Part shown: positions 1-64,000 of the stretch, piece by piece
Numbering within the stretch: the stretch's first letter is position 1
Layout of the letters: each line of letters opens with the position of its first letter
Assembly (NCBI GenBank): GCA_038326365.1
Contig: JBBQJY010000001.1
Coordinates: forward strand, 12,128 to 76,127
Length of the DNA stretch: 64,000 nucleotides
Direction of reading: 5' to 3'
Source of the DNA: Candidatus Curtissbacteria bacterium
GTDB lineage: Bacteria; Patescibacteriota; Microgenomatia; Curtissbacterales; GWA2-41-24
Program-made: the position numbers and the translations under genes
Notes under the pieces: model-generated
Seen by the model: only the letters and a program-made list of their open reading frames with translations
The model's database searches: none
What the model was told of the DNA's origin: nothing

Positions 1-948
1 TTCAAAATCCAAATATCTGCAAATTATAAAAACAAAGATTGCGCACCAAAAAAAGACGAAGTTCACGGAAACAAAACCCAGCATAAAAAGAAAAGCCGAA
101 ATTAAGAGCCAAACAGGGGGTTGTATTTTGGCTCTAACAAACAAAAGAGCAAGCCCAACTCCAGTTATCGCAAACAAAATGTTAACTGGAAAGAATAACC
201 CCACCGGTTGCCATTCCTGAATATAGTCCAAGTTAGCAAATGTTGTGAAATCACGAGCTACCCCGGAATGCCATAGGGCAAACGGGAAAGGCGTCAGAAA
301 ACATCCTAAAAAACCTCCAGTCAAACAGAAAATTGGAAGGATTAAATCATTTTTGTCTCGCGATTTTTGGCCTAACCAATTGAGTAAAATATATAGGCCA
401 AAAACACCAAGCCCCACCAAAAAACCGCGATGAAAATTAGCCCAAAGAGCAAAAAAACAAAAATAGAAAAAAGGCTGAAATTTCTTGTTAAAAAAATTAA
501 TCTCCAACAGCAGTAAAAGCACTGCAAAAAAAACGAATGACACCATGTGTGGGCGAACAGACAAATTGGCACGAGACAGAACAATCGCGACAACAACAAA
601 AAAGGCTTTTAGCAAATTTAGCTCTTTGGTTAAAACCAAAAACGCCAGAGTTCCTAAGATTCCAAAAAGAACTACTAAGGCGAAAAAGCCAAAATATTTC
701 AAAACAACAGCAATAAAAATCTGATAAAAAAAATAAGAATTGCCCCAAATGTAACCCGGAATCGTCCAAGAAAATATGTCTGCTCGCAATATCCCCTGAC
801 CCTCTAAAAAATGGCTCCCGATAGCCTGGTGCCAACCAAAATCAGGGTCAATGGCAAAATGGGAAAGTATAAAAAGCCCAAACAAACATATAATTATATG
901 GAATTTAAAAGCCCAAATTGGCCGAAGTACCTTATTTTTTCTCAACAT
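1..948 (-). CDS. Polytopic membrane protein, probably a GT-C-fold glycosyltransferase. It is 5'-complete (ATG at 948) and runs off the window at position 1. The ORF track missed it because it has no in-window stop codon.
   Basis: I translated the minus strand from the ATG at 948 to position 1 by hand and found 316 codons with no stop. The product begins MLRKNKVLRPIWAFKFHIIICLFGLFILSHFAIDPDFGWHQAIGSHFLEGQ and is rich in hydrophobic Phe/Leu/Ile segments, with an acidic DPD motif in the first loop as in GT-C enzymes. The ORFs at 372..599 and 497..835 lie in other frames over the same DNA and are probably spurious. Confidence 0.55.
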   Translation of the reverse strand, partial: MLRKNKVLRPIWAFKFHIIICLFGLFILSHFAIDPDFGWHQAIGSHFLEGQGILRADIFSWTIPGYIWGNSYFFYQIFIAVVLKYFGFFALVVLFGILGTLAFLVLTKELNLLKAFFVVVAIVLSRANLSVRPHMVSFVFFAVLLLLLEINFFNKKFQPFFYFCFFALWANFHRGFLVGLGVFGLYILLNWLGQKSRDKNDLILPIFCLTGGFLGCFLTPFPFALWHSGVARDFTTFANLDYIQEWQPVGLFFPVNILFAITGVGLALLFVRAKIQPPVWLLISAFLFMLGFVSVNFVFFWCAIFVFIICRYLDFE

Positions 949-2584
949 TAAAAAGTGGTGATCTAATAGAAATGTAGCCCGGCGCCCTCAAGTTGAAAAT
1001 AGTTTTGAAGTCCCCACCCGCAACACCAATACTCCCCCGATTCGTTTCAAATGAAACGTTGGCTGTACTACCGTTGTCCGAATAACTAACAGATACTCCA
1101 GAAACAGACGTAACAGCCCCTCCCGCTTTTGAATCGGCTAGTCCGCGCAGTTCCTCAACCGAATATGGATTACCTCCCCAGCACGATGTCGTAGTCGGAG
1201 TAACTCGGGATCCGTCCACACCGTCTTTGCCCTGAACAAGCCAGGCGTTTAAAATATCAGCCATCTCAGCTCCCGTCAGCCAAGGATGAGATCTGCCGCA
1301 TTTTCCCGAAGAATTAGAATAGCTTTGGGTGTACCAAGATTTATAAAACCATGGAGATCCGGCAATTTTTTCCCAAGCACCGGCTGTCCAGCAACTTCTG
1401 CCTCCGCAATTTGTATCCCAACCACTCGTATTTAAATATCCACCACTCGTTGAAGCATATTGGGCCGAAAATGCGTGCCCTCCGTCTGTCAAAACAACTC
1501 CCTTAGTATCCCGAACTGCCTGCTCCCAAGCACCACCCTTACTGTGACCAATATAAACCTGGCAGGATTCAGTCGCACAAATTGATTTTGTACCGTTGTT
1601 TGTGTAAGAAAGTGCATAAGATCTTGCAGCTACAGCTTGCGCTTTTAACGCTTCGCTGTTCCAACTACCTGGCATTTCAGCAATACCATATAAATATTGT
1701 TGGAAATCAACAGATCCATATCCATCAACCGAAATATTTCCCGGTTCGCTAGAACCGCTTTGGACTTGCTTACCCGGATAATATTTATTCAAAATATCGT
1801 GATAATTTTGCCCAGAATCTGCTCTGGCTTTTGCCCCATATTGACTCATTCCATTTCTATGCGAATACGCACCAAAAGAAAACGCCGCAAAAGCTGGCGA
1901 AAAACCCGGGTTAAAAGCTGGCGAAGCATTTGAGTCATCCGCAAGTGGCACATCGCCCACCGATGTTGTAAAGGTTCCACCACTTTTTGCACTAACTATT
2001 TCCTGTTGGCGAACTGTGAGCGCCGCTATTTTGCCGGCAAGCTCACTTTGCAAGGATTTCGCCGAAGCAATTTCACCCTTCAAACCTTGCCTTTGCTTAT
2101 CTATTTGCCCCTGCGCAGAAGCCAATCTTTTTCGATCATCAGCCAGTTTGTTAATCTTTGCCGTAATCGATTCGATTAGATCCTTATCAGATCTACTTGT
2201 ACTCTGCTGAAAAGCAATCAGCTTTAGAGTGTCACGTGCGTCATCTGCCGAGAACAACGTCAGAAGCGGAATATCTACAAAGCTTCTTATGTAAAAGTTG
2301 CGCACCGTTGAAGACAAAATCAGTTTTTGAGATTGCAATTCACGTTCACTTTTGTCCAAATCTTGCCCAATCGATTTAATTTTCGTTGAAATTGAACTCA
2401 ATTGTCCCTCCAAATCTTTTACTTTACCCTCAAGTGGCGTTGTAGCTTTTTTAGATTCGTCAAGTTGATGAGACAAATCGTCAATTTGCTTTTGCAGGTC
2501 ACCAATGTCATCGGCCCGAATAGTTGTAAAAAAAACAAACAGTGGCAAAATAGCCAAGAAAAGAAGAAGCAGTAATTTCCTCAT
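932..2584 (-). CDS. Secreted SpoIID/LytB-domain protein with an N-terminal coiled-coil region (peptidoglycan remodelling)
   Basis: Signal-peptide-like N-terminus MRKLLLLLFLAILPLFVFF, then a coiled-coil stretch rich in Gln/Glu/Lys. The motif GAYSHRNGMSQYGAKA matches the SpoIID/LytB GxGMSQxGA signature. Confidence 0.6.
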   Translation of the reverse strand: MRKLLLLLFLAILPLFVFFTTIRADDIGDLQKQIDDLSHQLDESKKATTPLEGKVKDLEGQLSSISTKIKSIGQDLDKSERELQSQKLILSSTVRNFYIRSFVDIPLLTLFSADDARDTLKLIAFQQSTSRSDKDLIESITAKINKLADDRKRLASAQGQIDKQRQGLKGEIASAKSLQSELAGKIAALTVRQQEIVSAKSGGTFTTSVGDVPLADDSNASPAFNPGFSPAFAAFSFGAYSHRNGMSQYGAKARADSGQNYHDILNKYYPGKQVQSGSSEPGNISVDGYGSVDFQQYLYGIAEMPGSWNSEALKAQAVAARSYALSYTNNGTKSICATESCQVYIGHSKGGAWEQAVRDTKGVVLTDGGHAFSAQYASTSGGYLNTSGWDTNCGGRSCWTAGAWEKIAGSPWFYKSWYTQSYSNSSGKCGRSHPWLTGAEMADILNAWLVQGKDGVDGSRVTPTTTSCWGGNPYSVEELRGLADSKAGGAVTSVSGVSVSYSDNGSTANVSFETNRGSIGVAGGDFKTIFNLRAPGYISIRSPLFNVEKK

Positions 2585-2709
2585 CGAAAGACTTATCTAT
2601 TCTAACTTTTAAGTATTTATTTATCCAGTAAAGCTGTTTACCAATGATATTCGCCTTCCGCACTTTCAAGTTTTACTGCATTGGCGAAGAGATGTTAGAC
2701 TAAGTTAGA

Positions 2710-3780
2710 GTGCATTTGACTACCCAAAATCTGCTTAAATTCTCATTTCTTGTTTCAGCTCTTTTTCTACTGAGCACAAAGCTCACATTTGCAACAGTGC
2801 CTTCGGTTGTGACACCGACAACGATCGATGAAAATACCGACCACGCGACTGTCCAATTTAGCGGCCTTAGCCCCAACACTGATTACGAATACTGTGGCGC
2901 CGACTCGCCTTCAACCTGCAATGCTAGGAAAAAAACCATCAAATCCGATAGCTCAGGAACAGTAATCATAGACAATCTGTGCGCGGCCGGAGAACACCTG
3001 CTTGAGCCAAAAAGTGGAGGTTGCGACTCGGGCGACTTCTTTTGGGGAGACAGAACTTACGCAATTAAACTATACACATCTTGGCCAAATGAAATCGGCA
3101 ATGCGTCATTCAAAGTAAAACGGGTTATACCTAGTTTCGATATTACTTCAGATAACGGCTTCAAACCGGGCTCAGCTATAACTGCAAAAGTAAAAGGTAG
3201 CAGAAGGCCGATTGATAGCCCTGACAGAAACGCTTACTTGTTAGAAATTACTGGCAGTCCAAACCCTAGCAATAATTCACTTAAGATTTTTGAGCTGAAT
3301 AACTCAGAAGGAGATTACACTTTTAGCACCCTTTCCATAGCTAGCGGAGACTACACAATATCTTTAACCGGCCAAAATCATGGTTCGGAAGACGGCTTTG
3401 ATTTTGGGAAGATAGGCTTCAAAATAGATACTGCTGGCGGTGGGATAACCAGCGGCAGTGGCCCAACCTCTGGCAGCAACGCAGGCGTTGGTTCCAATCC
3501 CTGTGGCACCACTTGCCCCACAGCCCTAGGCGACCTGCCTCTCAATTTTCAAGAACTCGTCAATACCAAAATCTTACCAGCGGCTATCGGCATGGCCGGC
3601 GGTATTGCCCTAATTCTTATGGTCATTGGCTCAATCAGGATGCTTATGTCCCAAGGCGACCAACAAAAGTTAAACGGCGGTCGAGAAATGTTTGTTGCTG
3701 CTCTGGCGGGTTTGCTTTTCCTAATCTTTTCGACTCTCATTCTCAGGTTTATCGGCATTAATATTATCGGTATAAAATGA
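2710..3780 (+). CDS. T4SS pilin-like protein (VirB2/TrbC-like C-terminal two-TM hairpin) with a roughly 250-aa N-terminal secreted domain
   Basis: Signal peptide, then a C-terminus ILPAAIGMAGGIALILMVIGSIRMLMSQGDQQKLNGGREMFVAALAGLLFLIF that shares the TM-[ST]xGD-x-K-x(3)-AR-x-TM motif of the five downstream paralogs. Confidence 0.5.
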   Translation: MHLTTQNLLKFSFLVSALFLLSTKLTFATVPSVVTPTTIDENTDHATVQFSGLSPNTDYEYCGADSPSTCNARKKTIKSDSSGTVIIDNLCAAGEHLLEPKSGGCDSGDFFWGDRTYAIKLYTSWPNEIGNASFKVKRVIPSFDITSDNGFKPGSAITAKVKGSRRPIDSPDRNAYLLEITGSPNPSNNSLKIFELNNSEGDYTFSTLSIASGDYTISLTGQNHGSEDGFDFGKIGFKIDTAGGGITSGSGPTSGSNAGVGSNPCGTTCPTALGDLPLNFQELVNTKILPAAIGMAGGIALILMVIGSIRMLMSQGDQQKLNGGREMFVAALAGLLFLIFSTLILRFIGINIIGIK

Positions 3781-4457
3781 AAAAACTCTTTATTTTTTTA
3801 TTGGCTTTTGTAGCTTTCCTTCAATTTTCTAATGCGAACATCGCTCATGCCCAAACAGGCTGCCCTGCCCCAGGCTGGACTATCAGAATTCTCAACGCTT
3901 CAGGAAATGATGTAGATGTAGACTTTAGCGGCAAGCCAGCTGGCCACTTAAGCGTTGTGCATATCAGTGGATTTAAGGGTAATTATGACCTACCAATACC
4001 CGATGGCGCTCTCGATATTCATTTCCATGGGATAGATGACATTTACGCAGCAACTATGGTCTTTGCAGGCTGCAATATTTCGAATACTACTAGCTTTACC
4101 ATGCCTCCCGGTGGTGCTGGCCTACCCGGTGGTGGAGGCGGCAAGGCAACCCAATGCGGCTCGTTCGATGCATGTACATCAGGCGGTTTGGCCCCATCAG
4201 GTTTTTCAACCCAAAGCTTTATTACTCAACTCATCACCAAAATTCTTCCAATCGTCATCGGCGTTGGTGGATTCCTGGCAATCATTATGATACTTATTTC
4301 GGCAACACAATTTATAACCTCAAGCGGCAATCCAGAAGCGGCAGCAAGCGCCCGCGGCCGCCTCATTTTTGCAATTGTCGGCTTTGCACTCTTGATCTTG
4401 GCCTTTGCCATAACCAAAGTCATAGACCAAATATTTCTCAAAAGTGGAGCCATTTAA
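3777..4457 (+). CDS. T4SS pilin-like protein (VirB2/TrbC-like) with an N-terminal extracellular domain
   Basis: Signal peptide and C-terminus LISATQFITSSGNPEAAASARGRLIFAIVGFALLILAFAI. The start overlaps the upstream stop by 4 nt (ATGA). Confidence 0.5.
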   Translation: MKKLFIFLLAFVAFLQFSNANIAHAQTGCPAPGWTIRILNASGNDVDVDFSGKPAGHLSVVHISGFKGNYDLPIPDGALDIHFHGIDDIYAATMVFAGCNISNTTSFTMPPGGAGLPGGGGGKATQCGSFDACTSGGLAPSGFSTQSFITQLITKILPIVIGVGGFLAIIMILISATQFITSSGNPEAAASARGRLIFAIVGFALLILAFAITKVIDQIFLKSGAI

Positions 4458-4465
4458 GAAAGAAC

Positions 4466-4792
4466 ATGTACATTCCCCATCTTGACGCTTATGCCGATTT
4501 CGACCTTGCCAGCCAATTCTCTCCTGCCGGAATACCCGGCCTTACAAGTTTAGGCGCACTGGCAACAATCATCGTTAAATTCTTAATTTCCATAGTCGGA
4601 ATTCTAGCTATTATTTTTATAATTATCGCCGGCATAAAAATAGTCAGCTCCGGCGGAGACTCCAAAAAATTAGACGGTGCTCGCGCAACTCTTACCTATG
4701 CTATTATTGGACTAGTTGTGGCAATTCTTGCGTTTGTAATCGTCAATATTGTGCAGAAATTCCTAGGCTCGACTGTCGCCATAACCTCATGA
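4466..4792 (+). CDS. T4SS pilin-like protein (VirB2/TrbC family), about 109 aa
   Basis: The ATG at 4466 follows the upstream stop at 4455-4457. The motif is IIAGIKIVSSGGDSKKLDGARATLTYAIIGLVVAILAF. The long N-terminal extension in the 4154 ORF has no protein-like character and overlaps the upstream gene. Confidence 0.55.
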   Translation: MYIPHLDAYADFDLASQFSPAGIPGLTSLGALATIIVKFLISIVGILAIIFIIIAGIKIVSSGGDSKKLDGARATLTYAIIGLVVAILAFVIVNIVQKFLGSTVAITS

Positions 4793-5130
4793 GACTCGCA
4801 GCTGGTATAGGCACAATCACTGCCCCGCCCGAACTTGCAAAAGCTAATCCTGTGGACCCGCAAGCATATGTTGCCGGTTTTGTCAGGAACGGCATCAGCC
4901 TACTTTTAATTGTTGCTTTCATCCTTTCTTTTCTATTTACAATTATCGCCGGCATCAAGTTTGTAACCTCCGGAGGTGACGAAAAGGCTGTTTCTAGTGC
5001 CTGGTCTTCAATTTATTACGGCTTTATTGGGATGCTTATTGTAATCGGGTCATACGCTATTATAAGATTAATTGAGACCTTTTTTGGTGTTAGTATAATA
5101 TCAAGCGGTTTTCAACTGCCCACACCATAA
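4789..5130 (+). CDS. T4SS pilin-like protein (VirB2/TrbC family)
   Basis: Motif TIIAGIKFVTSGGDEKAVSSAWSSIYYGFIGMLIVIGSYAII. There is a 4-nt overlap with the upstream gene. Confidence 0.55.
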   Translation: MRLAAGIGTITAPPELAKANPVDPQAYVAGFVRNGISLLLIVAFILSFLFTIIAGIKFVTSGGDEKAVSSAWSSIYYGFIGMLIVIGSYAIIRLIETFFGVSIISSGFQLPTP

Positions 5131-5160
5131 AGTGCAAAAACAAAGGGGGTGAAACAAAAT

Positions 5161-5568
5161 ATGTTTGCGAAAATCAAAAAATTAGCCATACCATCAGTGG
5201 GTCTAGGTTTGCTACTATCAGCACCCGGATCCATCTTTGCGCAAGCAATTGGCGGAGGCGGAGCACTAGTTCCTACCGAAATTGCCCCAATTAATGACAT
5301 TGTCCAAGTAATTAGAAATGCTATCAGATTCATTTTGCTGATCGCTTTTGTCTTGGCATTTATATTCTTAATTATCGGCGGTATTCGCTGGATAACAGCT
5401 GGAGGAGACGAAAAAGCAGTCTCAAGCGCTCGCGGTATGATAACAGCAGCACTTATCGGATTAGTCGTAGTTCTAGTTTCATATGCACTCATCGTACTTG
5501 TCGAAACATTCTTTGGTGTCCATATTATCTCTGGCCCAATCACTATTCCGCAGGTTACTGATAAATAA
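5161..5568 (+). CDS. T4SS pilin-like protein (VirB2/TrbC family) with a signal peptide
   Basis: ATG at 5161 preceded by aaggggg. Signal peptide ends LLLSAPGSIFAQA, then LIIGGIRWITAGGDEKAVSSARGMITAALIGLVVVLVSYALIVL. Confidence 0.55.
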   Translation: MFAKIKKLAIPSVGLGLLLSAPGSIFAQAIGGGGALVPTEIAPINDIVQVIRNAIRFILLIAFVLAFIFLIIGGIRWITAGGDEKAVSSARGMITAALIGLVVVLVSYALIVLVETFFGVHIISGPITIPQVTDK

Positions 5569-5599
5569 AGCAGGGCTCATCACGGCTCAGTTAGCAGTT

Positions 5600-5911
5600 A
5601 TGCTAACTGCTCAAGCTATGGTCAGTCCTGCTTATGCGGCGCCACCAACTATCCACGACATCCAGACGATTTTTCAAAACATCATTGGGCTGCTCGCCCC
5701 TGCAACAGCGGTTGCCTTTTTAATAATGCTAATAGTTGGCGGCTTTAAATTTTTAACCTCCGGCGGTGACCCAAAAGCAGTAGGCAGTGCCCGCAGTACA
5801 ATGACTTACGCTATTCTCGGAGTTATCCTGGTTGTTGCCTCTTGGTTAATCCTAGTTCTTGTAAAAGAAATCACAGGCTACGACGTCACCACGTTCAAAT
5901 TGCCTTTCTAA
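5600..5911 (+). CDS. T4SS pilin-like protein (VirB2/TrbC family) with a signal peptide
   Basis: ATG at 5600 lies downstream of the previous stop at 5568. Signal-like MLTAQAMVSPAYAAPP, then LIVGGFKFLTSGGDPKAVGSARSTMTYAILGVILVVASWLIL. The 5483 start would overlap the upstream gene by 86 nt. Confidence 0.5.
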   Translation: MLTAQAMVSPAYAAPPTIHDIQTIFQNIIGLLAPATAVAFLIMLIVGGFKFLTSGGDPKAVGSARSTMTYAILGVILVVASWLILVLVKEITGYDVTTFKLPF

Positions 5912-5956
5912 AGCCGGTATTGCCAAGTACAAACTTCTCTCTGTTATACTAATTTC

Positions 5957-8900
5957 ATGCCTGTCCACAAGGACGTACTGTCCAAAGCAAAAAGGCCCAA
6001 GTCAAAGCCATGGCTAGGTATCATATTCATCGCTTTGCTCATATCCATCAACCTCTCAATTTTTACCTCAGCAGTACAAGCCGCTCCTGGAGGCGCCCCT
6101 GCTCCCCAACCCTGTTTTAACCCTGAACCCGTCTACGTTAAAGACGCAGGCGGTAATTTTGTTCTCGACGCCAACGGCCAAAAAGTAGAAAACCTTACGG
6201 ACAACTATTTAACGGACACCAATGGTGACCCTCTCGGACCGGAAGAAACAGACAATAAACTTACTAATCCTGAAGCACTCAAGTTCACAATTGTCTATAC
6301 AGGTCATAAAGGAGATCTTGTTCACTTAACAAAAAGAAATCAAGTTAAAGTCGATTTTTCCAAGCTTCAGGCAATTTTTGGCGCCCCCAACTCTAACTTT
6401 GCAGATGGCGGCGCTCAAAGCATCGACCATGCCCAAACAAACTTAATGGGTCTTAAAAATCCTCTCATATACCAGGGCCCGGCACAAAAAGCAGTATTCA
6501 AAGTGCTGACCGATGCTCAACGCATAAAATACGTTAAATACGTTTATGACAAACCCGAACTTGGAGAATCTGGCACAAAGTTTACAGATTACAACGGCCA
6601 AGATCCTAAAAACATTCACGAATTAGTGGGTGCATTTTCCCTACCCAGCCCACCTCCAGCCGGCACCACAGACCAGCATTGGCTGGATACTTGGGCAAAG
6701 TATTGGGAAAAACTACCCACTACGTACAACGAATTTACAATTGGTAAATTGGAGTTTCGAGAGCTACATGGCCTCCAATTAATCGAAAACGTCAAGAAAG
6801 GAGTCGACAATTCCTGCAGCAAATTTAATCCACTAAGAACTGTCGAATTTCCCGTACCCAACTTTTTTCGGACAGCCGCAACTTCAGGCGCACTAAACCA
6901 AGTTCTTGTCCCCAAAACCGCCCAAAGCGACCAGAATGATCTCTTGGACATCAAAGGTGCAGTTCTCGGTGTTAAAACTTCTACCTTGGATTTTTTACAG
7001 TATTGCATCAAATTTGCCCAAAAAAACCCTGTCTCCCAGGCCATCAAAAAAGTTATTAGCTTAGGAACCCAATCTATCAAAAGTTCTTATATTGCTTATG
7101 CGGCTTGGAACCTCAATTTGGCCAGCGTTGGTTCAAATTCAGCCCGCTTCACTTTCGACCCACCAGGCAACGGCAATTTTGGACTTGTTGCCAAAAACAA
7201 TAGTACAGGTCAAACATGGGACAGTGGTGCAATCTCAAATGGTACGTCGAGTGTCACCTTTAATGGCCTCACCCCCGGCAATTATCGCGCTGTGCTTATA
7301 TTTGCTACCTCCGAAATAAGCAATGCAGTCACTTTCGATATCAACTCGGCCGATCCTTCTCCTCAGCCAACATCAAGCTGGACACTTAGCGTTCAAGCCT
7401 CTCCCATTAGGGGTTCAAACGTCCGGTTTGACTACAATCCTGAAGCCAATAGCGTCATGGCGCTCATCGTCTATGACCAAAACAACAACACCGTTACCGA
7501 TTCAGGCTCAATAGACCGCAGCACAACTTGGACTTGGACAAATGCCAGACCAGGTGTTTACCACGCCCAATTATTCGCTTACGGTATCGCACCTGTTTCC
7601 AATGTTGTCAATTTTGAAGTCCAATGGCTCTTAAATAACCCCACTGTCGACATTAGACCGCTGGCCGGAATAAACAACGTCAACTTCACTTTTGCCCCCC
7701 AGGGCAACAACGACGGCGCCAATCTCTCTCTTTTAACTTATGTCAATACAACTCCCCGAGGCACTGCCTTTTATGACAGCGCCGTCTCTGGCGTAAATCT
7801 AAATGGTCAAACCTCCCATGCATTGCCTCTTAACAAAGTTCGCTGGGGAAAATGGGTGGCGGTCCTCATTAAAGGCTTAAGTGCAGTTTCCAATGAAGTT
7901 ACTTACGAAGTTCCCTACGTTTTAGAAGTAGAAAACAACTCGGGCTCCGTAACATTCCATTACGGACCCCCACTCCATATTGGCCCTCCTTCGGCAAATG
8001 CCATGGCCATTATTGTCAAAAGAAAATATATCGACAAAGTCGTCTGGGACAGCGGACCCCTAGCTCTTGATTCAACCTCTGTCCACTGGACCGATAACGC
8101 CCAACCCGGAGACATGGAAGCTTGTCTTCTTTACGATGGCAAGACCGAGCTCAGCGCCCACAATTTAGTTTGCAAGCCCATCAGCGTTTCCACCAATTAC
8201 CCCTGGAAAATTATTACTCTGGACAAAGACAAATCTTGCATAAAGGTTTCCGGCTCCGGCAAAGCAGGCAACGCTCCATTCTGCGCCATCTACCCAACTA
8301 AATTTGAACCCTCCGTCAAAGGCCAAACAAACGTTTTCCCGGGCGAATGTGCCGACCCTAACCCTAGCCGCTATAAACTAAACGACCAATCCAATGTCGT
8401 TTGCACATTCACTTTCGACTGGGACTCTTCAAAATTCGACGGTATTCCGGACAAAGAACTGCGTCTTCCCGCTTCCGGCCCCGGCAATTGGGACAAATGC
8501 GATTATGCGGGTGATTTCGTCACTTGCTATTTAACTGTCGGAATCTGGCCCGATTTTAGGGTTCCATTCTTAGCACAATCTTGGAACAACACTCAATTTT
8601 CAAATAAAGATGAGGTCTTGCCCACCCTTCAAGAAACAGGCCGTCCCGGCTATTACACATTTGGTCAACCAAAAGCTGTGGCCGAATATGATCCGCTGCA
8701 AGAGCTGGTCAACAACTGTGACCCGGCAATTCCCGGTTCCCAAGCCTGCAAGGACTTGGTCAATAAAGTCACCAGTGGTGATTACCCAACCAAATATCCA
8801 GGTCTTAGCGATTGTGTAACCAGTTACCTTATGCAATTACCCCAATTAGTTACCTGCATTAAAGGTGTCGCCAGCCTTATCCCCAAAAACCTGCCAGGTC

Positions 8901-9577
8901 AAGTCGATTCATCAACGCTGGGTGCAAGCACCGGACCAAGTGGATCTGTCCTAGGCACGGCTACAGACCAAAAAGAGCGTTTTATTGGTGCTGTGGACTG
9001 TGGTAAACATCTCACCCGCGATATTTCTCTCAAGCCCCTAGTCCTGCAAAAAGAATTAGGAGTTAAATTTGATTGCGACCTGTCAACATCAAGCGAAACA
9101 CCTCCCAATGGAGCACCCCCTCCTCCACCAGGAGGCGGTACGCCGACGCCGACGCCACCACCTCCTCCACCAGGAGGCGGTACGCCGCCAACTACAAATG
9201 ATTGTTCAGGGAAATATAACCTAAGCACAAACCCGCTTAACGACAATTTCGGCGACCCTTCTTGTGATTTTTCCGAAAGCCAACTTTATGATCTTCTCAG
9301 ATCTCTTGATCCAAGCCGTGCAGACTATTGGTTCTTTACCATAGTCCCTTGCGAAAGTGTTTATAACTCAAACAATTACAACGGGGCTTCTACTAGTGGC
9401 TCAGCATGGGGTCTATATCAAATGGGTCACGAAGCCTATCCGACGCTTGGAATCCCACGACAAATGAACTCCCCTTTCGATCGCGGTGATGTCGATTGGC
9501 GTCTGCAAACCAGCAATGCCGTAAACTATAATAATGGCCTGGGTAATACCTTTGACTACTGGGGTTGCGCAACATGA
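5957..9577 (+). CDS. Large membrane-anchored surface protein with a C-terminal lytic transglycosylase (SLT/VirB1-like) domain after a proline-rich linker
   Basis: N-terminal TM segment, then a roughly 1000-aa extracellular region rich in Thr/Ser/Asn. The linker is PPNGAPPPPPGGGTPTPTPPPPPPGGGTPP. The C-terminus CESVYNSNNYNGASTSGSAWGLYQMGHEAY matches the SLT catalytic E-S ... GLMQ pattern. Confidence 0.65.
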   Translation: MPVHKDVLSKAKRPKSKPWLGIIFIALLISINLSIFTSAVQAAPGGAPAPQPCFNPEPVYVKDAGGNFVLDANGQKVENLTDNYLTDTNGDPLGPEETDNKLTNPEALKFTIVYTGHKGDLVHLTKRNQVKVDFSKLQAIFGAPNSNFADGGAQSIDHAQTNLMGLKNPLIYQGPAQKAVFKVLTDAQRIKYVKYVYDKPELGESGTKFTDYNGQDPKNIHELVGAFSLPSPPPAGTTDQHWLDTWAKYWEKLPTTYNEFTIGKLEFRELHGLQLIENVKKGVDNSCSKFNPLRTVEFPVPNFFRTAATSGALNQVLVPKTAQSDQNDLLDIKGAVLGVKTSTLDFLQYCIKFAQKNPVSQAIKKVISLGTQSIKSSYIAYAAWNLNLASVGSNSARFTFDPPGNGNFGLVAKNNSTGQTWDSGAISNGTSSVTFNGLTPGNYRAVLIFATSEISNAVTFDINSADPSPQPTSSWTLSVQASPIRGSNVRFDYNPEANSVMALIVYDQNNNTVTDSGSIDRSTTWTWTNARPGVYHAQLFAYGIAPVSNVVNFEVQWLLNNPTVDIRPLAGINNVNFTFAPQGNNDGANLSLLTYVNTTPRGTAFYDSAVSGVNLNGQTSHALPLNKVRWGKWVAVLIKGLSAVSNEVTYEVPYVLEVENNSGSVTFHYGPPLHIGPPSANAMAIIVKRKYIDKVVWDSGPLALDSTSVHWTDNAQPGDMEACLLYDGKTELSAHNLVCKPISVSTNYPWKIITLDKDKSCIKVSGSGKAGNAPFCAIYPTKFEPSVKGQTNVFPGECADPNPSRYKLNDQSNVVCTFTFDWDSSKFDGIPDKELRLPASGPGNWDKCDYAGDFVTCYLTVGIWPDFRVPFLAQSWNNTQFSNKDEVLPTLQETGRPGYYTFGQPKAVAEYDPLQELVNNCDPAIPGSQACKDLVNKVTSGDYPTKYPGLSDCVTSYLMQLPQLVTCIKGVASLIPKNLPGQVDSSTLGASTGPSGSVLGTATDQKERFIGAVDCGKHLTRDISLKPLVLQKELGVKFDCDLSTSSETPPNGAPPPPPGGGTPTPTPPPPPPGGGTPPTTNDCSGKYNLSTNPLNDNFGDPSCDFSESQLYDLLRSLDPSRADYWFFTIVPCESVYNSNNYNGASTSGSAWGLYQMGHEAYPTLGIPRQMNSPFDRGDVDWRLQTSNAVNYNNGLGNTFDYWGCAT
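9119..9187 (+). repeat. Perfect 27-nt direct repeat (cctcctccaccaggaggcggtacgccg) occurring twice with a 15-nt spacer, encoding a PPPGGGTP linker repeat
   Basis: The two identical copies at 9119-9145 and 9161-9187 are read directly from the sequence. Confidence 0.8.
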
Positions 9578-10068
9578 ACCTGCCGCAAAATCAAAAAACA
9601 TTTCAAGTAATAATAATCGCCGTTGTCTTTTTCCTACTGGCCATGATTTTCGGCATTTTCCTAACCCAGACCGGCAAGAGCACAAAACCCGCAGCCACCA
9701 ATAAAATTGTGCCCCCTCAAGTTTCACCCGCATCTTTGCCAAAAGAAACAAAAGACCTCAAAAGCAAACTGATTTCAAAGCCTCTTAAAAATAACAAAGG
9801 CGATTTACTGCTTTATGAATCAACCAATTTTTATGTTGAATACATCACTTCTCCCCAAGTCTTTTTCGTCAAAATTGCAAAGGACGTCAACAACTCCAAA
9901 AAGCAGGCGACAGAATGGTTCATCGCACAAGGCGCAACCGGCCAAGATATGTGCAATCTGCCTGTTCGATTCATTCTATCTACTCTGGAAGCCCGCCAAG
10001 AAGACCCAAAATTTACAAGCCTGCCGGATGGCTGCACAGGACAACCGATTTCAAAACCCACTAAATAG
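9565..10068 (+). CDS. Hypothetical membrane-anchored protein (single N-terminal TM)
   Basis: N-terminal hydrophobic helix VIIIAVVFFLLAMIFGIFL. It overlaps the stop of the upstream gene. I recognise no domain. Confidence 0.45.
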   Translation: MRNMNLPQNQKTFQVIIIAVVFFLLAMIFGIFLTQTGKSTKPAATNKIVPPQVSPASLPKETKDLKSKLISKPLKNNKGDLLLYESTNFYVEYITSPQVFFVKIAKDVNNSKKQATEWFIAQGATGQDMCNLPVRFILSTLEARQEDPKFTSLPDGCTGQPISKPTK

Positions 10069-10096
10069 CTAAATTGACACAATTTAACAAGGGCAG

Positions 10097-10795
10097 TTGC
10101 ATTCACGATCGTCTATGAGCTCTCCAGACAGGAGAATCGCCATTTACGGAGCGCTTTCAGCTCCCTTTATCGCTTTCAGCGCTGCCTGCGGAGTAGATAA
10201 TCCAAAACCTCAAATCACACACCCCACCCCAATTTCTGGTGATGTCCAAGGCGCACTATTAAATCCAACTGAAGGTGCACTTCTATATAAATCACAGACT
10301 CCTCGCCCAACGTTATCAAGCTCAACACGTGAATCATTTGATCCAAACCCAAATACTACTGCGACTTCGTCACAATTAAACTGCGTTAACCCAAATTCAC
10401 CCACATTCGATTCAAATCCTGTCTCTTTTGCTGAACCCGATGCAACTGGCATCATTAAACTTACCGATGGCTCCCCGATAAACGTCAATACAAGCATTGA
10501 TAATCTCATAAACCCTGACGAAGCCGGACAATACGTGATAGATTTATGGAAGCAAAGAGTTGGAGAACCAACAAGCAGTGTCTTCTTTAAAAAAATTAAA
10601 GAGATTAAAAAGTTTAAAGAAAACAATCCAAACGATAAAAGAGTTATTAATCTAGTGAACGAGGCAGTCTGCATCGTCCACTATAACCAGGAGCCTATTA
10701 CGGGTAATTTTATGACCATCCTAAGGTCGTATGTTTATGCGATAGATCCGAACTATTTAGGTAACAATTACACCTTTTACAGTTGGAAGCATTAA
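10097..10795 (+). CDS. Hypothetical secreted protein, possibly a lipoprotein
   Basis: Signal-like N-terminus ending IAFSAACGV and a low-complexity region rich in Pro/Thr/Ser. I recognise no domain. Confidence 0.45.
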   Translation: MHSRSSMSSPDRRIAIYGALSAPFIAFSAACGVDNPKPQITHPTPISGDVQGALLNPTEGALLYKSQTPRPTLSSSTRESFDPNPNTTATSSQLNCVNPNSPTFDSNPVSFAEPDATGIIKLTDGSPINVNTSIDNLINPDEAGQYVIDLWKQRVGEPTSSVFFKKIKEIKKFKENNPNDKRVINLVNEAVCIVHYNQEPITGNFMTILRSYVYAIDPNYLGNNYTFYSWKH

Positions 10796-10830
10796 GAAAT
10801 CAAGATTCGCCCTTGATTCAAAAATTTTAG
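10796..10830 (+). terminator. Weak candidate intrinsic terminator hairpin after the 10097..10795 CDS
   Basis: aatcaag (10798-10804) pairs with cttgatt (10812-10818) around a 7-nt loop, followed by caaaaatttt. The T-tract is short. Confidence 0.3.
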
Positions 10831-11021
10831 AGTGTTAACCTAAATTAAATATTTACTCCATCGCGGGGAAGCGTAGCGAAAATCTACCACTGTACCGCAA
10901 CGGTAACTCAAAAAAGAGAAGTCCGAATACCACGATGGCTAACTAGGTCCCGAGATAGGACACATGCCCATTGCGCACAATGATTGCAAGCCTTCTTGAG
11001 GACTATCAAGGAGGTTTTTTT

Positions 11022-12164
11022 ATGCTTGACAAGCTAGTTGCAAATCCACCGCCAAACATCTCTGAGGGCCAGTTTCGCTTTGATCCATCTCATCCCCCTC
11101 TGGCGAGTAAACAAATTGCTGAAGAACTAATTGATCCAATCCCCGAAGCAATGCTTGCCTACAATGTTCGATTCGATATTAAAGCTTACTGCAATTTGCT
11201 AGACCAAAAATCAACTCACACACACGAAGAATTCATAGCTAAGTTTAATTCCCTCAACGCTTTAACCAGAACAAATATCGAAACTTCAATTGCCGAAAGA
11301 TTCAACGCCGAAATACATCGAGCTTCATACAAACTCAAAGACGGCCAGCTAATCCATGAATCCTACGAGCAACCCTTTTTGGAAATAATCAGACGCGGTC
11401 AAGAATTTAGAGAAAAGTCTGGTTCCCAAGAGATCGATCGCGAAAGAGCCGAACTTGCCGGATTTAAAAAAGTCCAGGAGACACTCGCCAGTGAAAAGCT
11501 ATCAAATGACGCAAAAGTAATTGTCATCTCACCCGTCGGCGGCATTTACGGGCACAATTTCTACGATCTTTACCAAAGAACCGAAGATGGCAAAATTAAT
11601 ATGTCTCGTTACAGCTCAAAGAATTCCTATCAAAAATTTCTAGCAGCCGCTCGGCAAATAGACCCATTTTGTGAACTTCCCGATAATCCATCCGATGCTG
11701 ATTTCTTGGCTCGTCCACTCATAACTTATTTGCCGCCTGAACAAATTCAAACCCTCATGGATCCAGATGAAAAAACAATGAGCCAGGAAGAACTTGAAAA
11801 AATAAAAATAGCTTGGGCTCCAGCAATCGGAGGCTACATAGTAGATTTACTAAAAAATCCAAACACAATAACTCAAGAAAATTATTTAGATATCCTGAGA
11901 TTTGCCCAAGCGGCCAAAAACGGCCAAACTATTTCTGCCAAAGATATTCGCCAAATTTTCTTACCTAGAATAACAACAGCTTGCGGCATATCCGGTTCTC
12001 CCTATTCGGTTGCTGATTTCATAACCAACCCTAACCTCATCCAGGATAGGTATGGATCACTCCAAATCCATTGCCAGGAATGCAACACTAGTTATCCGCG
12101 AAATTTCGGTAAACTCGAAGAAAATTGTCGATACTGCGGCGGCACCAAGGGAATCGTTTGCTAA
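11022..12164 (+). CDS. Hypothetical cytoplasmic protein with a C-terminal CxxC...CxxC zinc-ribbon
   Basis: The ATG at 11022 is preceded by aaggagg at 11008-11014. The C-terminus is CQECNTSYPRNFGKLEENCRYCGG. Confidence 0.5.
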   Translation: MLDKLVANPPPNISEGQFRFDPSHPPLASKQIAEELIDPIPEAMLAYNVRFDIKAYCNLLDQKSTHTHEEFIAKFNSLNALTRTNIETSIAERFNAEIHRASYKLKDGQLIHESYEQPFLEIIRRGQEFREKSGSQEIDRERAELAGFKKVQETLASEKLSNDAKVIVISPVGGIYGHNFYDLYQRTEDGKINMSRYSSKNSYQKFLAAARQIDPFCELPDNPSDADFLARPLITYLPPEQIQTLMDPDEKTMSQEELEKIKIAWAPAIGGYIVDLLKNPNTITQENYLDILRFAQAAKNGQTISAKDIRQIFLPRITTACGISGSPYSVADFITNPNLIQDRYGSLQIHCQECNTSYPRNFGKLEENCRYCGGTKGIVC

Positions 12165-12217
12165 ACCTGCCTTGACTATCGCCTAAATTGTCCCTAATAT
12201 TGATTTAGAGTTTGTCC

Positions 12218-13993
12218 ATGCTTTCTGCCACAAAAATAAAACTGTTGGTTGTTTTACCATTTCTACTTCTTGGCCTCTTTTTTCAACCCAAAATTGCATC
12301 TGCTCAAAGTTACGGTTGGACAATATCGGTTGCTAATGTTTCTGGTACTTCAATTACCTATAATATTACGCCAAACTCCGGTAGCGGATCGGTACTTGTA
12401 TTAACAGACCTTCCATTGGGCGATCCCAACAGAGAATGTACTATTCCACCAAACGTATCCTCATTCACCTGCACTCACCCCGCGGGGACTCATTCGGTCG
12501 AAGTTACATATCTTGGCACTAAACAATCAGCAAACATCTCAGTAACAACTGGAGGAAGTGGTGGTGGTGGAGGAGGAGGAGGTGGAGGTGGAGGTGGACT
12601 CGCTAGCTGTGCTGCTCCGAATCCCGACACAACATCCCGCCAAGCACATGACCTCGTCCTTAAATGCGGTATAGCCAACGGCAGCATGGATAACCTTTAT
12701 TTCACCTTCAGTGAAACAGCCGGCATTCTGGACAGTCTTCAAGTCCTGGTCATGGGCAGTTCTCAACTTCACGAAGAATCAAACAAAGTCACCCAAAACA
12801 CTGGTGCTCTTGCAGGAGCCGCAACACTTGTTGCATCACTCTATAGCCACCCTCCGGCGTCTGGGGTTGAATATTTAGCCGGTGAATTCCAAAAGTTTAA
12901 CCCAACAAAAGACGCTTATGCCCAAACAGGAATCGGCTACGACACACTTCAACCTGTTCAAACCATTTGGGAACTTTTCAGAAACATTTCCTACCTCGGC
13001 TTCGTTATCGTTTTTGTTGTCATTGGTTTTATGATTATGTTCCGAGCACACATATCCCCCCAAGCAGTAGCTACGGTTCAAGATTCATTACCCAGGATCG
13101 TTATCGCACTTGTTCTCGTTACATTCAGTTACGCCATCGCCGGCTTAATGATCGATCTCATGTTCTTGTTTCTGAACGTCATTCTGGGTCTTCTGCCAGT
13201 AACTGACGCATCAAACATTGTCTTCAAAAAAAGTGTTTTCGGCGTCATAACTAGCTCTTGGAAAGACACTTTTGGAACTGTTTTTCATAATGTTCAAGAT
13301 CTTCTCAGTGAGATCATCAAGACTAAATTCTTTGTGGATAAAATTCTTGCCTTCTTCGGGGGCGGTATTGCAGCCCTCGTCGTCGGTATTGCCATGTTTT
13401 TCATAATGTTTAAGGTTTTCCTAATGCTATTAACTGCTTACGTTTCCATTATCCTCTTAACAATCGCAGCTCCATTCTTCTTCCTCTTGCAAGCTTTACC
13501 CGGTAACAACAATGGCATGACTTGGTTTAAACAAATGCTAGCAAATGTGGCCGTTTTCCCAACGGTTGCCATCATGTTCATTCTGGCTGGCTATCTCGGT
13601 GGCATTACGGCACTTGGTGGTAACGACAGTAACCCAGCAATCGGCCAGTCGAGCGGTAACATTGCAAAATTCCCTTTGCTTGCAGGCGATCTGGACCCTA
13701 AAGTTTTGGGGCATCTGGCAGGTATTGGCATTCTACTCATGACGCCAGCCGCGGCTCAACTCGTTAAGGACGCACTCGGTGTCAAGGCTGTAGGGGGCGG
13801 CGCAGCAGGCGCAGCAGCAGCTGGGGCTCTAGGCGCAGGCGCAGCAGTTGCGGGAGCTCCATTTAGGCCAATTCAAGGTGGCTTTGGCAAGGCTACGTCG
13901 GACTATGCTTCAAAAGGACTCTCAACAACAGGCAGGGCAGGGTTTAATAAAGTCAAAGGGGTATTAGGAAGAGGTCCCGGAGGTGATACCTAA
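12218..13993 (+). CDS. Polytopic membrane protein, candidate VirB6/TrbL-like T4SS channel component, with an N-terminal secreted domain, a polyglycine linker and a Gly/Ala-rich tail
   Basis: Signal peptide MLSATKIKLLVVLPFLLLGLFFQPKIASAQS, a GGSGGGGGGGGGGGGGG linker, then at least five hydrophobic helices. It sits next to the pilin, hydrolase and VirB4 genes. I did not recognise a VirB6 signature directly, so this call is by context and topology. Confidence 0.4.
   Translation: MLSATKIKLLVVLPFLLLGLFFQPKIASAQSYGWTISVANVSGTSITYNITPNSGSGSVLVLTDLPLGDPNRECTIPPNVSSFTCTHPAGTHSVEVTYLGTKQSANISVTTGGSGGGGGGGGGGGGGLASCAAPNPDTTSRQAHDLVLKCGIANGSMDNLYFTFSETAGILDSLQVLVMGSSQLHEESNKVTQNTGALAGAATLVASLYSHPPASGVEYLAGEFQKFNPTKDAYAQTGIGYDTLQPVQTIWELFRNISYLGFVIVFVVIGFMIMFRAHISPQAVATVQDSLPRIVIALVLVTFSYAIAGLMIDLMFLFLNVILGLLPVTDASNIVFKKSVFGVITSSWKDTFGTVFHNVQDLLSEIIKTKFFVDKILAFFGGGIAALVVGIAMFFIMFKVFLMLLTAYVSIILLTIAAPFFFLLQALPGNNNGMTWFKQMLANVAVFPTVAIMFILAGYLGGITALGGNDSNPAIGQSSGNIAKFPLLAGDLDPKVLGHLAGIGILLMTPAAAQLVKDALGVKAVGGGAAGAAAAGALGAGAAVAGAPFRPIQGGFGKATSDYASKGLSTTGRAGFNKVKGVLGRGPGGDT
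12553..12600 (+). repeat. Simple (GGN)n repeat encoding a 16-residue polyglycine run
   Basis: ggaggaagtggtggtggtggaggaggaggaggtggaggtggaggtgga, read directly. Confidence 0.75.
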
Positions 13994-13994
13994 T

Positions 13995-16900
13995 TTACCT
14001 GGCAAATACATATTTCAATCCTTGTCGGAAAAACTCAGAACCCCCAAATAATGGCCCTTGCCACCAAATTCTCTTTGCACTTTCAGAAACACCCATTCGC
14101 GCATAAATATCGGCATACTCAGCCAAAAACCTAGCATTTCTAACAGGCAAAATACCGGGCAAGCCTCCCCAGCCCAGATATTCGCGCTTCATCCAGTCTT
14201 TATACTTCACATTTAATCGATTACTTCGAACGGCAAGGTCGATAATTGTCTCCGTATCCGCATGAGGCATATTGTCTACTTCCCCCCACCAAGATTTCCA
14301 ATAAGTACCCAGCCTCTGATGCATCGGTATCACCAGCTTCATCATCGGCTGCAGTCTAACTTCTCGCTTAGAATAAAAATTCTCCAAAGAGAATAACTGT
14401 AAAAACTCCGCATTGTTTGGCTGCTGCAAATAGTGTTGCAGCTTTGGCTTTTCAGGACTCATGAAATTCATCATGGCAGCCCTGTCACCATAAAGATCAA
14501 TCCATCTATATTTCCAGCTATTATCAACTCTAAAAAAATGACTCCACTTACAGTTATCAAACTTAACTTCACCCTGATCCAGGGCTTCTGCGAGGATTGC
14601 CGACTTTGCCCAACCCATTTCTTCCTTATTACCTTTATCGAATTTTTTGATGTTCTTAAAACTATTTGTTTTTCTTTTGATAACTTCTTTTGCCGTTTCA
14701 TTCAATAGCCCGTCAGAATTAATACCTTGTTCCTCGTCCAAAAGGTCGCTGGCAAATCGAACCAGAGTTCGGTTTTGCGGCAACAAGTTTCCATTTTCCC
14801 CAAGCATCTCGTCTTGCATGACATAGTTTGCCTTTTCTACCTTACCGCGAGATTCGTCTATAAAAAATTCCCAGGCGTGGTCAACCATTCTTCCATAGAA
14901 AAAGTCTGTAGATTGGTTGTACACATATCCAGATACTCTCCCCTTGCCACCAGCCGGATTATCTATATTTGGATCCCAAACCCTGATGCCGTCATAATCA
15001 CTCCAAGCCATAACCCAAGCAAGCCTATGAGCATTGTTTACAACCTGGTCGACCAAACCCGTGTCCACCATTTCGATTATTTGTTTATCGCTAAGATTCC
15101 ATTTTTCTTTGTTCTTAACCAGCTCCTCAATCAGTCCACCCCCCGTTGCTACAAGCTCGACGTTTCCATTTGCTTGCTCGACTTTATATTCCCGCTTATT
15201 CCCTACCATCTCACTCTTCCTTAGCCCAACAGCCTCCGCTTGCTCTTTAATTAACCCAAGCATAGTGTTCTCCCTATACCATTTACCTATAGCTTTTTTC
15301 ATATTATCAACACTATAATCATCACCAAGTTCACCTTGTATGGACTCGAGCGCAGCTCTTTCTTCGTCGGTTTTGCCTTTAATTTTCCTGTCTTTCGTCC
15401 AGCTCTCCACAAAGTTCATAAGTAGACGCTCTTTATGGAATCTACCCATGTAAATATTCATTCCGGCGTCCAGCAAATTTACAGAAAGATGCTTCCCTTG
15501 AACATCTTTATTAAATCTTTCAAAATAAACCTCGAAAGTATTGTCCTTAAGGCCCTGAACTACTTTGGAAACAGTCTCAGGATTCATGCTTGCATGCTCC
15601 ATCGTGCTATAGAACTGGTTAATTGCAATAACTGACTCGTACTTTTCCGTCAGTTGCTTCCTGAGCTCAATAGCCCTTTCTTTTTCCTCACCCTCAAGCG
15701 AATCAACAGGTATTCTCAAAACCACCTGTACTGCTCTTTGAATTTTTTGTGATAATTGCTGTTCACCAAAATCAGAGCTTTCAAGAAGCCTCAAAATCCC
15801 GTCTACTGTTTTTTCGCTTTCTTTCCAATCATTTGGCGGCAATTCCGAAGAAATATCCGAAAATCTCAAGTCAAATCCCTGACGATAAACTTGCGCCTTC
15901 CATTTCAATAACTCCGCAAAATCGGGATTTGCATCGACTTCCGTCTCAACAGTTTCGTCAAATATTTCCCGGTAGTCATCGGCTCTACCATAGATACCCC
16001 CCTCTTGTATGGAGTTGACTTGAGAAGCTGAATCTTTTATTCTCCTAAAAAGTGCAGCCAATTGCTCTGGCTTGCTCCTCTTCTCGAGTTCTCGGAATTT
16101 ACTATCTACATGAGCCCTTGCCTCTTCAACAATTTTCTCATCGTCGTCGGACACAATAGACTGAAAAAGATTCAGTTTTTCAGACCCGAGTAATGTGTAT
16201 TTTGATTTAAGTTCGTTAATAGCTAGCGACATTTGTGACAATATGTCATAATTCTTAGGATTTTCGGGGTCTGCAAGAATCATACGAGCTTCTTCGATTT
16301 GGCCTCGATATTCTGTCAATAGTATTCCGTATTGATCGCGCATGCTGGTTTCTCCATTTTCTGTATCCACTCCCTTTTCTTTCAGATACAACAGTCGCTT
16401 AACGACCTCTTCAAGATTTACATGAACTGGAACACGTCTCTTTTCAATCCTACCTTCGTTATTTGGTACCCTCTTGACTACATACATTTCTAAAGGTTCG
16501 TCCCAGTAAATTTCACCGTTTCCCCCACGAATGGCTGGTAGGTTTTTCCCTATCTCGGTGCTTTTAGGCTTGCCCGTCCAGCCAGTCAGCTCAACTGCTC
16601 CATGCTCGGCAGCCCATTTCCAGCGCCTAACGACAGCCCAATTTTTCCACTTATCTTTAGGTACAGTAATTTCGAATCCCCGACCGCGAAAAAAAGCCTC
16701 AGCTGCCGCAGGATCGTCTATATATTCTCCGCGCTTCGTGGTTTCGATTATGATCCTAGGTAGAGCATCGGCGTAAACCAAAATAGCCCCCTCTTCTTTT
16801 GCCAGTGCTTCCATTTTTTCTTCTGTTACTACCTTTAGCTTCTTTCTGATTTCATCTGCCTTCAGAGCAGACTCGCCACGGTGTTTGCGCAAGGATTCTG

Positions 16901-17213
16901 CTATTACCTCTTCAGAGTTCATGCCCACAATCTTAGATTGATCTGCTCCGCTCTCAATAAGCGCAGTTCTCAAACTACTTAAGCTTTCACTGGAAACAGC
17001 TACTTGGTTTGAAGTGTCAAAAGCCTCACTCAATTTCTCAGTGTGTTCTCGGGCATTAAATTGTTTGTTTGGTTTCTTTTTAGCACCTCCGTCACCAGGT
17101 TCAGCTCCTTTGTTTTCGTCTGGAGTCCGCAAGCTTCCATCAGGCATAGTATTTCCCCCTTTATACTCAGCGTACAAGCTGGAGGGGTCAAATGCAATAA
17201 AATCTTCTTTCAT
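13995..17213 (-). CDS. Large (1072 aa) soluble protein of unknown function, rich in charged and Trp residues, inside the T4SS-like locus
   Basis: The ORF is uninterrupted with no TM segments, no Walker motifs and no recognisable catalytic motifs. It is divergent from the ATPase-winged-helix regulator gene. Confidence 0.55.
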   Translation of the reverse strand: MKEDFIAFDPSSLYAEYKGGNTMPDGSLRTPDENKGAEPGDGGAKKKPNKQFNAREHTEKLSEAFDTSNQVAVSSESLSSLRTALIESGADQSKIVGMNSEEVIAESLRKHRGESALKADEIRKKLKVVTEEKMEALAKEEGAILVYADALPRIIIETTKRGEYIDDPAAAEAFFRGRGFEITVPKDKWKNWAVVRRWKWAAEHGAVELTGWTGKPKSTEIGKNLPAIRGGNGEIYWDEPLEMYVVKRVPNNEGRIEKRRVPVHVNLEEVVKRLLYLKEKGVDTENGETSMRDQYGILLTEYRGQIEEARMILADPENPKNYDILSQMSLAINELKSKYTLLGSEKLNLFQSIVSDDDEKIVEEARAHVDSKFRELEKRSKPEQLAALFRRIKDSASQVNSIQEGGIYGRADDYREIFDETVETEVDANPDFAELLKWKAQVYRQGFDLRFSDISSELPPNDWKESEKTVDGILRLLESSDFGEQQLSQKIQRAVQVVLRIPVDSLEGEEKERAIELRKQLTEKYESVIAINQFYSTMEHASMNPETVSKVVQGLKDNTFEVYFERFNKDVQGKHLSVNLLDAGMNIYMGRFHKERLLMNFVESWTKDRKIKGKTDEERAALESIQGELGDDYSVDNMKKAIGKWYRENTMLGLIKEQAEAVGLRKSEMVGNKREYKVEQANGNVELVATGGGLIEELVKNKEKWNLSDKQIIEMVDTGLVDQVVNNAHRLAWVMAWSDYDGIRVWDPNIDNPAGGKGRVSGYVYNQSTDFFYGRMVDHAWEFFIDESRGKVEKANYVMQDEMLGENGNLLPQNRTLVRFASDLLDEEQGINSDGLLNETAKEVIKRKTNSFKNIKKFDKGNKEEMGWAKSAILAEALDQGEVKFDNCKWSHFFRVDNSWKYRWIDLYGDRAAMMNFMSPEKPKLQHYLQQPNNAEFLQLFSLENFYSKREVRLQPMMKLVIPMHQRLGTYWKSWWGEVDNMPHADTETIIDLAVRSNRLNVKYKDWMKREYLGWGGLPGILPVRNARFLAEYADIYARMGVSESAKRIWWQGPLFGGSEFFRQGLKYVFAR

Positions 17214-17308
17214 GTCGACAAGTTTAATAGAGAAAGCTCCATTTGCCTTGACTCTTGCCTAACAATTAGCTAACAAGAAGAAAAAGACCTTATAATTGGA
17301 ATTACGCA

Positions 17309-18586
17309 ATGGGAACATTTGAATTACAATTTCCAGGAAATTTTCGCCAGGCAGAAATCGACAAGATTTTGACCTTTGTACAAACCGGCAAATTTTGCCA
17401 ATTAATTTCTACCCCTGGAAGCGGAAAAGCGACTCTTCTGAGGCTGTTGGCCTACAATCCCAATGTTTTAAAATTTCATTTGAAAGAAAAGGGAGCTTCT
17501 ATTAATTTCATTTATCTAAATCTTTTAGACCTTGAAAACTACCAAGAGATTGAAATTCTCAAATACATCCTGCTTGCTCTGAACCAAAAAGCGCAAAGCG
17601 ATGACCTTCTGGCACTAAACAAACAATTAATGGAAATTGTTCACCAGCAAGCAAGCCTTGGCCAAACTACAGTTTTTCTCTTTGACCATTTTGACGAGTA
17701 TCAGAATCAGTTACCTCCGTCGTTTTTTCAGCTTCTAAGGAGTGCGAATAGACAAGCAAGATACAAATTTTCCACCGTCTTTGCAACCAGAAGAGATCTA
17801 GCAGAGTTAGTTGACCCAACAACGATCAAAGATTTTTATGATTTTTTTACTGACAACGCTATTTATATGAAGATCTATGACCCATCCGCCATAGAATTTA
17901 TGGTCTCGCAAATTGAGGCTATATTTAAAAAGAAGATCCCCATAGCGGACAAAGCAAGCATTATTCACCAAACGGGAGGCCATACTAAACTAACGAAGAT
18001 AGTGACAGAAATGCTTATACGCCAAAATCTGTCTCTAGATAATCAGCTGCTTACGAAACCAACAATTTCTTCTACCCTCCAAGAGCTGTGGCTTTTCTTA
18101 ACAGCCCAAGAACAGCAGACCCTCTATCAAATTGCCAATGACGAATACAAAAATCAGCCAGACGAAACAAATAAACTAGAAGCCTTTGGTCTTGTCAAAC
18201 GAAACCAAACACCAGCTAAGGGTTTTGAATTAACCATCCCTTTATTTAAAGAATACATAAAGAACACTATCCCTCAGCTCACCCCAGAAAAGATTACATA
18301 TAACGAGCAAACCAGAGAGATAACCAAAGGTGCAAAAATAATCTCTGATTTGCTTTCGCCTCAAGAAAACCGCTTGCTCAAGTTTTTAATCGAAAATCAA
18401 AACAAGGTTATTCAAAGAGACGAAATCATCAAAGCCGTTTGGCTAGACTCTCAAAATGCCCAAGGCATCTCCGACGAGGCAATTGATCAAATGATTTTTA
18501 GGCTCAGAAAAAAAATTGAAGATGATCCCAACCAACCAGAACGACTGTCAACCGTAAAAGGTCAAGGTTTTCGCTTCAAAGCTTAA
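17309..18586 (+). CDS. Putative transcriptional regulator: N-terminal P-loop NTPase domain fused to a C-terminal OmpR/PhoB-type winged-helix DNA-binding domain
   Basis: Deviant Walker A ISTPGSGKATLL and Walker-B-like TTVFLFDHFDE. The C-terminus QENRLLKFLIENQNKVIQRDEIIKAVWLDS...IDQMIFRLRKKIEDDPNQPERLSTVKGQGFRF is a textbook OmpR-family trans_reg_C fold. Confidence 0.6.
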   Translation: MGTFELQFPGNFRQAEIDKILTFVQTGKFCQLISTPGSGKATLLRLLAYNPNVLKFHLKEKGASINFIYLNLLDLENYQEIEILKYILLALNQKAQSDDLLALNKQLMEIVHQQASLGQTTVFLFDHFDEYQNQLPPSFFQLLRSANRQARYKFSTVFATRRDLAELVDPTTIKDFYDFFTDNAIYMKIYDPSAIEFMVSQIEAIFKKKIPIADKASIIHQTGGHTKLTKIVTEMLIRQNLSLDNQLLTKPTISSTLQELWLFLTAQEQQTLYQIANDEYKNQPDETNKLEAFGLVKRNQTPAKGFELTIPLFKEYIKNTIPQLTPEKITYNEQTREITKGAKIISDLLSPQENRLLKFLIENQNKVIQRDEIIKAVWLDSQNAQGISDEAIDQMIFRLRKKIEDDPNQPERLSTVKGQGFRFKA

Positions 18587-18590
18587 TACT

Positions 18591-20420
18591 TTATGCAGAA
18601 AACTTAGCCTCTGCTTCTTGCGCTTTTTTGCGCATCTCCAGAAGCTCTTCCGGGTTTGTTGTGACTAATGAGTGCTCCTCAGGTGAAGCAATTACTCGAA
18701 TCGCCACGTGATTTGGCCCGGCAAAAAATATTCCTTCTCCAACGTCTGCCGCCAAAAGCAAATGCCGCTCTCCTTCAGTCAGATAAAAAACGTCAGTCAG
18801 TTTATCAATAGCAGCCGGCGATTGCTTCATCAGTATCTGAATTGACGAGTTAGTAACAATAGCCTTCCCGTAGTCGGTTTCCAAAAAGTCTTCGACGTCC
18901 TGAGAAATTGTTGTCAGGCCTAGGTAATATTTTCTTGCCCGCTTGGCAATGGAGTACATAAACGTTGCGCTGTCCGGATGCTGCATCATATACCAAGCCT
19001 CGTCCACAATTAATATTCTCTTCCTGATGTCATTTTTAATGCGCGTCCAGATAAAGTCTAAAATTAGATATATGGCAATAGGTCGCAAAGATTCTTCCAT
19101 GTTTTTAATTGAAAAAACAGTAAAAGTATTCCTAATGTCTAAGTTTGAATGCTGGTTAAAAATACCGATTAAGGACCCCTTAACGAACTTCTCGAGCCGG
19201 TCCGCAAGTCCCTTGGCTGCTTCTTCCTCCATCCCCAAAAAAGCTTTATAAAGGTCTTCCATCAGCGGTGGCTCATTTTTCTGACTAGCCGGCTCCGGCG
19301 TTATTCCTTTAGCTTTATAAGTTGCAACCAGAGCCCTGTCTAAAATTGCGTCCTCAGTCGGCGTCATCGCACCCATTATCACTTTAAAAAATCCGTGCAG
19401 TGAAAGTATTTTGAGCCCCAATTCGTTTTCACCCTCTTCGTATACTCCCGAAAGGTCAAATGGATTAATCTTCACCTGGCTATCAAAATCAAAAGAAATG
19501 TATTCCCCGCCAATTGCCTCACAAAGATTTTTGTATTCTTCCTCCGGGTCAATGACAATTATTTCTGTTCCGAACATCAAAGACCTCAAGGCTTCCAGCT
19601 TAACCATGTAAGATTTTCCGGCACCGGACTTCGCAAAAATTACCGAATTAGCATTTTCTTGAGTAAACCGATCAAAAATTACCAGCGACCCGTTGTGTTC
19701 GTTAATCCCATACATAATGCCTGTGCTGGAAGTTAAGGACGAAGAAATAAATGGGAATGTTGTCGCCAAGCTAGTCGTATCCATATTTCTGGTGATATAT
19801 AGGTGGTCTGTCGCCTGTGGCAACGTAGTTTTAAACGCTTCTTCCATTTGCAACGAAGCGTGTTTGGGAACCAAAAGCAGTGCTCCCATTGTCGACTCCA
19901 CTTGCTTACAAATTGTATTTAACTCTTCCAATGTTTCGGCCGGAACTGAAACATAAAGCCCGAATTGGAAAAAACGCTCAGAACCTTTTACCAACTCTTC
20001 CTGTAAAACTTGCGCATCCTCCAAAGCCGCCGAAACGGTCGGATCAATTACGTGGCCATGCTGAATATCAGAAGCAATCGTCGCCTCCATTTCCGTAATT
20101 TTGCGCTTCAAGTCATCAAGCACACCTTTGGCCTCAACCGGATACTGATACATGGATATTTCCAATGTGTGTTCGAAGTTAATAAGCGGCGAGAGCCAAT
20201 TAGCCTGCACATATCGAGGATAACCAACTACGAATAGTGTCCGCCAATAAGTCGATCCGATTTTGATGTAGTCGAAATCAATCTCAATGGCCGGCGGCGC
20301 AATAATGTCTTTGACTGAGACCACTCCTCGAGCCAAAGTACTAGCCCATTGTTGCTCTTTTGCAGTCAAACCCAAATCGGCATTTTTTTCCTTTTTCCCA
20401 AAGATATTAATTATATTCAT
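18591..20420 (-). CDS. virB4: VirB4/TrbE/ConE-family T4SS ATPase
   Basis: Walker A SVIFAKSGAGKSYMV and the VirB4-type Walker B RILIVDEAWYMM. The N-terminus DYIKIGSTYWRTLFVVGYPR is typical of Gram-positive-type VirB4. Length is 609 aa. Confidence 0.8.
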   Translation of the reverse strand: MNIINIFGKKEKNADLGLTAKEQQWASTLARGVVSVKDIIAPPAIEIDFDYIKIGSTYWRTLFVVGYPRYVQANWLSPLINFEHTLEISMYQYPVEAKGVLDDLKRKITEMEATIASDIQHGHVIDPTVSAALEDAQVLQEELVKGSERFFQFGLYVSVPAETLEELNTICKQVESTMGALLLVPKHASLQMEEAFKTTLPQATDHLYITRNMDTTSLATTFPFISSSLTSSTGIMYGINEHNGSLVIFDRFTQENANSVIFAKSGAGKSYMVKLEALRSLMFGTEIIVIDPEEEYKNLCEAIGGEYISFDFDSQVKINPFDLSGVYEEGENELGLKILSLHGFFKVIMGAMTPTEDAILDRALVATYKAKGITPEPASQKNEPPLMEDLYKAFLGMEEEAAKGLADRLEKFVKGSLIGIFNQHSNLDIRNTFTVFSIKNMEESLRPIAIYLILDFIWTRIKNDIRKRILIVDEAWYMMQHPDSATFMYSIAKRARKYYLGLTTISQDVEDFLETDYGKAIVTNSSIQILMKQSPAAIDKLTDVFYLTEGERHLLLAADVGEGIFFAGPNHVAIRVIASPEEHSLVTTNPEELLEMRKKAQEAEAKFSA

Positions 20421-20429
20421 ATCGAAGAT

Positions 20430-21527
20430 TTATCCTATTTTCTGCCCCCCAACAACGTTTTGCACTGGAACAGTCGCAATTCCGGCGTTTACCGCACCTC
20501 GCATCTGGCTGGCTCGGGCAATTGCTTCCTGTAAGTCATTTAGCGCTTGCGACGATTGGCCTGGGACCGAAGTGACAGCTGGCACAATAGGCGGCACATC
20601 TCCTTCTCCTGCAGCACTAGTTACGGACGTAGGCAAGATAATTGGTTGGGGCGTCGCAATTGGCGAAGGCACTTCGCCGACAAGCGGGCTTGCGGCGCTT
20701 TGGGCCAATATTGGCTCCCCTGCAACTCCGGTATTGGCAATAACCGGAGGTTGAGCATACTGACCCGCACCTGATTCAATTGTAGGCTCAGCAACAACAG
20801 CAACCCGCACATCAGGCGCTTGAATCGGCACAGGCTCGGGCGCAGGTGTTGGAACCTCCACCGCCGGCTCCACCAGAGGAGTCGTGTAGCTTGCAGCATC
20901 AAGTATTACTCTCTGAGTTCCTGTCGGAGCAGGATTATAAATATCGTAATATAATTCGATTAGCTCTTGAGTCGTCAACTGTCTCGAGAAAAGTCCAAGT
21001 CGTGCAGTTTGCTTAATAATATGATCTCTCTTTGGCGCAAGCGCTGATTTGGCGTCAGCAATGAGCTCCGCCTTACCCTTGGCATTGTGAGAATCTGATT
21101 TCTTAAAACTCTTGACACCTAGCTCCAAAGGCGAAAAGTGCAATATCAAATAAAAACGCTTATCTAGAATTGTCTTTTGTTGAACTGTTGATTGAATAAA
21201 TTCCCTATAACTCTTTATCTGCAATCTGAGATCCGGATTGGGCTGATTTCTCTCAGCCTCAACTAAATGCTGATAGTAAGCTGTAATATCGGCTTTTTTT
21301 GAACGAATCAAAACCTGCAAAGGGAAGGTTAGTGAATTAAGTAGCGCGCCATAAGCATAAATCGTCGCATCCTGTTCGGCTTCCGAAAGAATATCAAAAT
21401 TTACGGCAGTTGTAGACATCACCATTGAAACCCAACCTGTTTTTATAATCACCAAGTCATCAGTAATGTCCTCAATATCCAAGTGATCCTGGGTGGAAGC
21501 CTTAATCTTATCGCCTGCAGAAGCCAT
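20430..21527 (-). CDS. Hypothetical protein translationally coupled between the VirB3-like and VirB4 genes, with a C-terminal tail rich in Pro/Ala/Val
   Basis: There is a 1-nt overlap with the upstream gene and a 9-nt gap to virB4. No TM segment. The PAPEPVPIQAP low-complexity tail is evident. Confidence 0.45.
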   Translation of the reverse strand: MASAGDKIKASTQDHLDIEDITDDLVIIKTGWVSMVMSTTAVNFDILSEAEQDATIYAYGALLNSLTFPLQVLIRSKKADITAYYQHLVEAERNQPNPDLRLQIKSYREFIQSTVQQKTILDKRFYLILHFSPLELGVKSFKKSDSHNAKGKAELIADAKSALAPKRDHIIKQTARLGLFSRQLTTQELIELYYDIYNPAPTGTQRVILDAASYTTPLVEPAVEVPTPAPEPVPIQAPDVRVAVVAEPTIESGAGQYAQPPVIANTGVAGEPILAQSAASPLVGEVPSPIATPQPIILPTSVTSAAGEGDVPPIVPAVTSVPGQSSQALNDLQEAIARASQMRGAVNAGIATVPVQNVVGGQKIG

Positions 21528-23101
21528 TAATTTTTCACTTGTCCCTGAAGCCCTAAGGGGGCCAAGATCTCTCCTTTCAAACTTATTGATGTCGGCACAA
21601 ACGATGCCTTCTCACTCTCAATTTCTATCGTGTAATTACCGTCAGAAAGCGGTGTGGCCGACAAAAATTGGCCCAACTTGTTTGTTTTTAAGGCGCGAAT
21701 CGGAATTCCACCAGCATCCCGAACAACCAGTACTGCTCCTTCAAGAGGCGTTCCAATGGAATCTGTTACCATCCCTGAAAGCACATTAGGATTACTGGTT
21801 AGAGGAATTATTTGGGCACCAATATTGTTGGCCACACTTTTAATCTGCTTTTTATCTGTTATCGAGAATTTTGTTTGATCATCATCTTTTCGCTTAGGCG
21901 CCTTTTGGGTCCCCTGGGCAACTGCAGCAACCATCCCACCCACAGCCTCCGGTGCTCTGACTTGGGCTTTGGGTAAAACCTGACTAAGATCGGCTTCTGT
22001 CAATTTGTTTGCAAACTGCACACTGCCCACAGTAGAGTTGGTTTCGTTGGGTAAAACCACCTGTGGTGTATCGTCCTCAAAATTAAACCTCCTTGCCAAC
22101 TCGTCAGAAATTTCAAACCGACGCTCACCTCGTATTGGCAGCTTAGAGAGATCAAAATTCTCAGGCGGAGCAAAGTGCAATTTTCTTACCCTAGTCTGAC
22201 CAACTCCCCGAACCAATCTTATTTTGTTGTCAGGCTCTTTTAAGGAGATAATATTGTCCACAGAAAAGTTTGTGTCAGATGCCAAATGGGAAAGTGGTGG
22301 CGACTTTTTTGGAACCGACTCCATCCTTCGACGTCTCAGTCTATCTTCCAGTCCTTTGATAACAAATGGTTGGGCATGTTTTGCAATTCTTGGTTCGGTT
22401 GCGCCAACTATCGGCAATTGTTTGCGATTCCCAACAACAACTTTCGACTTCTCGTCAAATGCTCGAATTGCAACTGGTGTTTCAATTTTGATGCTGTCCG
22501 GCCCAACCTCGCGCGGCACAGGTTGACCAACTTTTCTGCTTACTCCGCTATTCGTATTTTTTGCGCTTGGCCAAATAATCGGAGGCGGGACGCTTCCTGC
22601 CCCCACATCGTCTCCTCCCAAGTCCAACTGAAAAATTGCTTTGTCCTCACGCATGTCGAGCGGTGACTCGTTATCCTTAGGAAGAGATCTCAAATAAGCA
22701 ATCAGCCTTTCGCGCCCTCTTTCGGTTATTTCTTCCGGAATTTTTTGCTCTTGTGTCTGGGGACGTATAACTACACTCAGAAATTCTGGTAAATTTCTCT
22801 CCTTTACCCAAATTCGTTGCGTGGGCGCAAAAATTGCGTGAATAAAAGCAACGATCCACTTGTCAAATGGCCTTCCTTGCACCGGAACCAAAGCAACGAA
22901 CAACCCAATTCCGCCAATCAATACAGAAAGAGGAATCCTAACTATAGCAGCGGTTTGGGAGAAGAAAATAAAACCCGCTACAACCATCGGTCCTACTAAA
23001 AACATAAATTGCCTGACTGTTAAGTTGCCAAAAAGTTTAAACTGAAATGAAGCTATGTGCTGCGGGACAGGATGTTGTTCCATAGGTTTGAGTACCAGCA
23101 A
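21527..23101 (-). CDS. Membrane protein with a VirB3-like N-terminal two-TM region fused to a large extracytoplasmic region that ends in a CarboxypepD_reg-like beta-sandwich
   Basis: The N-terminus FGNLTVRQFMFLVGPMVVAGFIFF resembles the VirB3 L-x-RPA-hF-GVP motif. It is the first gene of the operon ending in virB4. Confidence 0.4.
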   Translation of the reverse strand: MLVLKPMEQHPVPQHIASFQFKLFGNLTVRQFMFLVGPMVVAGFIFFSQTAAIVRIPLSVLIGGIGLFVALVPVQGRPFDKWIVAFIHAIFAPTQRIWVKERNLPEFLSVVIRPQTQEQKIPEEITERGRERLIAYLRSLPKDNESPLDMREDKAIFQLDLGGDDVGAGSVPPPIIWPSAKNTNSGVSRKVGQPVPREVGPDSIKIETPVAIRAFDEKSKVVVGNRKQLPIVGATEPRIAKHAQPFVIKGLEDRLRRRRMESVPKKSPPLSHLASDTNFSVDNIISLKEPDNKIRLVRGVGQTRVRKLHFAPPENFDLSKLPIRGERRFEISDELARRFNFEDDTPQVVLPNETNSTVGSVQFANKLTEADLSQVLPKAQVRAPEAVGGMVAAVAQGTQKAPKRKDDDQTKFSITDKKQIKSVANNIGAQIIPLTSNPNVLSGMVTDSIGTPLEGAVLVVRDAGGIPIRALKTNKLGQFLSATPLSDGNYTIEIESEKASFVPTSISLKGEILAPLGLQGQVKN

Positions 23102-23363
23102 GAAGTTACATCAGAGGAACTACATTGTAAGGACGAATTCCATGAGACTTACAAATAGGACTGCTGATATGAATGCAAATTCTACCTCCGCCGCTAATCG
23201 AACTCACCATAACATATGAAACTCGTTCGTCAAAGACCATTAATTTAGCTTCCAAATTTAAGTTTTCACAACAAACTCATGTCTCCCAAAGATATGGTTA
23301 GGTCGACAATCGAAACATCATAAAAATTTCGTTTTGCTCATTTGATATAGTAGAAGTAATAAA

Positions 23364-25931
23364 ATGTCTGCCAAAACTAGTCAGCTTAAACAAATAAGAA
23401 CTCGGACAGAGAATTCTCTCCAGGATCTTCATCGCAATAAAAGAATAACAGAAGAAAGTATCGCAACCACCTCTTCACGCCTCAGAGATCTTAAAGAAGA
23501 ATACACTCAAGCAGCCTCAGCCGGGGCAAGCGAAAGTACTGGCCAGCTTTCAGAAAACATCAACACGCTTGAAGAAAACTTAAAATCCCTTAGTGAAAGT
23601 AAACAAAAAATCGAAGAAGCAGTTTATGAAAAATCAAAAGAGATTGAAAATCTTCATTCAGAAATAGCCAAGGTTGAAAACGAGCATGAATCGTCCGATT
23701 TTTCATTCGGATCTGACAAAAAAAGGGGGGGTCATATCAAAGAATCTGCACAAACGAAAGCTTCAGGTTTAGTAACTACAACCCAAGGCGTGAAGATTAA
23801 AAAGAGAAAATTGATTGGTTTCAGGGGTAGAACAATTCAAGGCACAGGTGCACTGGCACAAACTCCTCAAACCGCCACGGTCGGTCCATCATCAGGCCAA
23901 GTAAGCTACACCATTCAAACTAATACGGCCGCAGCCAGCCAAAACGTGAGCCCTCAAAATGCCGTCTCATCCTCCACAAACCTCTCAAATGTGGTCTCAG
24001 CCGGGAGTCCATTGGAATTAGCCAAAGCGGTAATCGGGGAGGGTAAAGCCACCATTGACGGCGTCATTGGCCAAGGAAGTAGCATCACAAGTATCCTTTC
24101 CAAGGGATCGGGTTTTAGCCCTCAAAGAAAAATCGGCCTTATTGCTCTAAAAGGGGGAGTAGTTGCCTCTCTTGGGGCTGGGCTGGCAGCAGCAGCTGTC
24201 ATCGCCTATTTTGCAAAATTGGGCGCCGCAGCCGCTCACGGTGCCGCAATTGGAGCAACAGTAGGAGGAGTGGCAGGAGCAACCTACGGCGGATTTTTAG
24301 GTTTCCAAGTCGGCGTCGCACTTGCTCCTTTCACCTTCGGACTATCGATTCCAATAGCAACTGCAGTGGGAGCAGCCTTGGGCGCAGGCGTCGGGGCTAC
24401 CGTTGGTGCTTTGGCGGGCGGGCTCATTGGCTTAGGAGTAGCTAGCGGCTCCGCAACAATTATCTCCACAGGAGTAGGGGCAGGCATCGGAGGAGTTATT
24501 GGTGCAGTCGCCGGAGCAACTCTCGGAGCAGCCGCAGTAGCCTGGATTCCTTTTATCGGGCCCTTTCTAGCTCCTTTTGGTGCAGTTATTGGAGCAACCA
24601 TCGGTGCAGCAGTGGGTGCGGCAATCGGTGCCGTCGCAGGATACTATATTGGAAAATATGTCTTACAACCTATCCAGGACAACCTGGAAACGGTCACGGG
24701 TTCAGTCGGAACAGCCTCAGGAGGGCTTGTCTACAGCTTTACAACATTTATCTCCTGGACTTTTAACCTTGTCGGCGGCTTTTTCTCCGGGCTTGTCGGC
24801 GGCGCGGGTATTGTGGGAGGAGCAACCATTGGTGCAGCAGCCTCACTTTGGAATGGGGCAATTGGAATCTTGGGTAATGCTACTGGTGCTCTGGCTAGTA
24901 TTGCGGACAAAGCGCTTGGGGCACTTTCCTCGCTTGGAAGTAGTGTTTCAAGCCTCACGCTACCCGCAGTGGGCACTGCATTCGGCACAGTAGTTACAGT
25001 TACTGCTGCAGCCAGCCTTATTACCAGCGCCACGGCTTTTACCCCGAAACTTGATCTTAGTTCTGAATTGCTCCAAAAACCAGGTGAAAACGACTTTTTT
25101 TCTATAACAAAAACTGCTTCACCGCAAACTCTTAGCTCAAAAGGGCCCGACGTTACATTTACGATCAGTGTTAACGCGAAGCAGAACATAAAAGATATCG
25201 GCTTCGTTGAAAACTTCCATTACCTACAGGGCGCAACAAACCAACCCTTAGTGGTGCCTAAAACATTAACTTGTACGTTACCCATTTTAAAAGGAGACAC
25301 CTGCACTGTTAATTTCACATTTTCTACTTCACCCCTACCAGACAATGTCTTGCTTATTAACACCGTTCTGGCTCATGTCACGATCGACAACAGCGCCAAT
25401 TCAGTCCAAGACGAGTCCGCAACAGCCATTGTCAAAATTGGTTCTCCGCCCACAAACTGTCCATCGGGTTGGCCAACACCAGCTGGTACTGTCACTCAGG
25501 GTATCCAAGGAACTACCTCGCACTACCGCCTATTCCCAGCGGAGCAGGCAATTGACATTGCTGGAGCCGCAAGCCGTGGGACCCCAACATTCACCACCTT
25601 CTCAGGCGTTGTAGCTACAAAAAATGACCAAACTGAGAACCCTGGGTATGGATACTTTGTTGATGTGACGGGTAACTGCAATGGGCAGACATTCACAGCG
25701 AGGTGGGCACACTTGGAAAGCATCAGCGCAGGCGTTCCCGATGTAGGTGAAACTATCAATACAGGAACAGAAATTGGGAAAATAGATGCCACAGGCCATG
25801 TTCTTTGCGACCCCCAACCTTGCGACCCTTCCCATTTGCACTATAGCTTTTTTGGTCTTGATATGAAAACGCCATATATTCCTCAAGACCCCATAGCAAT
25901 TTGTGATGGTGATTGTGGGGTGAGCTGGTAA
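23364..25931 (+). CDS. Membrane protein with an N-terminal coiled coil, a roughly 300-aa Gly/Ala-zipper hydrophobic region and a C-terminal M23/LytM peptidase domain
   Basis: The C-terminus EIGKIDATGHVLCDPQPCDPSHLHYSF matches the M23 Gx(I/V)G..G.TG.xxGPHLH signature. The central region is (GAxxG)n-rich. Confidence 0.6.
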   Translation: MSAKTSQLKQIRTRTENSLQDLHRNKRITEESIATTSSRLRDLKEEYTQAASAGASESTGQLSENINTLEENLKSLSESKQKIEEAVYEKSKEIENLHSEIAKVENEHESSDFSFGSDKKRGGHIKESAQTKASGLVTTTQGVKIKKRKLIGFRGRTIQGTGALAQTPQTATVGPSSGQVSYTIQTNTAAASQNVSPQNAVSSSTNLSNVVSAGSPLELAKAVIGEGKATIDGVIGQGSSITSILSKGSGFSPQRKIGLIALKGGVVASLGAGLAAAAVIAYFAKLGAAAAHGAAIGATVGGVAGATYGGFLGFQVGVALAPFTFGLSIPIATAVGAALGAGVGATVGALAGGLIGLGVASGSATIISTGVGAGIGGVIGAVAGATLGAAAVAWIPFIGPFLAPFGAVIGATIGAAVGAAIGAVAGYYIGKYVLQPIQDNLETVTGSVGTASGGLVYSFTTFISWTFNLVGGFFSGLVGGAGIVGGATIGAAASLWNGAIGILGNATGALASIADKALGALSSLGSSVSSLTLPAVGTAFGTVVTVTAAASLITSATAFTPKLDLSSELLQKPGENDFFSITKTASPQTLSSKGPDVTFTISVNAKQNIKDIGFVENFHYLQGATNQPLVVPKTLTCTLPILKGDTCTVNFTFSTSPLPDNVLLINTVLAHVTIDNSANSVQDESATAIVKIGSPPTNCPSGWPTPAGTVTQGIQGTTSHYRLFPAEQAIDIAGAASRGTPTFTTFSGVVATKNDQTENPGYGYFVDVTGNCNGQTFTARWAHLESISAGVPDVGETINTGTEIGKIDATGHVLCDPQPCDPSHLHYSFFGLDMKTPYIPQDPIAICDGDCGVSW

Positions 25932-26947
25932 TGACACTCAGCACCGCTGCTTTAGTAGTAAAAAAGAGTATCTTTCCGGTTGTATTGTTGTTAGTTTTTT
26001 TTATTTCTCTCGTACTAATCTACGTCCGTTATGGTAAAAAGAGTGTGCCTCTCCCTCCAAAATTGCAACCGCCAACAATTAGCCAAAGCTTAATTCAGAA
26101 ACAACCTCAGAATTTTGACGATACAGCACTGCAATTGCCAAAAGTTCCCGCAGATTTACCTGTTTACCATTTTAAGAACCAAAACGTTGGAGAAAAGTAT
26201 GCTAGAGATGTGGCCAATAGCTTTGGGCTTACAACAAATCCAAGAGTCGAAAACACAAGCATTGGGCCGCAATTTTTCTTCAACCAAGATAATTTAGATC
26301 TCGCTGTTAATAAAATAGAAATAAGATTTAAAAATTACAAAGCTAAGCCCCAAACAACCCCAAAAACAGAAGGCGAAGTCCTGGATATCGCTCGTAATTT
26401 TATTGATAGTCTAAAATTCGCTAACCTCAATCTTAAATTAGATAACACACGAATTTTCTACCTCACGATCGAAACACAACGTTATAAAAGTACCACGCGG
26501 GATAATGCCAAATATTATGAATTGTTTTTCAATTCATTTATCAATGATCTGCCTATTTTGACTGGTAATAATGAGCCGTATTTAGCCCGAATGATCATTT
26601 CAAAACAGGGCAACATTCTCGAAGCACACATACACAACCCTGTTTCAATTCTTGATAATCAAACTTATCCCCTTAAAAAACCGACACAAGCCCTAAATGA
26701 ACTTATGGCTGGAGGAGGTAAATTGATTTCAGCAGAAACTTTGGACGAACAAGGACAATCCATTGAATTATTCAGCTTCAGTCCAGTAGACATCAACAAG
26801 GTTTCTATCAAAAAAATATACCTTGCTTACTTTTTATCAGAAAAAGAAAATGAGATGCTTCAACCCGTCTATGTCTTTGTTGGCTCATTTACAACCCCTT
26901 CAAACAAACAAGGCGAGGTCACATTATATGTTCCGGCAGTTAAGTAG
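25931..26947 (+). CDS. Hypothetical membrane-anchored protein
   Basis: N-terminal TM helix VVLLLVFFISLVLIYV. The start is taATG, overlapping the upstream stop. An alternative start lies at 25913. Confidence 0.45.
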   Translation: MTLSTAALVVKKSIFPVVLLLVFFISLVLIYVRYGKKSVPLPPKLQPPTISQSLIQKQPQNFDDTALQLPKVPADLPVYHFKNQNVGEKYARDVANSFGLTTNPRVENTSIGPQFFFNQDNLDLAVNKIEIRFKNYKAKPQTTPKTEGEVLDIARNFIDSLKFANLNLKLDNTRIFYLTIETQRYKSTTRDNAKYYELFFNSFINDLPILTGNNEPYLARMIISKQGNILEAHIHNPVSILDNQTYPLKKPTQALNELMAGGGKLISAETLDEQGQSIELFSFSPVDINKVSIKKIYLAYFLSEKENEMLQPVYVFVGSFTTPSNKQGEVTLYVPAVK

Positions 26948-27242
26948 ACACTCTAAAGCGCAGCCCGTAAATTACCTTATGTCCGAGGCTTTTATTTATA
27001 CCATCTATTAATTCATTTTCGCGCATATGCATTTCCGCGAGAATAACATTTGGAGCGGTTATTACCACTTTCCCGTTCCTATAAGTCTTCACGTTGATCT
27101 GAGATAATACCTCCAAGCCAAAATCACGCAAAGTTTCAGAAATTATTTTTTTCGTAATTTGTCGAATTTGAATAGCCAAAATAGCACCATCCGCCTTCCT
27201 TACTCCACCATTGCCCAGTACCGATCCTATCGATTTAAACAC
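26940..27242 (-). CDS. DUF721 (DciA-like) protein downstream of dnaN
   Basis: It is about 100 aa with the pattern GNGGVRKADGAILAIQI...VKTYRNGKVVITAPNVILAEMHMRENELI. Its position immediately after dnaN is typical of DUF721. Confidence 0.55.
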   Translation of the reverse strand: MFKSIGSVLGNGGVRKADGAILAIQIRQITKKIISETLRDFGLEVLSQINVKTYRNGKVVITAPNVILAEMHMRENELIDGINKSLGHKVIYGLRFRVST

Positions 27243-27280
27243 GAATTAATATTCAATTTTCAAAGGAAGATTGTCAATTG

Positions 27281-28426
27281 TCAGTTCTGGAGCCGAACAG
27301 GCATTATGATATGAAAGAAAGATGCAGAGCCAGAAGCTGCAGTAATTTTCCCAGGGTTTAAACTCTCATTCATTTCAAAACCAACTTCCTCTCCATCAAT
27401 GACACTAAGTACTTCAAGTAAATATCTAAAATTAAAGGCTATTTCCCCTCCACGACCCTTCAAATTAAATGGGATTTTCGAGTCACTAGAGCCCACCTGC
27501 GCCGTGTTTGCACTGACAGTTAGGAACTGTGCCTTCCCTTCTACACCGAGCTTCATCCTTATTATATTTCCCGAATCCCTTGCAAAAATCGATGCGATTT
27601 TAATGACCCGCACAAGCTCTTCCTTATTTATCTTGGCACTTGTTGAAAAGTTGCTGGGGATTAACTTGTCCCATGCAGGATAAGTGCCCTCAATAAGTCT
27701 CGTTGTAAACTCAACCCGACCAACCTCAAAAACTGCCTGGTTAAGATCATCAGATAAAAGCAATATTACATTTGCCTCTTTTCCTTCAACACTCTTCTGC
27801 TCCTCAACAATTTTGGCAACCTCAGAAAAAGCCTTGGAGGGAATAATAAACGACACCCCTCCTATATCCGCTCCAGCTGTTACCTCAATATGGGCATGCC
27901 CCAACCTAAAGCCATCAGTTGCAACAAGAGTTAAACCCTTTTTGCTAAGTTGACAAAGAACCCCCGTCAAAATCGGTCTACTTTCATCAACTGCCGCACA
28001 AAAAGCAACCTTGCCCACACAATTTATTAAATCAACTGGTTTAAGCTCAATCCGTTTACCTCCGACTATTTTGGGGATGGCTGGGAACTCTTCGGGTCCC
28101 ATTGTGGAAAGCCTTGCATTGAAGTCACCTGAGGAGATTAATAGTTCCTCACCAAGTTTTTCAACAGAGATAGTTCCTCCAACTAACTGCGAGATAAATT
28201 CAACCAGAGCTCGACCTACAACTGTAATCCCCCCTTCTCTCTCCACTTTCGCTTCAACCTCAACCCTACACGCTGTTTCCAGGTTTGTTGTAATTATCTC
28301 TAGTTTTTTACCACTAGACCTCAAAAGTACATTAGAAAGAATGGGCAAATTTGCCTTTAGCATTAGCGAGCGCGTGGCTACATTGAGTGCTCGTAAAAAG
28401 TCAGATTGTTCTAAAAAAACCTTCAT
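27281..28426 (-). CDS. dnaN: DNA polymerase III beta sliding clamp
   Basis: 381 aa, immediately downstream of dnaA. Three-domain clamp sequence starting MKVFLEQSDFLRALNVATRSL. Confidence 0.9.
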   Translation of the reverse strand: MKVFLEQSDFLRALNVATRSLMLKANLPILSNVLLRSSGKKLEIITTNLETACRVEVEAKVEREGGITVVGRALVEFISQLVGGTISVEKLGEELLISSGDFNARLSTMGPEEFPAIPKIVGGKRIELKPVDLINCVGKVAFCAAVDESRPILTGVLCQLSKKGLTLVATDGFRLGHAHIEVTAGADIGGVSFIIPSKAFSEVAKIVEEQKSVEGKEANVILLLSDDLNQAVFEVGRVEFTTRLIEGTYPAWDKLIPSNFSTSAKINKEELVRVIKIASIFARDSGNIIRMKLGVEGKAQFLTVSANTAQVGSSDSKIPFNLKGRGGEIAFNFRYLLEVLSVIDGEEVGFEMNESLNPGKITAASGSASFFHIIMPVRLQN

Positions 28427-28640
28427 TTATGGGTAGACGTTTACTAGGCAGAAGTTATTTCGGATTATAACACTTTGAGAAATATCTACAATTAATTACC
28501 TTTAATAGAATAGTATTATTAGTATTAGTAATGTTCAAAACCCCAAAAACTCAAAATTCCTATATAAAATCTCAATAGTTTTGTTAATAAAACGTAAAAT
28601 AGTTGGAATAATTTGGGGAAAACTTGTTAGCAACTCTTAA
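28427..28640. promoter_or_regulatory. AT-rich dnaA-dnaN intergenic region, candidate DNA-unwinding element of oriC
   Basis: It is 214 nt and strongly AT-rich with repeated agtattag units. The position is analogous to B. subtilis incC. I saw no canonical TTATCCACA boxes. Confidence 0.35.
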
Positions 28641-29972
28641 TTAAATGTTGATAGTTTCTCTAAGCCTTGATACTTCATCAGCAAACTTTTGGTTTTGAGA
28701 AATTTTAATGCGAACTTTATTTAAAGAGTGGATAACAGTTGAATGATCACGCCCGAAGCAAGAACCCACCTCATCCAAAGACAAAGAAAGTTCGAGCCTC
28801 AAAAAATACATTAGAATTTGTCTGGCACAAACCAAAGAAGCCATTCGAGAAGAACTTTTTAACTCTCCAATATTTGTCTTAAAGTGGCCGCAAACAACGT
28901 CAATAATCTGATCTTTGGTAGTAGTCTTTTTGTTACTGACTGCTTTAAATTGGGTATTTTCAAACGAACCGGTCATTTTTATCTGGGCAAGCACATTTGT
29001 TAACATTCCTTCAAGCTCTCTTGCGCCTCCTTGACAATTTGAAGCAATAAACTCAACTGTTTCCGAAGTAAGTTTTACTTTGCGCTCTGCACATTTAATC
29101 CTGATTATTCCCACCCTGAGTTCATAATCTGGAAAACCAACGTCAGCACTCATACCGCCCATTAACCGACTAACAAGCCTTTCATTTAGGCGCCCCAACT
29201 CTTTAGGGTGCTTGTCCGAGGCAACCACTAACTGCTTACCCGAAAGATAAAGCTCGTTGAAGGTATGAAAAAATTCATCCTGCGTGCTTTCTTTGCCTGC
29301 CAAAAATTGGATATCATCAACAATTAGCAAATGAACGCTTCTATATTTTGAGCGAAACGCACTTTGGGTTTTATTCCTTAGAGACTCTAAATAATCATTA
29401 GTAAATTTTTCGGCAGTAACGTACAAAATTTTAGCATCCTCGTATTTGGCCAGAACCTCGTTAGCAACTGCCTGAAGAAGATGAGTTTTGCCAACACCGG
29501 AGGGGCCGTAAATCACCAAAGGGTTGTAAACTCTGGCAAGTTCACTGGAAACTTGAGAGGCTGCCAGATAAGCTAGGTTATTAGAAGGGCCCACTACAAA
29601 GTTATCAAAAGTGTGATTGGGGTTAATTGAGTCCGCATTTTTCAAAGGAGCAAAATATTGAGGCGCAATTCCCGAAAATAAAGGGGTTCTTTCAGCAGTT
29701 TGTTCAATCTTCTGCGAAACCACAAACAACACCCTGTCCCTTGCCAGATTTTTTTCCAAAAGAACCTGTTCAATTTTTGAAAGATATCTTTTTTCAATTT
29801 GTTCTTTCAAAAAAGAATTTTTCACTCCAACAACCAAAAGGTTCTGATTCTCACCTTTTTTGTAATCCATAAGGTAAGATCCTGCAAACCAGGTCCGAAA
29901 AGTTGACGACGAAATAGAAAGTTTCAGGCCACTGAGAATGTCTCCCCAGACCTTTTGTCCATCTTTATACAT
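28641..29972 (-). CDS. dnaA: Chromosomal replication initiator DnaA
   Basis: Walker A GPSGVGKTHLL, Walker B LLIVDDIQFLAGK, and domain IV SLDEVGSCFGRDHSTVIHSLNKV. Confidence 0.95.
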   Translation of the reverse strand: MYKDGQKVWGDILSGLKLSISSSTFRTWFAGSYLMDYKKGENQNLLVVGVKNSFLKEQIEKRYLSKIEQVLLEKNLARDRVLFVVSQKIEQTAERTPLFSGIAPQYFAPLKNADSINPNHTFDNFVVGPSNNLAYLAASQVSSELARVYNPLVIYGPSGVGKTHLLQAVANEVLAKYEDAKILYVTAEKFTNDYLESLRNKTQSAFRSKYRSVHLLIVDDIQFLAGKESTQDEFFHTFNELYLSGKQLVVASDKHPKELGRLNERLVSRLMGGMSADVGFPDYELRVGIIRIKCAERKVKLTSETVEFIASNCQGGARELEGMLTNVLAQIKMTGSFENTQFKAVSNKKTTTKDQIIDVVCGHFKTNIGELKSSSRMASLVCARQILMYFLRLELSLSLDEVGSCFGRDHSTVIHSLNKVRIKISQNQKFADEVSRLRETINI

Positions 29973-30238
29973 TTATTCATCCAATGATTTAAGAGATTAA
30001 CTCTTTATTGCAGGCTGTAAGCGAAGGATCTATACCAGTCTTCTGTCAAATTGAGCGGCAGCTGTTTTGACCAGAGATCTATTCTCTAAAACGAAGACTA
30101 AAAATTAAGTCCGATACTCATAATTGCAAAGTTTATTAACACTTGTCAACATCCCAAAAGAATTGTTGAAAACTAACAAACACCAGCCTCCAACTTGCTC
30201 AATTTATCCATTTTCTGCTAATATCCCATTTACAACAA
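29973..30238. promoter_or_regulatory. Divergent dnaA / rpmH intergenic region, candidate DnaA-box cluster of oriC
   Basis: Classical rpmH-oriC-dnaA arrangement. There are degenerate DnaA-box-like 9-mers, for example ttatccatt near 30203 and ttattcatc at 29973. Confidence 0.4.
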
Positions 30239-30376
30239 ATGACTAAAAGAACTTATCAGCCTAAAAAAAGAAAGCGCCAAAAAACCCACGGTTTTCGAGT
30301 GCGAATGAGGACAACAGACGGTCAAAATGTTTTGAAAAGACGCAGGAGCAAGAAGCGTGCAAAGCTTACTGTTTGA
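30239..30376 (+). CDS. rpmH: Ribosomal protein L34 (45 aa; below the ORF-track size cutoff)
   Basis: Translates to [45 protein letters not shown]. Confidence 0.85.
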
Positions 30377-30681
30377 TGCTCCCCAAAAAAGAACGTCTAA
30401 ATCTGGCGAAAACCAAATTTGTGGGGGAAAGAATTGAAGATGAATGCTTTGTACTAATATGGCACCAAGCATCAAGTTTTAAGCTGGCTGTAGTTATTCC
30501 AAAAACTGTCGCCAAAAAAGCAGTCGATAGAAACAGGATGAGACGTCTGGTTCAGGTGTCTCTCAAAAATAAAAGCTACAAGTTAGAGCTACTTGTTAAA
30601 GTAAAGAAAAACTTAAGCGATTTAAAACAGAATGAAATTCAAAAAAATCTGGAAAAAATTCTATCAAAAATTGACAATTAA
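30376..30681 (+). CDS. rnpA: RNase P protein component
   Basis: The KKAVDRNRMRRLV motif. It overlaps the rpmH stop (ATGA). Confidence 0.8.
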   Translation: MLPKKERLNLAKTKFVGERIEDECFVLIWHQASSFKLAVVIPKTVAKKAVDRNRMRRLVQVSLKNKSYKLELLVKVKKNLSDLKQNEIQKNLEKILSKIDN

Positions 30682-30883
30682 AATAACTCGCTCTGCATTT
30701 TTTATTTATAGTGGTCTGTTTAAGTCAAACGTTCGCACTTGTAGATACGAACCTACATGTAGCGATTACGCCCAACAAGCCCTAATAAAATATGGCCTTG
30801 TAACCGGCGCGACCAAATCAATTGTCAGGCTCCTGAGCTGTCAACCATTTTCAAAAAGAGCAATAATTGACCCCCTAATTTAA
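30632..30883 (+). CDS. yidD: Membrane protein insertion efficiency factor YidD
   Basis: IWKKFYQ...CRYEPTCSDYAQQALIKYGLVTGATKSIVRLLSCQPF matches the YidD family. Confidence 0.7.
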   Translation: MKFKKIWKKFYQKLTIKITRSAFFIYSGLFKSNVRTCRYEPTCSDYAQQALIKYGLVTGATKSIVRLLSCQPFSKRAIIDPLI

Positions 30884-31719
30884 TGAACCCACTAGCACTT
30901 GTCGGCACCCTTTTCCAGTTTGTACTTTACAAGCCAATCTTTACGATACTCATCGTAATATATCACCTGCTTTCTCTACTCAGTGTGCCAAGCGCACTAG
31001 GGCTTTCAATTATCCTACTTACCATCTTGATAAGACTTATCCTGTGGCCACTCACAGCTTCCCAGCTAAAAAGTAGTAAAAAAATGGCTGAGCTCAAGCC
31101 GCACTTAGACAAAATTAAAGAAAAACACGGCAGCGACAAAATGCGCCACCAACAAGAGGTCAATAAGCTCTACAAAGAGCATGGGGTAAATCCTGTAGCT
31201 GGATGCCTCCCCCTGCTTTTACAAATCCCCGTCTTTATCGCTCTTTATCAAGTCCTAGGTGCTTTTGTAAATTCTGCTAAACCGCTAGCCGATATTAATC
31301 AATTCATACTCATACCATCGCTCAGGTTAAACGAATTACCCAACACATCTTTTTTTGGACTAAGCCTGTCGACCAAACCCAATGAGTGGTCTCACATCGG
31401 CTTTCTAATTTTGGCAATCCCTCTACTAACCGGAGTTTTACAATTTATCCAATCCAAAATGCTCATCCCAGAAGAAAAAGCCTTAGAGAAAGTTAAATCC
31501 AAAAAAGAATCCAAAGGTAATATGGAGGATTCGATGGCCCAAATGCAGGGACAAATGGCTATGATTATGCCCGCTATGATTGCTTTTTTTTCATACGGGT
31601 TTCCAGTCGGCCTGTCGCTTTACTGGAATACTTTTACCGTTCTTGGTATAGTTCAGCAGTATAAAATCATGGGTGCAGGCTCACTGAACAAATATTTGCC
31701 CAAAAATTTACAAAAATAA
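30883..31719 (+). CDS. yidC: Membrane protein insertase YidC (short form)
   Basis: 278 aa and polytopic, with the conserved region LLPLLLQIPVFIALYQVL. It follows yidD. Confidence 0.85.
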   Translation: MNPLALVGTLFQFVLYKPIFTILIVIYHLLSLLSVPSALGLSIILLTILIRLILWPLTASQLKSSKKMAELKPHLDKIKEKHGSDKMRHQQEVNKLYKEHGVNPVAGCLPLLLQIPVFIALYQVLGAFVNSAKPLADINQFILIPSLRLNELPNTSFFGLSLSTKPNEWSHIGFLILAIPLLTGVLQFIQSKMLIPEEKALEKVKSKKESKGNMEDSMAQMQGQMAMIMPAMIAFFSYGFPVGLSLYWNTFTVLGIVQQYKIMGAGSLNKYLPKNLQK

Positions 31720-31721
31720 AA

Positions 31722-32201
31722 ATGACCAAGGCAGTTAAAAAATCAGAACTGGATGAAAATTTAGTTGCTCAAAATGTCAAAGAGTTAATCGAGAAACTAG
31801 GTGTATCGGCAACTGCAGAAATCAGTAAAATCGACAATAGCTATTTTATAGACATCAAAAGCGAAGACTCTTCCTTGCTTATCGGCAAATACGGGGCAAA
31901 TCTTGAAAGTCTCCAGTTCGTTTTGGCAGTTCGCCTCAAGTTGCAAACTCAACAAGACGACTTCGAAATCTTTTTAGATATCGACAATTGGCGAAAACAA
32001 AAGGAACAAAAATTGGAAAAAATGGCCCTAGAAACCGCAGCTAAGGTCGAAGAGACTCAAGCAGAAGAGGCTCTTTATAACTTGAAACCCTCCGAAAGGC
32101 GTGTAATTCACGCGCTCTTTACCGCACATCCCAGAGTGACCACAGAGTCAACCGGCGAAGGTGACGGCCGTTATTTAATAATCAAACCCCGCAAAGCTTA
32201 A
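31722..32201 (+). CDS. jag: Jag/KhpB-like RNA-binding protein (KH + R3H)
   Basis: C-terminal R3H region LKPSERRVIHALFTAHPRVTTESTGEG. It follows yidC. Confidence 0.7.
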   Translation: MTKAVKKSELDENLVAQNVKELIEKLGVSATAEISKIDNSYFIDIKSEDSSLLIGKYGANLESLQFVLAVRLKLQTQQDDFEIFLDIDNWRKQKEQKLEKMALETAAKVEETQAEEALYNLKPSERRVIHALFTAHPRVTTESTGEGDGRYLIIKPRKA

Positions 32202-32208
32202 AGCTGAA

Positions 32209-33480
32209 GTGGCTAGTAGAAAGTTCTCATTTCTACACAAAAGCACTTTAACTCTCAGCCAAGCCCTTTTTTTATCAACTCTTGCCTCAATACCCCTTCA
32301 ATTAAATAAGTATATTTTTGTCAAGAGTTCTCTTGTTTTGGGGATTCCGGTTGACTATCGGGCAATTTCAATTTATGCCAGTGATTTTTTGACTATTGCC
32401 TTAGTCTTGACGTTTATTTTTGAGAACAGGAAAAGTTTACTCAGCATTTTTAATAAATACAAAAACATTGCAATTCCACTTTTAATCTTGAATTTCTATC
32501 TTATTGCTAGTTCCATCTTTTTTTCCCGGGATCCTCAAATATCTATTGTTTTTAATGCAAAAACTTTGCTTTTCTCAGTCTTTTGTATTATCTGTGCTTT
32601 TTATTTTTCAAAAAAGGAACTAATTGATAAATCGTATTTAGTAGTCGCCTTCTCGCTTCTTTGGCAGTCCTTTTTGGCTATTTGGCAATTTTTATTCCAA
32701 AAATCCGCCAATTTTTATTTTCTAGGTGAACGCTCCTTTGATACCACGACTACCGCTATTGCTCATTTCAGCCTTTTTGGCAACCAGCTTCTAAGGCCAT
32801 ATGGTACTTTCCCCCATCCTAACGTTTTGGCCGCATTTTTAATTATCTTTGCCCTAGTTTTGATGTCCCAAGAAACGACATGGTCCAAAATACAAAAAAG
32901 ATTGGATTTAATCAAAACTGCCCTATTGCTCGCCCTTTGTGCAAGCCTGGTGACTTTTTCCAAAACAGCGCTTTTTATTGTTGCACTATTGCCGCTGGTA
33001 AATAGTTCCAAAAAAACAAAAATAATTCTCTCTCTTGCTCTTCTCTCTCTGGCCTATTTTTATATTTCGCTTTTTGCCCAAAACTACCTCAACTCAATTG
33101 CAGAAAGACTACAATTAATTCAAGCTTCACTAGAAATAATCAGACACAATTTGTTTGTAGGCACCGGCAGCAATAATTTTATACCGGCGCTATCAAAGCT
33201 CAATATAATTTCTGTTGCTGGAGTACGATTACTTCAACCAGTACACAATGTCTTTTTACTTATTTTGGCCGAAAATGGTCTTCTAGGCCTTTTGTTTTTT
33301 GCCCTCCTTTTGTTCAGAGTCTTTAAATACTGCAACACATGGCAAAAGACTTATATTTTTTTTGCCCTCCTTATTTATATGTCGACAGACCACTTTTTTT
33401 GGACGCTTCAACAAGGAAGACTACTTTTCTTTTTCGCGCTAGGCTTTATTCTCAGTTCGCACAATAAGGCTTCAGCCTGA
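32209..33480 (+). CDS. O-antigen ligase / Wzy_C-family polytopic membrane protein
   Basis: About ten TM helices and the ligase-type motif HNVFLLILAENGLLGLLFF. Confidence 0.55.
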   Translation: MASRKFSFLHKSTLTLSQALFLSTLASIPLQLNKYIFVKSSLVLGIPVDYRAISIYASDFLTIALVLTFIFENRKSLLSIFNKYKNIAIPLLILNFYLIASSIFFSRDPQISIVFNAKTLLFSVFCIICAFYFSKKELIDKSYLVVAFSLLWQSFLAIWQFLFQKSANFYFLGERSFDTTTTAIAHFSLFGNQLLRPYGTFPHPNVLAAFLIIFALVLMSQETTWSKIQKRLDLIKTALLLALCASLVTFSKTALFIVALLPLVNSSKKTKIILSLALLSLAYFYISLFAQNYLNSIAERLQLIQASLEIIRHNLFVGTGSNNFIPALSKLNIISVAGVRLLQPVHNVFLLILAENGLLGLLFFALLLFRVFKYCNTWQKTYIFFALLIYMSTDHFFWTLQQGRLLFFFALGFILSSHNKASA

Positions 33481-33497
33481 TATATTTAAAAAGATCT

Positions 33498-34763
33498 ATG
33501 ATCAAAAAAGTCTTTTATAACGCAGGTGCACAAATAATTGGCAAAGTTATCACCGCTTCTTCTACTCTCTTCATAACAATTATTATCGCTCGCAGCCTTG
33601 GCAATGAAGGCTACGGTGATTTTACAAAGGTCTTTGTTTTCGTTGGATATTTTTATACAGTTGCCGATTTTGGATTAAATACTGTCTTCATCAAAAATGA
33701 AAACCAGGATAAAGTTTTTATCAAATACTTAGCCGGACTCAGGCTGATTATTGGATTTTGCCTAGTATTAACCGCCATTTTAATTAGCCTTTTTCTTCCC
33801 TACAACCACCAGCTGGCCATCGGTTTTAGCCCTCAAGTTAAGCTAGGAATTGCCATTGCTTCCTTGACTATTCTGACTCAAGCTCTTTTTACAACTGCAA
33901 ACGCATATTTCCAAAAAAACCTAAGATATGATCTCTCAACAGTCGCAGCAATAAGTGGAACTTTTGTCACATTAATTCTCACAGCTGTGGGATCATTGCT
34001 CCATTTTCCATTCGATTTCTATGTAGGGGTTTACACTTTTGGAGGAATAACTTTTGTTTTTACCGCCTATTTTTTAATTAAAGTATTCTTGAGAACTTCA
34101 ATCCTGCCTGCCTTCTCCTCAGGCAAATTCAAGGAGTTTATCAAAGACGCTTGGCCAGTCGGTACAGCTCTGATTTTTAACTTAATCTACTTCAGGCTGG
34201 ACATTTTAATATTGTCATACGCCAGGAGCTCTGCCGAAGTTGGTGTTTATGGCCTTGCCTACCAATTCTTCGAGGCTTCACTATCGATACCGATTTTTTT
34301 TGCAAATGCCCTTTTCCCTTTGCTTACCAATCTTCATAAAAAGGACAAGCCTGCATATCAAAAAGAAGTTAAACGATGGGCCGGGCTGCTTTTGGGGATA
34401 TCGGCCCTGCTAATGGCAGCCCTAGTTTTCTTATCATTTTCAATCCCACTTATTTTCAAAGGACAATTTATAGCATCTCAAAGCTTATTAGTACTCCTCT
34501 CGGCTGGTTTGCCCTTTTTCTTCATCTCAGCCTTACTTTGGCATATTCTAATTATTGAAAACAAACAAAAATATTTAGGCGGAACCTACTTGGCGGGGGC
34601 AATTTTCAATTTGCTAGCAAACCTTTTTCTCATTCCAAAGTATGGTGCCCTGGCAGCCGCGGCAACCACAGTGGTCTCGGAGCTTGTTATTGTTTTGATT
34701 TTATTCATTTGCTACAAATTCACAGTCGCCAATAGCAAACTTGCCATAAGTAATTTAAAATAG
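33498..34763 (+). CDS. Polysaccharide biosynthesis flippase (MOP/Wzx-like)
   Basis: 421 aa with 12 or more TM helices. The lysine-rich N-terminus is typical of the Wzx/MurJ superfamily. Confidence 0.55.
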   Translation: MIKKVFYNAGAQIIGKVITASSTLFITIIIARSLGNEGYGDFTKVFVFVGYFYTVADFGLNTVFIKNENQDKVFIKYLAGLRLIIGFCLVLTAILISLFLPYNHQLAIGFSPQVKLGIAIASLTILTQALFTTANAYFQKNLRYDLSTVAAISGTFVTLILTAVGSLLHFPFDFYVGVYTFGGITFVFTAYFLIKVFLRTSILPAFSSGKFKEFIKDAWPVGTALIFNLIYFRLDILILSYARSSAEVGVYGLAYQFFEASLSIPIFFANALFPLLTNLHKKDKPAYQKEVKRWAGLLLGISALLMAALVFLSFSIPLIFKGQFIASQSLLVLLSAGLPFFFISALLWHILIIENKQKYLGGTYLAGAIFNLLANLFLIPKYGALAAAATTVVSELVIVLILFICYKFTVANSKLAISNLK

Positions 34764-34767
34764 CTCA

Positions 34768-35178
34768 ATGTTAGTTATTAACTGCGATGGAGGATCCCGT
34801 GGCAACCCAGGCCCTGCGGCTTTCGGCTTTGTTGTAAAAGAAAAAGGAAAAATTATAGAAAAAGGTGGCGGATACATAGGCACGGCCACTAATAATGTCG
34901 CCGAGTACACAGCTGTTATTGAAGCTCTAAAACTGCTGAGCGAAAAAAAGTACAGACACCAACTCAGCTTTTACCTGGACTCCCAACTCGTTGTTTCGCA
35001 ATTGACAGGCGTATACAAGGTCAAGGACGCAAAAATTAGAGAATTAGTTATTCGCGTGCATCAATTCGAAACGGACTTTGAAAGTGTAATGTATTATCAT
35101 ATTCCCAGAGAAAAAAATAAGGAGGCAGACTTACTAGTAAATCTGGCTTTAGATCAGGCAATCCATGACTTTAAATGA
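34768..35178 (+). CDS. rnhA: Ribonuclease HI-like (RNase H fold)
   Basis: Catalytic DGG/E/D/D pattern: NCDGGSRGNPGPAAFG ... NNVAEYTAVIEAL ... YLDSQLVV ... KNKEAD. Confidence 0.65.
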   Translation: MLVINCDGGSRGNPGPAAFGFVVKEKGKIIEKGGGYIGTATNNVAEYTAVIEALKLLSEKKYRHQLSFYLDSQLVVSQLTGVYKVKDAKIRELVIRVHQFETDFESVMYYHIPREKNKEADLLVNLALDQAIHDFK

Positions 35179-35698
35179 GTTTTTTGAAATTTTAAGAAAG
35201 AACCTAATTTTTATTATCGTTCTTGCCGTCGTTGGCGCTTTAGTTGCCTATTTTGCCACTGGTTTTATCAAATCCGGCTACCTCAACCAGCAACTACTTT
35301 TCCTCACAATAGAATCCAAAAATCCCCAGGACCAACTGCGAGGACTTGATCCTTCAACGACCACTGATACCGCTGTTGCCCTCATGAATAACAGCCCTCA
35401 AACAAGTGGTTCTTCAACCGACGCCAAAAAAGTTGCCTCTCAGGTTATAAGGCTAACGACTGAAAGCAAAAATGGCCAAAACTCAGAACTTGTCGGTCAA
35501 ATGGCCACCGAAAAATTCAATGATGAAATTAAAACTTACGTACCGAACTATAACCTGAAACTAATTCAAATAAATCAAACAACAGCCCCTTCGCGCCGGC
35601 TTTTGAACACCAATGTATTAGCAGTTTTTGGAGCCGCAGTAGGTTTTCTGACGGCTTTAATGCTGATATTGATAGGCAACTATTTTAAGATTCTTTGA
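35165..35698 (+). CDS. Small membrane protein with N- and C-terminal TM helices (Wzz-like topology)
   Basis: The topology is TM, a roughly 120-aa loop, then TM. It sits between the flippase and the DUF4012 gene. Confidence 0.35.
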   Translation: MTLNEFFEILRKNLIFIIVLAVVGALVAYFATGFIKSGYLNQQLLFLTIESKNPQDQLRGLDPSTTTDTAVALMNNSPQTSGSSTDAKKVASQVIRLTTESKNGQNSELVGQMATEKFNDEIKTYVPNYNLKLIQINQTTAPSRRLLNTNVLAVFGAAVGFLTALMLILIGNYFKIL

Positions 35699-38598
35699 TG
35701 GAAAATCCTGCCCAAGTAGATGACAACGCTGTCATCTTAATTACTGATGTCTCCTCATACTTAGGAGAGGCGTTAGCCAAAAATTTTCTCAAGCACAACT
35801 TTAGCGTTTACGGAGCCGGGCATAAAAATCCATCAGAAGAAATTCTGTCTAATTCCCACTTTACTCTTTTGGACATTGATCTTGCACAGCCATTCCCCGG
35901 ACATTTACCGGTTTTTGATTTAATAATTCACTTGGCACCGGAAAAGCAAGAAGAACTGGCAAATGTGAAAGTCTCTGCTGCTTCCAAAAATATTATCAAT
36001 TTTGCCAAACAAGGAATCTGCAAAGTTGTTTACGCCTTGCCAATCTCAGCAAGCAGTGATTACTTAGATTATCTAAGCCCCCAGGAAACAAGTCAGCAAT
36101 TTCTGAATTTTTTTCTGGTCGGCCACGTTTACGGTCCCCAAATGAAGCTAGAAAGTAAGTTTCACAGCAAAAAAGAAACAAGCTTTTTCGAAAGCAACGA
36201 TCTTGTTGATCTCATTTCTCAGTCAGCAATTTCCGACAGAATAATTTTAGAAAACGAGGGGCTTACCGTAATTTACCCAACATATATCGACGATGCGGTA
36301 GATGCCTTTAATAAGTTCATATTCACCAAAAACCCAAAACCTATCCGTTTTATAATCTCTGACCACCCTCTAACCGCTCTTTCAACTGCATACAAAATCC
36401 AAAATGCAATTAGGCTAGCCTCAGGCAAAGAGCTTAATCTTTTTTTCGCTGGGGAAGAAAACAGCCCCAAACCAAAACCCGAACCGGTCGTAAAAATTCA
36501 CGAACTTGCATTTAAGCCAAACTTTACGCTCACCGAAGGTCTCGAAAAAACTATCAAGTATCTAAGTCAAGAGAATCAAATTTATAGAAATAATCAAGTC
36601 TTTGCCCCAGAAGATAAACCAACAATAGAAGTCGAGAACAAATTCCAAGAAACCAAAATAGCCAAAAAAAAGCGCTTGAATTTACCTAAATTCTCCTCAG
36701 GACCTTTGAATGCCCGTGCAAGTACAGCCGTTCTGGTAATAGCCATTTTATTTCTCGTATTCGTTTTAAAAACTGGTGGAGATATCTTTTTGGGCACTAA
36801 GTCAATCAAGTCGGCAAAATCTCAACTCGAAGCGGGCGATCTTGCCCGCGCCAGGCAAAGCGCGCAAAGTGCCCAAGGCAGTTTTACCGCTAGCTCCTCA
36901 GAGTTTAAATTCATCACTTACCCTCTCAGGGTATTGTTTGCAAAGAAACTCGATTCGATTAACAATGCTTTAAGCGCAACAGCCGCCGGGGCTTCAGCAG
37001 TGGTCGACTTTATAGACGGAGCCCAATCGCTCTCGCAAAACCTGTCAACTATTGTATCTGGAAATTCCAAAAGCCCACTTGACCTGGCTTCGGCGCAAGC
37101 ATCGCTCAACAGATCATACTTCGAAAGCGCCTCAGCAGCTAGCCTAGCCAAAGATGCTCAAAATGGTCATATATTTGCCACAAACTTTAAATCTCTGGAG
37201 GATAGTTTAACTACGCTTGCCAATGTAAGCCTCTCGGCTCAGGAAATATCTACGATTATTCCCAATCTTGTGGGAGCAGATTCCACCAAAAATTACCTAC
37301 TGCTAGTTCAGAACAATACCGAACTGAGACCGGGCGGAGGTTTCATCGGCAATTATGCTCAAATCGCTTTTGAAGGAGGCAAACTCAAAGACATTAAAGT
37401 TGATGACATTTACAACATAGACGGCCAGCTTAAAGAGAAAATTAGTCCACCTCAGCAGCTGATCGACAAACTTGGTGTAGACAAACTTTATTTGCGAGAT
37501 TCCAACTGGACAACAGATTTTCGCATTAACGCCCAAACTGCTCGGGATTTCTACAAAAAAGAGACTGGGCAGACCATAGACGGCGTAATTGCCATAGACC
37601 TAAGTTTTTTTGAAAAACTTCTTGAGAAAATGGGCCCCATAAAGTTGGAAAATTACAGCGAAGAAATAAATGCGGGCAATCTTTTTGACAAAGGAGAATA
37701 TTATTCCGAAGTAGGCTTCTTTCCAGGTTCTACTCAAAAGAGAGACTTTTTCGGTTCATTGGCCAAAGCTGTCATTGGTAAAATAGAAGAGAGTCTTAAG
37801 CAAAAAACTGTAGGTAAAAACTCTCCATATTTAGCTTTAGTTTCGGCTGCATCCGATAGTCTTGCCCAAAAACACATTATGATGGCTTTCGACGATGCGG
37901 AAGTGGGATCTTTTGTCCGGTTAAAAGGTTGGGATAACGAACTGCCCCCATTTACTTATAATCCGGCAGATAACGCACAATCAGCCAACGACTTTTTAGC
38001 TCTCTCAGAAGCCAACGTCGGTGCCAACAAAGTTAATCGCTATATAGAGAGAGCAGTTAACTATGATATGACAGTCGACCGAGATGCCGGCTTAGTAGCG
38101 ACTATCAATATAACCTATAAAAATAACAGTCCTGCCGATACTTGGCCTGCTGGAACATATGTCAACTATTTGCGAGTTTATGTGCCCCTAAACTCATCGC
38201 TAGAAAGTTACCAGGTCGATGGCCAAAATATTGATTTAAATCCTACCTTAACAGCTAAGCAAAAAAAACCAAGCACGACCGCTCAATCTTCCACCCAAGG
38301 CAATCTAACCGTCTTTGACACTATTGTCGAGGTGCCTGTAAAGCAAACTAAGAATATAACTTTCAAATATAGAATACCTAAAAATATCAAGCTGGAATCC
38401 GCACCAGCTTATAATCTCTATGTGGCCAAACAGCCCGGCACAAATAACGATGCGCTTAAGTTCTCGTTCAATCTGCCCGCCTATTTAAAAATAGATTCAA
38501 TAAACGGCTCTAAGGCCGATACCGGCAAACAAAACTACTCAAACCTAACTAATTTGGAAACCGATAAAATTTGGGAAATTAAAGTTACCAAAAAGTAA
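35695..38598 (+). CDS. Fusion protein: N-terminal NAD-dependent epimerase/dehydratase-like Rossmann domain, a TM segment, and a C-terminal DUF4012-like extracytoplasmic domain
   Basis: Rossmann-like N-terminus ILITDVSSYLGEALAKNF. A TM at about residue 340. LLLVQNNTELRPGGGFIGNYAQI is typical of DUF4012. Confidence 0.5.
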   Translation: MMENPAQVDDNAVILITDVSSYLGEALAKNFLKHNFSVYGAGHKNPSEEILSNSHFTLLDIDLAQPFPGHLPVFDLIIHLAPEKQEELANVKVSAASKNIINFAKQGICKVVYALPISASSDYLDYLSPQETSQQFLNFFLVGHVYGPQMKLESKFHSKKETSFFESNDLVDLISQSAISDRIILENEGLTVIYPTYIDDAVDAFNKFIFTKNPKPIRFIISDHPLTALSTAYKIQNAIRLASGKELNLFFAGEENSPKPKPEPVVKIHELAFKPNFTLTEGLEKTIKYLSQENQIYRNNQVFAPEDKPTIEVENKFQETKIAKKKRLNLPKFSSGPLNARASTAVLVIAILFLVFVLKTGGDIFLGTKSIKSAKSQLEAGDLARARQSAQSAQGSFTASSSEFKFITYPLRVLFAKKLDSINNALSATAAGASAVVDFIDGAQSLSQNLSTIVSGNSKSPLDLASAQASLNRSYFESASAASLAKDAQNGHIFATNFKSLEDSLTTLANVSLSAQEISTIIPNLVGADSTKNYLLLVQNNTELRPGGGFIGNYAQIAFEGGKLKDIKVDDIYNIDGQLKEKISPPQQLIDKLGVDKLYLRDSNWTTDFRINAQTARDFYKKETGQTIDGVIAIDLSFFEKLLEKMGPIKLENYSEEINAGNLFDKGEYYSEVGFFPGSTQKRDFFGSLAKAVIGKIEESLKQKTVGKNSPYLALVSAASDSLAQKHIMMAFDDAEVGSFVRLKGWDNELPPFTYNPADNAQSANDFLALSEANVGANKVNRYIERAVNYDMTVDRDAGLVATINITYKNNSPADTWPAGTYVNYLRVYVPLNSSLESYQVDGQNIDLNPTLTAKQKKPSTTAQSSTQGNLTVFDTIVEVPVKQTKNITFKYRIPKNIKLESAPAYNLYVAKQPGTNNDALKFSFNLPAYLKIDSINGSKADTGKQNYSNLTNLETDKIWEIKVTKK

Positions 38599-38600
38599 AA

Positions 38601-40193
38601 CTATCTAGTTAAGAGAGCGCCTGCTCCGGTGAGACTCGTAACTGGACCAATGGCCGCTGCAGCACCGCCTAATAGCAACATCAAAATCATTAGCCATTTA
38701 TAATCTTTCTTGGCCCAGTTGACTAACTTTTCTAATTTACTTCCATGTTTTTCTGCTAAGATTTTAGCCTCGTTGGAATTTACAACGCGATCAGCGATCA
38801 TCCTATAAACGTCTGGGTGTCTGGCAGCAATACGGGGCAATTCTTTCGAGCTCACACCACCATTTATCATTTTGTCCGCAAATCCCGAAGCGAAAAATGC
38901 TCTTTCTTCAAAAGATGTTTTTTGTCCTGGATCCATGATTTTCTGCTTCACATCGTCAAAGTCTAAACTCGTCAAATCAGACCGTTCCGATATTTGCTCT
39001 AAATATCTTGCTTGTTCCTCAGGATTCATAGCACCATATTCGTTCCAAGATTTTCGATCCAAAGTTTCGATGCTTGCCGTCGAACCAGCTGCTTTTCCTT
39101 CCCTATCCCTTGCCAATTTAATTGCATCTTCTTCCGCCTTTAATGTTTTCTTTGATTCGGCTAACGCATTGGCCAGTTGGTTTCTTTCTCGTGAAAGATC
39201 CGCCAAAGATTTCGGGTCTGCTCCAGAGGCCCTTGCAGCCGCAATATCAGTGTCTTTATCCCTCAATTTAGAAGTTAGATCTATTGTGCTGCGATCTGCC
39301 GCAAGGCGCCTCCTGTCTAGGCTCGCGACAGACAGGGTTGCCCTTTGTTCGTCGTCAGCCTCTTTGTCAAGCCTATTCCTCTCAACCTCCTCTTTAGCCT
39401 TTAAAGCATCAGAAGCTTCGCCCCACATTTGAGATAAAGCAGTTTTCTGCGCTTCATATATAGCTTTTTCTTGTCTTGTTGCTCTAACTGCTGGGGGTGT
39501 TCTATTTAATTTATTCCATTCGTCATAAATAGCATTCGTTCTTTCGTGCAACATATCGATAGGGAGAGCTTCTAGCTCTTGAAGCCGTCGTTCGGTTTCT
39601 TGAACCGCATCTTGTTGTCGTTGTTCCTCATCAAGCCTTTTTTCTTCGGGAAGTTTTCTGTCGTATACGGACTTAGCTTCACTAAACCTAAACTCTGCGC
39701 CTTTAACTTGATCGTTTAAAACACGTTGATCGCCAGGGCTTCTCCCAGCAGTTATTGCATCACCTAAAGCCTTTTTCTTGGCGGCGAGCTCCTCGTTTAG
39801 GTTTTGTACGTCTTGGGCAAGCTCACTGAAAGGTTTACCTGAATAAACCTTTACTCTTTCCCGACTTTCATCGTCAATATGCCTTACAGCTGCGCTGGCA
39901 AGGTTTTCACCAGCTCTGATTCTTGCGTCTGCTTCAGCCAAAACCGTTTCTTCGCTGGGGCTCAAAGAGGTGGTAGCCCTTTTTGCTTCAAGCGTGCTTT
40001 TTTTATATACATCTTCGGAACCTGCCCTAGCGATATATTCGAGCGCTTCGTTAGATGATTGAAACTGTCCGACAACTTTGGCCATCGCCAGCTCCCGGGT
40101 ATCAATGGGTGTGCCCTTTTTAGCAGCTTGTTCAGCGGCAGTTTTTTGTTGTGAATCTAAAAAATTACTATAGTCTTCGTTAGATCCTGGCAT
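38601..40193 (-). CDS. Hypothetical coiled-coil protein with a C-terminal TM anchor
   Basis: Long charged coiled-coil segments rich in Glu/Lys/Arg/Ala. C-terminus WLMILMLLLGGAAAAIGPVTSL. Confidence 0.5.
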   Translation of the reverse strand: MPGSNEDYSNFLDSQQKTAAEQAAKKGTPIDTRELAMAKVVGQFQSSNEALEYIARAGSEDVYKKSTLEAKRATTSLSPSEETVLAEADARIRAGENLASAAVRHIDDESRERVKVYSGKPFSELAQDVQNLNEELAAKKKALGDAITAGRSPGDQRVLNDQVKGAEFRFSEAKSVYDRKLPEEKRLDEEQRQQDAVQETERRLQELEALPIDMLHERTNAIYDEWNKLNRTPPAVRATRQEKAIYEAQKTALSQMWGEASDALKAKEEVERNRLDKEADDEQRATLSVASLDRRRLAADRSTIDLTSKLRDKDTDIAAARASGADPKSLADLSRERNQLANALAESKKTLKAEEDAIKLARDREGKAAGSTASIETLDRKSWNEYGAMNPEEQARYLEQISERSDLTSLDFDDVKQKIMDPGQKTSFEERAFFASGFADKMINGGVSSKELPRIAARHPDVYRMIADRVVNSNEAKILAEKHGSKLEKLVNWAKKDYKWLMILMLLLGGAAAAIGPVTSLTGAGALLTR

Positions 40194-40195
40194 AT

Positions 40196-40657
40196 TTAAC
40201 TTTCATTGCTTGCAAGTTTGTCCATATAGACAAAAAGCCTGTCTTGATTATTTTGTAGTAAACTTTGAAATTCGTCTGGAGTTACTTGTAAATTTAAAAC
40301 ATCTTGGTTGAAAATTGCCTGAACTTCCTCTGGCGAAAAACCAACAGCCACGAAGCGCTCAAATACAGTTTTCTCACCTTCTTCGAAAGGGTCTTTCCAC
40401 CCTTCTGGCAGTTCTTTGGCCGGAATCAACACTTCTTGTTCAAAGCGGTCTTTGTTATCCTGGAGAAACTTCACAAAGCTAGAAGCATATACTTTTGCAC
40501 TCAAGAGGTCCGGAGAAAATTTAGACATTTCTTCCTCACCTGCACCTAGGGCTTTTAGACGATCACCCACAGAAGCTGGCTGGTCCCCAAAAGCATCGAT
40601 TACTTCATTAATTGATATTGATTTCATCGGCAGTTTCAGCAATCGCACTATTGGCAA
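40196..40657 (-). CDS. Hypothetical acidic protein
   Basis: Complete ORF, in an operon with the flanking minus-strand genes. Confidence 0.45.
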   Translation of the reverse strand: MPIVRLLKLPMKSISINEVIDAFGDQPASVGDRLKALGAGEEEMSKFSPDLLSAKVYASSFVKFLQDNKDRFEQEVLIPAKELPEGWKDPFEEGEKTVFERFVAVGFSPEEVQAIFNQDVLNLQVTPDEFQSLLQNNQDRLFVYMDKLASNES

Positions 40658-41009
40658 TATTCTTAGCTGACTCCATGTCTCCTGCGTCTATTGCGGCCAA
40701 TGCATTTTTGTAAGCATTCACCTCATGAGCTCGCAAGATTTCAGCCTTTACTCTATTATACAAAATTTCAAAAGATGGGTGTTCTCTTGCCAATATTTCG
40801 TAAAAACCAACTACTGTTTTCTCGTGTTTTTCAATTTCGCTCACAGCCACAAGCGTTTCTCGTGCAATCTGCTGAGCAGCCTCAACTGTCAATCCACCAC
40901 TATTTAACCCTGAAATTACTTGGCCCAAAACCTCTTTTTCTACTCTTGCTTTTAGTGATACTTCCGTTTGTTGCATCTCTTTCAACCATACACCGATTTG
41001 TTTGCGCAT
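40608..41009 (-). CDS. Hypothetical acidic protein
   Basis: Complete ORF that overlaps the downstream gene by 50 nt. Confidence 0.45.
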   Translation of the reverse strand: MRKQIGVWLKEMQQTEVSLKARVEKEVLGQVISGLNSGGLTVEAAQQIARETLVAVSEIEKHEKTVVGFYEILAREHPSFEILYNRVKAEILRAHEVNAYKNALAAIDAGDMESAKNIANSAIAETADEININ

Positions 41010-41043
41010 ATCAACTGAATTTGGTAATATTACAAAACTTTAT

Positions 41044-41757
41044 ATGGAGCAAATACCACTAGCCGCTGCGCCTAGAACAGTTTTAGGCAGAAAAGTCAAA
41101 AATTTAAGAAGCGAAGGAATTATTCCTGCGCACGTTTTTGGCAATAAAATTGAATCGGTTCACGTACAGGTCAACGGAAAAGAATTTCATAAAGTTTTTG
41201 AAAAGGTCGGCGAAACCGGCATCATCGCTTTAACTATCGAAGGTCAACAGAAGCCGGTTTTGGTACGCGAAACTCAGATTAATCCGGTTACGGACGAACT
41301 TATTCACATAGATTTCTATCAGGTTAACTTGCAAGAAAAAGTTAAGGTAAACGTTCCAATCGAAATAATTGGAGAGTCTCCCGCCGAAGAAAAGAAAATT
41401 GGACTACTTCTAACTCCAATCGCCGAAATCGAAGTCGAAGCTCTTCCCGGCGATCTTCCGGAAAGTATCGAGGTAGACGTCACCGCGCTTGTCGAAATTG
41501 GCGATGAAATCAAAGTTAAAGATCTTAAAATCGACCGCACTAAAATCGAACTTTTAGCAGACGAAGAGCAAACGGTCGCCTCAATTGGAGATCTTGTAAC
41601 CAAGGAAATGGAAGAGCTCGAAGCGGCTGCTGAAGCCGAAGCGGCCGAAACTGTTGAAGGCGCCGCACCCGCAGAGGGCACAGCAGAAGGCGAGGAAGCG
41701 ACCGAAGACGATAATGCATCTTCAGACGAAAAGCCCCAAGAGGAAAAATCCAAGTAG
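41044..41757 (+). CDS. rplY: Ribosomal protein L25 / general stress protein Ctc, with an acidic C-terminal tail
   Basis: MEQIPLAAAPRTVLGRKVKNLRSEGIIPAHVFGNKIESVHVQV matches the L25 N-terminus. Confidence 0.8.
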   Translation: MEQIPLAAAPRTVLGRKVKNLRSEGIIPAHVFGNKIESVHVQVNGKEFHKVFEKVGETGIIALTIEGQQKPVLVRETQINPVTDELIHIDFYQVNLQEKVKVNVPIEIIGESPAEEKKIGLLLTPIAEIEVEALPGDLPESIEVDVTALVEIGDEIKVKDLKIDRTKIELLADEEQTVASIGDLVTKEMEELEAAAEAEAAETVEGAAPAEGTAEGEEATEDDNASSDEKPQEEKSK

Positions 41758-41816
41758 GACTCCAATCATATATCCATCGAAATCTTGCGGTAATTATTGC
41801 GGCAATATTGCGGTAA

Positions 41817-43910
41817 TTATTTGGATGCTATTGGCCAGTCTTCCAATAGAATACTCTTCTTCTTAACTTCAAATTGTTGATAGATTTCCTCAGTTAAAAA
41901 CGGCATAAACGGATGTAATAATATTAGGCTCTGTTTTAAAACATACTCAAGCGTTGGTTGAGCTTCTACTCTTCTCTCTTTTGACTCCTCAATATATTTA
42001 TCTGCAAATTTGTGCCAAATAAATTCATATAACTCATCGACTGCCAAATGCAGTTCTAAATTGTCCAAATACTTTGTAACCTTCCGACTCAAGTTTTCAA
42101 GTTCTGCCATAATCCAATCGTCTTCACCGGCTTTAAAATCCCCATTAGGACTAAAATCTGGTTTTAGCTCTAATATGAAACGAGAAACGTTTCGTATCTT
42201 TGTCGCAAAGTTTCTAAAGTTTTTACCTCGTTCATCAAGGATCGACTTTGAAACACGCCCGTCCCGTCCGGGAATTGAATATGTATAAAGAGCCATTCTC
42301 GTCGCATCCACTCCCCAACTACTAATTAAGTATTGCGGCTCAATTCCGTTACCTAGCGATTTTGAAAACTTCCTGCCCTCCATATCCCTCAGCATTCCAT
42401 GAAAGAACATTGTTTTAAATGGAATTTTGCCAGTGAAATAGATCGAAAGCATAATCATTCTGGCAATCCACAAATACTTAATCTCAGGTGCTGATATCTC
42501 GAAATCCCACGGAAAAACTTTTGCGAACAATTCGTTTTTATTAGGCCAACCCAAGGTAGACATTGGCCATAATCCCGAAGAAAACCAAGTATCTAAAACT
42601 TGCTCGTCTTGTTTCCATCCAGCGCCGGGCGATTCAAGTGCAACTTTTTTTTCATTATCTTTGTACCAAACTGGAATTCTATGTCCCCACCATAGGGATC
42701 TCGAAATACACCAATCGTGAATTTCGTTCATCCATTCAATCAAAATCTTCTTATAATTTTTTGGCAGGAAATTAATCAAGTCTTTGTTGACAGCCTTAAT
42801 TGCCTCCTTGGCAATATCCCCCATCTTCACAAACCATTCCTCAGATATCAGCGGCTCGACAACTGTCTTGCACCTTTCACAGACAGAAACATTATGAATA
42901 TAGTCTTCCTCTTTTACTAATATGCCTTCCATCTTAAGTTCGGGAATAATTGCCTCTCGGGCTTCTAAGACTTTCATACCAGCAAATTTTCCTGCAAGTT
43001 CAGTTAGTCTCCCCTCTTTATTGATTACTTGAATAATTGGCAAATTATGTCGCTTACCGATTTCGTAATCAGTAAAGTCGTGACCGGGAGTAACTTTGAT
43101 AACTCCTGTCCCGAAATTCGGGTCAACCGCTTCGTCCGCAATGACTCGCATTTTTTTTGAGCCAGCTAAAGTATTAATCTCAAATTCTTGCCCGACATAT
43201 TCTTTATATCTTTTGTCTTTGGGATTAACTGCCATTGCTGTATCGCCAAATTTGGTTTCAGGTCGGGCTGTTGCTAATGTTAGTGGCCCATACTTAAGGT
43301 AATAAAGCTTTTCTTTTCTCTCTTGATATTCCATCTCAACGTCTTCAATCGCTGTATTACATTTTGGACACCACTGTACAATATATGGACCTTTATAAAT
43401 TAATCCCTTGTCCCAAAAAGCTTTAAATTGATAAAACACCGCTTGTTTTGGTCGATCGTCCAAAGTGAAAACCTCCCGTGACCAATCCGCGCTTATCCCA
43501 AAAACTTTCCAAGTTTCATGAAACGATTTGTAAATTTCTTCGCGAAATTTCCATGCTTCTTCCAGCCATTTCTCTCTGCCCAAACTACGTTTGCTCTTAC
43601 CGTCTTTTGTAAGTTTCTTATCCAACGTTCCTTCAAACTGAATGCCTGCATGGTCGACTCCCGGCAACAGTAATACTTCAAACCCCTGAAGGCGTCGATA
43701 TCTACTAACAGAATCCATAATAACGTGTTGTAGTGCATGTCCAAGATGCAGTTCGCCTGTTAAATTCGGCGGAGGCATCAGTAAAGAATAAATTTTGCGA
43801 AGACCTTTTTCATCAAAAGAAAGCAATTTTTCTTTTTCCCAAAAAGAGTAAATATCCTTTTCGTATTTAAGTATTTTTTTAACATTCATTGTCATTTTTT
43901 TGTCTCCCAC
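41817..43910 (-). CDS. valS: Valine--tRNA ligase (compact form lacking a C-terminal coiled coil)
   Basis: HIGH region PPPNLTGELHLGHAL (ValRS-type PPPNxTG) and KMSKS region RKFSKSLGN. Confidence 0.8.
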   Translation of the reverse strand: MGDKKMTMNVKKILKYEKDIYSFWEKEKLLSFDEKGLRKIYSLLMPPPNLTGELHLGHALQHVIMDSVSRYRRLQGFEVLLLPGVDHAGIQFEGTLDKKLTKDGKSKRSLGREKWLEEAWKFREEIYKSFHETWKVFGISADWSREVFTLDDRPKQAVFYQFKAFWDKGLIYKGPYIVQWCPKCNTAIEDVEMEYQERKEKLYYLKYGPLTLATARPETKFGDTAMAVNPKDKRYKEYVGQEFEINTLAGSKKMRVIADEAVDPNFGTGVIKVTPGHDFTDYEIGKRHNLPIIQVINKEGRLTELAGKFAGMKVLEAREAIIPELKMEGILVKEEDYIHNVSVCERCKTVVEPLISEEWFVKMGDIAKEAIKAVNKDLINFLPKNYKKILIEWMNEIHDWCISRSLWWGHRIPVWYKDNEKKVALESPGAGWKQDEQVLDTWFSSGLWPMSTLGWPNKNELFAKVFPWDFEISAPEIKYLWIARMIMLSIYFTGKIPFKTMFFHGMLRDMEGRKFSKSLGNGIEPQYLISSWGVDATRMALYTYSIPGRDGRVSKSILDERGKNFRNFATKIRNVSRFILELKPDFSPNGDFKAGEDDWIMAELENLSRKVTKYLDNLELHLAVDELYEFIWHKFADKYIEESKERRVEAQPTLEYVLKQSLILLHPFMPFLTEEIYQQFEVKKKSILLEDWPIASK

Positions 43911-44047
43911 CCTTTCACGTGACGGGAATTACTTTTAAAAATATTTTATTACCTCCCACGTGCAAAGAAACTGAAATTTGAGTCGGGTTGATAACTTTTT
44001 TCTCAATAGCATTTTCTCACATATCAGGTAGAATGCCAAAAAATATT

Positions 44048-45028
44048 TTAAAAATGAAGTCCAGGGTCGGCGACAAGAGATAAAGGTCCCACGTAACTTT
44101 TTGTAAAAAACGCTGCTGCTGCAATCATTGCCCCATTGTCCACAGCAAATATTTTTTTTGGGAAAAATACCTTAGCATTAATTTGTAGACCATCTTTTTC
44201 CATCATAGTTTTTAAAACTGAATTAGCAGCAACTCCCCCTCCTGCCACAATCGTTCTGGCATCATAATGTTTCGCAGCAGCGATCGTTTTTAAAACTAAA
44301 ACATCTACTACAGCACGCTGAAATTCAAAAGCAATTTTATCCCGATCCACCTCCAAATTATTGTCGACGAAATTGGCAACAGAAGTTTTAACTCCCGAAA
44401 ATGAAAAATCGAAATTTTGTTTTCTTACTAAGGATTTAGGAAAATCGAAATTATTATTAGCAACTACTTTTTTTGCAGCTTGTTCAATTTTGGGTCCACC
44501 AGGATAACCGAGACCTAATTTCTTAGCAACTTTATCAAATGCTTCTCCGGCAGCATCGTCTAGTGTTGAACCGAGTAGTTCAAAATCCCCATGATCTTTC
44601 ATAAGGACCAAGTCAGTGTGCCCTCCCGAAACAACTAGCCCAATTAATGGAAATTCAGGGTATATATCAGCGTCTAACCATGAAGCATAAACATGTCCAA
44701 CCAAGTGGTTAACAGCTATTAACTTTTTATTCCACGCGAAAGCTAAAGCCTTTGCGCTTTCAACACCAACGAGCAATGAACCAATCAGCCCTGGTCCATA
44801 AGACACTGCAATTGCATCGATGTGGTCGATATCGTTTTCAACCGCCTTACTAATTAAAGGAACAATCACCTTAACCTGTTCTCTCGCAGCAACTTCTGGA
44901 ATGACTCCACCAAACCTTGCTTGCAGATCAGCAGAAGAGGCCAAAAAATTTTTTACAACATGAACCCCGTCTTTAACAATTGCCACGCCAGTCTCATCAC
45001 ATGTTGATTCAATACCCAAAATATTCAT
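44048..45028 (-). CDS. tsaD: tRNA N6-adenosine threonylcarbamoyltransferase TsaD
   Basis: MNILGIESTCDETGVAIV...GGVAANS. 326 aa. Confidence 0.9.
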   Translation of the reverse strand: MNILGIESTCDETGVAIVKDGVHVVKNFLASSADLQARFGGVIPEVAAREQVKVIVPLISKAVENDIDHIDAIAVSYGPGLIGSLLVGVESAKALAFAWNKKLIAVNHLVGHVYASWLDADIYPEFPLIGLVVSGGHTDLVLMKDHGDFELLGSTLDDAAGEAFDKVAKKLGLGYPGGPKIEQAAKKVVANNNFDFPKSLVRKQNFDFSFSGVKTSVANFVDNNLEVDRDKIAFEFQRAVVDVLVLKTIAAAKHYDARTIVAGGGVAANSVLKTMMEKDGLQINAKVFFPKKIFAVDNGAMIAAAAFFTKSYVGPLSLVADPGLHF

Positions 45029-45071
45029 AAGACTTTTGCTTAGTAAATCAAACTAAAGGGGTAAATAGCAA

Positions 45072-45581
45072 TTAAAATTCGGCGGTGTCCCCAACTTGAA
45101 TATTGTTAAGAGAAGTAATTCCCGCATTTGTTTCCAAGACATATCGAGATTCACCAGAGGGGGAGTATATCTTAAGATCCCGGTCTCGTTTACCAGGCTC
45201 AGGTGGCACGTTCTGGGCAATTTCTATGATCTTTTTGCTTTCGTCGAGCCACAAAATGTCAATCGCAAACTTCATATCCTTCATCCAAATTGCGTGTTGC
45301 GCGTTGGAATCAAACACAAAAAGCATCGCTGCATTCAGTGGTAAGCTGTCTCTTTTTGAAAGACCCTTTTTGCGATCCGCGTCGTTGTTCACAAGTATAG
45401 TGCTGAGTTTTAGATCTCTTATATTAACTAAAATCTGTCCACCGGAGGCAACATGTGCAGAATCGGTTGAACTACTTTGATTTCCGGAAGCAAAATTGAA
45501 TGCTGTGAAACCTCTACCAAAGATTAGCAGTAAAATTATGACCACAAACAAACCACCAATTACTGCCAAATCCTTTTTCAT
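45072..45581 (-). CDS. DUF192 (COG1430) domain protein with a signal anchor
   Basis: KKGLSKRDSLPLNAAMLFVF...AIWMKDMKFAIDILWLD...YVLETNAG. Confidence 0.6.
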   Translation of the reverse strand: MKKDLAVIGGLFVVIILLLIFGRGFTAFNFASGNQSSSTDSAHVASGGQILVNIRDLKLSTILVNNDADRKKGLSKRDSLPLNAAMLFVFDSNAQHAIWMKDMKFAIDILWLDESKKIIEIAQNVPPEPGKRDRDLKIYSPSGESRYVLETNAGITSLNNIQVGDTAEF

Positions 45582-45592
45582 CTGATCTTATT

Positions 45593-47452
45593 TTAAACCC
45601 CGGTACCCACCAAGTAAACGGCTTGCCATGGGCGATAGTTAGAACGAAATGTATCATTTAGAATTAAATTCCTACCCCTATAAACTTTTCTACTAAAAAC
45701 ACTCGTAGCTCCCGCCGCCGCAAAATCCACTTGTTTTGTAACGCCTTTTGGAAGCGTTGGTTCGTCTTGATATTTTGGTTCTGGTGCTGGAACTATACTG
45801 GAAATAACAGGCTCTGTCAGCGAGACCGTCCTTCCATCGCGAGTCCCATAAATATCAACCTGTATCCGTGAATTAGCAGGATCAACATTTGACTGAACTA
45901 AAAGATAATGATCTGTGTCATTTTTAAACTGCAAATCGACGCTGGGAGAAAATATCGTCGCGTCCAAACCCGCTTTAAATCCATTCTGTTCATAATATCC
46001 AACACGATATGCATGTGCGGTTCTTTTTACAATCGGAAGGCCTGCATTCAATGCAGCGCGAAAAACAGTAGTGGAAACTTGGCAAATACCGCCACCGTCA
46101 TCCAAAACCGTCCTACCTTTATTAATAACATAAGCTTGCTTAAAACCTTGATCCTTGGAAACAGGACCTACTAAATTGTCAAAAGAAAATATATCTCCTG
46201 GTTTAATAAGCGTACCGTTTACTAAACTTGACCCAAGTCCGATATTGAACGCGCGATTCGGTATAGACCCAGCAAAGTAAGATACGCCACTGGCGATAAG
46301 CTCACGAATACCCATGGAATTGACTTCGCGATTTGCAATGTCAGCTTTTGTAACAGAAACAGGCAAAGCAATAGCTAAAGTCGAGTCGAGATTGCGATTC
46401 GCAACAGATAATTTTTCGAGTAAGAATTTTTTGGTAAGTGTTCTATCCAATTCTTGACCATCTTGAGCACTTTTAAACTCACTTACTTTTCCATTTTCAA
46501 ATTTTAAAGTTGCGTCTCTTTTTGGCTTATCTATTACTTTGGCAATACTTAATAAATATGAATCTGCTTTAAGCTCATCAATACCAACGTCTAAAATCTT
46601 GCCCTCCTCTGCTGCGACGTCCATTCGGACAATGGTTAGGCTTTGGTCACCGTATGAAGTTGTAATTAAACCTGATCTTGTGGATCCGATAGGCGAAAAA
46701 GTTAACAAATCAAATAATGATTTACCGGATAAAGTCCATTTATCTAAGCCAAAACTAAAATTAATCTGTGTCCTTAAAAGCTTGTTTGCTCGTTCAAGTG
46801 CGAGCTTGGCTCCATCATCGCCAACGTTTGCTGGTGCATCAAATATTTTCAAACTTATTTCATAATTACCTAAGTTCTCAATAGATCGTCGAACACTGGA
46901 ATAAAAGCTCTCTTTGTCAATATACTTTCCAGCTATTGCCGGTTTAATACTTGCACCATTCTGATCAAAAAATATTGACGCATCGGTTGGTGAGCTCTCC
47001 AAAAAAGAGAAACTCCGATTAATAGTCGATAAAAATTGCCCATAGTCTACGCTGTATGCGGCTCTAACACTTTTGCTTTTAAACAGCTGTATCGGGTTAA
47101 TTAAAAATTTGCTATTTCGTCCTGACTCGAAAATAGACTCAGCAGTTGCTTGTGCATCATAAGAAATGCCTAAATCCGCCATAGCCAAACTGATTTCTTC
47201 ATGACCTGTGTTAAACTTCAAATTAATATCTCCCGAATCCATATATCTACGATTTACATTGCTCAAAACCTCGTTACGAGTAAGACCCGCGTAATTTTTA
47301 CCTGCAAACACCACGTTGGGCAAAACATGATTGGAAAAATAAAAAAATGTACCTACCACGAGCAGAAGAAGGAAAAGGAAACCAGCCAAAACATATGGCA
47401 AAGCCGCTTTTTGGCGTAAAAATACCTTTTTGCTTTTCTTTTTTTTACCCAT
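45593..47452 (-). CDS. VanW-family protein (membrane-anchored)
   Basis: N-terminal TM helix. The VanW signature is DGGGICQVSTTVFRAALNAGLPIVKRTAHAY. Confidence 0.7.
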   Translation of the reverse strand: MGKKKKSKKVFLRQKAALPYVLAGFLFLLLLVVGTFFYFSNHVLPNVVFAGKNYAGLTRNEVLSNVNRRYMDSGDINLKFNTGHEEISLAMADLGISYDAQATAESIFESGRNSKFLINPIQLFKSKSVRAAYSVDYGQFLSTINRSFSFLESSPTDASIFFDQNGASIKPAIAGKYIDKESFYSSVRRSIENLGNYEISLKIFDAPANVGDDGAKLALERANKLLRTQINFSFGLDKWTLSGKSLFDLLTFSPIGSTRSGLITTSYGDQSLTIVRMDVAAEEGKILDVGIDELKADSYLLSIAKVIDKPKRDATLKFENGKVSEFKSAQDGQELDRTLTKKFLLEKLSVANRNLDSTLAIALPVSVTKADIANREVNSMGIRELIASGVSYFAGSIPNRAFNIGLGSSLVNGTLIKPGDIFSFDNLVGPVSKDQGFKQAYVINKGRTVLDDGGGICQVSTTVFRAALNAGLPIVKRTAHAYRVGYYEQNGFKAGLDATIFSPSVDLQFKNDTDHYLLVQSNVDPANSRIQVDIYGTRDGRTVSLTEPVISSIVPAPEPKYQDEPTLPKGVTKQVDFAAAGATSVFSRKVYRGRNLILNDTFRSNYRPWQAVYLVGTGV

Positions 47453-47505
47453 AGATACACGGATTATGGCTTATGATATCATAGAAATGTAGAGACTAAA
47501 TTAGA

Positions 47506-48807
47506 ATGAAAACACGCCCATTTGCAAAGATTGCTCTCGTTTTATTTTTATCAATATTCTTAACTGCTTGCAAAGCCTTTCCAACTATTGGTGGAAGCAA
47601 ACAAGTGACCCTTAAATATTGGGGCCTTTGGGAATCGGCCAATGTAGTTAATCTGGTCATCAACGATTACAAAAAAGATCATCCAAATGTAAATATAGTC
47701 TACGAAAAGAAGAGCGTACAACAATATCGAGAGTCTTTAGATTCCCAAATTAATTCTGGCAAGGGTCCGGATATATTTACTTTTCATAATACTTGGGTGC
47801 CGATGTTAGCCTCAGACCTCTCTGAAATTCCGTCAAGCCTTATTTCCGCAAGCGATATAAAAAAAGATTATTACCCGATTGTCTATAACGATATGAGAAA
47901 TTCAGCTAAAAAATTTGTTGGATTGCCAACTGGCATAGACGGTATTGGCCTTTATTGGAATGAAGACATATTTAAAGCGGCTGGGATCAGCTCTCCACCC
48001 ACAACATGGCAAGAGCTGGCTCAGGATGCGGCTAAGCTCACAGTAAAAGGGCCCGATGGCAGCATCAGAACAGCAGGCGCAGCACTGGGAACCGCATCTA
48101 ATGTTGATCATTTTTCCGATGTACTTGGGTTAATGATTCTTCAAAACGGAGGCGATATCAAAAACCCCACAGACCAAAGGTCGGCCGATACTCTTGATTA
48201 CTATACCAAGTTTGCAAAGGGAGAAAACAGAGTTTGGGACGAAACTCAACCTGCCTCAACGACAGCATTTATCGGCGGTAATCTCGCTATGTATTTTGCT
48301 CCAAGTTGGCGGGTCGCAGATATTAAAGCAATTGCTCCTTCATTAAACTTCAAAATTGCTCCGGTCCCACAATTGGGAGATAGCAATAAGGTTTCATGGG
48401 CAAGTTATTGGGCAACAGGTGTATCTATAAAATCTACAAGCCAAGAAGAAGCTTGGAAATTTGTTAAATTCATGGAGGAGGACAAAAACCTTATCAAAGT
48501 TTATGACGAAGCTAGTAAAACTCAACAACGAATCTTCGGCCAACCGTACCCAAAAATTTCCCTAGCAAATACACTATCCAGCGACCCATACGTCGGTGCT
48601 TATATTACCGACGCACCTTACATGAAGTCGTTTTCAATGGCTTCAAGAACTTTTGACAGCGGCCTAAATGATCAAATAATTAAAGCCTACGAAGATGCGG
48701 TTAACAAAAGCTTGCAGGGGAATCCTTCAACAGAAGCTCTTAAAGTGACAGCTGATACTATTGCAAAAACATTAACCAAATTCACGTCCGCCCCCCCAGT
48801 TAAATAA
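47506..48807 (+). CDS. ABC-transporter solute-binding lipoprotein (family 1, sugar type)
   Basis: Lipobox LTAC. 433 aa, typical of extracellular solute-binding proteins. No permease or ATPase gene is adjacent. Confidence 0.65.
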   Translation: MKTRPFAKIALVLFLSIFLTACKAFPTIGGSKQVTLKYWGLWESANVVNLVINDYKKDHPNVNIVYEKKSVQQYRESLDSQINSGKGPDIFTFHNTWVPMLASDLSEIPSSLISASDIKKDYYPIVYNDMRNSAKKFVGLPTGIDGIGLYWNEDIFKAAGISSPPTTWQELAQDAAKLTVKGPDGSIRTAGAALGTASNVDHFSDVLGLMILQNGGDIKNPTDQRSADTLDYYTKFAKGENRVWDETQPASTTAFIGGNLAMYFAPSWRVADIKAIAPSLNFKIAPVPQLGDSNKVSWASYWATGVSIKSTSQEEAWKFVKFMEEDKNLIKVYDEASKTQQRIFGQPYPKISLANTLSSDPYVGAYITDAPYMKSFSMASRTFDSGLNDQIIKAYEDAVNKSLQGNPSTEALKVTADTIAKTLTKFTSAPPVK

Positions 48808-48848
48808 CCCGTTCTAATTTTCGCTAGCCTGCTGTATATTGCTCGGAC

Positions 48849-49709
48849 ATGAATATTACCTTAGCCATTTTAAAAACTTTGGCCTATCACGACATTTTCG
48901 ATTATCCGCTGACACAAGCTGAGTTATACAATTATTTAATAGATGCTAAAACCACTCCAAGAATACTTTCGAAAAATCTAGGATCAATAAAGGATGTTGA
49001 AAGCCGTGCAAACTATTATTGTCTTAAAGGCAGAGACAAAATAATCAAACTCCGTAAAAGCAGAGAAGCTATATCAAAGAGGAAGTTTAAAAAGGCCCAA
49101 CATTTTGCTAGAATTTTGTCCCTTATTCCTTATGTAAAATTTGTCGGCTTAACCGGTGCACTTGCCATGGAAAACAGCTCAGAAAGTGATGATATCGACC
49201 TTCTGATTATCAGTGCCAAAAATAGCCTTTGGACGACACGGTTCTTGACAAATCTATCGCTGTTCCCATACAAAAGAAGCCCTAAGTCACAAAAACAAAA
49301 AAACAAAGCATGCCTAAATATATTTATAGAAGAAGCGCACTTAACAATCAGTGAACAGAACATCTATACCGCGCACGAAATCTCTCAAATAATTCCACTT
49401 TACAACAAAGGAAAAACTTACCATAAGTTTATAGATGCCAATAATTGGCTTTACAAACATTTGCCCAATTGGCAGCCTAAAGTTATTAGTTGCAAACAAA
49501 ATAATTCCAACGCAGTTTTGTCGGCATCCTCTTTAGAAAGTCTTTTAATGCGTTTGCAACTTGGTTATATGAAGTCCAAAATAACTTCTGAAAAAATTGG
49601 CACTTATCAGCTATTTTTTCATCCAAAAGCAACGGAAGACAGAATACTCAAAATCTTCAAAACCAGGCTCAAAAGTCTTTCAGTTGACGAAGAAAGTCAA
49701 GAAGTATAA
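48849..49709 (+). CDS. Hypothetical protein, possibly nucleotidyltransferase fold
   Basis: GLTGALAMENSSESDDIDLLII resembles the GS...D.D Pol-beta NTase motif. The call is weak. Confidence 0.35.
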   Translation: MNITLAILKTLAYHDIFDYPLTQAELYNYLIDAKTTPRILSKNLGSIKDVESRANYYCLKGRDKIIKLRKSREAISKRKFKKAQHFARILSLIPYVKFVGLTGALAMENSSESDDIDLLIISAKNSLWTTRFLTNLSLFPYKRSPKSQKQKNKACLNIFIEEAHLTISEQNIYTAHEISQIIPLYNKGKTYHKFIDANNWLYKHLPNWQPKVISCKQNNSNAVLSASSLESLLMRLQLGYMKSKITSEKIGTYQLFFHPKATEDRILKIFKTRLKSLSVDEESQEV

Positions 49710-49720
49710 GATACGCCCCC

Positions 49721-49969
49721 ATGCTTATTCTTGTGCGTAAAGTCCAGCAAGGTATCTGGATAGAAGGCGATATATGGGTCAAAGTCTTGTCTATCGAACG
49801 TGACGGAGTAAAACTTGGCATTACGGCGCCCGATGATGTTAAGGTTATTAGACAAGAACTCGTTGCCGAACTTGAAATTCCAGAGGATTTGGCAAATCCT
49901 GGGAAACCTAAAGACCATTTAGGTGGTATGTCACAAGGTCCAGAAGCTCCTCGTGGCCGGAATCTCTGA
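49721..49969 (+). CDS. csrA: Carbon storage regulator CsrA
   Basis: MLILVRKVQQGIWIEGDIWVKVLSIERDGVKLGITAPDDVKVIRQEL matches the CsrA consensus. Confidence 0.8.
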   Translation: MLILVRKVQQGIWIEGDIWVKVLSIERDGVKLGITAPDDVKVIRQELVAELEIPEDLANPGKPKDHLGGMSQGPEAPRGRNL

Positions 49970-49980
49970 ATCACAACTTC

Positions 49981-50010
49981 TTGACATGCCCTCTCAAATT
50001 TTGAGATAAT
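49981..50010 (+). promoter_or_regulatory. Sigma-70-like promoter for pyrG (TTGACA-N18-TGaGATAAT)
   Basis: ttgaca at 49981-49986 and an extended -10 tgagataat at 50002-50010. The predicted TSS is about 50015-50017, in ggcgggc. Confidence 0.45.
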
Positions 50011-50018
50011 TCTGGCGG

Positions 50019-50074
50019 GCACCCCAAGTGGGTGCAGTAAGTCCCCTGAGCGCAAAGCGGAAGGGGATTTTTTT
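50019..50074 (+). terminator. pyrG leader: an upstream hairpin plus an intrinsic terminator hairpin (tcccct...agggga + T7) that sequesters the RBS immediately before the pyrG ATG
   Basis: gcaccc (50019-50024) pairs with gggtgc (50030-50035). tcccct (50042-50047) pairs with agggga (50062-50067), followed by ttttttt (50068-50074). The ATG is at 50075. Confidence 0.5.
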
Positions 50075-51703
50075 ATGAATACAAAAGTTATCTTTGTATC
50101 TGGCGGAGTAATTTCTGGAATAGGAAAGGGCGTTGCTACCTCAAGTATCGGCCTTCTTTTAAAATCTCGGGGTTTCAAAGTCACCGCAATTAAAGCAGAT
50201 CCCTACTTAAACGTCGATGCCGGTACCTTGAACCCGATAGAGCACGGTGAAGTTTTCATTCTTGACGACGGTATGGAGTGTGATCAAGACCTTGGCAATT
50301 ACGAACGTTTCCTAAATCAAAGTCTCAACTCAACGAACTACATGACGACTGGCCAGGTTTTCAAAACGATTATAGACAAAGAACGAGCTCTAGGCTATGA
50401 AGGTAAAACAGTAGAATTTTTTCAAGATCCGCCTAGAGAAATCATCAAACGTATTCAAGATTGTGCAAAATTTAACAAGGCGGAAATAATTGTCTTTGAA
50501 ATTGGCGGGACGGTAGGGGAGTATCAGAACCTGCTTTATCTCGAAGCAAATCGCCTAATGAAGTTAACCAGCCCTCGAGACATTTTACATATCCATCTCA
50601 CTTATCTGCCTATTCCTTCATCAATAGGGGAGATGAAGAGCAAACCTGCCCAAATGTCTATCCAGCAACTCGCTCAAGCCGGGATTCACGCAGACTTTGT
50701 TCTTGCACGCTCTCAGGTAGCAGTAGACGAAAAACGAAAAGAAAAAATCGCAATCGCCGTTGGCATCGAGCAAGACAGCATAATTTCTGCTCCAGATGTC
50801 GAAAGCATCTATCAGGTACCTCTAAACTTTGAAAATCAAAATCTTTCCGAAAAAATTCTGCAAAAATTGGGAACAAAACCAAGAAAAAGTGATCTTTCGG
50901 ATTGGAAAGTGATGGTCAATAGCACTCTTACAGCCAAAAAAACAGCCAAAATTGCTATGGTCGGGAAATATTTCTCGACTGGCGATTTTACACTCTCCGA
51001 CGCTTATCTTTCTGTCATCGAATCAATTAGGCACGCAGCCAGTCGCTTTGACATTAAAGCGAAAATTGCCTGGATCGATTCTGCTCAAGTAGAAAAAGAG
51101 GGTGTGAACCTTTTAGCAGGATACGACGGTATCGTGGTTCCTGGCGGCTATGGTTCTCGCGCGGTGGACGGCATTTTAACCGCTATCAAATTCGCTCGGG
51201 AGGCAAAGATTCCGTACTTTGGTCTTTGTTATGGCATGCAACAATTAGCAATTGAGTTTGCAAGGAACGTTTGCCAAATGCGCGACGCTAACACCACAGA
51301 AATTGACCCAAACACAAAACACCCCATAATCCATGTCATGGAATCGCAAAAAGATTTGGTGAAATACCATAAACTTGGGGGAACGCAAAGACTCGGATCC
51401 TGGGAATGGAAAGCAAAAAAGGGCACAAAATTTGCTGAATCTTATAAGTCACTCACAGGCTTTGACCGTCATCGCCACCGTTACGAATTTAACAATGAAT
51501 TTAGAAAGCCTCTCGAGGATAAGGGTCTGATAATCTCCGCAACAACAAAAGACGACAAGCTCGTAGAAGCGTTAGAATTAAAAGATCACCCCTTCTTTGT
51601 TGGGGTACAATTTCACCCAGAGCTTAAATCTCGCCCTCTTGCCCCCCACCCACTTTACGTGTCGTTTATGGAAGCCGTTTCAAAGCAAAATAAACCACGC
51701 TGA
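50075..51703 (+). CDS. pyrG: CTP synthase
   Basis: MNTKVIFVSGGVISGIGKGVATSSIGLLLK. Glutamine amidotransferase region GLCYGMQ. 542 aa. Confidence 0.95.
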   Translation: MNTKVIFVSGGVISGIGKGVATSSIGLLLKSRGFKVTAIKADPYLNVDAGTLNPIEHGEVFILDDGMECDQDLGNYERFLNQSLNSTNYMTTGQVFKTIIDKERALGYEGKTVEFFQDPPREIIKRIQDCAKFNKAEIIVFEIGGTVGEYQNLLYLEANRLMKLTSPRDILHIHLTYLPIPSSIGEMKSKPAQMSIQQLAQAGIHADFVLARSQVAVDEKRKEKIAIAVGIEQDSIISAPDVESIYQVPLNFENQNLSEKILQKLGTKPRKSDLSDWKVMVNSTLTAKKTAKIAMVGKYFSTGDFTLSDAYLSVIESIRHAASRFDIKAKIAWIDSAQVEKEGVNLLAGYDGIVVPGGYGSRAVDGILTAIKFAREAKIPYFGLCYGMQQLAIEFARNVCQMRDANTTEIDPNTKHPIIHVMESQKDLVKYHKLGGTQRLGSWEWKAKKGTKFAESYKSLTGFDRHRHRYEFNNEFRKPLEDKGLIISATTKDDKLVEALELKDHPFFVGVQFHPELKSRPLAPHPLYVSFMEAVSKQNKPR

Positions 51704-51793
51704 GCCACCTATTTCTGTTCTGAAGAGATGTCTCTATTGCTATGGTCTTTCTAGTAATTCGGATTTTGTGCGAACGGTTTTAAAACAAACTAC

Positions 51794-51821
51794 TTGACAA
51801 AGCGAAAATACTTGATAAAAT
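51794..51821 (+). promoter_or_regulatory. Sigma-70-like promoter for groES-groEL (TTGACA-N16-TGaTAAAAT)
   Basis: ttgaca at 51794-51799 and tgataaaat at 51813-51821. Confidence 0.5.
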
Positions 51822-51822
51822 A

Positions 51823-51849
51823 TTAGCAGTCGCAAGCAATTAGTGCTTA
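51823..51849 (+). promoter_or_regulatory. Degenerate CIRCE-like (HrcA operator) element, TTAGCAGTC-N9-TAGTGCTTA
   Basis: Compared with the consensus TTAGCACTC-N9-GAGTGCTAA it has 3 mismatches. It lies immediately downstream of the -10 and upstream of groES. Confidence 0.35.
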
Positions 51850-51879
51850 GCGATCTTTCCATAAAATTGCCCGAAAGTT

Positions 51880-52164
51880 ATGATTAAACCATTAGCCGGA
51901 TATGTCCTTATAGAACCCGCACCAAAAGAAACCAAAACAGCGTCTGGAATCCTATTGCCAGATTCCGCGGAAGAAAAACCTCAAGAAGGTAAAGTGTTAG
52001 CCTGCGGAGATGCCGCTATGGTCGATGACAAAGAGGTTAGTTGTCCTGTTAAAGTAGGGGATAGGGTGATTTACAAAAAATGGGGCGGGAACGAAATTAA
52101 AGATACAGGCAAAGATTTACTCTTAATCAAATTTGATGACCTGATGGCCATCGTTACAAAATAA
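51880..52164 (+). CDS. groES: Co-chaperonin GroES
   Basis: 94 aa, [13 protein letters not shown]... Confidence 0.95.
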
Positions 52165-52165
52165 T

Positions 52166-53791
52166 ATGGCAAAACAATTAATTTACGCAGAAGAAGCAAG
52201 AACAAAATTGAAAGCCGGTGTTGATAAGCTAGCAGCTGCCGTTGCAACTACTCTTGGTCCTAAAGGTAGGAATGTGGCTTTAGACAAGAAGTGGGGAGCC
52301 CCAAACGTCATCCATGACGGTGTTACGGTTGCCAAAGAAGTGGAACTAGAAGACCCTTTTGAAAACATGGGTGCGAGCCTTGTGCGAGAAGCAGCCAGCA
52401 AAACAAACGATATCGCCGGAGACGGTACGACTACAGCAACAGTTTTAGCCCAAGCAATCGTAGACCAGGGCCTTAAGAACGTAACAGCAGGTTCAAATCC
52501 CATGATTCTTAAAAAAGGTGTAGAAAAAGCAACCGAAGCAGTAGTAGCCGAGCTCAAAAGAATGGCCAAGAAAGTTAATGCTCCTGAAGAAATTCAAAAA
52601 ATAGCCACAATTTCAGCTGCTGACATAACTATCGGTCAAATGATTGCCCAAGCATTGGAGAAAGTAGGCCCGGACGGTGTTGTAACAGTTGAGGAGAGCA
52701 AAGGGTTGGAAACTTCAGTAGACACCAAAGAAGGAATGGAGTTTGATAGGGGATTTATCTCTAGCTACTTTGTTTCAGACACAGAAAAAATGAAAGCAGT
52801 AGTAGAGGACGCTCACATTTTAATTACAGACCAAAAGATAGCTTCACTAAACGACCTTCTTCAATTTTTAGAAAACTTTGTCAAAATGTCCAAAAATTTG
52901 GTAATTATTGCTGATGAAGTAGAAGGTGAAGCTTTAGCAACACTGGTTGTTAACAAAATTCGCGGTACCTTTAACGTTCTTGCAATAAAAGCTCCGGGTT
53001 TCGGAGATCGCCGCAAAGAAATGCTCGAAGACATTGCAATCTTAACCGGGGGTACCGTTATCTCCGAGGACCTTGGACGCAAGTTAGAATCCGTAACAGT
53101 GGAAGACCTTGGTCGAGCAGACCAGGTGGTTTCCGACAAAGAAAATACAATCATTGTTGGAGGCAAAGGAGCAAAAAGTGCAATTGAAGGCAGGATAAAA
53201 CAAATTCGAACAGAGCTTGACTCAACAGACAGTGATTTCGATCGCGAAAAGCTACAAGAGAGACTTGCCAAACTTAGCGGAGGAGTGGCGGTCATCAATG
53301 TTGGCGCTGCAACCGAGGTTGAGCTTAAAGAGAAAAAAGAAAGAGTTGACGATGCAGTACACGCAACTAAAGCAGCGGTAGAAGAAGGTTATGTTGTAGG
53401 TGGGGGAGTAGCCCTGGTACGTGCCAGCAAAGTCCTCGATAAATTAATCGCTTCAACTACAATTGTTGACGAGCGGATTGGGGTGGAAATTGTCAAAGAA
53501 GCGCTTTTGAAACCATTAGCCAAACTAGCATCAAATGCAGGTATGGATGCTGGCTGGGTTGTTAAAGAAGTAGAAAAAGCCTCCGGCAACGTCGGTCTAA
53601 ATGCTCTAACAGGAAAATTTGAAGACTTGGCAGTTGCAGGTGTAATCGACCCTGTCAAAGTTACGCGCACTGCGCTCCAAAATGCCTCATCTGTTGCAAT
53701 GATGATCTTAACTACGGAAGCTTTAATTACTGACCTTCCCGAAAAAGACAAAGCTCCAATGATGCCACCAGGCGGCATGGGAGATTATTGA
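52166..53791 (+). CDS. groEL: Chaperonin GroEL
   Basis: 541 aa, [14 protein letters not shown]...[13 protein letters not shown]... C-terminal GGM tail. Confidence 0.95.
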
Positions 53792-54155
53792 TCCTATTCC
53801 AACAATCTAATTTCTTAACGTTATAAATCTAGGAGTGTATTCTAGAATTGTATCCGAAATAAAGAGCGGTTGCGTCCACGGATGATAAACAAGAAAAAAG
53901 TGGATGGACTAGCACTCGAGGAATCACCTCAAACCAACTCCACGCTTAACTATTTGGAAAATTCAAAAAGACATCGAGTTTTGTAAAAGGTAGAGAACTG
54001 GCGAAAGTGAGTTGGATACTCAGAGACACAGCCAGAACCTATTGCAATGACAAGTCCGCCAAGATCTGCACCTACTACATTTAAAATAGGGAATTCGTTG
54101 CGACGATCTGAAAAATTGAAGTTAAGATCCACTAAATATGAGTGGTGGAAAAGTA

Positions 54156-54434
54156 TTATTCTTTCTTGTGTTTTTCATCCTCAATTTTGAACATCTTTGT
54201 TAACTGGTAAGTAACGAGTACAGCAATGATTGTAATTATGACTGCGTAAATAAACTTTGACAGAATTCCCGTGCCAACGGAAAGATATTTGTTTACAACT
54301 TCATTAACAAATTCTTGTATTGCCTCATTCCATGCCAGCGCTGCTACTACGCCAAAACCTGCAGAAGATAACGTTATCATCTGCCGGATCAGCTCTTTTC
54401 TGAAATCAGTTCCTATGTTTTTAACCTTATCCAT
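54156..54434 (-). CDS. Small membrane protein (92 aa, two TM helices)
   Basis: Hydrophobic helices AGFGVVAALAW and FIYAVIITIIAVLVTY. Confidence 0.45.
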   Translation of the reverse strand: MDKVKNIGTDFRKELIRQMITLSSAGFGVVAALAWNEAIQEFVNEVVNKYLSVGTGILSKFIYAVIITIIAVLVTYQLTKMFKIEDEKHKKE

Positions 54435-54498
54435 CTAAGTTTCGGCTATTATCCTAAATAATCACCACATTCTCAAGTCCATAAGCCGTAGCGCCTTC

Positions 54499-55155
54499 TC
54501 ATTTTAAAACAATTTTAATGTGTGCATTTTCAACATGAGCCGCCGCATTCGGGTCATCTGACTTGGCTATTACTCGATACAGTTTTGAGCCAGTTGCCAA
54601 TGGCACATAATTAGACGTCACCAGAGTAGAAGTAGAAGTTGGATTTGTCACGCGACTTTCGATGAGGGGATTATTGTCTGTAACATTCTTTAGCTCGGCC
54701 CAAGCACGGCCGTTTCCTCCGTCAGTCCAAAGGGATGCTTCGAAAACAGCGTAGTCAATCGCGGGATACTTGGATAAATCTAAGTTAATTTCCACTCCCG
54801 ATAAGTCGACGAAGTCAGTACTTTTTGTTTGGCCGCTCCCCAAAGGGATAAAAATCTCCTTATATGGTGTTTGCACGATAATCGGCGGAGTAGGCGATGG
54901 GCTCGCAACTGGCATTTTTGTACTCTCGAGACTTCGAGTGGTTGTGGTAGAAGGCTCAGGGCTAGGCGAGGAAGTGCTTATAGTCGGAGTGGGTGAGGAT
55001 TTGATGTTGACTGGAACCGCACTGTTAAGCTGAGGAAGCTGCTTATCTCCTTTATTTAAAATCCACCAGTTAATAAATACTAGATCAAATACTGCCAATA
55101 CAAATACGGCAAAAACAAATTTGCCGAAAATATTTCCGCTCAACGTTTCGTCCAT
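54499..55155 (-). CDS. Hypothetical membrane-anchored protein with a Pro/Thr/Ser linker and a beta-rich C-terminal domain
   Basis: N-terminal TM VFAVFVLAVFDLVFINWWIL, then SPTPTISTSSPSPEPSTTTT. Confidence 0.45.
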   Translation of the reverse strand: MDETLSGNIFGKFVFAVFVLAVFDLVFINWWILNKGDKQLPQLNSAVPVNIKSSPTPTISTSSPSPEPSTTTTRSLESTKMPVASPSPTPPIIVQTPYKEIFIPLGSGQTKSTDFVDLSGVEINLDLSKYPAIDYAVFEASLWTDGGNGRAWAELKNVTDNNPLIESRVTNPTSTSTLVTSNYVPLATGSKLYRVIAKSDDPNAAAHVENAHIKIVLK

Positions 55156-55215
55156 TGCAACTTAATTCTAGCAATCAATTGCCATTTAATAAAAGCCTAA
55201 GCTAAACTAAAGCTA

Positions 55216-55821
55216 GTGATAACTAAATCTCCGTCAAAAAGTCAAAAGAAAAAGCTATCAAAATTATTAAGTCGCGGTGAACAAGTCATCTATGTAACAA
55301 GTATTGGTACCCGATACTTTTACATTAATTTGCTCTTCATGCTTTTTATTCCTCTAGTTTTAACTTACGTTGGTATTTTCATGTTTTTCGGACTCATTAG
55401 CATCCCCAATTATGATTGGATTAAGTATCTCGGAATTTTTCCATTAATCCTTCTTGTTATAAATACTCCCAAATATAGCCATCTAATTAGGATGAAACAA
55501 TCTTTCACTTACGCTCTAACCAATAGGCGATTCCTTATAATTAGAGGTATTTTTTCCAGAAAAATTGTCACAGCCCCTTTGACGGCAATTACGCACGTTA
55601 CTGTCGAACAATCATTTATGCAAAGATTCTTCTACGATACTGGTGATTTGGTCATAATCACAGCAGGTTTCGACCAAAGAGAAATTGTAATTGAAAACAT
55701 AGGGAGCCCGCTCGAATTCAAAATTCTAATCGAGGAGTTAACGGAAAAAATAGAAGATGGTTGGACTGCCGAAGAGGAATCTCCCAAAGCAGATTTCAAA
55801 TTAAAATCTCTTGAGACTTAA
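55216..55821 (+). CDS. Bacterial PH-domain (bPH_2 / YdbT-like) membrane protein
   Basis: Two TM helices, then YALTNRRFLIIRGIFSRKIVTAPLTAITHVTVEQSFMQRFFYDTGDLVI, typical of bPH_2. Confidence 0.55.
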   Translation: MITKSPSKSQKKKLSKLLSRGEQVIYVTSIGTRYFYINLLFMLFIPLVLTYVGIFMFFGLISIPNYDWIKYLGIFPLILLVINTPKYSHLIRMKQSFTYALTNRRFLIIRGIFSRKIVTAPLTAITHVTVEQSFMQRFFYDTGDLVIITAGFDQREIVIENIGSPLEFKILIEELTEKIEDGWTAEEESPKADFKLKSLET

Positions 55822-56579
55822 TTTTTTTGAGGCAAGATTGAACCTGGACTTATTGTTGCCCCATGATTCCAAACTTCCAAATGTACATGAGGTCCTGTAG
55901 TGCGACCGGTCAAACCAATAGTTCCTATGGTCGATGTTGGACCCACCATATTGCCAACACGAACATTTATTTTATTCATATGAGCGTATACCGTCTTTAA
56001 ACCATCGCCATGGTCTACTCTCACCTCATTACCGTGTCCATCCCCCACAAAGCCCGCAAATTCAACGATACCAGAACCAATCGGGTGAATTGATGTGTTC
56101 AACGGTGCCGCAATATCAAATCCATTGTGATAAGCACTATAACCTTGAGAAATTTGTCCGTTGTCAACAGGATAACTGTAGGCATAAGGTTCAGCTTTTG
56201 CAACCACATTGCCTGATATTTCAACCTCGGTATTTGGTTTCTTGGCAGTGGTGGCAGCTACCAGAATAGGCTGACCATTTACTTTGATTTCTTGCGTTTT
56301 AGTTTTAAAATATGCGGATACTTCAGCTGTGGATACACATGTCAAAGCCAGTATTAAGACAACGGCAACAACTAACTTGATTCTAGGTCTAATGGAAATT
56401 TGATGTTTAAGTAGCCGTGCAGAAGTCAAAAAGGCCAGATGAGCCTCCATCGACAAGTATTTTCTTACTTGTTTTGAAATAGGGGTCTTAAAAATTAAGT
56501 GAACAAGCGACCGTCCCCTCGCCTTTTTTGTGCGTATTGAGTAAATGAGCAATCGTTTTATGTATTTAGTTATTTCCAT
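55818..56579 (-). CDS. M23/LytM-family peptidoglycan endopeptidase (membrane-anchored)
   Basis: GNEVRVDHGDGLKTVYAHMNKINVRVGNMVGPTSTIGTIGLTGRTTGPHVHLEV. Confidence 0.75.
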   Translation of the reverse strand: MEITKYIKRLLIYSIRTKKARGRSLVHLIFKTPISKQVRKYLSMEAHLAFLTSARLLKHQISIRPRIKLVVAVVLILALTCVSTAEVSAYFKTKTQEIKVNGQPILVAATTAKKPNTEVEISGNVVAKAEPYAYSYPVDNGQISQGYSAYHNGFDIAAPLNTSIHPIGSGIVEFAGFVGDGHGNEVRVDHGDGLKTVYAHMNKINVRVGNMVGPTSTIGTIGLTGRTTGPHVHLEVWNHGATISPGSILPQKN

Positions 56580-56592
56580 TTATCTTTCCATC

Positions 56593-56651
56593 ACAAGAAT
56601 ATTCTTGTATGCCTGGTAAAATCATGTAAGGAATTCTAGGGTATTACCCTA
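56593..56651. promoter_or_regulatory. Two perfect palindromes in a divergent intergenic region: ACAAGAATATTCTTGT (56593-56608) and TAGGGTATTACCCTA (56637-56651)
   Basis: Read directly from the sequence. They sit between the divergent M23 peptidase gene and the PEGA/SH3b lipoprotein gene. Confidence 0.3.
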
Positions 56652-56748
56652 TAGTCTTGAAATACAAGGCTGAAGTATAACAAATATAGGCCTTTTTGTC
56701 AAACTGGCGCGGTTGCATAGCTAGCCCCCAGATGCTAACTTAAACCCA

Positions 56749-57555
56749 ATGCCTTTTAACACAAACGGAATCTTTGCAAGTGCACAAAAGTCTTTTTTAA
56801 AAATAATAATTTTGTACACATCGGCCATATTTCTATCCGCTTGCAGCCTGACAGGCACGAAGCCGGCCGCTCTTCAAGTCACATCGACTCCAGAAGCTGC
56901 AATTTTTATTGACGGAAAACATTTGGGTAAAACGCCATTTTTTTCGGACCAGCTCAAGGAAGGTACTTACGAGATTAAGATTGTAGCCGGCAGCGCAAAT
57001 TTTCTCACCAAGGTAGATCTTTCTCCCAATACGTTAACTGTTGTTAACCGTCTGCTCAACGACAATCAACTCGGCCAAAGCGGGGAAGTTTTGTGGTTGC
57101 AAGCCGGCTCGCGGGACCTATTTTTAGCTTCGACTCCTACGGAGGCTAATATAACGATAGACGGCCAACACAAAGGGAAAACACCAATCTTAATAAGAGA
57201 TCTCGAGCCTGGGGATCATAAAGTTCTGTCAACTAAGGCCGGATACATTGATCACGAGTTTGCAATTAAAACATCAACAAAATATAAGTTAATGTCTAAT
57301 TTAACACTTGCAGCACAAATTGCTAAATCACCTGCAGCAAGCCAAGAAGAACCAACAGTTGCCAAGGTGGAAGTTCTTAAGACTCCACAGGGATATCTAA
57401 GAGTGAGAAAAGAGGCAGACCTAAACTCAGCAGAAATTGGCAGGGTCAATACAGGCGATCAATTAGAAATAATTCAAGAAACAGACGAATGGATAAAAAT
57501 TTCAATAAGTAACAAGTTTGGCTGGATCTCAAAGCAATACACGAAAAAGGTATAG
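56749..57555 (+). CDS. Lipoprotein with two PEGA domains and a C-terminal SH3b domain
   Basis: Lipobox LSAC. PEGA-like TPEAAIFIDGKHLGKTPF and TPTEANITIDGQHKGKTPI. SH3b-like GYLRVRKEADLNSAEIGRVNTGDQLEI. Confidence 0.55.
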   Translation: MPFNTNGIFASAQKSFLKIIILYTSAIFLSACSLTGTKPAALQVTSTPEAAIFIDGKHLGKTPFFSDQLKEGTYEIKIVAGSANFLTKVDLSPNTLTVVNRLLNDNQLGQSGEVLWLQAGSRDLFLASTPTEANITIDGQHKGKTPILIRDLEPGDHKVLSTKAGYIDHEFAIKTSTKYKLMSNLTLAAQIAKSPAASQEEPTVAKVEVLKTPQGYLRVRKEADLNSAEIGRVNTGDQLEIIQETDEWIKISISNKFGWISKQYTKKV

Positions 57556-57609
57556 ACTACATTCAAAAATGTACTTGATACTTAATACCTAATACTTGAT
57601 ACTAAAAAC

Positions 57610-58128
57610 ATGGTTGCAAAATCGTTGATAAAATTAGTAGATGAAGCAGTTTTACCCGCTCTTCTTTTAATTATAGCCAAAGTCCTTGGTTTACTTCTGG
57701 CAACATATTTTTTTCGCCTGCATTTTAATATCAGTCTGTCTGTCTTGCCCCACGCGTCCTTTACCAATTTGGAGGACTATATTCTAGCTGAAAACTATTC
57801 GAACTTAACCATGTTCACAGCAGCTGCAGTTGGCATGCTAACAGTCTTGCTCCGAGCACACCTTCTGCACGCCTCGCACATCAAGCCCAATATCGCTCAA
57901 AAGTTGACAAAAATTAATCTTGATGAGCTCATTCTTTCTAGCTATCATCTATACCATAAAGCTTCCGTATGGCTTACTCTTCTCTGGTTAACTACAGCGT
58001 TTTTAGCTATGTCGACTCTCGCGAAAGTTACATACGCTCCAATTACAGCCATTGCCATTATTGTATCTCTTAATTTCTCGTGGATACTTGCTCGTGACAT
58101 TCAAAGAGAAATGGAAATTGCCAAATGA
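57610..58128 (+). CDS. Hypothetical polytopic membrane protein
   Basis: Four predicted TM helices. Confidence 0.45.
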   Translation: MVAKSLIKLVDEAVLPALLLIIAKVLGLLLATYFFRLHFNISLSVLPHASFTNLEDYILAENYSNLTMFTAAAVGMLTVLLRAHLLHASHIKPNIAQKLTKINLDELILSSYHLYHKASVWLTLLWLTTAFLAMSTLAKVTYAPITAIAIIVSLNFSWILARDIQREMEIAK

Positions 58129-58571
58129 AAAGCCTACTGAATCCTTTCTTGAACTCTCTTGCGGTCTTGATGCTCGTGGGCTTAATCGCGGCCCCCATTT
58201 ACTTTGCTCAAAACTTCGCTCAAGTCGCTGGCGTCAAAACTCAAGAGTCTTACTTATTAGTTTCTCAGATTGCGAAATTTCCTGGCATGACTCTTACTCA
58301 ATCGGCACAAAATTACTCGATTACATTTACCAAATTTGCTACCAAGCAGGCATACTTGGCAACCCTCATTTTGAACAACCCGACAAATATGGCGCAATCT
58401 TACGAGATAGTTAATAAGTCCGAAGGAATCACAGTTTTTTTCGGCGAGGATCTGAAAAACTTAGAGACAAAAATTTCAATACCAAGCCAGGCTTCAGTGC
58501 CGATCAGTGTTTTATCGCAAGATACTAGTTCCTCTTCTCAGAACGCGGCTTTCAACATTAGGGTAAATTGA
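58125..58571 (+). CDS. Hypothetical membrane-anchored protein
   Basis: N-terminal TM. 4-nt overlap with the upstream gene. Confidence 0.45.
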   Translation: MKSLLNPFLNSLAVLMLVGLIAAPIYFAQNFAQVAGVKTQESYLLVSQIAKFPGMTLTQSAQNYSITFTKFATKQAYLATLILNNPTNMAQSYEIVNKSEGITVFFGEDLKNLETKISIPSQASVPISVLSQDTSSSSQNAAFNIRVN

Positions 58572-59582
58572 CTATTGCAAATAACGAAGAACCTGGTGAG
58601 GCAAAATATGACTTCCATAGATCACCAAAAAAACAATTAGGCCCCAAGCAACAACCGCACTAAGTAACGGAGCATCACTAAGTAAAACTCTTTCGGGAGA
58701 TTCGCCTTCGCGTTTTTCATAAATTACGTATAAATATCGCATGACACCATAAATCACAAATGGTACGGAAGCCATCAGCCACTTAGACGCCAAAAATGTT
58801 CTAGGCAAAAAATCACCAAATAAATTTAAAACTTGAGGCCCAGCAGAAGGAGGGGGCTGCAAAAAAGTAAACATGGTGTACGAAAACCAGCAAGCAGTAG
58901 CAAACATAACGGTGAGAGCATCAAGAAGATTTTCTGGGTATTTTGCCAAGATTTCTCTAGTGTTCATACCCTCTTTGCCAGCGCCAATAAGAAGCGTACG
59001 TTCACTTCTTCTTTTACCAATAGCCAAAAAAAGAGCCAAAGAAGCAACGGTGAGCATGAACCAGACTGTAACGTGTGCATCAATTAAAACTGCCCCAGCA
59101 TAAACTCTCAACAAAAAACCAGACGCGATCGCCAAAATATCCAAAAGCATGTACGATCTCAAAAACAACGAATACACAATTTGCAATCCGATATATATAA
59201 CCGCGGCCCACATAAAAAATGGCAAAAGTGAGCTTGCCAAAATCAGTGCCACGCAAAGAATAAAGGTAGCCCAAATAAGAGCGATATAAGGATTAATTCT
59301 GCCTGCCGCGATAGGCCTCTTACTTTTAAATGGATGTGATATGTCGCGTTTTCGGTCAATTACATCATTAATAATGTAAATACCAGAAGTAATAAGACAA
59401 AAGATAAAAAATCCGAGGGTAGTTAAAAAGAACTTCTCGTTATTAAAAAAAGATCCTTCGAAAACAAGCGGACCAAATAAGGCTAGATTCTTAAGCCACT
59501 GCCTTGGCCTAGATGATACAAATATCCAAAAGGGTAGCCAAATTATTTCCGGACCACGTTTTGTAAATTGATATTTAACCAT
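58572..59582 (-). CDS. UbiA-family polyprenyl-phosphate transferase (decaprenyl-phosphate phosphoribosyltransferase-like)
   Basis: N-terminus RPRQWLKNLALFGPLVF. UbiA motif NDVIDRKRD. Eight to nine TM helices. Confidence 0.6.
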   Translation of the reverse strand: MVKYQFTKRGPEIIWLPFWIFVSSRPRQWLKNLALFGPLVFEGSFFNNEKFFLTTLGFFIFCLITSGIYIINDVIDRKRDISHPFKSKRPIAAGRINPYIALIWATFILCVALILASSLLPFFMWAAVIYIGLQIVYSLFLRSYMLLDILAIASGFLLRVYAGAVLIDAHVTVWFMLTVASLALFLAIGKRRSERTLLIGAGKEGMNTREILAKYPENLLDALTVMFATACWFSYTMFTFLQPPPSAGPQVLNLFGDFLPRTFLASKWLMASVPFVIYGVMRYLYVIYEKREGESPERVLLSDAPLLSAVVAWGLIVFLVIYGSHILPHQVLRYLQ

Positions 59583-60625
59583 ACGAGTACACCTAAGACT
59601 ATTATAGCGACAAATAGCGCCGCAAATACTTTACCCTCCGCAGGTAGTGCAAGAGCAATCGCGCCTAAAATAGCACACAAAAGCCAATAAAACAAGGAAA
59701 CCTGGGTTTGGGTGAGACCCATTTCAAGAAGTCTATGGTGAAGATGTTTTTTATCTCCCAAAAAAGGCGATTGGCCCAGAGCGATCCTGCGCAGGACAGT
59801 AAAAACACCATCAACCAAAGGCACTGCCATTACCAAGAGTGCAGTTCCGACTTTTGCTCCCGAAAGTATCGCCAAAACTGCAATTAGATATCCTAAAAAA
59901 TAAGACCCAGAGTCTCCAGGAAAAATTCTAGCCGGATTAACATTATTAATTAAAAAAGCCAGAGTGGCGCCCGCGCCTATAACGGAAAGTTTAGTTACGA
60001 TACTTTGCCCAGGATCTGCGCCAAACCTTAAAGAAGCAGCAAATATTACAAACAAAGTAATTAGTGAAATTCCACCCAATTGTCCGTCGACCCCGGAGGA
60101 AAAATTAACCATGTTGATAACCCAAACTATCCAAAAAATTGCAAAAAGATCTGCCAAAATCAATATGGAATGAGTACCAAAGAATTGAAAAGCTACTCTT
60201 ATAACATCGAGACGAATAATTGGATCAATGCCAGTGCCAAATATTGAAAAGGGATTAGCAATAAACGTAATGCCTATTCCCGAAAGAACTACTAAAACAG
60301 CCGCTACAATTTGTGCTAAAAATTTCTGCCAGGCTCTAAGATCATATTTATCGTCAATCAGACCGACGATTGTGACCACGATCGCTCCTAAGAAAATACC
60401 TAGCAACTTTTTAGAAAACGGAACAAAGGTAAACGAGGCTATTAAAAATGAAAGAAAAATTGCTAGTCCGCCAGCACGAGGAATTATCCTTGTGTGCAAA
60501 ATTGCCGGATGAGTTCTTTTTTTTGGATTATCAACAAAGCCATATTTTTTTGCAAAAAAAATGGTTAATTGAACTAAAACATAGCCCAAGATAAAAGCAA
60601 AAGTAAAAGCGAAAAATGAACTCAT
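59543..60625 (-). CDS. MraY/WecA-family polyprenyl-phosphate N-acetylhexosamine-1-phosphate transferase (GT4)
   Basis: IFPGDSGSYFLGYLIAVL and NFSSGVDGQLGG motifs. I prefer the ATG at 60625 (MSSFFAF...) because the 60667 start would overlap the upstream gene by 46 nt. Confidence 0.65.
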   Translation of the reverse strand: MSSFFAFTFAFILGYVLVQLTIFFAKKYGFVDNPKKRTHPAILHTRIIPRAGGLAIFLSFLIASFTFVPFSKKLLGIFLGAIVVTIVGLIDDKYDLRAWQKFLAQIVAAVLVVLSGIGITFIANPFSIFGTGIDPIIRLDVIRVAFQFFGTHSILILADLFAIFWIVWVINMVNFSSGVDGQLGGISLITLFVIFAASLRFGADPGQSIVTKLSVIGAGATLAFLINNVNPARIFPGDSGSYFLGYLIAVLAILSGAKVGTALLVMAVPLVDGVFTVLRRIALGQSPFLGDKKHLHHRLLEMGLTQTQVSLFYWLLCAILGAIALALPAEGKVFAALFVAIIVLGVLVWLNINLQNVVRK

Positions 60626-61047
60626 GTGAGTAAGGTAATTATTTTGACCACACCGTAAAAAGTGCAAAAACCGACAATTAGGCTTCCGGCTGTCAGAACG
60701 CGGCTCAAAAACTTGTCCTTTTTAAGGCCAATTACAAAAACAGCATTTATTAAAAATGAAACCAATGCAAGCGCAGGAATGAGCAGAATAAAAAATGTTT
60801 TCCCTAAAATGGCTTGGCCCCAAGGTTTGGACCAAAAAATAGGAATGTCGGGAGGTAATTTATGCCAAAATATAGCAATCAGCAAAATCTGTGCCAGTAA
60901 AAAAAGGAAACAGGCAATAAGTACCCAAAAATTAAACTTATCTCGGAAAAAATCATCGCGGACTTCCTCGCTAAAAGCAAACTTACCGGCTACCGTTCCA
61001 AAAGCGTCATTTTTGAGGGGATTAACATCTTTCTTGCCAGCGGTCAT
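60622..61047 (-). CDS. Hypothetical small membrane protein
   Basis: Three TM helices after a roughly 40-aa soluble N-terminus. Confidence 0.4.
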   Translation of the reverse strand: MTAGKKDVNPLKNDAFGTVAGKFAFSEEVRDDFFRDKFNFWVLIACFLFLLAQILLIAIFWHKLPPDIPIFWSKPWGQAILGKTFFILLIPALALVSFLINAVFVIGLKKDKFLSRVLTAGSLIVGFCTFYGVVKIITLLT

Positions 61048-61052
61048 AAGAA

Positions 61053-62549
61053 TTACTTTTCACTTCTCAATGTATAAACTTCGGCAGTATCAACACGAGC
61101 TTGCAAAGTATACTTTAGAGCTAAAAGATTCTCAAGGTCAGCAAAATAACCAGCAGATTTTTGTGGTTTGATGATAAACTTTGGCGAATTATTAAAAAGG
61201 TTAGAACTTACCTCAGTATAGCCGGTCGGGACTTCGCCTACATGAAAAGATGTCACATATCGAGAAGGACTATGCGCGTCGTCGATTGCATAAAGCCAAG
61301 CGTAGTCTCCCCAAATATAAACCGAACTCCCATAGCCACCATTTAGTTTCAATGAATCCGCGAGTCCCATGAGCGTATTCACATCACGATCAAAAAAATT
61401 ATTGTAATCATCGACCGTTTTTTTACCTTGAGCATATTGCAGAAAATTTTGCCACCATTTAACTTGATTTATAGGACCTCCTGAAAGAAAATTGGAGAAC
61501 AAAAAATTCGTCAAAAAGATTATTGGTACAACAAAAACAACAATGAAAATCAATCTTGCTGCACTAAACTTTATGGACCTTAAATCTAATCTCGTGGTTG
61601 CCAAAAGCAATGAAATTGCCGGAGCCGTTTGTATTAGATAATGGCCATAAGTACGTCCGCTAAAGTAACTACCTAAAAAAGAAAACCCTCCCCAGAGCAA
61701 AAACAAGTGAAAGTAATAGACCTCAACACCCCTCAGTTTTTTAAAGAGTCCGTATAAAAAAGCACTTGTTACAGGTAAATATTTTGCAATGTTAATAAGA
61801 AGTGCATATTGTGGACTGTCCCCAAGGTAAATTTTGTAATACAGGTATGCACCAAATATGTATTCACGAACAATCCCTTTTGAAGCAAAGTACAAAATCG
61901 TTACAAGGTAAGGCACCATAAATCCGACAGTTAATACAAAACCTCGCTTTATGAATTCAACAAATTTACCACCATTTAAAAAAAGATAAAGTCCCAAAGC
62001 ACCTGCTTCAAAAGCTCCTACCTGTTTATATAGTGAGGCTATTGCAAACAAAAATCCGGACGCCAGGAGAGCCGAGAACGCAAAGTTCCGCCTTATGGCA
62101 ATATACATAGCAAGAGAAATCGGCAGTATCATATAAATTTCAGTCAAAGCTAAGTTTCCTTCTATCAGCCTCAAAGAAGTAAGAACTCCAAAAATTAAAG
62201 TTGCCAAAATAGCCCGATGACGTCCGAATGTTACTCGCCCAATTTCGTAAATTGTCGCTGCGGTTGCCAAAACAACGACGGCTGTTACCAACCTCAACCA
62301 AAACATGGAAACACCAAAAACAGAGAATATTCCTGCATAGGTCAAATAAATCATCGGGGGTTTGTTATCCCACGTTTGTTGATAAAGAACAGCACCATGG
62401 GTCATAGCTTTGGCGACCGCTGCGAATATTCCTTCATCCCCATACCAAAAAGGTTCGTAAAGCGAAGGAAACCTCAAAATAAAAACTAAAATCAGGACGA
62501 AAAAAAACAGTAAATGATGACGCTCCAGCTGTGCAAATATTCTTTTCAT
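61053..62549 (-). CDS. GT-C-fold glycosyltransferase (GT39/GT83, ArnT/PMT-like)
   Basis: YEPFWYGDEGIFAAVAKAMTHG...WDNKPPMIYL is the hallmark DE-loop plus KPP motif. Confidence 0.6.
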   Translation of the reverse strand: MKRIFAQLERHHLLFFFVLILVFILRFPSLYEPFWYGDEGIFAAVAKAMTHGAVLYQQTWDNKPPMIYLTYAGIFSVFGVSMFWLRLVTAVVVLATAATIYEIGRVTFGRHRAILATLIFGVLTSLRLIEGNLALTEIYMILPISLAMYIAIRRNFAFSALLASGFLFAIASLYKQVGAFEAGALGLYLFLNGGKFVEFIKRGFVLTVGFMVPYLVTILYFASKGIVREYIFGAYLYYKIYLGDSPQYALLINIAKYLPVTSAFLYGLFKKLRGVEVYYFHLFLLWGGFSFLGSYFSGRTYGHYLIQTAPAISLLLATTRLDLRSIKFSAARLIFIVVFVVPIIFLTNFLFSNFLSGGPINQVKWWQNFLQYAQGKKTVDDYNNFFDRDVNTLMGLADSLKLNGGYGSSVYIWGDYAWLYAIDDAHSPSRYVTSFHVGEVPTGYTEVSSNLFNNSPKFIIKPQKSAGYFADLENLLALKYTLQARVDTAEVYTLRSEK

Positions 62550-63874
62550 TATTTTCTGTTAATTTGAATATCGCCTGAGTTACTTCTGACTGCTTCGAAA
62601 TGGTCACCCACAACGTTATTGCTGACGGTAACAACTTTATTCTGAGAATAAGTGTCAAGTAGACTTTTACCCGAAGACTGTACCAGCCCTTCGCTGGAAA
62701 CTATTAGATCATTGGAAATCTTATTTTGATTTCTGTAATAAAGCACTTCGGCAAAAGACGGCAAGTTGGTAACTATTTTATCGCTCGCAGTTATTTTACC
62801 CACAATTTCTTGGCGATAAGCTTCGCGAAAAGAGTAAGGCTCACTTTTAAAAGTCCCAAGATCAATAATTCCCGATAAAGCAATAATTAGAATGATACAT
62901 AAGGCACCCAGCTGTCTCGGCAATTTTTGGGCGCTATAAACCATAACCATTGAAAGTGGTATTGAGGAACCAATCAGGTATCTCCAAAAGAAAATTGGCC
63001 TGAATGGTACTTTAAAAATACCCACCCTAAGTCCTGGCAATGTAGCCAGGATAAATGGCACCACAGCCCACAGCCATATCAAAAGGTATGGTTTTTCAAA
63101 TTTATGACGCATGGCGTGCTGAATGATGCCGACAACTAATAGCACAATTGCCAAACCAAATAATAAATCTCTAGATATACTTTGCTGCTCGCCCCCAAGA
63201 ATTCTCAGTAGCGCTTCGAAATGTGTTCGCCGCCAGTCATTGGGACTTATCCAGTAACTGCCATTTACAGAGGTAAGCTGAGAAACTAGAGCACGTAACC
63301 AGGGTAGGTAAAAAATAGCATCGACAATATAAAGACCCAAAACTCGAATAAAAATACCGCGATCAAATAAAACTATGTATAAAAATTCAGCTGCTAAAAC
63401 AAAAAACATATAGTAATGGGTATAAATTCCCAAAAGTGAAAAAGCCGCAAAAAATACGGCCCTGGGTTTTGTAAATTTTTTGGAAAGCTCAATTAGATAA
63501 AAAATAGATCCGGTTGCAGCGAACGCAAACATCGTGTAATTTCTTGCTTCAAAAGCGTATTTAAAAATAATCGGATTGAGACCAACGACTAGGACTGTGG
63601 CCGTAGCAATCCGATGTCCTAGTACATAGCGAGCAAGCTTATAAATCATTAAAAGTGATAGCAGGTAAAATGCAATCGAAATTAGTCTGGTGTTGACTTC
63701 CGTTGCGGGTAAAAATTTATAGAGCAAGCCAACAATTGTGTAATATCCAGGGGGATGAAAATCCCCAGCTGTTGTTTTGAGCATCTGGAGATAGGGTAAC
63801 TGTGAGATTAGGGAAGTCCAGGCTTCATCGCCCCAAAAGCCTCGTGTCAAGTAGTTATGGGCAAGATAAAACAC
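62549..63874 (-). CDS. GT-C-fold glycosyltransferase (ArnT/PMT-like)
   Basis: RGFWGDEAWTSLIS...GDFHPPGYY. Polytopic. 1-nt overlap with the downstream gene. Confidence 0.55.
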   Translation of the reverse strand: MFYLAHNYLTRGFWGDEAWTSLISQLPYLQMLKTTAGDFHPPGYYTIVGLLYKFLPATEVNTRLISIAFYLLSLLMIYKLARYVLGHRIATATVLVVGLNPIIFKYAFEARNYTMFAFAATGSIFYLIELSKKFTKPRAVFFAAFSLLGIYTHYYMFFVLAAEFLYIVLFDRGIFIRVLGLYIVDAIFYLPWLRALVSQLTSVNGSYWISPNDWRRTHFEALLRILGGEQQSISRDLLFGLAIVLLVVGIIQHAMRHKFEKPYLLIWLWAVVPFILATLPGLRVGIFKVPFRPIFFWRYLIGSSIPLSMVMVYSAQKLPRQLGALCIILIIALSGIIDLGTFKSEPYSFREAYRQEIVGKITASDKIVTNLPSFAEVLYYRNQNKISNDLIVSSEGLVQSSGKSLLDTYSQNKVVTVSNNVVGDHFEAVRSNSGDIQINRK

Positions 63875-63918
63875 TTTAAGCTAAGTATAGTCAAGAAGGT
63901 CGAAGAAGACAATTAGAA

Positions 63919-64000
63919 CTAGTCAAAGTTCCCCATTGTTAATTCGCGACGCCAGTCCTCGTATCTTTGTACTAAATTAATGTCTCCCAAAGCGTATGCG
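63919..64000 (-). CDS. Possible 3' end of a minus-strand CDS that begins beyond the window
   Basis: An open frame of 27 codons, ...AYALGDINLVQRYEDWRRELTMGNFD*, ending at TAG 63919-63921. It is too short to classify. Confidence 0.25.
   Translation of the reverse strand, partial: AYALGDINLVQRYEDWRRELTMGNFD

Follow-up and report, generated by a model that had tools for sequence, protein, structure and literature searches.

Which task the T4SS of Patescibacteria performs, and whether a large protein encoded inside one such locus is carried by the system or is part of it, are the questions raised by the DNA described here. A single Patescibacterium is genetically tractable, and in it the T4SS is essential; the role of the system has been called completely unknown (PMC11665869, PMC10633639). 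The leading speculation is effector delivery, with no substrate known (PMC11665869; PMC10633639), and the system has not been linked to any substrate, coupling protein, or relaxase (PMC12102498). We analyzed a window of 64 kb (the whole stretch of DNA examined) in which a 1072-aa protein, hereafter the target, is encoded within a T4SS-type locus. An initial annotation had placed its gene between a VirB6-like gene and a regulator and had considered a secreted effector or an assembly factor plausible. The locus has the following features.

2710-5911, VirB2-type pilins, part of the T4SS-type locus
12212-13993, plus strand, 593-aa polytopic protein ("VirB6-like") with a signal peptide and at least 5 hydrophobic segments, the invariant neighbor of the target
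13995-17213, minus strand, target gene, between the 593-aa polytopic protein and the AAA_22 + Trans_reg_C regulator, inside the T4SS-type locus
17309-18586, plus strand, regulator with an N-terminal P-loop (AAA_22/STAND-like) and a C-terminal OmpR/PhoB-type winged helix (Trans_reg_C), divergent to the target gene
18591-23101, minus strand, T4SS core operon (PrgI/VirB3-like, TrsD-like, VirB4 ATPase)
18591-20420, minus strand, VirB4 ATPase of a split VirB4 (profile search)
20430-21527, minus strand, TrsD-like VirB4 N-terminal part (profile search)
21527-23101, minus strand, PrgI/VirB3-like protein (profile search)
23364-25931, M23 hydrolase, part of the T4SS-type locus

The placement of the target gene held, and it is convergent with the VirB6-like gene, the two stop codons being 1 nt apart. 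The VirB6 identity of that neighbor stood less well. A polytopic topology with at least 5 TM helices, as expected of VirB6, is seen in the 593-aa protein and not in the target (0 TM helices), a VirB6 profile gave no match to the 593-aa protein, and we use the label "VirB6-like" on grounds of topology and position only. No T4CP/VirD4 gene was found in the locus or in the 64-kb window. No immunity-like gene lies beside the target gene, which is flanked by the regulator gene on one side and the convergent VirB6-like gene on the other, with no small ORF in the 1-nt gap. As an unexpected by-product, a cobalamin riboswitch, in the RNA of positions 10849-10940, was observed upstream of the neighboring p397/VirB6-like operon.

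The target ORF is a real gene. It begins with ATG and is translated without interruption into 1072 aa plus a stop (ORF listing); the probability of 1072 stop-free codons arising by chance is ~4e-23. The start codon call is supported by conservation of both the upstream promoter region and the N terminus (MKEDFIAF, compared with MKENFIAF in the 49% identical homolog P0002). The highest Kyte-Doolittle 19-residue mean (KD19) is 0.82, and the protein therefore has no TM segment; nor was a signal-peptide h-region found. The earlier description of a soluble protein encoded by an uninterrupted ORF was thereby confirmed. Its statement that no NTPase, relaxase, or nuclease motif is recognizable also held in a scan of the target sequence for Walker A (P-loop), HExxH, DEAD, and HUH-like (H-hydrophobic-H) motifs and in searches with family profiles. 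The reported richness in Trp and charged residues was borne out by comparison with the 27 other window proteins (Trp, 2.43% versus a median of 0.7%; charged residues, 31.1% versus a median of 20.8%), as was the Trp-rich C-terminal region (11 Trp, or 4.4%, in the final 250 aa and 1.8% in the remainder). The target has no internal repeats and no paralog within the window. Its codon bias and GC content do not differ from those of its neighbors, and recent transfer or extreme expression is therefore not indicated.

Profiles from Pfam, NCBIfam, PHROG, and PADLOC assigned no family to the target, and Pfam (MOB and Rep included) gave no match to 42 family members. A match of the target to SspC (E value of 0.002 over 77 residues) was treated as noise. 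PDB sequence searches with the single target and with a 72-sequence profile returned only coiled-coil and designed-helix noise. Word-indexed homolog searches, with a single sequence or a profile, recovered only the target itself and one relative, and AlphaFold2 with only 2 sequences gave an unusable model (pLDDT of 38). An exhaustive HMMER search produced a 72-sequence alignment, which made the prediction succeed. The structure prediction and Foldseek comparison that had been proposed for this protein hence delivered a fold, which is confidently predicted and is without known match: nothing in the PDB or BFVD was retrieved at an E value of ≤0.001, and TM-scores were ~0.1. Similarity to solved T4SS components was not found in PDB sequence and structure searches. 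On sequence evidence, the target is the founding member of an unannotated family specific to T4SS loci. The model and the alignment divide the protein as follows.

17067-17213, minus strand, residues 1-49, Lys/Gly/Pro-rich N terminus, predicted to be disordered (pLDDT below 50), poorly conserved
16374-17054, minus strand, residues 54-280, small N-terminal alpha/beta region in which 212-232 form a disordered loop; conservation across the family is lowest here
14151-16349, minus strand, residues 289-1021, all-alpha body with one beta-hairpin at 743-764
14724-15053, minus strand, residues 721-830, most conserved block, consensus NAY..W..WSdYDgIRIY ... GR.iDH.wEF...E.RGR ... LPQNR
13998-14150, minus strand, residues 1022-1072, long C-terminal helix/tail after the motif LGWG..PG..PxR..RQ..E

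Invariant or near-invariant residues of the body include W438, E478, R566, D570, N579, N600, W645, G653, E787, G790, D906, D910, R911, S948, R950, and R953. Invariant N, E, D, D, and R residues persist across 72 sequences at about 20% identity, and the polar set N579, N600, E787, D906, D910, and R950 may form an active site. Median identity to the counterparts in the window is 28% for the target family, 83% for VirB4, 65% for TrsD, 53.5% for the VirB6-like protein, and 45% for PrgI. The dN/dS of the target is 0.14 to 0.20, close to that of the VirB6-like gene, with synonymous sites saturated; all that can be said is that selection is purifying at a level similar to that on the VirB6-like gene, and these values gave no sign of diversifying selection.

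Conservation of the family is bound to the T4SS. A locus search seeded with the 7 closest sequences gave 4 loci, and in all nine homolog-seeded loci (L001-L009), PrgI, TrsD, VirB4, and/or the VirB6-like gene lies beside the homolog. A same-clade set was defined as VirB4-seeded metagenome loci whose VirB4 is at least 78% identical to that of the window, and loci that include the VirB6-like gene were considered informative. The family abuts the VirB6-like gene, convergently, in 19 of 19 informative loci, with a gap of -7 to +103 nt (-7 to +13 nt in most). There were no counterexamples among the same-clade loci, as every locus without a family member ends on the relevant side. The gene order VirB6-like, target, PrgI, TrsD, VirB4, M23 recurs in L016, L018, L029, and others; the family is single copy per locus with fixed 1:1 synteny, and its distribution follows one VirB4 clade. 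Plasmid, phage, and viral-contig searches yielded no homolog, and none occurred outside T4SS loci in any sampled context. Co-occurrence with virB4 had been suggested as a check; T4SS genes accompany the family in every homolog-seeded locus, the family is present in every informative VirB4-seeded locus of the clade, and neither of the two findings named at the outset as contrary, homologs spread through genomes without a T4SS or membership in a known housekeeping family, was encountered. That the target functionally belongs to the secretion locus, and not to housekeeping, is strongly supported by these genomic contexts.

Two elements lie upstream of the target gene.

17221-17226, minus strand, -10-like hexamer TAAACT, 7 nt before the target ATG, with no Shine-Dalgarno sequence
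17247-17275, minus strand, putative operator, TGTTAG-N5-TGTTAG-N5-(a)GTCAAG, in which the direct repeats recur every 11 bp; ~34 nt separate its end from the ATG downstream

Given a -10 element 7 nt from the ATG and no Shine-Dalgarno sequence, the target mRNA is probably leaderless. TAnnCT is conserved 7 to 9 nt ahead of the start codon across loci, and loci without the regulator carry a consensus extended -10 at the equivalent position. In all loci, the target gene has its own promoter 7 to 12 nt before the ATG, and it shares no operon with structural genes in any of them. The operator (consensus across loci, TGTWAG-N5-TGTTAG-N5-TATCAAG) precedes the target in conserved form in each of the nine loci with an adjacent regulator. 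Its occurrence co-varies exactly with regulator presence; in L008, where the regulator is displaced, the operator remains at the target. The exact pattern occurs once in the 64-kb window, and the visible targets of the regulator in the window are therefore the target gene and the regulator itself. These patterns indicate an independent promoter with a co-varying putative operator, and we infer that the regulator encoded at 17309-18586 activates the target promoter by binding the repeats.

In a sister set of loci with VirB4 at 66 to 74% identity, VirB4, TrsD, PrgI, and the VirB6-like gene are still recognizable. The slot convergent to the VirB6-like gene contains unrelated proteins of 399 to 1037 aa in 11 of 12 sister loci; in L074, the slot contains 479-aa and 1712-aa ORFs. 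Hydrophobic C-terminal segments also occur in unrelated slot or slot-adjacent proteins of L062, L074, and L089.

The C-terminal tail varies within the family. The motif LGWG..PG..PxR..RQ..E plus the helix is kept family-wide, and the helix is hydrophobic in 37 of 75 members at a KD of ≥1.2 and TM-like in 12 of 75 at ≥1.6; the global hydrophobic maximum falls within the last ~63 aa in 42 of 75. A single TM helix in the last ~50 residues, as in a tail anchor, is present in part of the family and not in the window protein, whose tail is aromatic rich and not hydrophobic (KD19 maximum of 0.64); its closest relatives likewise lack a hydrophobic tail. Inspection of the C terminus for the charge pattern of a secretion signal, as had been suggested, showed a positive but weak net charge of +3 in the final 30 aa and +4 in the final 50 aa. 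We know of no C-terminal translocation signal defined for monoderm or CPR T4SSs. A tail module of ~70 aa is common to the target family and the otherwise unrelated slot protein of L062 (hhalign probability of 79%, E value of 1.7e-5; hmmsearch, 1.3e-4). A C-terminal secretion module widespread among slot proteins was considered and dropped, since only L062, 1 of 11 nonfamily slot loci, has the tail.

We tentatively read the target as a dedicated client of the Microgenomatia-type T4SS of Patescibacteria, most likely a separately regulated substrate or effector (probability, roughly 0.4), and slightly favor this over a cytoplasmic, membrane-proximal subunit. We lean to a substrate because of the regulated promoter of its own, the clade-wise swapping of the slot, and the invariant polar residues. 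A separate, leaderless transcript of the target gene would be translated in the cytoplasm. The promoter would be turned on in about half of the loci by the adjacent STAND-type ATPase/winged-helix activator, via the three 11-bp-spaced TGTTAG-like repeats beside the -35; in the remaining loci, expression would be constitutive from the consensus extended -10 promoter. The protein would then be passed to the VirB4/VirB6-like channel, probably by its conserved tail (motif and terminal helix), and after translocation, the all-alpha body with its invariant polar residues would act on or in the host cell.

The closest parallel from general knowledge is CagA of the Helicobacter pylori cag T4SS, likewise a single large (~120-kDa) cytoplasmic protein encoded inside a T4SS island, with its own promoter, no relatives beyond its lineage, a largely helical unprecedented fold, and faster evolution than the machine. 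CagA is known to be translocated, and its chaperone, CagF, and the proteins that it targets in the host have been established. No sequence or fold similarity to CagA appeared in our searches, the host of the target would be a prokaryote, and many members of the target family have a hydrophobic C-terminal helix. The X-Tfe proteins of the XVIPCD type (Xanthomonadales; also from general knowledge) combine variable bodies with a conserved C-terminal module, reminiscent of the tail shared with L062. However, they are many dispersed effectors, whereas the target is present in one copy per locus, its tail recurs in that one nonfamily slot locus, and its locus has neither an immunity gene nor a VirD4. 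An antibacterial effector-immunity pair was rejected, there being no adjacent small immunity gene.

Several observations weigh against a substrate. The locus and the window lack a T4CP/VirD4 that would recruit a cytoplasmic substrate; in Patescibacteria, however, the genes for T4CP homologs usually lie at a distance from virB4 (PMC12102498). A machine subunit would be at least as likely to show strict single-copy 1:1 synteny, and the hydrophobic C-terminal helix seen in about half of the family members would anchor them in the membrane of the producing cell. The dN/dS, which gave no sign of diversifying selection at saturated synonymous sites, the absence of an immunity-like neighbor, and the weak C-terminal charge point the same way.

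The strongest rival, which we hold to be a serious though somewhat less probable possibility, is that the target belongs to the inner-membrane platform of the T4SS as a cytoplasmic, clade-specific subunit. Its C-terminal helix would dock it next to the VirB4/TrsD ATPase and the VirB6-like channel, where it would serve as a scaffold, a gate, or a receptor for substrates and take the place of a coupling protein or of the large hydrophilic domains found in "extended VirB6." The fixed 1:1 synteny and the hydrophobic helix of about half of the family are what lead us toward such a subunit. It would also fit the presence of the single-copy gene abutting the VirB6-like gene in all 19 loci, the conserved tail motif preceding the helix, the hydrophobic C-terminal segments of slot proteins in other clades together with the tail module of L062, the lack of a T4CP, and purifying selection at the level of the VirB6-like gene. 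In Southlakia epibionticum (gene order SEML1_0013, 0012, 0011, 0010, 0009, 0008, 0007), the slot between VirB6 and PrgI is filled by SEML1_0011, whose 998-aa product is essential and includes an ARM-like helical region (Wang 2023 Tables S1/S2). By gene order, SEML1_0011 is the positional counterpart of the target. Large helical (ARM-like) cytoplasmic regions tied to the VirB6 channel are a feature of extended VirB6 domains, SEML1_0011, and SEML1_0013; the role of the extended VirB6 hydrophilic domains is unknown (PMC12857230). The target differs from these domains in being a separate polypeptide without TM segments that is transcribed convergently to the VirB6-like gene. SEML1_0007 was rejected as its Saccharibacteria counterpart, as it corresponds to the M23-type hydrolase. 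As a partner at the cytoplasmic face of a channel whose locus has no recognizable T4CP, the target would resemble VirD4/TraG/PcfC; membership was rejected (it lacks a P-loop NTPase and an N-terminal TM anchor, and Pfam matched neither it nor the 42 family members), and it is at most an analog. The subunit interpretation is weakened by the nonhydrophobic tails of the window protein and its closest relatives, by separate transcription under a dedicated regulator (unusual for a stoichiometric subunit), by sister clades substituting unrelated proteins while the presumed partners stay conserved, and by the lack of similarity to any solved T4SS component. Of the two roles initially thought plausible, membership in the secretion locus was upheld, and the choice between effector and assembly factor is left with evidence on both sides.

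It is improbable that the target is a cytoplasmic enzyme or factor outside the secretion mechanism, for example, a host-contact-induced metabolic or processing enzyme that possibly handles T4SS-imported material, kept by the VirB6-like gene only through the absence of intergenic space. The zero-length convergent junction would by itself resist separation, the invariant polar residues may suggest catalysis, a regulator and a promoter are dedicated to the gene, the cobalamin riboswitch ahead of the p397/VirB6-like operon hints at a nutrient-related role of this part of the locus, and a proposal that Patescibacteria take up material through the T4SS has been made (PMC11665869). However, homologs occurred only in T4SS loci among the sampled contexts, and the family follows one VirB4 clade. 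Finally, a highly divergent DNA-processing protein (relaxase or pilot protein) replacing the missing relaxase of these T4SSs is very improbable, although the locus is conjugation derived and the target is large and cytoplasmic and begins with an alpha/beta domain. A MOB relaxase was rejected: there is no HUH/His-triad motif, no conserved His or Tyr in residues 54-280, the least conserved part, no MOB or Rep Pfam match among 42 members, and no DNA-binding fold recovered, and the conserved part is the all-alpha C-terminal body.

Returning to the dedicated substrate, its furthest-reaching form is rather unlikely: the target would be the first identifiable Patescibacteria T4SS substrate, an enzyme of new all-alpha fold that is induced by the STAND/winged-helix regulator and injected into the host, with a different cargo for each CPR clade in the VirB6-adjacent slot. 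In an alternative version, it would be a cytoplasmic receiver for a T4SS that imports host material, which would fit the cobalamin riboswitch on the channel operon.

The target family offers a concrete handle on the question of effector export, import, or another role in Microgenomatia-type T4SSs, given its T4SS-locus-specific conservation, its separate regulation, its unprecedented but confidently predicted fold, and the small number of invariant polar residues that can be mutated. Clade-specific replacement in the slot provides a simple comparative rule for finding equivalents in other CPR classes, and the pair of regulator and operator, together with the adjacent cobalamin riboswitch, suggests testable input signals for the T4SS.

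At the 1072-aa protein gene, the initial annotation had proposed a secretion substrate, effector, or assembly factor. Its neighborhood consists of genes of a Patescibacteria-type type IV secretion system (T4SS) beside the replication origin, arranged as follows:

2710-5911 (+), array of 4-6 divergent VirB2/T4SS_pilin paralogues
After the pilin genes, a 1206-aa anchored surface protein, then two small bitopic proteins
10849-10940 (+), cobalamin riboswitch
10971-12164 (+), p397, a 397-aa cytoplasmic protein
12212-13993 (+), VirB6-like 593-aa polytopic protein, a label based on topology and position only
13995-17213 (-), the 1072-aa protein
17247-17275 (-), putative TGTTAG operator of that gene, 11-bp direct repeats at the promoter
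17309-18586 (+), regulator (AAA_22 + Trans_reg_C), divergent from the 1072-aa protein gene
Minus strand, PrgI/VirB3, TrsD-like VirB4 N-terminal protein, and VirB4 ATPase
Closing the T4SS region, M23 hydrolase, dnaN, dnaA, and yidC

The remaining genes of the window are housekeeping genes (LeuRS, TsaD, PyrG, GroEL, and others), and neither a coupling protein (T4CP) nor a relaxase was found in the rest of the 64 kb. The locus fits what has been published on Patescibacteria T4SSs, which are MPF_FATA-like, possess TrsD and pilin arrays, lie near dnaA, lack a relaxase, and seldom have a T4CP close by (PMC12102498). Some of the pilin paralogues carry long N-terminal extensions (356 and 226 aa), and the array matches those reported for Microgenomatia and Saccharimonadia. 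VirB4 is split in two (18591-21527, minus strand) into a 365-aa TrsD-like N-terminal protein and a 609-aa ATPase. Besides the 1072-aa protein, the locus has one more conserved cytoplasmic protein that belongs to no family, p397, whose last ~25 residues are weakly similar to the ribosomal protein uS14/S29 zinc-knuckle (E = 0.12).

Reexamination of the ORF confirmed 1072 uninterrupted codons from an ATG start, with a chance probability of ~4e-23 for an equally long stop-free run. The start codon is backed by first residues conserved with the closest homologue and by conserved upstream DNA. As annotated, the protein is soluble, without a signal peptide or hydrophobic segment (maximum 19-residue Kyte-Doolittle [KD] mean, 0.82), and rich in Trp (2.43%, against a window median of 0.7%; 4.4% in the last 250 residues) and charged residues (31%, against 20.8%). 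Walker A, HExxH, DEAD, and HUH motifs are all missing, in agreement with the earlier description. When tested as a T4CP, a relaxase, or a VirB6 protein, it failed in all three cases.

A word-indexed search retrieved nothing beyond the protein itself and a single relative (49% identity). An exhaustive HMMER scan of a two-sequence profile against 1.84 billion cluster representatives yielded 93 proteins at an E value of ≤1e-3 and 57 at ≤1e-30. The members, mostly 1000 to 1400 aa long, are annotated throughout as "hypothetical protein" (e.g., OGE10488.1 from a Curtissbacteria MAG), and none of 42 contained a Pfam domain. All named genomes with a member are Patescibacteria or Curtissbacteria MAGs, save one "Gammaproteobacteria" MAG that was probably mis-binned. 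Locus L003 (CAZBKB010000026.1), labelled "uncultured Gammaproteobacteria," holds a complete T4SS block of the type found in CPR (ultrasmall) bacteria, with a VirB4 90% identical to that of the window; its label is probably a binning error.

Most of the conservation falls within residues ~350 to 1072, with a peak at 721 to 830. Across 72 sequences (~20% identity), N579, E787, G790, D906, D910, and R950 are invariant, and W438, E478, R566, D570, N600, W645, G653, R911, S948, and R953 nearly so. AlphaFold2 failed with two sequences (pLDDT 38) and gave a pLDDT of 87 and a pTM of 0.74 with a 72-sequence alignment of the family. The model comprises a disordered segment (residues 1 to 49), an alpha/beta region with a disordered loop (54 to 280), an all-alpha body with one beta-hairpin (289 to 1021), and a 50-residue C-terminal helix. 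Foldseek returned nothing significant from the PDB (best E, 0.015; TM-scores, ~0.1) or BFVD (best E, 0.034), and the fold is therefore unmatched in those libraries.

At depth, the gene is the least conserved of the locus, with a median identity to the window's protein of 28%, compared with 33% for M23, 45% for PrgI, 53.5% for the VirB6-like protein, 65% for TrsD, and 83% for VirB4. This low value is mostly due to the variable N-terminal half, and in closer pairs divergence about equals that of the VirB6-like gene and PrgI. The dN/dS ratio is 0.14 to 0.20, with synonymous sites saturated, and selection is thus purifying overall. The VirB4 ATPase is exceptionally conserved (80 to 92% identity across loci whose other genes reach 25 to 65%). 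Between loci L029 (3376-6894) and L042 (2574-6119), the gene has a pS of 0.455 versus 0.65 to 0.75 in all neighboring T4SS genes, which suggests recent recombination or exchange between lineages.

Linkage to the T4SS was examined in both directions. The same neighbors occurred in all nine loci fetched through homologues (L001 to L009), even for members at only 22 to 29% identity. In the reverse test, 80 metagenome loci were fetched through VirB4, and their six-frame ORFs were scanned with the family HMM and the window's neighboring proteins. Of 37 loci with VirB4 identity of at least 78%, 19 included the VirB6-like gene, and a family member abutted it in 19/19, always convergent, at a gap of -7 to +103 nt (usually ≤13); in 2 others the contig end cut off part of the copy, and the other 16 were cut on the gene's expected side. 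Among 43 loci at 66 to 74%, VirB4, TrsD, PrgI, and VirB6-like proteins remained recognizable, and a family member abutted in 1 of the 12 that included the VirB6-like gene (L049). Elsewhere in this group the slot convergent to that gene held unrelated ORFs of 399 to 1037 aa, mostly without TM segments; the L074 slot held a 479-aa and then a 1712-aa ORF, and L089, from which the VirB6-like gene was not recovered, had an 1800-aa ORF upstream of PrgI. Family members were not found in plasmids, phages, or viral contigs, and the composition of the gene is native to its surroundings; together with the T4SS linkage, these results therefore left the initial proposal unrefuted.

Several loci carry additional elements. 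Toxin-antitoxin or abortive-infection modules (HTH/Gp49, HicB, AbiEi/AbiEii, PIN) were inserted in L008 (1959-2634) and L009 (7572-9786 and 14724-15388), between VirB4 and the family member or beside the VirB6-like gene, never splitting the family member from the VirB6-like gene. L007 (1896-5522) encodes a 1208-aa VirB4 homologue with an intein (Intein_splicing + LAGLIDADG_3) within the ATPase, and small 23S_rRNA_IVP-family (PF05635) ORFs recurrently adjoin the T4SS core operon (L007, 5591-5947; L009, 2613-3002).

In no case does the gene lie co-oriented with structural genes in an operon without having its own promoter. Where the regulator is adjacent (the window, L001, L003, L005, L008, L012, L014, L015, L024/25/27, and L053), a direct repeat of three units (TGTWAG-N5-TGTTAG-N5-TATCAAG, 11-bp period) stops ~35 nt short of the ATG (farther upstream, at -119, in L024/25/27) and is followed by a weak -10 (TAnnCT) 7 to 9 nt before the ATG. 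Loci without the regulator have instead a consensus extended -10 (TGnTAAAAT or TGATATAAT) at the same place, 8 to 12 nt before the ATG, so that the promoter is swapped. Regulator and repeat co-vary perfectly across loci; the exact pattern occurs once in the window, and in L008, where transposed toxin-antitoxin genes part the regulator from the gene, the repeat remains beside the gene. In the regulator, a STAND-like P-loop is joined to a C-terminal winged helix of the OmpR type. Winged helices of the OmpR/PhoB and SARP types bind direct repeats of ~11-bp period abutting the -35 region; by this analogy, we infer that the regulator would activate the promoter through the repeats. No Shine-Dalgarno sequence is present upstream, and the mRNA is predicted to be leaderless.

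The p397/VirB6-like operon of the window is immediately preceded by the cobalamin riboswitch (AdoCbl-II match, 38.3 bits; gathering score, 36.5), the core motifs of which align. Matches (AdoCbl-II / RF00174) keep the syntenic position in three further loci, making four with the window:

L001, 8257-8332 (-), 28.5 bits
L002, 11764-11960 (-), 31.7 bits
L007, 13086-13168 (-), 36.9 bits

A B12 switch within a CPR T4SS locus is unexpected, and a literature search found no prior report of one at this operon. Its presence hints that the p397/VirB6-like part of the system may respond to, or serve, cobalamin or nutrient acquisition.

The T4SS linkage claimed initially was upheld, and for the function two readings are close in probability. 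Our tentative preference (probability, about 0.40) is a dedicated T4SS substrate or effector, as supported by the separate, specifically regulated transcription, the replacement of the slot's content from clade to clade beside a conserved machine, the invariant polar residues, and the fact that these T4SSs have no known substrate. In logic, CagA is the closest parallel, without support from sequence or fold.

A cytoplasmic, membrane-proximal T4SS subunit or adaptor is an almost equally likely reading, favored by the 1:1 fixed synteny, the locus without a coupling protein, and the equivalent slot of S. epibionticum, which holds the large essential protein SEML1_0011. In position, extended-VirB6 or SEML1_0011 proteins are the nearest analogy, again unsupported by sequence or fold. 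The C-terminal hydrophobic helix points the same way. It follows a conserved motif (LGWG..PG..PxR..RQ..E) and is the most hydrophobic stretch in 42 of 75 full-length members, with a KD of ≥1.2 in 37 and TM-like values (≥1.6) in 12; in the window's protein and its nearest relatives, the tail is aromatic, not hydrophobic (KD 0.64, IWWQGPLFGGSEFF..YVF). The tail module recurs in the L062 slot protein, otherwise unrelated, and hydrophobic segments at the C terminus are likewise seen in two large ORFs (L074 and L089) located in the slot or next to it. An enzyme independent of secretion is unlikely, and a divergent relaxase-like protein is highly improbable.

As a T4SS-associated protein it is of a known kind, whereas its family and fold have not been described before; a literature search found no paper describing the family. 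Its relevance would lie in the essential T4SS of Patescibacteria, which is still without a known role or substrates.

Follow-up and report, generated by a model that had tools for sequence, protein, structure and literature searches.

The 64,000-nucleotide stretch of a Candidatus Curtissbacteria genome analysed here (henceforth the window) carries, inside a type IV secretion-like locus, a gene for a protein that ends in an OmpR/PhoB-type winged helix and lacks a phospho-receiver domain, which raises the question of what controls this DNA-binding domain and on which DNA it acts. Patescibacteria (CPR) have very few recognisable regulators. A preliminary description of the gene had presented its product as an unusual fusion of a P-loop NTPase domain to a winged helix, under nucleotide-dependent rather than phosphorylation-dependent control. 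The reading favoured here, with a probability of roughly 55%, is that the protein is a one-component transcription factor in which the OmpR winged helix stands under an N-terminal AAA+ module and which oligomerises on the repeats of a two-way promoter. The coordinates of the relevant features are collected in Table 1.

Table 1. Regulator gene, control region and surrounding locus, in window positions.
Feature	Position	Strand	Details
Pilin-like (VirB2-like) genes	2710-4457		
Polytopic membrane protein	12212-13993		
Large divergent gene	13995-17213	-	1072 aa; likely co-regulated target, from gene pairing at the block
TAAACT, candidate -10 of large divergent gene	17221-17226	-	7 nt ahead of its ATG (17213)
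CTTGACT	17247-17253	+	Window version of gCTTGATATTTAC; -35-like TTGACT at 17248-17253
Direct repeats CTAACAA	17259-17265 and 17270-17276	+	11 bp start to start; candidate operator of regulator
TATAAT, candidate -10 of regulator	17291-17296	+	12 nt ahead of ATG
Regulator gene	17309-18586	+	425 aa, ATG start; AAA+/STAND-like module, then C-terminal OmpR/PhoB winged helix (ORF, Pfam, 243 homologues, AF2 model)
Nucleotide-binding alpha/beta core	17309-17878	+	Residues ~1-190; strands 30-33, 65-70, 120-125, 154-160, 184-186
Deviant Walker A PGSGKAT	17414-17434	+	Residues 36-42; read in sequence
Walker B-like VFLFDHFDE	17672-17698	+	Residues 122-130; read in sequence; D126 then His or Arg in family, not Glu
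Helical lid and internal winged helix	17879-18274	+	Residues ~191-245 (near-invariant GGH 223-225) and ~246-322
OmpR/PhoB-type winged-helix DNA-binding domain	18284-18583	+	Residues ~326-425; recognition helix ~389-403
Type IV secretion-like operon prgI-traC-virB4	18591-23101	-	Converges on regulator
virB4-like ATPase	18591-20420	-	Pfam P-loop_TraG/AAA_10
traC/TrsD-like gene	20430-21527	-	NCBIfam TrsD
prgI	21527-23101	-	Pfam PrgI
M23 peptidase gene			Within the secretion-like locus of the window
dnaN	27281-28426		Abuts secretion-like locus
dnaA	28641-29972		Abuts secretion-like locus

The regulator gene is real and no chance reading frame, because 243 homologues, mostly full length and with 36-60% identity, were retrieved from 5.8 billion proteins. 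At its C-terminal end, the Pfam profile Trans_reg_C (PF00486) aligns to residues 349-423 with E = 7e-19 and 68.1 bits against a cut-off of 26.2, and the domain has the OmpR/PhoB fold, with an N-terminal beta-sheet, three helices including the recognition helix, and a C-terminal beta-hairpin wing. Response_reg has no match to the protein in Pfam or NCBIfam; the response-regulator models of NCBIfam align only to residues ~325-425 and far below their own cut-offs, and among solved structures, those of the OmpR family cover no more than the last ~100 residues. In the N-terminal part, AAA_22 stays just under its Pfam cut-off on residues 26-167 (26.3 bits vs 27), a cut-off that some relatives pass, and nSTAND1, NACHT and NPHP3_N give weak Pfam matches (E ~0.005-0.009).

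The fold of this part was taken from an AF2 model (pLDDT 88.2, pTM 0.74), for which the matches in the fold search include the wheat NB-ARC resistosome (15.9 over 280 residues), MuB (14.8), TnsC (13.8), CED-4 (13.7), Cdc6/ORC (12-14) and MalT (10.8); residues 1-320 find their best structural match in the Orc1/Cdc6 and PF01637 ATPases. The nucleotide-binding domain, helical lid and winged helix form the three-part module of the AAA+/STAND fold, and the linker between this internal winged helix and Trans_reg_C measures only about 5 residues in the model. The protein is thus an AAA+ core, lid and winged helix of the ORC/Cdc6-STAND type, followed directly by an OmpR winged helix. A degenerate receiver domain as the N-terminus was ruled out by the profile searches and by the AAA+ match of the fold searches. 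BTAD, GerE/LuxR and TPR domains have no Pfam match in the protein, which qualifies neither as a response regulator nor as a SARP or LAL regulator.

The preliminary description was therefore right about the OmpR/PhoB winged helix, which the Trans_reg_C profile recovers, and about the lack of a receiver, and the fold search that it had proposed for the N-terminal part returned the AAA+/STAND/ORC-like matches it had envisaged. What it had called unusual needs to be divided: the placement of a C-terminal OmpR domain behind a sensor-less AAA+ module deserves the word, but the receiver-less state itself does not, since receiver-less OmpR-type domains have precedents in ToxR, CadC, HilA and the SARPs, including AfsR.

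The architecture is not an oddity but is widespread in the ultra-small CPR bacteria, in an apparently undescribed family. With each species represented by one genome, a scan confirmed 406 loci, so that at least this many share the architecture; the N-terminal 325 residues alone retrieve 395 clusters (50% identity level) at E <= 1e-3, almost all of 400-470 aa, and members sampled down to 23-25% identity still carry the C-terminal Trans_reg_C. This search for the same architecture and its neighbours elsewhere, also proposed beforehand, thus yielded a family of ~395 clusters with a recurrent gene context, mostly in Curtissbacteria, Levybacteria and other Microgenomates; the few named homologues are assigned to Candidatus Curtissbacteria, Levybacteria or "Patescibacteria group". 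Within the family, the recognition helix shows next to no variation. Rare relatives place the two-domain unit in larger proteins, either as Pkinase plus unit or as unit plus TCAD9 plus TIR, and at one non-CPR locus the unit adjoins a TCAD9 gene. In the literature, no paper was found that treats these proteins or any regulator of the secretion locus in Patescibacteria; the account of conflict systems by Kaur et al. (2020) mentions the coupling of kinases to wHTH domains, and not an AAA+-OmpR winged-helix module.

The nucleotide question was approached through residue counts in 83 non-redundant family members. Both motifs named in the preliminary description, the deviant Walker A and the Walker B, are present at the residues it gave. 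The P-loop scaffold is kept (P36 in 81/83, G37 in 83/83, G39 in 82/83), while the Walker A Lys at position 40 is K in 37, R in 43 and Q in 3 of the 83, and position 41, where Ser or Thr is expected, is S in 54 and A in 21, with Ala in the window clade. The canonical Walker A GxxxxGK[ST] is accordingly missed by the window protein, which reads S-TPGS-GKA-T with Ala for Ser/Thr. The Walker B Asp, D126, is D in 74 and E in 8 of the 83, and position 127, where the catalytic Glu is expected, is R in 64 and H in 17, never Glu, with His in the window protein; instead of hhhhD[DE] there is hhhhD followed by His or Arg in 81/83, and acidic residues come after the Asp only at +3 and +4. R162, in an "ATNRPD"-like sensor-1 segment, is kept in 80/83, and the GGH of the lid (including G224 and H225) is nearly invariant.

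These motifs suggest something other than an active NTPase. Because the catalytic residues are degenerate, the module is probably a slow or non-hydrolysing binding switch, and the nearly invariant P-loop glycines likewise suggest a nucleotide-binding switch over a working ATPase. Nucleotide-dependent control, as first proposed, is therefore plausible as binding or switching but not as hydrolysis. With Arg or Gln in place of the Walker A Lys in 46/83 and no catalytic Glu, the protein may possibly bind no nucleotide at all; the AAA+-like module would then be a pseudo-ATPase scaffold, a platform for constitutive oligomerisation or for partner binding, and the protein an ordinary constitutive or partner-controlled repressor or activator. 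The Ala after the Lys position in the window clade, the Walker B Asp without a following Glu and the sub-threshold AAA_22 score all point the same way. Such a scaffold is nevertheless rather unlikely, for PGxG, D126, the NRP/RRD sensor-1-like segment with R162 and the lid GGH stay nearly invariant over deep divergence, and pocket conservation of this kind is hard to explain without a bound ligand; moreover, an Arg in the Lys position could still contact phosphates, as Arg can in Walker A mutants. Selection that appears to hold on to the pocket and not to the hydrolytic residues thus suggests the binding switch and makes the scaffold less likely.

The Pfam and NCBIfam assignments of its ORFs identify the part of the window from ~1 to 27 kb as a type IV secretion-like locus of the patescibacterial kind, and the neighbours of the regulator (PrgI, P-loop_TraG/AAA_10, TrsD) bear out its earlier placement inside a T4SS-like locus. 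The ORF listing agrees as well with the arrangement given earlier: the regulator shares an upstream spacer of 95 nt with the divergent 1072-aa ORF, and its stop codon is separated from that of the convergent VirB4-like ORF by 4 nt (18587-18590). The Pfam scan of the neighbouring window ORFs revealed no gene for a histidine kinase. A synteny survey of 82 non-redundant related loci found a homologue of orf593 in 60/61 loci with enough upstream sequence, and prgI or virB4 within 10 kb in 33/37 loci covered for 10 kb on both sides; gene look-ups for three distant members gave the same gene order. The same set of neighbours is kept among loci of 32-60% identity, including those in which the prgI-virB4 segment or the regulator itself has been turned round. 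In the usual layout the regulator, the pilins and prgI-traC-virB4 are all co-directional, and the convergent layout of the window, with its prgI-virB4 segment inverted, is common to loci L001, L008, L012 and L016.

A conserved place in the secretion locus bears on the idea that the protein is a STAND sensor of the conflict or defence type, linked to this locus by chance. Weak nSTAND1 and NACHT matches would fit such a sensor, as would the fusion of distant relatives to TIR and TCAD9 or to a protein kinase, or their position beside a TCAD9 gene outside CPR. The regulator itself carries no effector domain, PADLOC gives it weak partial matches (best E = 4e-05) with no stretch passing alone, and its position in the secretion locus, beside its own promoter block, is strictly conserved across Microgenomates; the idea is therefore highly improbable.

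A patescibacterial MPF-FATA-like type IV secretion locus near dnaA has been described, with virB4, prgI and VirB2-like pilins beside dnaN and dnaA as in the window, and is summarised as essential for epibiotic growth in the sole lineage tested genetically (PMC12102498). For its control, that account suggests only a gene-dosage effect from the near-origin position, and it mentions neither a regulator nor OmpR, winged helices or DNA-binding proteins, in contrast to what the window shows. The same source reports that the type IV systems of Patescibacteria mostly lack a relaxase (PMC12102498), which, together with dnaN and dnaA about 10 kb away and best structural matches that include Cdc6/ORC, MuB and TnsC, could favour, in place of a transcription factor, a DNA-loading or -processing ATPase (ORC/Cdc6-, MuB- or TnsC-like) that would mark or load DNA on behalf of the secretion machine or act near the replication origin. 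The degenerate catalytic residues speak against a motor or loader, though, the OmpR winged helix that serves as output domain is of the classical promoter-binding type, the sole conserved DNA motif lies in the promoter region, and no transposase or relaxase is adjacent to the regulator among the window ORFs and looked-up loci, so that this role seems improbable.

At the DNA level, a conserved block is found upstream of the regulator, with the consensus gCTTGATATTTAC-cTTACAA-nnnn-CTTACAA-(T)nnn-cTTAyAn; in the window the whole block spans 17247-17276. Two strong direct repeats and a third, weaker one follow one another at an exact 11-bp period and in fixed geometry. Repeat 2 played no part in the selection of sites, and its core is nonetheless T in 57/58, A in 54/58 and C in 53/58. 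A repeat-pair score of >= 12 bits at the expected place is reached by 75/83 loci and by ~1% of control windows. The block lies directly upstream of the regulator in 35 of these 75 loci and farther upstream in 3; a further 30 have a PF05635-type four-helix-bundle gene inserted between the block and the regulator; in the other 7 the regulator gene is inverted and the block stands beside the large gene, facing the 3' end of the regulator, which makes it at least as much the control region of the large gene as that of the regulator. The control region is defined to ~75 bp, with the repeats as candidate operator.

The block is also largely confined to this place. Of the 50 copies of its 11-mer CTTGAYAYTWA in 1.4 Mb of locus sequence, 35 lie at the block, and the 11-mer is for that reason no general promoter motif. 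In the 64-kb window, no second repeat pair exists at up to 2 mismatches, 17259-17276 being the sole site, and matrix (PWM) matches of >= 11 bits lie within genes. Across loci, the regions upstream of prgI, virB4, the orf593 homologue and dnaN are not convincingly enriched in the repeat pair, nor does a copy of it recur there consistently; for prgI, 3/54 reach >= 11 bits, vs 1.4% of controls. A different conserved non-coding element, at ~23195-23265 in the window, lies upstream of prgI. The near-invariant recognition helix of the family parallels the conserved DNA motif of the block. Covariation of recognition-helix residues with CTAACA vs CTTACA was fully confounded with phylogeny and was discarded. 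The block unit cTTACAa resembles the half-sites of OmpR itself, which are TTTACA/GAAACA, 10 bp apart in the ompC C1 site TTTACATTTT-GAAACATCTA (PMC2586830).

The promoters on both sides of the block were read from the comparison of loci. A generic promoter and terminator scan of 17000-18800 gave counts equal to shuffled expectation. The TATAAT noted earlier ahead of the regulator is read directly in the sequence, unflagged by that scan because no -35 lies at 16-18 nt. TATAAT or GATAAT occupies the matching relative place in 12/12 Curtissbacteria-type loci checked, 6-18 nt ahead of the start codon and either 9-10 or 18-21 nt past the start of repeat 2, two distance classes that differ by about one helical turn. 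In most non-Curtissbacteria loci, the rightward promoter reads as a -35 TTGATA, an 18-nt spacer and a -10 TACAAT that is repeat 2 itself, and the regulator ATG often stands 6 nt past the -10, which points to a leaderless reading. Leftwards, most of 56 loci have a minus-strand TAnnnT whose distance to CTTGATA is constant and which stands 7-9 nt ahead of the start codon of the large gene, so that the large gene would have a leaderless transcript from a -10 without a recognisable -35. The very short leader noted for the regulator in the preliminary description thus extends, on these comparative data, to leaderless or near-leaderless starts for both divergent genes.

The repeats can themselves be read as promoter hexamers (TTGATA-N18-TACAAT or TTTACA-N18-TACAAT), so that promoter function, with no operator, may account for some of their conservation. 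Carried further, the block would be mere back-to-back leaderless promoters, and the true targets of the regulator would lie elsewhere, for instance at the conserved non-coding element upstream of prgI; the rightward TTGATA/TACAAT pair and the leftward TAnnnT at its fixed distance are what such promoters should look like. Spacers, however, are not normally conserved, yet repeat 1 falls in the spacer; the three units share one 7-mer consensus at the exact 11-bp period; over 2.8 Mb of strand sequence, only ~15 copies of CTTGAYAYTWA fall outside the block; and the repeat 2 of Curtissbacteria (TAACAA/TTACAG), though poor as a -10, remains conserved alongside a separate TATAAT downstream. A block of promoters alone is thus doubtful, and a candidate operator overlapping promoters is the reading retained.

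On the other side of the block, the large divergent protein has no match in Pfam, NCBIfam or PDB, apart from which PADLOC gives a marginal partial match (SspC, E = 0.0023); low-complexity words swamped the search for its homologues, which gave 2 matches only. A large gene of 874-1732 aa (overall ~870-1700) starts 28-45 nt from the block in at least 45 loci. It evolves fast, and the large proteins of the Curtissbacteria type and of the other type have no detectable homology beyond about 30 N-terminal residues.

Given the observed domain architecture, family, synteny and conserved cis block, the favoured mechanism would run as follows. In place of a phospho-receiver, control of the winged helix would fall to an AAA+ module like those of ORC/Cdc6 and STAND proteins, which has no sensor domain of its own, and the nucleotide- or ligand-bound state of this module would set the oligomeric state. 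OmpR/PhoB domains bind direct repeats one helical turn apart as head-to-tail dimers, and in STAND/AAA+-HTH regulators such as MalT, multimerisation driven by nucleotide or ligand loads the DNA-binding domains onto repeated boxes. AfsR is a further regulator of this kind (PMC10936776). From this multimerisation of MalT and AfsR onto repeated boxes comes the proposal that the nucleotide state controls oligomerisation on the repeats: head-to-tail oligomers would place their winged helices on 2-3 cTTACAa/CTAACAa repeats, 11 bp apart, and binding to the block would amount to autoregulation of the regulator and to the setting of expression of the large divergent gene. Three elements of this scheme are what we infer: binding of the regulator to the block, a nucleotide as the signal, and membership of the secretion genes in the regulon. 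Autoregulation and control of the large divergent gene are likewise proposed, and control of the secretion operon is suggested only by gene linkage.

In the ancestral arrangement, the repeats overlap the spacer, the -10 and the start site (+1) of the regulator promoter, which suggests repression; in the window they would stand at about -33 and -44 relative to a TATAAT-driven start, positions from which either sign is possible. As a speculative and rather improbable extension, the whole family would be a dedicated switch of the type IV secretion-like host-interaction locus, reading the cell's own nucleotide pool and, by oligomerising on the 11-bp phased repeats, choosing between two leaderless promoters. 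If so, the nucleotide read would be ATP/ADP or another that these bacteria must get from the host, and such a master switch would tie production of the secretion apparatus, and of a large, variable partner protein, to the energy that the host supplies. At a more immediate level, a locus-resident conserved DNA-binding protein with a candidate operator and predicted leaderless starts offers a testable handle on the control of CPR secretion loci; the compact architecture of an AAA+/NOD module followed by an OmpR winged helix adds to the known ATPase-HTH regulators; and the half-degenerate P-loop is a natural case for switches that work without hydrolysis.

Among known systems, AfsR and the large SARPs of Streptomyces, which combine an OmpR-type domain with BTAD, NOD/NB-ARC and TPR (PMC10936776), share with the regulator an OmpR winged helix and a STAND/AAA+ oligomerisation module in one polypeptide without a receiver. 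AfsR binds direct repeats at promoters, and the regulator is likened to it in this respect too, its own binding being predicted. In AfsR, the winged helix is N-terminal, followed by BTAD, and a TPR sensor comes after the NOD, whereas the regulator, of only 425 aa, has its winged helix at the C-terminus and neither BTAD nor a repeat-type sensor. MalT and the LAL regulators have a domain order like that of the regulator but use a LuxR HTH and a sensor domain (SUPR/TPR); the regulator differs from them in its OmpR-type output, its lack of an arm or sensor domain and its degenerate catalytic motifs. Archaeal Orc1/Cdc6 and the PF01637 "archaeal ATPase" family (for example P. abyssi PABY2304, PDB 2qen) stop after the winged helix and have retained the canonical GK[ST] and DE motifs, whereas the regulator adds a second, OmpR-type winged helix and has a sequence similarity to them of only 12-15%. 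The OmpR/PhoB response regulators, finally, differ by the receiver and the phospho-acceptor Asp that the regulator lacks, and resemble it in a C-terminal domain of the same fold and sequence family; their operators and the candidate operator both consist of direct repeats in tandem, set one turn of the helix apart, with half-sites of the TTACA type.

The large divergent gene is never missing, with positional counterparts of 874–1732 aa in at least 45 loci, yet it evolves rapidly: between the proteins of the Curtissbacteria type and those of the other type, similarity is undetectable beyond approximately 30 N-terminal residues, and no match to the protein was found in Pfam, NCBIfam, or PDB. Such a pattern of constant presence and fast evolution would be consistent with a protein that is exposed at the surface or makes contact with the host. 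The polytopic membrane protein (ORF 12212–13993) has a homologue in 60 of the 61 loci; a GGAGGT-type tandem repeat within its gene encodes 14 consecutive glycines.

In L005 and about 30 other related loci, an inserted four-helix-bundle gene of 120–135 aa, which is absent from the window, separates the regulator from the promoter block. This gene is followed by 40–60 nt of short tandem repeats reaching the regulator's ATG, the unit of which (7–9 nt; e.g., AACAATn, CTAGTnG, AATTTGT, or TTTTGAn) varies from locus to locus. Comparable gene-plus-repeat insertions are found ahead of prgI in several loci.

Most related loci also carry, upstream of prgI, a second conserved non-coding element that is distinct from the promoter block. 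In its Curtissbacteria type, the element reads TTGTGAAAA..GAGGCTA..CTTTCCGCCCCTTGTTTCATATGGTATGGTG, followed in some loci by a hairpin; in its Levybacteria type, it reads TTTTCACr-N~40-TTTGACCTACTTTGATAATCTTGCAATGAGATTTTTCACGTTATAC, with TTTGAc/TTTGAt/cTTGCA units at a spacing of 10 bp. No match for the element was found in Rfam, and it is probably either the promoter or operator of the operon or a 5' leader.

The regulator family itself can expand locally, as shown by L088, a metagenome contig on which three paralogues of ~405–423 aa, each with a C-terminal Trans_reg_C domain, are clustered within 8 kb. The genomic context of this trio is apparently different, and the one paralogue that was looked up gave weak AAA_22/AAA_16 matches.

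Features of the window and of related loci
Feature	Locus	Position	Strand	Remark
AdoCbl-II match	window	10849–10940	+	38.3 bits (cut-off 36.5)
GGAGGT-type tandem repeat	window	12551–12598	+	
Large divergent gene	window	13995–17213	-	
Element upstream of prgI	window	~23195–23265	-	prgI ORF starts at 23101
Cobalamin riboswitch match	L003	1903–2005	+	
Four-helix-bundle gene	L005	9577–9972		PF05635 (23S_rRNA_IVP type)
Cobalamin riboswitch match	L011	4188–4326	-	
Cobalamin riboswitch match	L013	3479–3560	-	
Three regulator paralogues	L088	1456–9075		

Finally, the secretion-like locus contains cobalamin riboswitch matches, both in the window and, at roughly syntenic positions, in three related loci (L003, L013, and L011, the three scores being 40.5, 41.8, and 56.3 bits). 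Directly downstream of the match in the window is an unannotated gene (10971–12164), the 397-aa product of which bears C-terminal CxxC...CxxC motifs. The occurrence of a B12 riboswitch within a CPR host-interaction locus is surprising.

Follow-up and report, generated by a model that had tools for sequence, protein, structure and literature searches.

Three genes lie closely packed on the minus strand of the window, by which we mean the whole 64-kb stretch of DNA that was analysed, and each has hundreds to thousands of homologs, so that these reading frames are not chance occurrences. Gene 1 (21527-23083) can be extended mechanically to a TTG at 23101, giving an ORF of 524 aa, and 23 of 23 aligned homologs begin at M7 (MEQHPVPQHIASF); we therefore place its start at the ATG at 23083, which yields a protein of 518 aa. 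It is joined to gene 2 (20430-21527) by a 1-nt TAATG overlap at 21527, the junction reading ...AAA AAT TAATGG CTT..., and a 9-nt spacer (ATCTTCGAT) separates the stop of gene 2 at 20430 from the start of gene 3 (18591-20420) at 20420. The preliminary description had reported three overlapping or nearly abutting minus-strand genes and had read them as a coupled operon with a VirB3-like protein and a VirB4 ATPase; coordinates, overlap and spacer are all borne out, and the compact operon is probably co-translated. Judging from their spacing, the three genes may also share one transcript; a promoter scan returned one σ70-like site at 23233-23206 on the minus strand, a number of sites not above the shuffled expectation. 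The features are as follows:

18591-20420, minus strand: gene 3, VirB4 ATPase of 609 aa without the first ~180 positions of a full-length VirB4 (NCBIfam, Pfam, PDB)
20430-21527, minus strand: gene 2, TrsD-like gene of 365 aa, the detached VirB4 N-terminal subdomain plus tail (NCBIfam, PF26593, cluster counts)
20499-20912, minus strand: Pro/Ala/Val-rich disordered tail (residues 206-324) and short conserved amphipathic helix (325-343) of the gene 2 protein (composition, AF2, alignment)
20913-21527, minus strand: folded α/β domain of the gene 2 protein, residues ~1-205, homologous to the VirB4 N-terminus (AF2, Foldseek, fused-ortholog alignment)
21527-23083, minus strand: gene 1, PrgI/VirB3-family gene in extended form
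21542-21799, minus strand: transthyretin-like or CarboxypepD_reg-like β-sandwich of the gene 1 protein, motif KTNKLGQFLSAT (Pfam, AF2, Foldseek)
22073-22288, minus strand: conserved block in the VirB3 extension, HLAS.TNFS...GVG.TRVRKLHFAPP.NFDLSKLPIRGERRFEIS.ELKRRF, with many invariant alignment columns
22811-23071, minus strand: PrgI/VirB3 module, with short N-terminal tail, two-helix TM hairpin and amphipathic C-terminal helix (Pfam, Kyte-Doolittle, AF2)
23084-23363, no strand: intergenic region separating the operon from the divergently oriented 855-aa M23 peptidase gene, presumed promoter region
23364-26947, plus strand: conserved neighbour genes for an 855-aa and a 344-aa protein (Pfam M23 E=8e-8, hydrophobic segments)
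3777-5911, plus strand: tandem array of four or five VirB2-like pilin genes, T4SS_pilin / TrbC (Pfam)

Gene 1 encodes an extended PrgI/VirB3-family protein

VirB3 crosses the membrane twice and tethers the VirB4 hexamer to it at a 1:1 ratio (PMC12624023, PMC12857230); in its canonical form it is small, both ends of its two-helix hairpin are short and cytoplasmic (PMC12857230), and the helix that follows TM2 binds cytoplasmic VirB4 (PMC12857230, PMC12624023). Judged by its sequence, the gene 1 product is a VirB3 homolog of the PrgI family. A VirB3-like N-terminus had been proposed before, with a profile search as its test, and that search is positive: Pfam PrgI (PF12666) matches residues 11-97 (524-aa numbering) over profile positions 1-90 of 91 with 34.1 bits, above the gathering cutoff of 27, and homologs of the protein carry a precomputed PF12666 match and the NCBI name 'PrgI family protein'. 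The two TM helices followed by a C-terminal α-helix that mark VirB3/PrgI proteins are present, as AF2 places helices at 29-46, 52-71 and 79-91; a Kyte-Doolittle scan finds the sole hydrophobic region at residues 21-70 (M7 numbering), and the TM hairpin lies at about 22877-23017. The position directly upstream of virB4 is also kept, given that the TrsD-like gene that gene 1 overlaps by 1 nt corresponds to the N-terminal piece of VirB4. What departs from the family is size, 518 aa against the usual ~100-120 aa (PMC12857230).

The excess is a C-terminal extension of ~420 aa, conserved in at least 206 proteins and in 272 GTDB species representatives; the architecture, earlier called uncommon, is indeed unusual for VirB3 generally but standard within Microgenomates. 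Most of the extension is modelled by AF2 at low confidence, including the conserved block at 22073-22288, which has no Pfam match and no known domain. The CarboxypepD_reg-like fold previously noticed at its end is upheld by structure prediction: the β-sandwich reaches an AF2 pLDDT of 90-94, and Foldseek retrieves carboxypeptidase D (3mn8, E=3.5e-6) and also 5aq0 and CnaB2 (8bdw), while Pfam PF13620 scores 27.2-29.2 bits, under its cutoff of 32.3.

Genes 2 and 3 together correspond to one VirB4

The gene 3 protein matches NCBIfam NF045971 (CD1110 family VirB4-like) with 378.3 bits against a cutoff of 325, Pfam P-loop_TraG (E=1.7e-28) and, through residues 227-587, the VirB4 C-terminal domain of PDB 4AG5 (E=4.1e-51); the generic TIGR00929 model gives 119.8 bits, under its cutoff of 643. 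The GAGKS and DEAW motifs of the preliminary description are both there, GAGKS at residues 266-270 within the Walker A AKSGAGKS (residues 263-270, 19611-19634, minus strand) and DEAW as Walker B (residues 473-476 of 609, 18993-19004, minus strand). The VirB4 itself is N-terminally incomplete: the NF045971 match spans model positions 180-733 of 752, and complete N- and C-terminal domains are not found in this single polypeptide.

The missing part lies in gene 2. Its product shows the trait of TrsD/TraD proteins, small and soluble, encoded directly upstream of virB4 and homologous to the VirB4 N-terminus; it is nevertheless a remote relative only of staphylococcal TrsD and not a member at the NCBI threshold, because NCBIfam TrsD (NF041427) matches residues 8-136 with 30.1 bits (E=3.8e-7), far under the cutoff of 200. 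NCBIfam also aligns it to positions 99-278 of VirB4_plasma (E=3.6e-5) and to positions 2-121 of CD1110, its homologs bear PF26593 TraC-like, and stand-alone TrsD-like proteins number 1704 cluster representatives at 50% identity. Single-sequence and profile searches against PDB sequences gave no match. Residues ~1-205 are modelled mostly at an AF2 pLDDT above 90, and R388 TrwK/VirB4 accounts for each of the 14 top Foldseek PDB matches of the model (best E=4.6e-4), with TM-scores of 0.28-0.30 over a full query that is half disordered, the aligned part of TrwK being unspecified. Across many genomes this N-terminal stretch of 205 residues keeps 70-87% identity, a sign of strong purifying selection. 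As described earlier, the protein has no hydrophobic segment and a tail rich in Pro, Ala and Val (P22, A18 and V18 per 119 in residues 206-324); in the alignment this tail is variable, with lineage-specific length, and ends in a conserved helix (motif Q..AL.NLQ.A..+A) that rises to a pLDDT of 92 after the disorder.

Read at the level of sequence comparison, genes 2 and 3 are thus one VirB4 split in two, the first protein covering CD1110 positions 2-121 and the second 180-733. A natural fused ortholog, P0317 (787 aa), covers CD1110 3-735 in one stretch; its residues 6-205 are 41% identical to the TrsD-like domain, and it shares 67% identity with residues 40-609 of the gene 3 VirB4. We take this fusion to be real because it was found in two independent samples, within a syntenic locus (PrgI, VirB4, M23, a 332-aa protein, dnaN, dnaA).

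The triad has a conserved chromosomal neighbourhood

All 62 complete related loci, taken from GTDB species representatives, have the three genes in this order, with a TrsD/VirB4 junction that overlaps by 4 nt in 22 of them and by 1 nt in 4. Across the divergent intergenic region lie the genes for the 855-aa protein, which combines a coiled coil, a Gly-zipper polytopic membrane region and an M23 peptidase domain, and for the 344-aa protein, which is bitopic and has no known domain; this pair also adjoins the triad at loci L002, L003/L004 and L083 and is probably part of the same machine. In the pilin array, Pfam PF18895 matches the ORFs 3777-4457, 4154-4792, 5149-5568 and 5483-5911, and weakly that at 4789-5130, and PF04956 TrbC matches the ORF 5483-5911. 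Near the triad lie dnaN (27281-28426), dnaA (28641-29972), yidC and jag.

Alternative readings of the operon

Could gene 2 instead encode a VirB8/TcpC/ConB-type scaffold of a Gram-positive T4SS channel, with a VirB4 complete by itself? Its place, with VirB3 on one side and VirB4 on the other in an operon of Gram-positive-like T4SS type, would suit such a role and, VirB8 homologs being mostly undetectable in Patescibacteria (PMC12102498), a divergent one could hide here; a search of the 365-aa protein for this identity had in fact been suggested. It yielded no profile or fold match: the protein has no TM anchor, no VirB8, TcpC or NTF2-type match in Pfam or NCBIfam at E<=0.1 and no NTF2-like fold, its best fold matches being VirB4 chains. 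Its sequence aligns to N-terminal positions of VirB4 models, its counterpart is fused in frame to VirB4 in the orthologous locus, and the 609-aa VirB4 lacks model positions 1-179, so that we rejected this identity, which we hold to be very improbable. Still less credible, to the point of being negligible, is an artefactual split or a pseudogene, with a single virB4 broken by a frameshift, a nonsense mutation or misassembly. A single-polypeptide version does exist in P0317, but the split form is the rule, as seen in the 1704 stand-alone cluster representatives and in the 2,272 TrsD homologs counted in PMC12102498; moreover, in all 62 complete related loci the two ORFs are separate, each with its own start codon and often with an ATGA overlap, the N-terminus of gene 2 is under the selection described above, and an independent read-set assembly contains an identical gene 2 protein.

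The topology of the VirB3 extension leaves more room for debate. The preliminary description had taken a ~430-aa region to be extracytoplasmic, and such a surface or wall-spanning arm with an adhesin-like β-sandwich tip would agree with the fact that the proteins structurally closest to the sandwich are mostly extracellular (CnaB pilin domains, carboxypeptidase D, S-layer SlaB), with Pro/Ser/Thr-rich linkers typical of wall-spanning regions and with the need of monoderm T4SSs for wall-spanning parts where VirB8-like proteins are seemingly missing. It would require an inverted (N-out/C-out) hairpin, and we find it unsupported: we count just two TM helices, and no hydrophobic segment follows the hairpin in the gene 1 protein or in 137 homologs, four apparent exceptions being β-strands of the sandwich. 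Of the lysines and arginines, two precede TM1, the 8-residue loop holds one and the 40 residues past TM2 hold six, which favours N-in/C-in; canonical VirB3 ends are cytoplasmic, and the helix after TM2 that binds VirB4 in canonical VirB3 (PMC12857230, PMC12624023) falls, in gene 1, inside the PrgI match. The protein has neither cysteines nor a signal peptide; some cytoplasmic enzymes, among them HIU hydrolase (3qva), have transthyretin-like folds as well, and low-complexity tails are not diagnostic of export since the cytoplasmic TrsD-like protein has a similar one. Because the canonical hairpin ends in the cytoplasm and a third TM segment is absent, the extension is predicted to be cytoplasmic, and an external arm seems unlikely, if the least implausible of the alternatives. 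Distinctly more remote is a role in DNA transfer, with the operon belonging to an MPF-FATA-class integrated conjugative element (ICE). The best VirB4 model is the conjugal-transfer ATPase CD1110 (CTn2), and the PrgI and TrsD families were first defined on conjugative plasmids; against this, the operon is set among housekeeping genes, at the same chromosomal position in many species, including on contigs larger than 1 Mb, and with a GC content unremarkable relative to its flanks. The ~37 ORFs scanned in the 64-kb window, several large ones of which have no domain match, yielded no relaxase, T4CP or integrase domain. The lack of a nearby relaxase or coupling protein argues that the system does not serve conjugation, and PMC12102498 and PMC10633639 reach the same non-conjugative conclusion for the clade.

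A T4SS module of Patescibacteria

The triad is the membrane anchor and motor of the published chromosomal Patescibacteria T4SS (PMC12102498, PMC10633639), here in a copy from a Microgenomates/Curtissbacteria-like genome. In that system TrsD is the most abundant component and lies beside virB4, with PrgI, pilin arrays, proximity to dnaA and no relaxase (PMC12102498; Quiñonero-Coronel 2025), and Southlakia epibionticum depends on a homologous, essential T4SS (SEML1_0006-0019) to grow as an epibiont (PMC10633639; Wang 2023). The window locus shares with it a chromosomal place near dnaA and dnaN, a VirB4 of probable MPF-FATA ancestry with an adjacent TrsD homolog, a PrgI-type VirB3, an array of VirB2-like pilins, an M23-type wall hydrolase and the lack of a relaxase or T4CP nearby; we see no essential difference and regard it as a member. 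The T4SS itself was therefore already known, and the observations and interpretation of the preliminary description stand in part. The long VirB3 extension is, in the literature searched, an undescribed detail: PMC12102498 mentions neither the ~420-aa extension nor its CarboxypepD_reg-like domain and places only 22.6% of Microgenomatia VirB3 matches near virB4, whereas a long PrgI lies directly upstream in the window and the 62 related loci.

Other T4SSs offer partial parallels. The TrsC-TrsD-TrsE proteins of the Staphylococcus conjugative plasmids pGO1/pSK41 present the same order of VirB3-like protein, small protein related to the VirB4 N-terminus and VirB4 ATPase, but the window TrsD relative, far below the family threshold, adds a disordered tail and a conserved terminal helix, and its locus is chromosomal, non-conjugative and provided with pilins. 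In pCF10 (PrgI-PrgJ) and R388 (TrwM-TrwK), the gene for the VirB3 hairpin and helix likewise directly precedes and overlaps that of the ATPase, the ATPases carry both Walker motifs, and TrwK is the fold match of the TrsD-like domain; PrgI has only 117 aa and TrwM is similarly small, both with short cytoplasmic ends (PMC12857230), in contrast to the 518-aa window protein with its terminal β-sandwich, and PrgJ and TrwK are single polypeptides where the window VirB4 occupies two genes. The VirB3-VirB4 fusions known for instance from Campylobacter and Actinobacillus (in PMC12624023) illustrate that VirB3/VirB4 domain boundaries are evolutionarily fluid, with the VirB3 C-terminus in the cytoplasm; they merge into one polypeptide what the window locus, conversely, distributes over three.

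With considerable confidence, we propose that the triad forms the cytoplasmic-membrane energising module of a chromosomal monoderm-type (MPF-FATA-related) Patescibacteria T4SS in which VirB4 is split in two. The two-helix hairpin of gene 1 would sit in the membrane, and the helix past it would dock the VirB4 ATPase there, as in solved systems; the ~420-residue extension, which is for the most part flexible, contains short conserved blocks and closes with a transthyretin-like β-sandwich, is predicted to remain in the cytoplasm. Gene 2 would supply the first VirB4 N-terminal subdomain, and gene 3 both the remainder of the N-terminal domain and the RecA-like ATPase domain. Through the TAATG overlap and the 9-nt spacer, production of the three proteins may stay coupled, in keeping with the 1:1 VirB3:VirB4 stoichiometry reported in other T4SSs. 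By analogy with those systems, the three proteins would assemble into a VirB3/TrsD/VirB4 complex that powers both extraction and assembly of the VirB2-like pilins encoded nearby, or the export of substrates, or all of these.

Operon layout and genomic setting

The triad of genes under study occupies the minus strand, with dnaN and dnaA lying directly beyond the T4SS genes.

Triad genes as delimited by the ORF scan, and the adjoining replication genes
21527-23101, minus: gene 1 as scanned, 524 aa, TTG start
20430-21527, minus: gene 2, 365 aa
18591-20420, minus: gene 3, 609 aa
27281-28426: dnaN
28641-29972: dnaA

The junction sequences show a 1-nt overlap between genes 1 and 2 (...AAT TAATGG...) and a 9-nt spacer, ATCTTCGAT, between the TAA of gene 2 and the ATG of gene 3. 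The second methionine of gene 1 (MEQHPVPQHIASF...) is where its 23 aligned homologs all begin, so that the gene is best delimited as 21527-23083, 518 aa; the automatic call of an independent assembly begins even later, at M33, and would truncate the PrgI domain. A promoter and terminator scan returned the same site counts as in shuffles, which neither supports nor contradicts a single transcript, and tRNA and Rfam scans returned nothing connected with the operon. The immediate dnaN/dnaA neighbourhood also holds yidC and a jag-like KH/R3H gene; LeuRS, TsaD, CTP synthase and GroEL are encoded further away in the window, and its GC content is unremarkable. These housekeeping neighbours, together with the nearest homologs of all three triad proteins, which come from Curtissbacteria and other Microgenomates MAGs, argue for the origin-proximal chromosome of a Patescibacterium rather than a plasmid or an obvious mobile element.

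Gene 1: a PrgI/VirB3 module with a long extension

The VirB3-like N-terminus that the preliminary description had read from the sequence stood up to a profile search: Pfam PrgI (PF12666) matches residues 11-97 of the gene 1 product over 90 of its 91 positions and scores 34.1 bits, above its gathering score of 27. The protein has one hydrophobic region, made of two helices (the highest 19-residue Kyte-Doolittle mean beyond it is 1.04), and AF2 places hairpin helices at 29-46 and 52-71, a further helix at 79-91, then a mostly low-confidence chain and finally a β-sandwich at 435-520 with pLDDT 90-94. The run used 24 sequences and reached a mean pLDDT of 59, its usable parts being the hairpin, one helix and the β-sandwich; the conserved middle block of the extension (the ~420 aa that follow the PrgI module) gave no model on which a fold search would be meaningful. 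In Foldseek, the β-sandwich matches the transthyretin-like domain of carboxypeptidase D (3mn8, E=3.5e-6; also 5aq0), CnaB2 and related sandwiches, which, with the confident AF2 model, bears out the CarboxypepD_reg-like fold first noted at this C-terminus; the Pfam CarboxypepD_reg profile itself scores 27-29 bits, slightly under its threshold of 32.3. By sequence, the PrgI-like protein found just one marginal match in the PDB, to the β-sandwich (4v4c_B, E=0.15).

The extension is not junk, since the homolog alignment contains invariant blocks, namely IPEEIT..GRERL.AYLRSLPK, PPPIIWP and, at residues 272-343, a 70-residue block HLAS.TNFS...VGKTRVRKLHFAPP.NFDLSKLPIRGERRFEIS, separated by variable low-complexity stretches, and the β-sandwich carries an invariant KTNKLGQFLSAT. 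When the extension alone was the query, every match was a PrgI-containing protein or a fragment of one, with no stand-alone form and no other domain partners. In more distant relatives (330-480 aa) the shared part is the β-sandwich alone. Among GTDB species representatives, 272 relatives with an extended VirB3 were recovered, spanning Curtiss-, Gottesman-, Chisholm-, Davies-, Beckwith-, Ames- and Shapirobacteria as well as CPR3 and WWE3.

Genes 2 and 3: two parts of one VirB4

The 365-aa product of gene 2 contains no hydrophobic segment, and Pro, Ala and Val make up 49% of its residues 206-324. Pfam gave no match even at E<=10, either for the full length or for the N-terminal 224 aa (homologs carry a precomputed PF26593, unreported by the Pfam scan of the protein itself), and neither the protein nor a 59-sequence profile retrieved anything meaningful from the PDB by sequence, leaving the fold search as the informative structural comparison. 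The NCBIfam models are more telling: TrsD/TraD matches residues 8-136 (E=3.8e-7), the Mbov_0397 VirB4 model is matched at its N-terminal positions 99-278 (E=3.6e-5), and the VirB4-like model CD1110 at its positions 2-121. In the AF2 model, residues ~15-200 have pLDDT mostly above 90; after them come a tail predicted to be disordered and then the helix 325-343. A Foldseek search of the PDB with this model ranks 14 TrwK/VirB4 chains from the R388 T4SS first (best E 4.6e-4), and the matches below these are unrelated and non-significant. Profiles and fold thus point to the N-terminus of VirB4 and not to the VirB8/TcpC/ConB type that the preliminary description had in view, which we ruled out: the protein lacks a TM anchor and an NTF2-like fold, and it matches no VirB8/TcpC profile.

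In an exhaustive HMMER search (1704 cluster representatives) the TrsD-like domain is N-terminal in every case and is followed by a low-complexity tail of zero to ~500 residues. Among Curtissbacteria-like genomes, identity over the first 225 residues is 70-87% and the tail is hypervariable, a short terminal motif (Q..AL.NLQ.A..+A) excepted; in other orders the protein measures only 210-260 aa, making the tail a lineage-specific addition. A regular expression for the C-terminal tail helix matched just 2 of 105 broader TrsD-like representatives, so that helix and long tail are features of the Curtissbacteria level and not of the whole family.

The 609-aa product of gene 3 has the canonical motifs ascribed to it from the start, a Walker A AKSGAGKS (GAGKS at residues 266-270) and DEAW at 473-476. 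P-loop_TraG matches it with E=1.7e-28, and residues 227-587 match the solved VirB4 C-terminal domain 4AG5 (E=4e-51). The match to CD1110 (378 bits, cutoff 325) is confined to positions 180-733 of the 752 in that model; taken with the coverage by the 365-aa protein, the two proteins tile one VirB4 model. The first ~35 residues of gene 3 are poorly conserved, with a core from SVKDIIAPPAIEVDFDYIKIG on, and it is where this core begins that a fused 787-aa ortholog, P0317, joins its TrsD-like part. Residues 6-205 of P0317 are 41% identical to the TrsD-like domain of the window and residues 213-781 are 67% identical to residues 40-609 of its VirB4, and the protein spans CD1110 positions 3-735 in a single stretch. 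It was recovered in two independent samples, and its locus is syntenic (PrgI, VirB4, M23 peptidase, a 332-aa protein, dnaN, dnaA).

An account of the split as a pseudogene or frameshift was weighed and rejected; the TrsD-like and VirB4 parts are separate ORFs in 62/62 related loci, these being the loci in which all three triad genes could be delimited. Overlaps of 4 nt (22 loci) and 1 nt (4 loci) occur at the junction between the two, the starts being estimated and the gaps approximate.

The genome that encodes the fused VirB4 has a PrgI protein of just 273 aa (L083 5183-6004, L084 59-880), and a shorter VirB3 extension may co-vary with an unsplit VirB4. The VirB4 ORF measures 1181-1231 aa in loci L019, L047, L057 and L081 and 816 aa in L038 and L072; the over-long ORFs, about twice the length, suggest a C-terminal fusion with the downstream gene or could alternatively be an artefact of ORF extension.

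Conservation and neighbourhood of the triad

The order long PrgI, TrsD-like, VirB4 on one strand is kept in 62/62 loci, with lengths that vary by lineage (PrgI 297-572 aa, TrsD 210-418 aa). Three loci with called genes share with the window an AAA_22+Trans_reg_C regulator, a ~1070-aa protein, an M23 peptidase protein, a ~340-aa protein, dciA, dnaN and dnaA, the triad being sometimes inverted as a block.

Features surrounding the triad in the window
932-2584, minus: SpoIID-domain (lytic transglycosylase-type) protein, 550 aa, at the edge of the pilin/T4SS neighbourhood
3777-5911, plus: VirB2-like pilin array, four or five divergent tandem genes (PF18895; one also TrbC PF04956)
5957-9577, plus: large ORF, 1206 aa, no Pfam/NCBIfam match
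10849-10940, plus: AdoCbl-II (cobalamin) riboswitch, 38.3 bits against a gathering score of 36.5
10971-12164, plus: large ORF, 397 aa, no Pfam/NCBIfam match
12212-13993, plus: large ORF, 593 aa, no Pfam/NCBIfam match
13995-17213, minus: large ORF, 1072 aa, no Pfam/NCBIfam match
17309-18586, plus: AAA_22/STAND-like NTPase with C-terminal OmpR/PhoB-type winged helix (Trans_reg_C), 425 aa
23364-25931, plus: M23 peptidase protein, 855 aa, divergent from the triad operon
25913-26947, plus: 344-aa protein, one N-terminal TM segment (8-42), no domain match

The 855-aa protein opens with a coiled coil and closes with an M23 peptidase domain; between them runs a long polytopic membrane region, rich in Gly and Ala and with Gly-zipper matches, whose hydrophobic stretches are 257-291, 311-427 and 535-553. 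Its counterparts beside the triad in other genomes measure 568-1150 aa. It could unite the roles of a VirB1-like wall hydrolase and a VirB6-like channel, an idea made relevant by the report that VirB6 is 'scarce' in Microgenomatia. The 344-aa protein, kept beside the M23 gene in L002, L003/L004 and L083, is from its bitopic architecture a better VirB8-like candidate than the 365-aa protein, and the SpoIID protein is a candidate for another wall-remodelling enzyme. Since the scanned pilin ORFs 3777-4457 and 4154-4792 overlap, the start of the second gene is probably near 4460. The 425-aa protein has no receiver domain; its gene, kept beside the triad elsewhere, is convergent with virB4, 4 nt separating the stop codons, and it is a possible dedicated T4SS regulator. 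Proteins matched by size and position to the 1072-, 593- and 397-aa ORFs occur beside the triad in L002 (1079, 592 and 387 aa) and L003/L004 (1080-1103, 529 and 421 aa); these loci showed none for the 1206-aa ORF. Such large domain-less ORFs may be further T4SS parts or substrates. The riboswitch precedes the unannotated 397-aa ORF by 30 nt, within the T4SS-associated neighbourhood.

Discussion

The extension of gene 1 is predicted to be cytoplasmic, and the extracytoplasmic placement in the preliminary description is disfavoured by the presence of two TM helices only, by the charge pattern and by canonical VirB3 topology. With two TM helices, the N- and C-terminal ends share one side of the membrane, and a genuine hydrophobic segment past the PrgI module was found in 0 of 137 homologs, four flagged 19-mers being the first strands of the β-sandwich. 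Ahead of TM1 there are 2 positive charges; the 8-residue loop has 1, and the 40 residues that follow TM2 have 6. The ends of canonical VirB3 are short and cytoplasmic, and its post-hairpin helix touches the cytoplasmic VirB4 (PMC12857230, PMC12624023); VirB3-VirB4 fusions likewise argue for a cytoplasmic VirB3 C-terminus. An extension on the opposite side of the membrane is therefore improbable. Overall, the operon with its VirB3-like protein and VirB4 holds, on the combined agreement of coordinates, overlap, spacer, PrgI match and ATPase motifs, but the identity first considered for the middle protein does not, and the membrane side of the extension probably does not either.

VirB3 enters the membrane via two helices, binds VirB4 1:1 and ties the central VirB4 hexamer to the membrane; with VirB6 it recruits the VirB2 pilin, and VirB4 provides the energy for pilus biogenesis (PMC12624023, PMC12857230). 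Most likely, the three triad proteins would assemble into the membrane-anchored ATPase complex of the T4SS, the tight translational coupling would supply them in matched amounts and the split VirB4 would need non-covalent reconstitution. More tentatively, VirB3 may have gained a cytoplasmic arm in Microgenomates and neighbouring lineages, and this arm and the detached VirB4 N-terminal piece with its tethered helix might together form a cytoplasmic platform, a possibility we regard as somewhat doubtful; with similar reserve, the arm would in this platform be a long flexible linker with invariant short blocks (e.g. VGKTRVRKLHFAPP.NFDLSKLPIRGERRFEIS) and a terminal transthyretin-like β-sandwich. 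Such a platform might stand in for functions lacking in these relaxase- and T4CP-less machines; it might, for example, recruit substrates or pilins, or brace the VirB4 hexamer. Elsewhere, this hexamer is braced by VirB8/VirB10 tails or VirB11. An integrative and conjugative element (ICE) was weighed as an explanation of the locus and rejected; the scanned ORFs of the window yielded neither a relaxase nor a coupling protein, in agreement with the published non-conjugative view (PMC12102498, PMC10633639).

The window triad is a member of the Patescibacteria T4SS, an already known system (PMC12102498, PMC10633639), and our result is in this respect mostly a correct re-annotation. That system has a VirB4 of an MPF-FATA-related clade, a PrgI-type VirB3, TrsD as its most abundant associated component (2,272 homologs), VirB2 arrays, especially in Microgenomatia, and a location near dnaA/dnaN with a mostly absent relaxase (Quiñonero-Coronel 2025, PMC12102498); a homologous cluster is essential in Southlakia epibionticum (Wang 2023, PMC10633639). 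Neither of these two papers shows outright that TrsD and VirB4 tile a single protein, and neither has the fused orthologous locus or the arrangement of the Microgenomates loci, in which a long PrgI lies directly upstream of TrsD and VirB4; nor did we find in them a mention of a long VirB3 extension with a β-sandwich, and a literature search pairing VirB3 with 'carboxypeptidase regulatory' returned no paper. The VirB3-virB4 association was put at just 22.6% in Microgenomatia (PMC12102498), a low figure possibly owed to the hit-counting method.

The main interest thus lies in an undescribed, predicted cytoplasmic VirB3 arm and in a clean pair of split and fused VirB4. If true, a cytoplasmic β-sandwich on VirB3 would be an architecture of the T4SS inner-membrane complex undescribed in the T4SS literature searched. 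Patescibacteria are a huge, mostly uncultured bacterial group. Saccharibacteria cannot do without the T4SS when growing on their host bacterium (PMC10633639). Reading TrsD and VirB4 as one split ATPase would give a structural role to the most abundant 'function-unknown' component and supply modellers with the correct subunit set of the inner-membrane complex, and the extended VirB3 with its conserved terminal β-sandwich, present in 272 species representatives, would offer a specific and testable way into the differences between these machines and conjugation systems.

Follow-up and report, generated by a model that had tools for sequence, protein, structure and literature searches.

The 105 nucleotides at positions 49970-50074 of the window, the 64-kb stretch of DNA analysed here, fill the whole gap that separates a CsrA-family gene (49721-49969) from pyrG (50075-51703), both recognised with Pfam. 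They most likely contain the pyrG promoter and the 58-nt leader of a Curtissbacteria-like Patescibacterium. This leader is probably a CTP-sensitive reiterative-transcription attenuator of the kind described for Bacillus subtilis pyrG. A Bacillus-type reading, in which a GGGC start is combined with a C/U-rich arm able to pair with non-templated G residues, had been put forward in an initial annotation and is strongly supported by comparison with 19/19 relatives.

The B. subtilis mechanism was described by Meng, Turnbough and Switzer in 2004 and is taken here from the summary in PMC7039003. In that system, regulation depends on an initially transcribed region of 5'-GGGC with +1 on the first G, on a purine at template -1 and on the 5' portion of the attenuator, which is rich in pyrimidines (PMC7039003). 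Three G residues are optimal; regulation is poorer with 4-5 G, and slippage is suppressed when the run is longer still (PMC7039003). When CTP is low, up to 10 extra G residues are added; these pair with the pyrimidine tract and termination is prevented (PMC7039003). The pyrG gene of Streptococcus agalactiae has a similar transcription start sequence and an upstream rho-independent terminator, and reiterative G addition was detected there by RNA-seq (PMC4448216). The cis-elements defined in this literature are all matched in the window: the GGGC initially transcribed region, the pyrimidine-rich attenuator arm and the purine at template -1.

In the proposed mechanism, RNA polymerase would start at G50017 and make GGG. 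With ample CTP, C would be added at +4 and elongation would go on, so that the UCCCCU/AGGGGA hairpin and U7 tract form and transcription terminates at the edge of the start codon. With scarce CTP, the polymerase would slip on the three template C residues and extra G residues would be added. The resulting 5' poly-G would pair with UCCCCU once that arm has emerged, before the 3' arm is made. The terminator would then be blocked, and transcription would read into pyrG with the region before the AUG left open. Sequence analysis yields the elements with their geometry and conservation, as well as the predicted pairings; from these we infer the start site, G addition, CTP dependence, termination and any translational component. 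We know of no study of intrinsic termination or slippage by a Patescibacteria RNA polymerase.

Promoter and leader of pyrG

The features of the region are as follows, with coordinates given for the window.

49981..49986, + strand: -35 hexamer TTGACA of the pyrG promoter, read from the sequence
50000..50010, + strand: extended -10 region TTTGaGATAAT, with TG at 50002-50003 and the hexamer GATAAT at 50005-50010
50016..50020, + strand: initially transcribed region, C(-1) plus GGGC; predicted +1 at G50017, with the putative slippage tract and the CTP-requiring +4
50019..50035, + strand: hairpin 1, GCACCC, loop CAAGU, GGGUGC, with arms at 50019-24 and 50030-35 (RNAfold)
50039..50047, + strand: 5' arm of hairpin 2, AAGUCCCCU; its all-pyrimidine core UCCCCU (50042-47) is the proposed poly-G landing site
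50048..50061, + strand: apical part of hairpin 2, GA-GCGC-AAA-GCG-GA, with a small inner stem (RNAfold)
50062..50070, + strand: 3' arm of hairpin 2, AGGGGAUUU; purine core AGGGGA (50062-67), Shine-Dalgarno (SD)-like
50068..50074, + strand: U7 tract, putative termination point, directly adjoining the start codon
50075..51703, + strand: pyrG, CTP synthase of 542 aa, ATG at 50075; Pfam CTP_synth_N (E 9e-95) and GATase

The strong promoter claimed upstream of pyrG, with its TTGACA, TG and GATAAT elements, is present at 49981-50010 and is close to the consensus. It scores 11/12 plus the extended -10 TG in a pattern scan, and TTGAC-N-TGn(T/G)AnAAT has its sole match in the 64-kb window at this promoter. 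The elements in the earlier description, TTGACA-N18-TGaGATAAT, are right but the spacing is not, since the 18-nt spacer reaches from the -35 to GATAAT and not to TG. Six bases, tctggc, lie between GATAAT and GGGC. The sequence GGCGGGC occupies 50014-50020, and, counting from the -10, the canonical +7 position falls on G50017, where GGGC begins; as a matter of geometry only, GATAAT-N6-GGGC fits a promoter with +1 on this base. The predicted start of pyrG transcription is G50017, and the base at -1 is C50016, which gives a purine at template -1. As general motifs, GCGGGC and TTTGAGAnAAT occur in the window at chance frequency and thus do not reflect a genome-wide promoter habit. The combination of promoter, GGGC and terminator is found solely at pyrG in the 64 kb.

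When the segment from +1 to the ATG is folded with RNAfold, exactly two hairpins are predicted, with an energy of -27 kcal/mol (z = -3.67; 1/200 shuffles did as well). The second of these is the tcccct-N14-agggga hairpin with seven T residues ending at the pyrG ATG, which had been described from the sequence and is confirmed at 50042-50074, with 14 nt between TCCCCT and AGGGGA. The further upstream hairpin reported to overlap the G-rich start (gcaccc/gggtgc, 50019-50035) is likewise found by RNAfold, and it takes in +3 to +8. The outer stem of hairpin 2 has 9 bp (50039-47/50062-70), the last three of which use U-tract bases. A predicted intrinsic terminator is thus placed between the predicted start and pyrG. 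A permissive scan of both strands of the window yielded 82 terminator-like sites composed of a hairpin and a T-run. The mean pyrimidine fraction of their 5' arms is 0.52, and only the pyrG hairpin (1/82) has a 5' arm that is 100% pyrimidine. Within the window, pyrG and one riboswitch gene are the only real gene starts abutted by a hairpin and T-run. On the minus strand at 59239-59211, a TGGCAAG/TTTGCCA hairpin with T6 is followed at once by an in-frame ATG (59213). This ATG lies inside an ORF called at 58572-59582 and may be the true start, with a terminator-like structure ahead of it.

The window leader and that of B. subtilis belong to the same gene and share a sigma-A-type promoter, a +1 on GGGC (predicted in the window) and a pyrimidine at non-template -1. 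Both also have a C/U-rich 5' arm in the terminator, UCCCCU in the window and CUCCCUUUC in Bacillus, and capture of this arm by extra 5' G residues in the nascent RNA is predicted for both. The distance from the -10 to GGGC is 6 nt in the window and 7 nt in B. subtilis (TAGTAT-N7-GGGCTC). The window leader is 58 nt long compared with ~180 nt in Bacillus, and its U-run adjoins the start codon, whereas ~110 nt separate the two in Bacillus. The window leader differs further in its extra 5' hairpin, its SD-like 3' arm and its host, a Patescibacterium and not a member of the Bacillota. Because the U-run adjoins the start codon, the choice to terminate would be made where the coding sequence begins, and the hairpin overlaps the ribosome landing zone.

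The Rfam family RF02371 (PyrG_leader) has no match in the window at its gathering score (65 bits), nor at 49900-50150 with E <= 10. The same model matches the B. subtilis-group loci L056 and L051 at 87.8 bits and misses Mesobacillus (L041) and Fictibacillus (L050), so RF02371 is a narrow family and the negative result in the window concerns sequence membership only. The window leader is not a sequence member of RF02371, though it is likely to work as the Bacillus pyrG attenuator does. A detector that looks for a promoter followed by N5-8, then (non-G)GGGC and finally a terminator picks out the Bacillaceae control loci and passes over most other Patescibacteria pyrG loci.

Two other groups of systems bear comparison. 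The Lactococcus and Streptococcus pyrG leaders, likened here by description, also have a similar transcription start sequence and a terminator; they belong to another phylum and come with transcript evidence, whereas the window leader is known from its sequence alone. In systems with start-site slippage on U-tracts, the polymerase likewise senses a nucleotide pool through a homopolymeric tract and without a regulatory protein. Slippage in those systems is non-productive, however, and the transcripts are released without a terminator or antiterminator pairing.

Conservation of the leader among relatives

The pyrG loci of relatives were collected from metagenomes and by exact-protein look-up. 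The comparison set comprised the 19 relatives with upstream DNA (L081 to L087, L129 and L161 to L171), whose PyrG proteins are 67-90% identical. The window and these relatives give 20 leaders and 19 distinct sequences, as the L081 and L082 leaders are identical; the GGGC-anchored alignment holds 18 unique sequences. PyrG homologs at 76-90% identity bear the names Candidatus Curtissbacteria or Patescibacteria, and the nearest species-representative genomes by PyrG are Daviesbacteria-like, at ~57% identity. On these grounds, the sequence places the window genome in the Microgenomates group of the candidate phyla radiation.

Homologs lacking the hairpin or the G-start had been named beforehand as evidence against an attenuator; both are kept in 19/19 relatives. 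TTGACA, a 17-19-nt spacer, (TTTG)AGAnAAT and N6-GGGC were found in all 19, with TATATT as the -10 in L086. Among the unique sequences, the -35 is at the aligned position in 17/18 (in L083 it comes one base later, giving a 17-nt spacer), and TTTGAGAnAAT is kept in 17/18, L086 being the exception. GGGC lies exactly 6 nt past the -10 in the window and in every relative. The base preceding GGGC is C in 16 and T in 2 of the 18 unique sequences and never G, so that -1 is a pyrimidine in all relatives and the G-run always has exactly three residues. Invariant or near-invariant columns of the alignment are confined to the -35, the extended -10 and GGGC. Variation is seen in the promoter spacer, past the C and in most of the 6 nt ahead of GGGC, of which only the last two (usually g-c) are mostly conserved.

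A G+C-rich hairpin followed by U5-8 is also present in all 19 relatives. Its arms are UCCCCU/AGGGGA, UCCCCC/GGGGGA, CCCUCC/GGAGGG or UCCUCC/GGAGGA in some relatives and GCUCCC/GGGAGC, AGCUCC/GGAGCU, GCACCC/GGGUGC or GGCCC/GGGCC in others. The arm sequences thus turn over, complementarity is retained and the 5' arm stays C/U-rich. A motif, Y-run-(G/U)AGC...GCGAAGG-R-run, recurs in the hairpins of relatives. The leaders range from 25 to ~126 nt in length and contain one to three hairpins. In 15/19 relatives, no more than ~6 nt separate the U-run from the start codon; in L087, L162, L163 and L167 the hairpin and U-run are 29-50 nt upstream of the start codon.

The relatives form one clade, and part of this conservation could be due to shared descent rather than selection. 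Membership in one clade would also suit a generic structured 5' UTR or a constitutive leaky terminator, in which GGGC is a G start or G+C-rich discriminator (GTP, stringent control) with no role in CTP sensing or slippage. Promoters with a +1 G sense GTP in Firmicutes, and 5' hairpins stabilise mRNAs. Such a reading is unlikely, as it leaves unexplained the invariant GGG-then-C with a pyrimidine at -1 amid varying neighbours, the constant C/U-rich 5' arm through complete sequence turnover and the restriction of the combination to pyrG in 64 kb.

The gene upstream of pyrG is csrA in the window, L163, L164 and L171. In L165 it is a divergent phosphoribosyltransferase gene, in L168 another divergent gene and in L169 mazE. 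Since the leader is kept although the upstream gene differs, the element belongs to pyrG and is not a terminator of the upstream gene. The hairpin does lie ~70-100 nt past the csrA stop codon (49969) and might be read as an intrinsic terminator of csrA, preceded by a chance match to a promoter. The -35 and -10 elements between the csrA stop codon and the hairpin are nevertheless kept in 19/19 relatives, including those with different or divergent upstream genes, and there is no room for another pyrG promoter between U7 and the ATG. A csrA terminator is therefore highly improbable. The called lengths of the CsrA-family gene products (49721-49969 in the window; L163, L164, L171) vary, at 82, 106, 112 and at least 170 aa.

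The csrA neighbour also raises attenuation by a protein or ligand, with CsrA at the GGA motifs of the hairpin (cGGAaGGGGA), a protein resembling PyrR and a riboswitch of an unrecognised type as candidates. GGA motifs are found in and beside the 3' arm, csrA is immediately upstream in the four loci listed above, and a hairpin motif, GUCCUGAGC...GAAGGAC, recurs in relatives. Yet L165, L168 and L169 keep the leader without a csrA neighbour, the hairpin tips show little sequence conservation, and leaders as short as those of L083, L166 and L161 (25-29 nt) could not accommodate an aptamer. Rfam searches at the gathering score gave no PyrR or riboswitch match at the locus, and with E <= 10 they returned no PyrR, riboswitch or other leader, only chance-level matches. 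Protein or ligand attenuation is thus very unlikely as a whole; the CsrA-binding reading, like the csrA-terminator reading, was rejected because the upstream gene differs among relatives.

The shortest leaders suggest what a reiterative-transcription attenuator of this kind may minimally need. A hairpin identical to hairpin 1 of the window, followed by a U-run, is the sole hairpin in L166, L083, L087 and L161 and is thus the terminator there. In L166, hairpin 1 of the window recurs letter for letter (GGGCACCCCAAGUGGGUGC), and AUUUUUAGUU and a UUG start codon come right after it; the L083 and L161 leaders resemble it. As read from these loci, the smallest element is a putative promoter, GGGC, C-run, hairpin, U-run and start codon, with a 25-29-nt 5' UTR and no SD-like sequence. 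In the window, L129 and L164, hairpin 1 is present but lacks a U-run, which follows a second hairpin instead.

At the other extreme, three-hairpin pyrG leaders were observed in L170 (~505-600), L165 (~520-600) and L084 (~1400-1500). All of their 5' arms are CCCUCC-like and all of their 3' arms GGAGGG-like, so that any arm can pair with a neighbour's partner. In L084, the equilibrium minimum free energy structure pairs the 5' CUCUCCUUCGC with the terminator's GCGAAGGAGGG. For L170 and L165, nascent folding predicts capture of poly-G by the first C-rich arm. It is a matter of speculation that poly-G triggers a register-shift relay of CCCUCC/GGAGGG pairings in these three leaders. A relay in the window, from the hairpin 1 3' arm GGGUGC to UCCCCU, was rejected by inspection; only ~three G-C pairs are possible, and direct poly-G/UCCCCU pairing is therefore preferred.

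Predicted poly-G pairing and the proposed read-out

Competition between poly-G and the terminator was evaluated by folding. At equilibrium, 0-12 G residues were appended to the 5' end and the probability of the terminator stem was computed, in line with the RNAfold comparison proposed in the initial annotation. The effect is present in the window but partial and modest, with the terminator probability going from 0.95 to 0.54 at 12 G. In L129, L083, L085, L086 and L087 the terminator collapses with 3-7 extra G residues, and appended A residues have no effect. The experimentally proven leader of the B. subtilis group (L056) shows no equilibrium change with added G. The equilibrium test is therefore non-diagnostic either way, and this result is consistent with a kinetic mechanism.

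As a replacement, the nascent RNA was truncated just before the 3' arm, and the probability that the 5' arm pairs with the 5' G-run was computed. In the window, this probability is 0.01 with the templated GGG, 0.68 with 2 extra G residues and 0.94 with 4 or more. Capture of the 5' arm likewise goes from 0.05 to 0.97 in L129, from 0.01 to 0.79-0.98 in L164, from 0.02 to 0.82-1.0 in L168 and from 0.24 to 0.70-0.99 in B. subtilis. With 10 extra G residues, the window leader can form a poly-G/UCCCCU structure that leaves hairpin 1 intact, at -23.3 vs -23.8 kcal/mol for the terminator fold.

The position of the hairpin raises the question of translation. The initial annotation took agggga to be the ribosome-binding site and termination and initiation to be mutually exclusive. 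The 3' arm is indeed SD-like, but neither SD function nor exclusivity could be upheld. An SD-like 4-mer core at -18 to -5 was found at 4/52 ORF starts vs 9.4% background, a crude count made on longest-ORF starts in the window. In addition, an SD-like element is absent from the minimal leaders L166, L161 and L083, and the 3' arm is automatically purine-only because the 5' arm is pyrimidine-only. For these three reasons, the SD role cannot be affirmed. Most ORF starts in the window are preceded by A/T-rich sequence, and the organism may initiate largely without SD sequences. Whether or not an SD exists, initiation would be hindered by a hairpin whose end is 7 nt from the AUG.

A design similar to that of the pyrG leader occurs in the window at an AdoCbl-II riboswitch (RF01689, 10849-10940, 38.3 bits), whose platform (10849-11022) also has a purine-rich SD-like 3' arm and U7 followed immediately by AUG. 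The riboswitch is followed by a hairpin, CCTTCTTGA (10991-99)/TCAAGGAGG (11006-14), then T7 and ATG 11022. This platform, CCUUCUUGA/UCAAGGAGG-U7-AUG, contains the perfect SD AAGGAGG in the layout of the pyrG leader. For the downstream gene, the longest-ORF start, TTG 10971, is probably wrong and ATG 11022 more likely. The two systems differ in the sensor, which is a ligand-binding aptamer in AdoCbl-II and, in the proposal for pyrG, the polymerase at +4. The shared platform, with a perfect SD in the riboswitch, speaks for some translational component at pyrG.

Carried further, the same GGGC slippage sensor might have a translational read-out instead of, or besides, the transcriptional one. The hairpin would then block the 30S subunit until poly-G/UCCCCU pairing opens it, and U7 would be an unstructured ribosome landing site and not a termination signal. 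The 7-nt distance to the AUG, the ability of the 3' arm (AAGGGGA) to pair with an anti-SD, the closeness of U-run and start codon in 15/19 relatives and the AAGGAGG-U7-AUG design of the AdoCbl riboswitch all fit this arrangement. However, a G+C-rich hairpin with U5-8 is a canonical intrinsic terminator, and the hairpins of L087, L162, L163 and L167, at 29-50 nt upstream, cannot mask the start. SD-like motifs are unenriched, and the other genes in the window are preceded by A-rich regions and not by U-runs. This version of the read-out has a low probability, and transcriptional attenuation remains the preferred reading.

Daviesbacteria-like leaders and wider meaning

A second type of pyrG leader was observed in nine Daviesbacteria-like loci (L002, L003, L004, L005, L006, L007, L088, L091 and L116), whose PyrG proteins are 53-57% identical. 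Their upstream regions contain a -10, N5 and GGGCC(U/C)(U/C)AAAAAU(C/U)C (e.g. L003 ~990-1053, L091 ~1470-1500). Downstream there is a C4-5 run, e.g. GAACCCCCAAGGAAA beside the start codon, and no obvious terminator was seen at these loci. Such loci could combine the same slippage-prone start with another read-out. Two Curtissbacteria leaders, L168 (GGGCCCUUAAAAAU) and L086 (GGGCCCCAAAAUCC), carry the Daviesbacteria-type 5' motif plus a terminator, which suggests that the two leader types are homologous.

It is conceivable, though rather doubtful, that CTP sensing by slippage at a GGGC start is an ancestral module of at least two Microgenomates lineages with lineage-specific read-outs. In that case, the read-out in Curtissbacteria may be a set of ultra-compact attenuators, with leaders of 25-29 nt, a hairpin from +3 and a U-run touching the start codon. 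The Daviesbacteria-like leaders, with no evident terminator, would imply a new read-out of 5' poly-G, e.g. through translation or mRNA stability.

Patescibacteria are uncultured and have tiny genomes with few transcription factors, and they convert UTP to CTP by means of CTP synthase. To our knowledge, gene regulation in this group is almost unexplored. Full-text searches, which cover the literature incompletely, found no report connecting reiterative transcription or pyrG attenuation with Patescibacteria or the candidate phyla radiation. What is new here is the phylum, a leader without Rfam-model coverage and the compact architecture that abuts the start codon. Protein-free sensing of CTP by RNA polymerase would suit cells with few transcription factors. 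If the attenuator reading is true, a Bacillota mechanism known since 2004 extends to a distant phylum, and the question becomes one of common ancestry versus convergence. The leaders of 25-58 nt would then be the most compact natural versions of such an attenuator and ideally suited as minimal templates for structural and in vitro studies of reiterative transcription. Existing groundwater metatranscriptomes already allow a direct check, through reads with extra 5' G residues.

Several Patescibacteria-like contigs in the collected set (L001, L004, L005, L013 and others) are titled 'uncultured Gammaproteobacteria bacterium' in their MAG records. Their PyrG proteins are closest to those of Curtissbacteria or Daviesbacteria, and the titles are probably mislabels.
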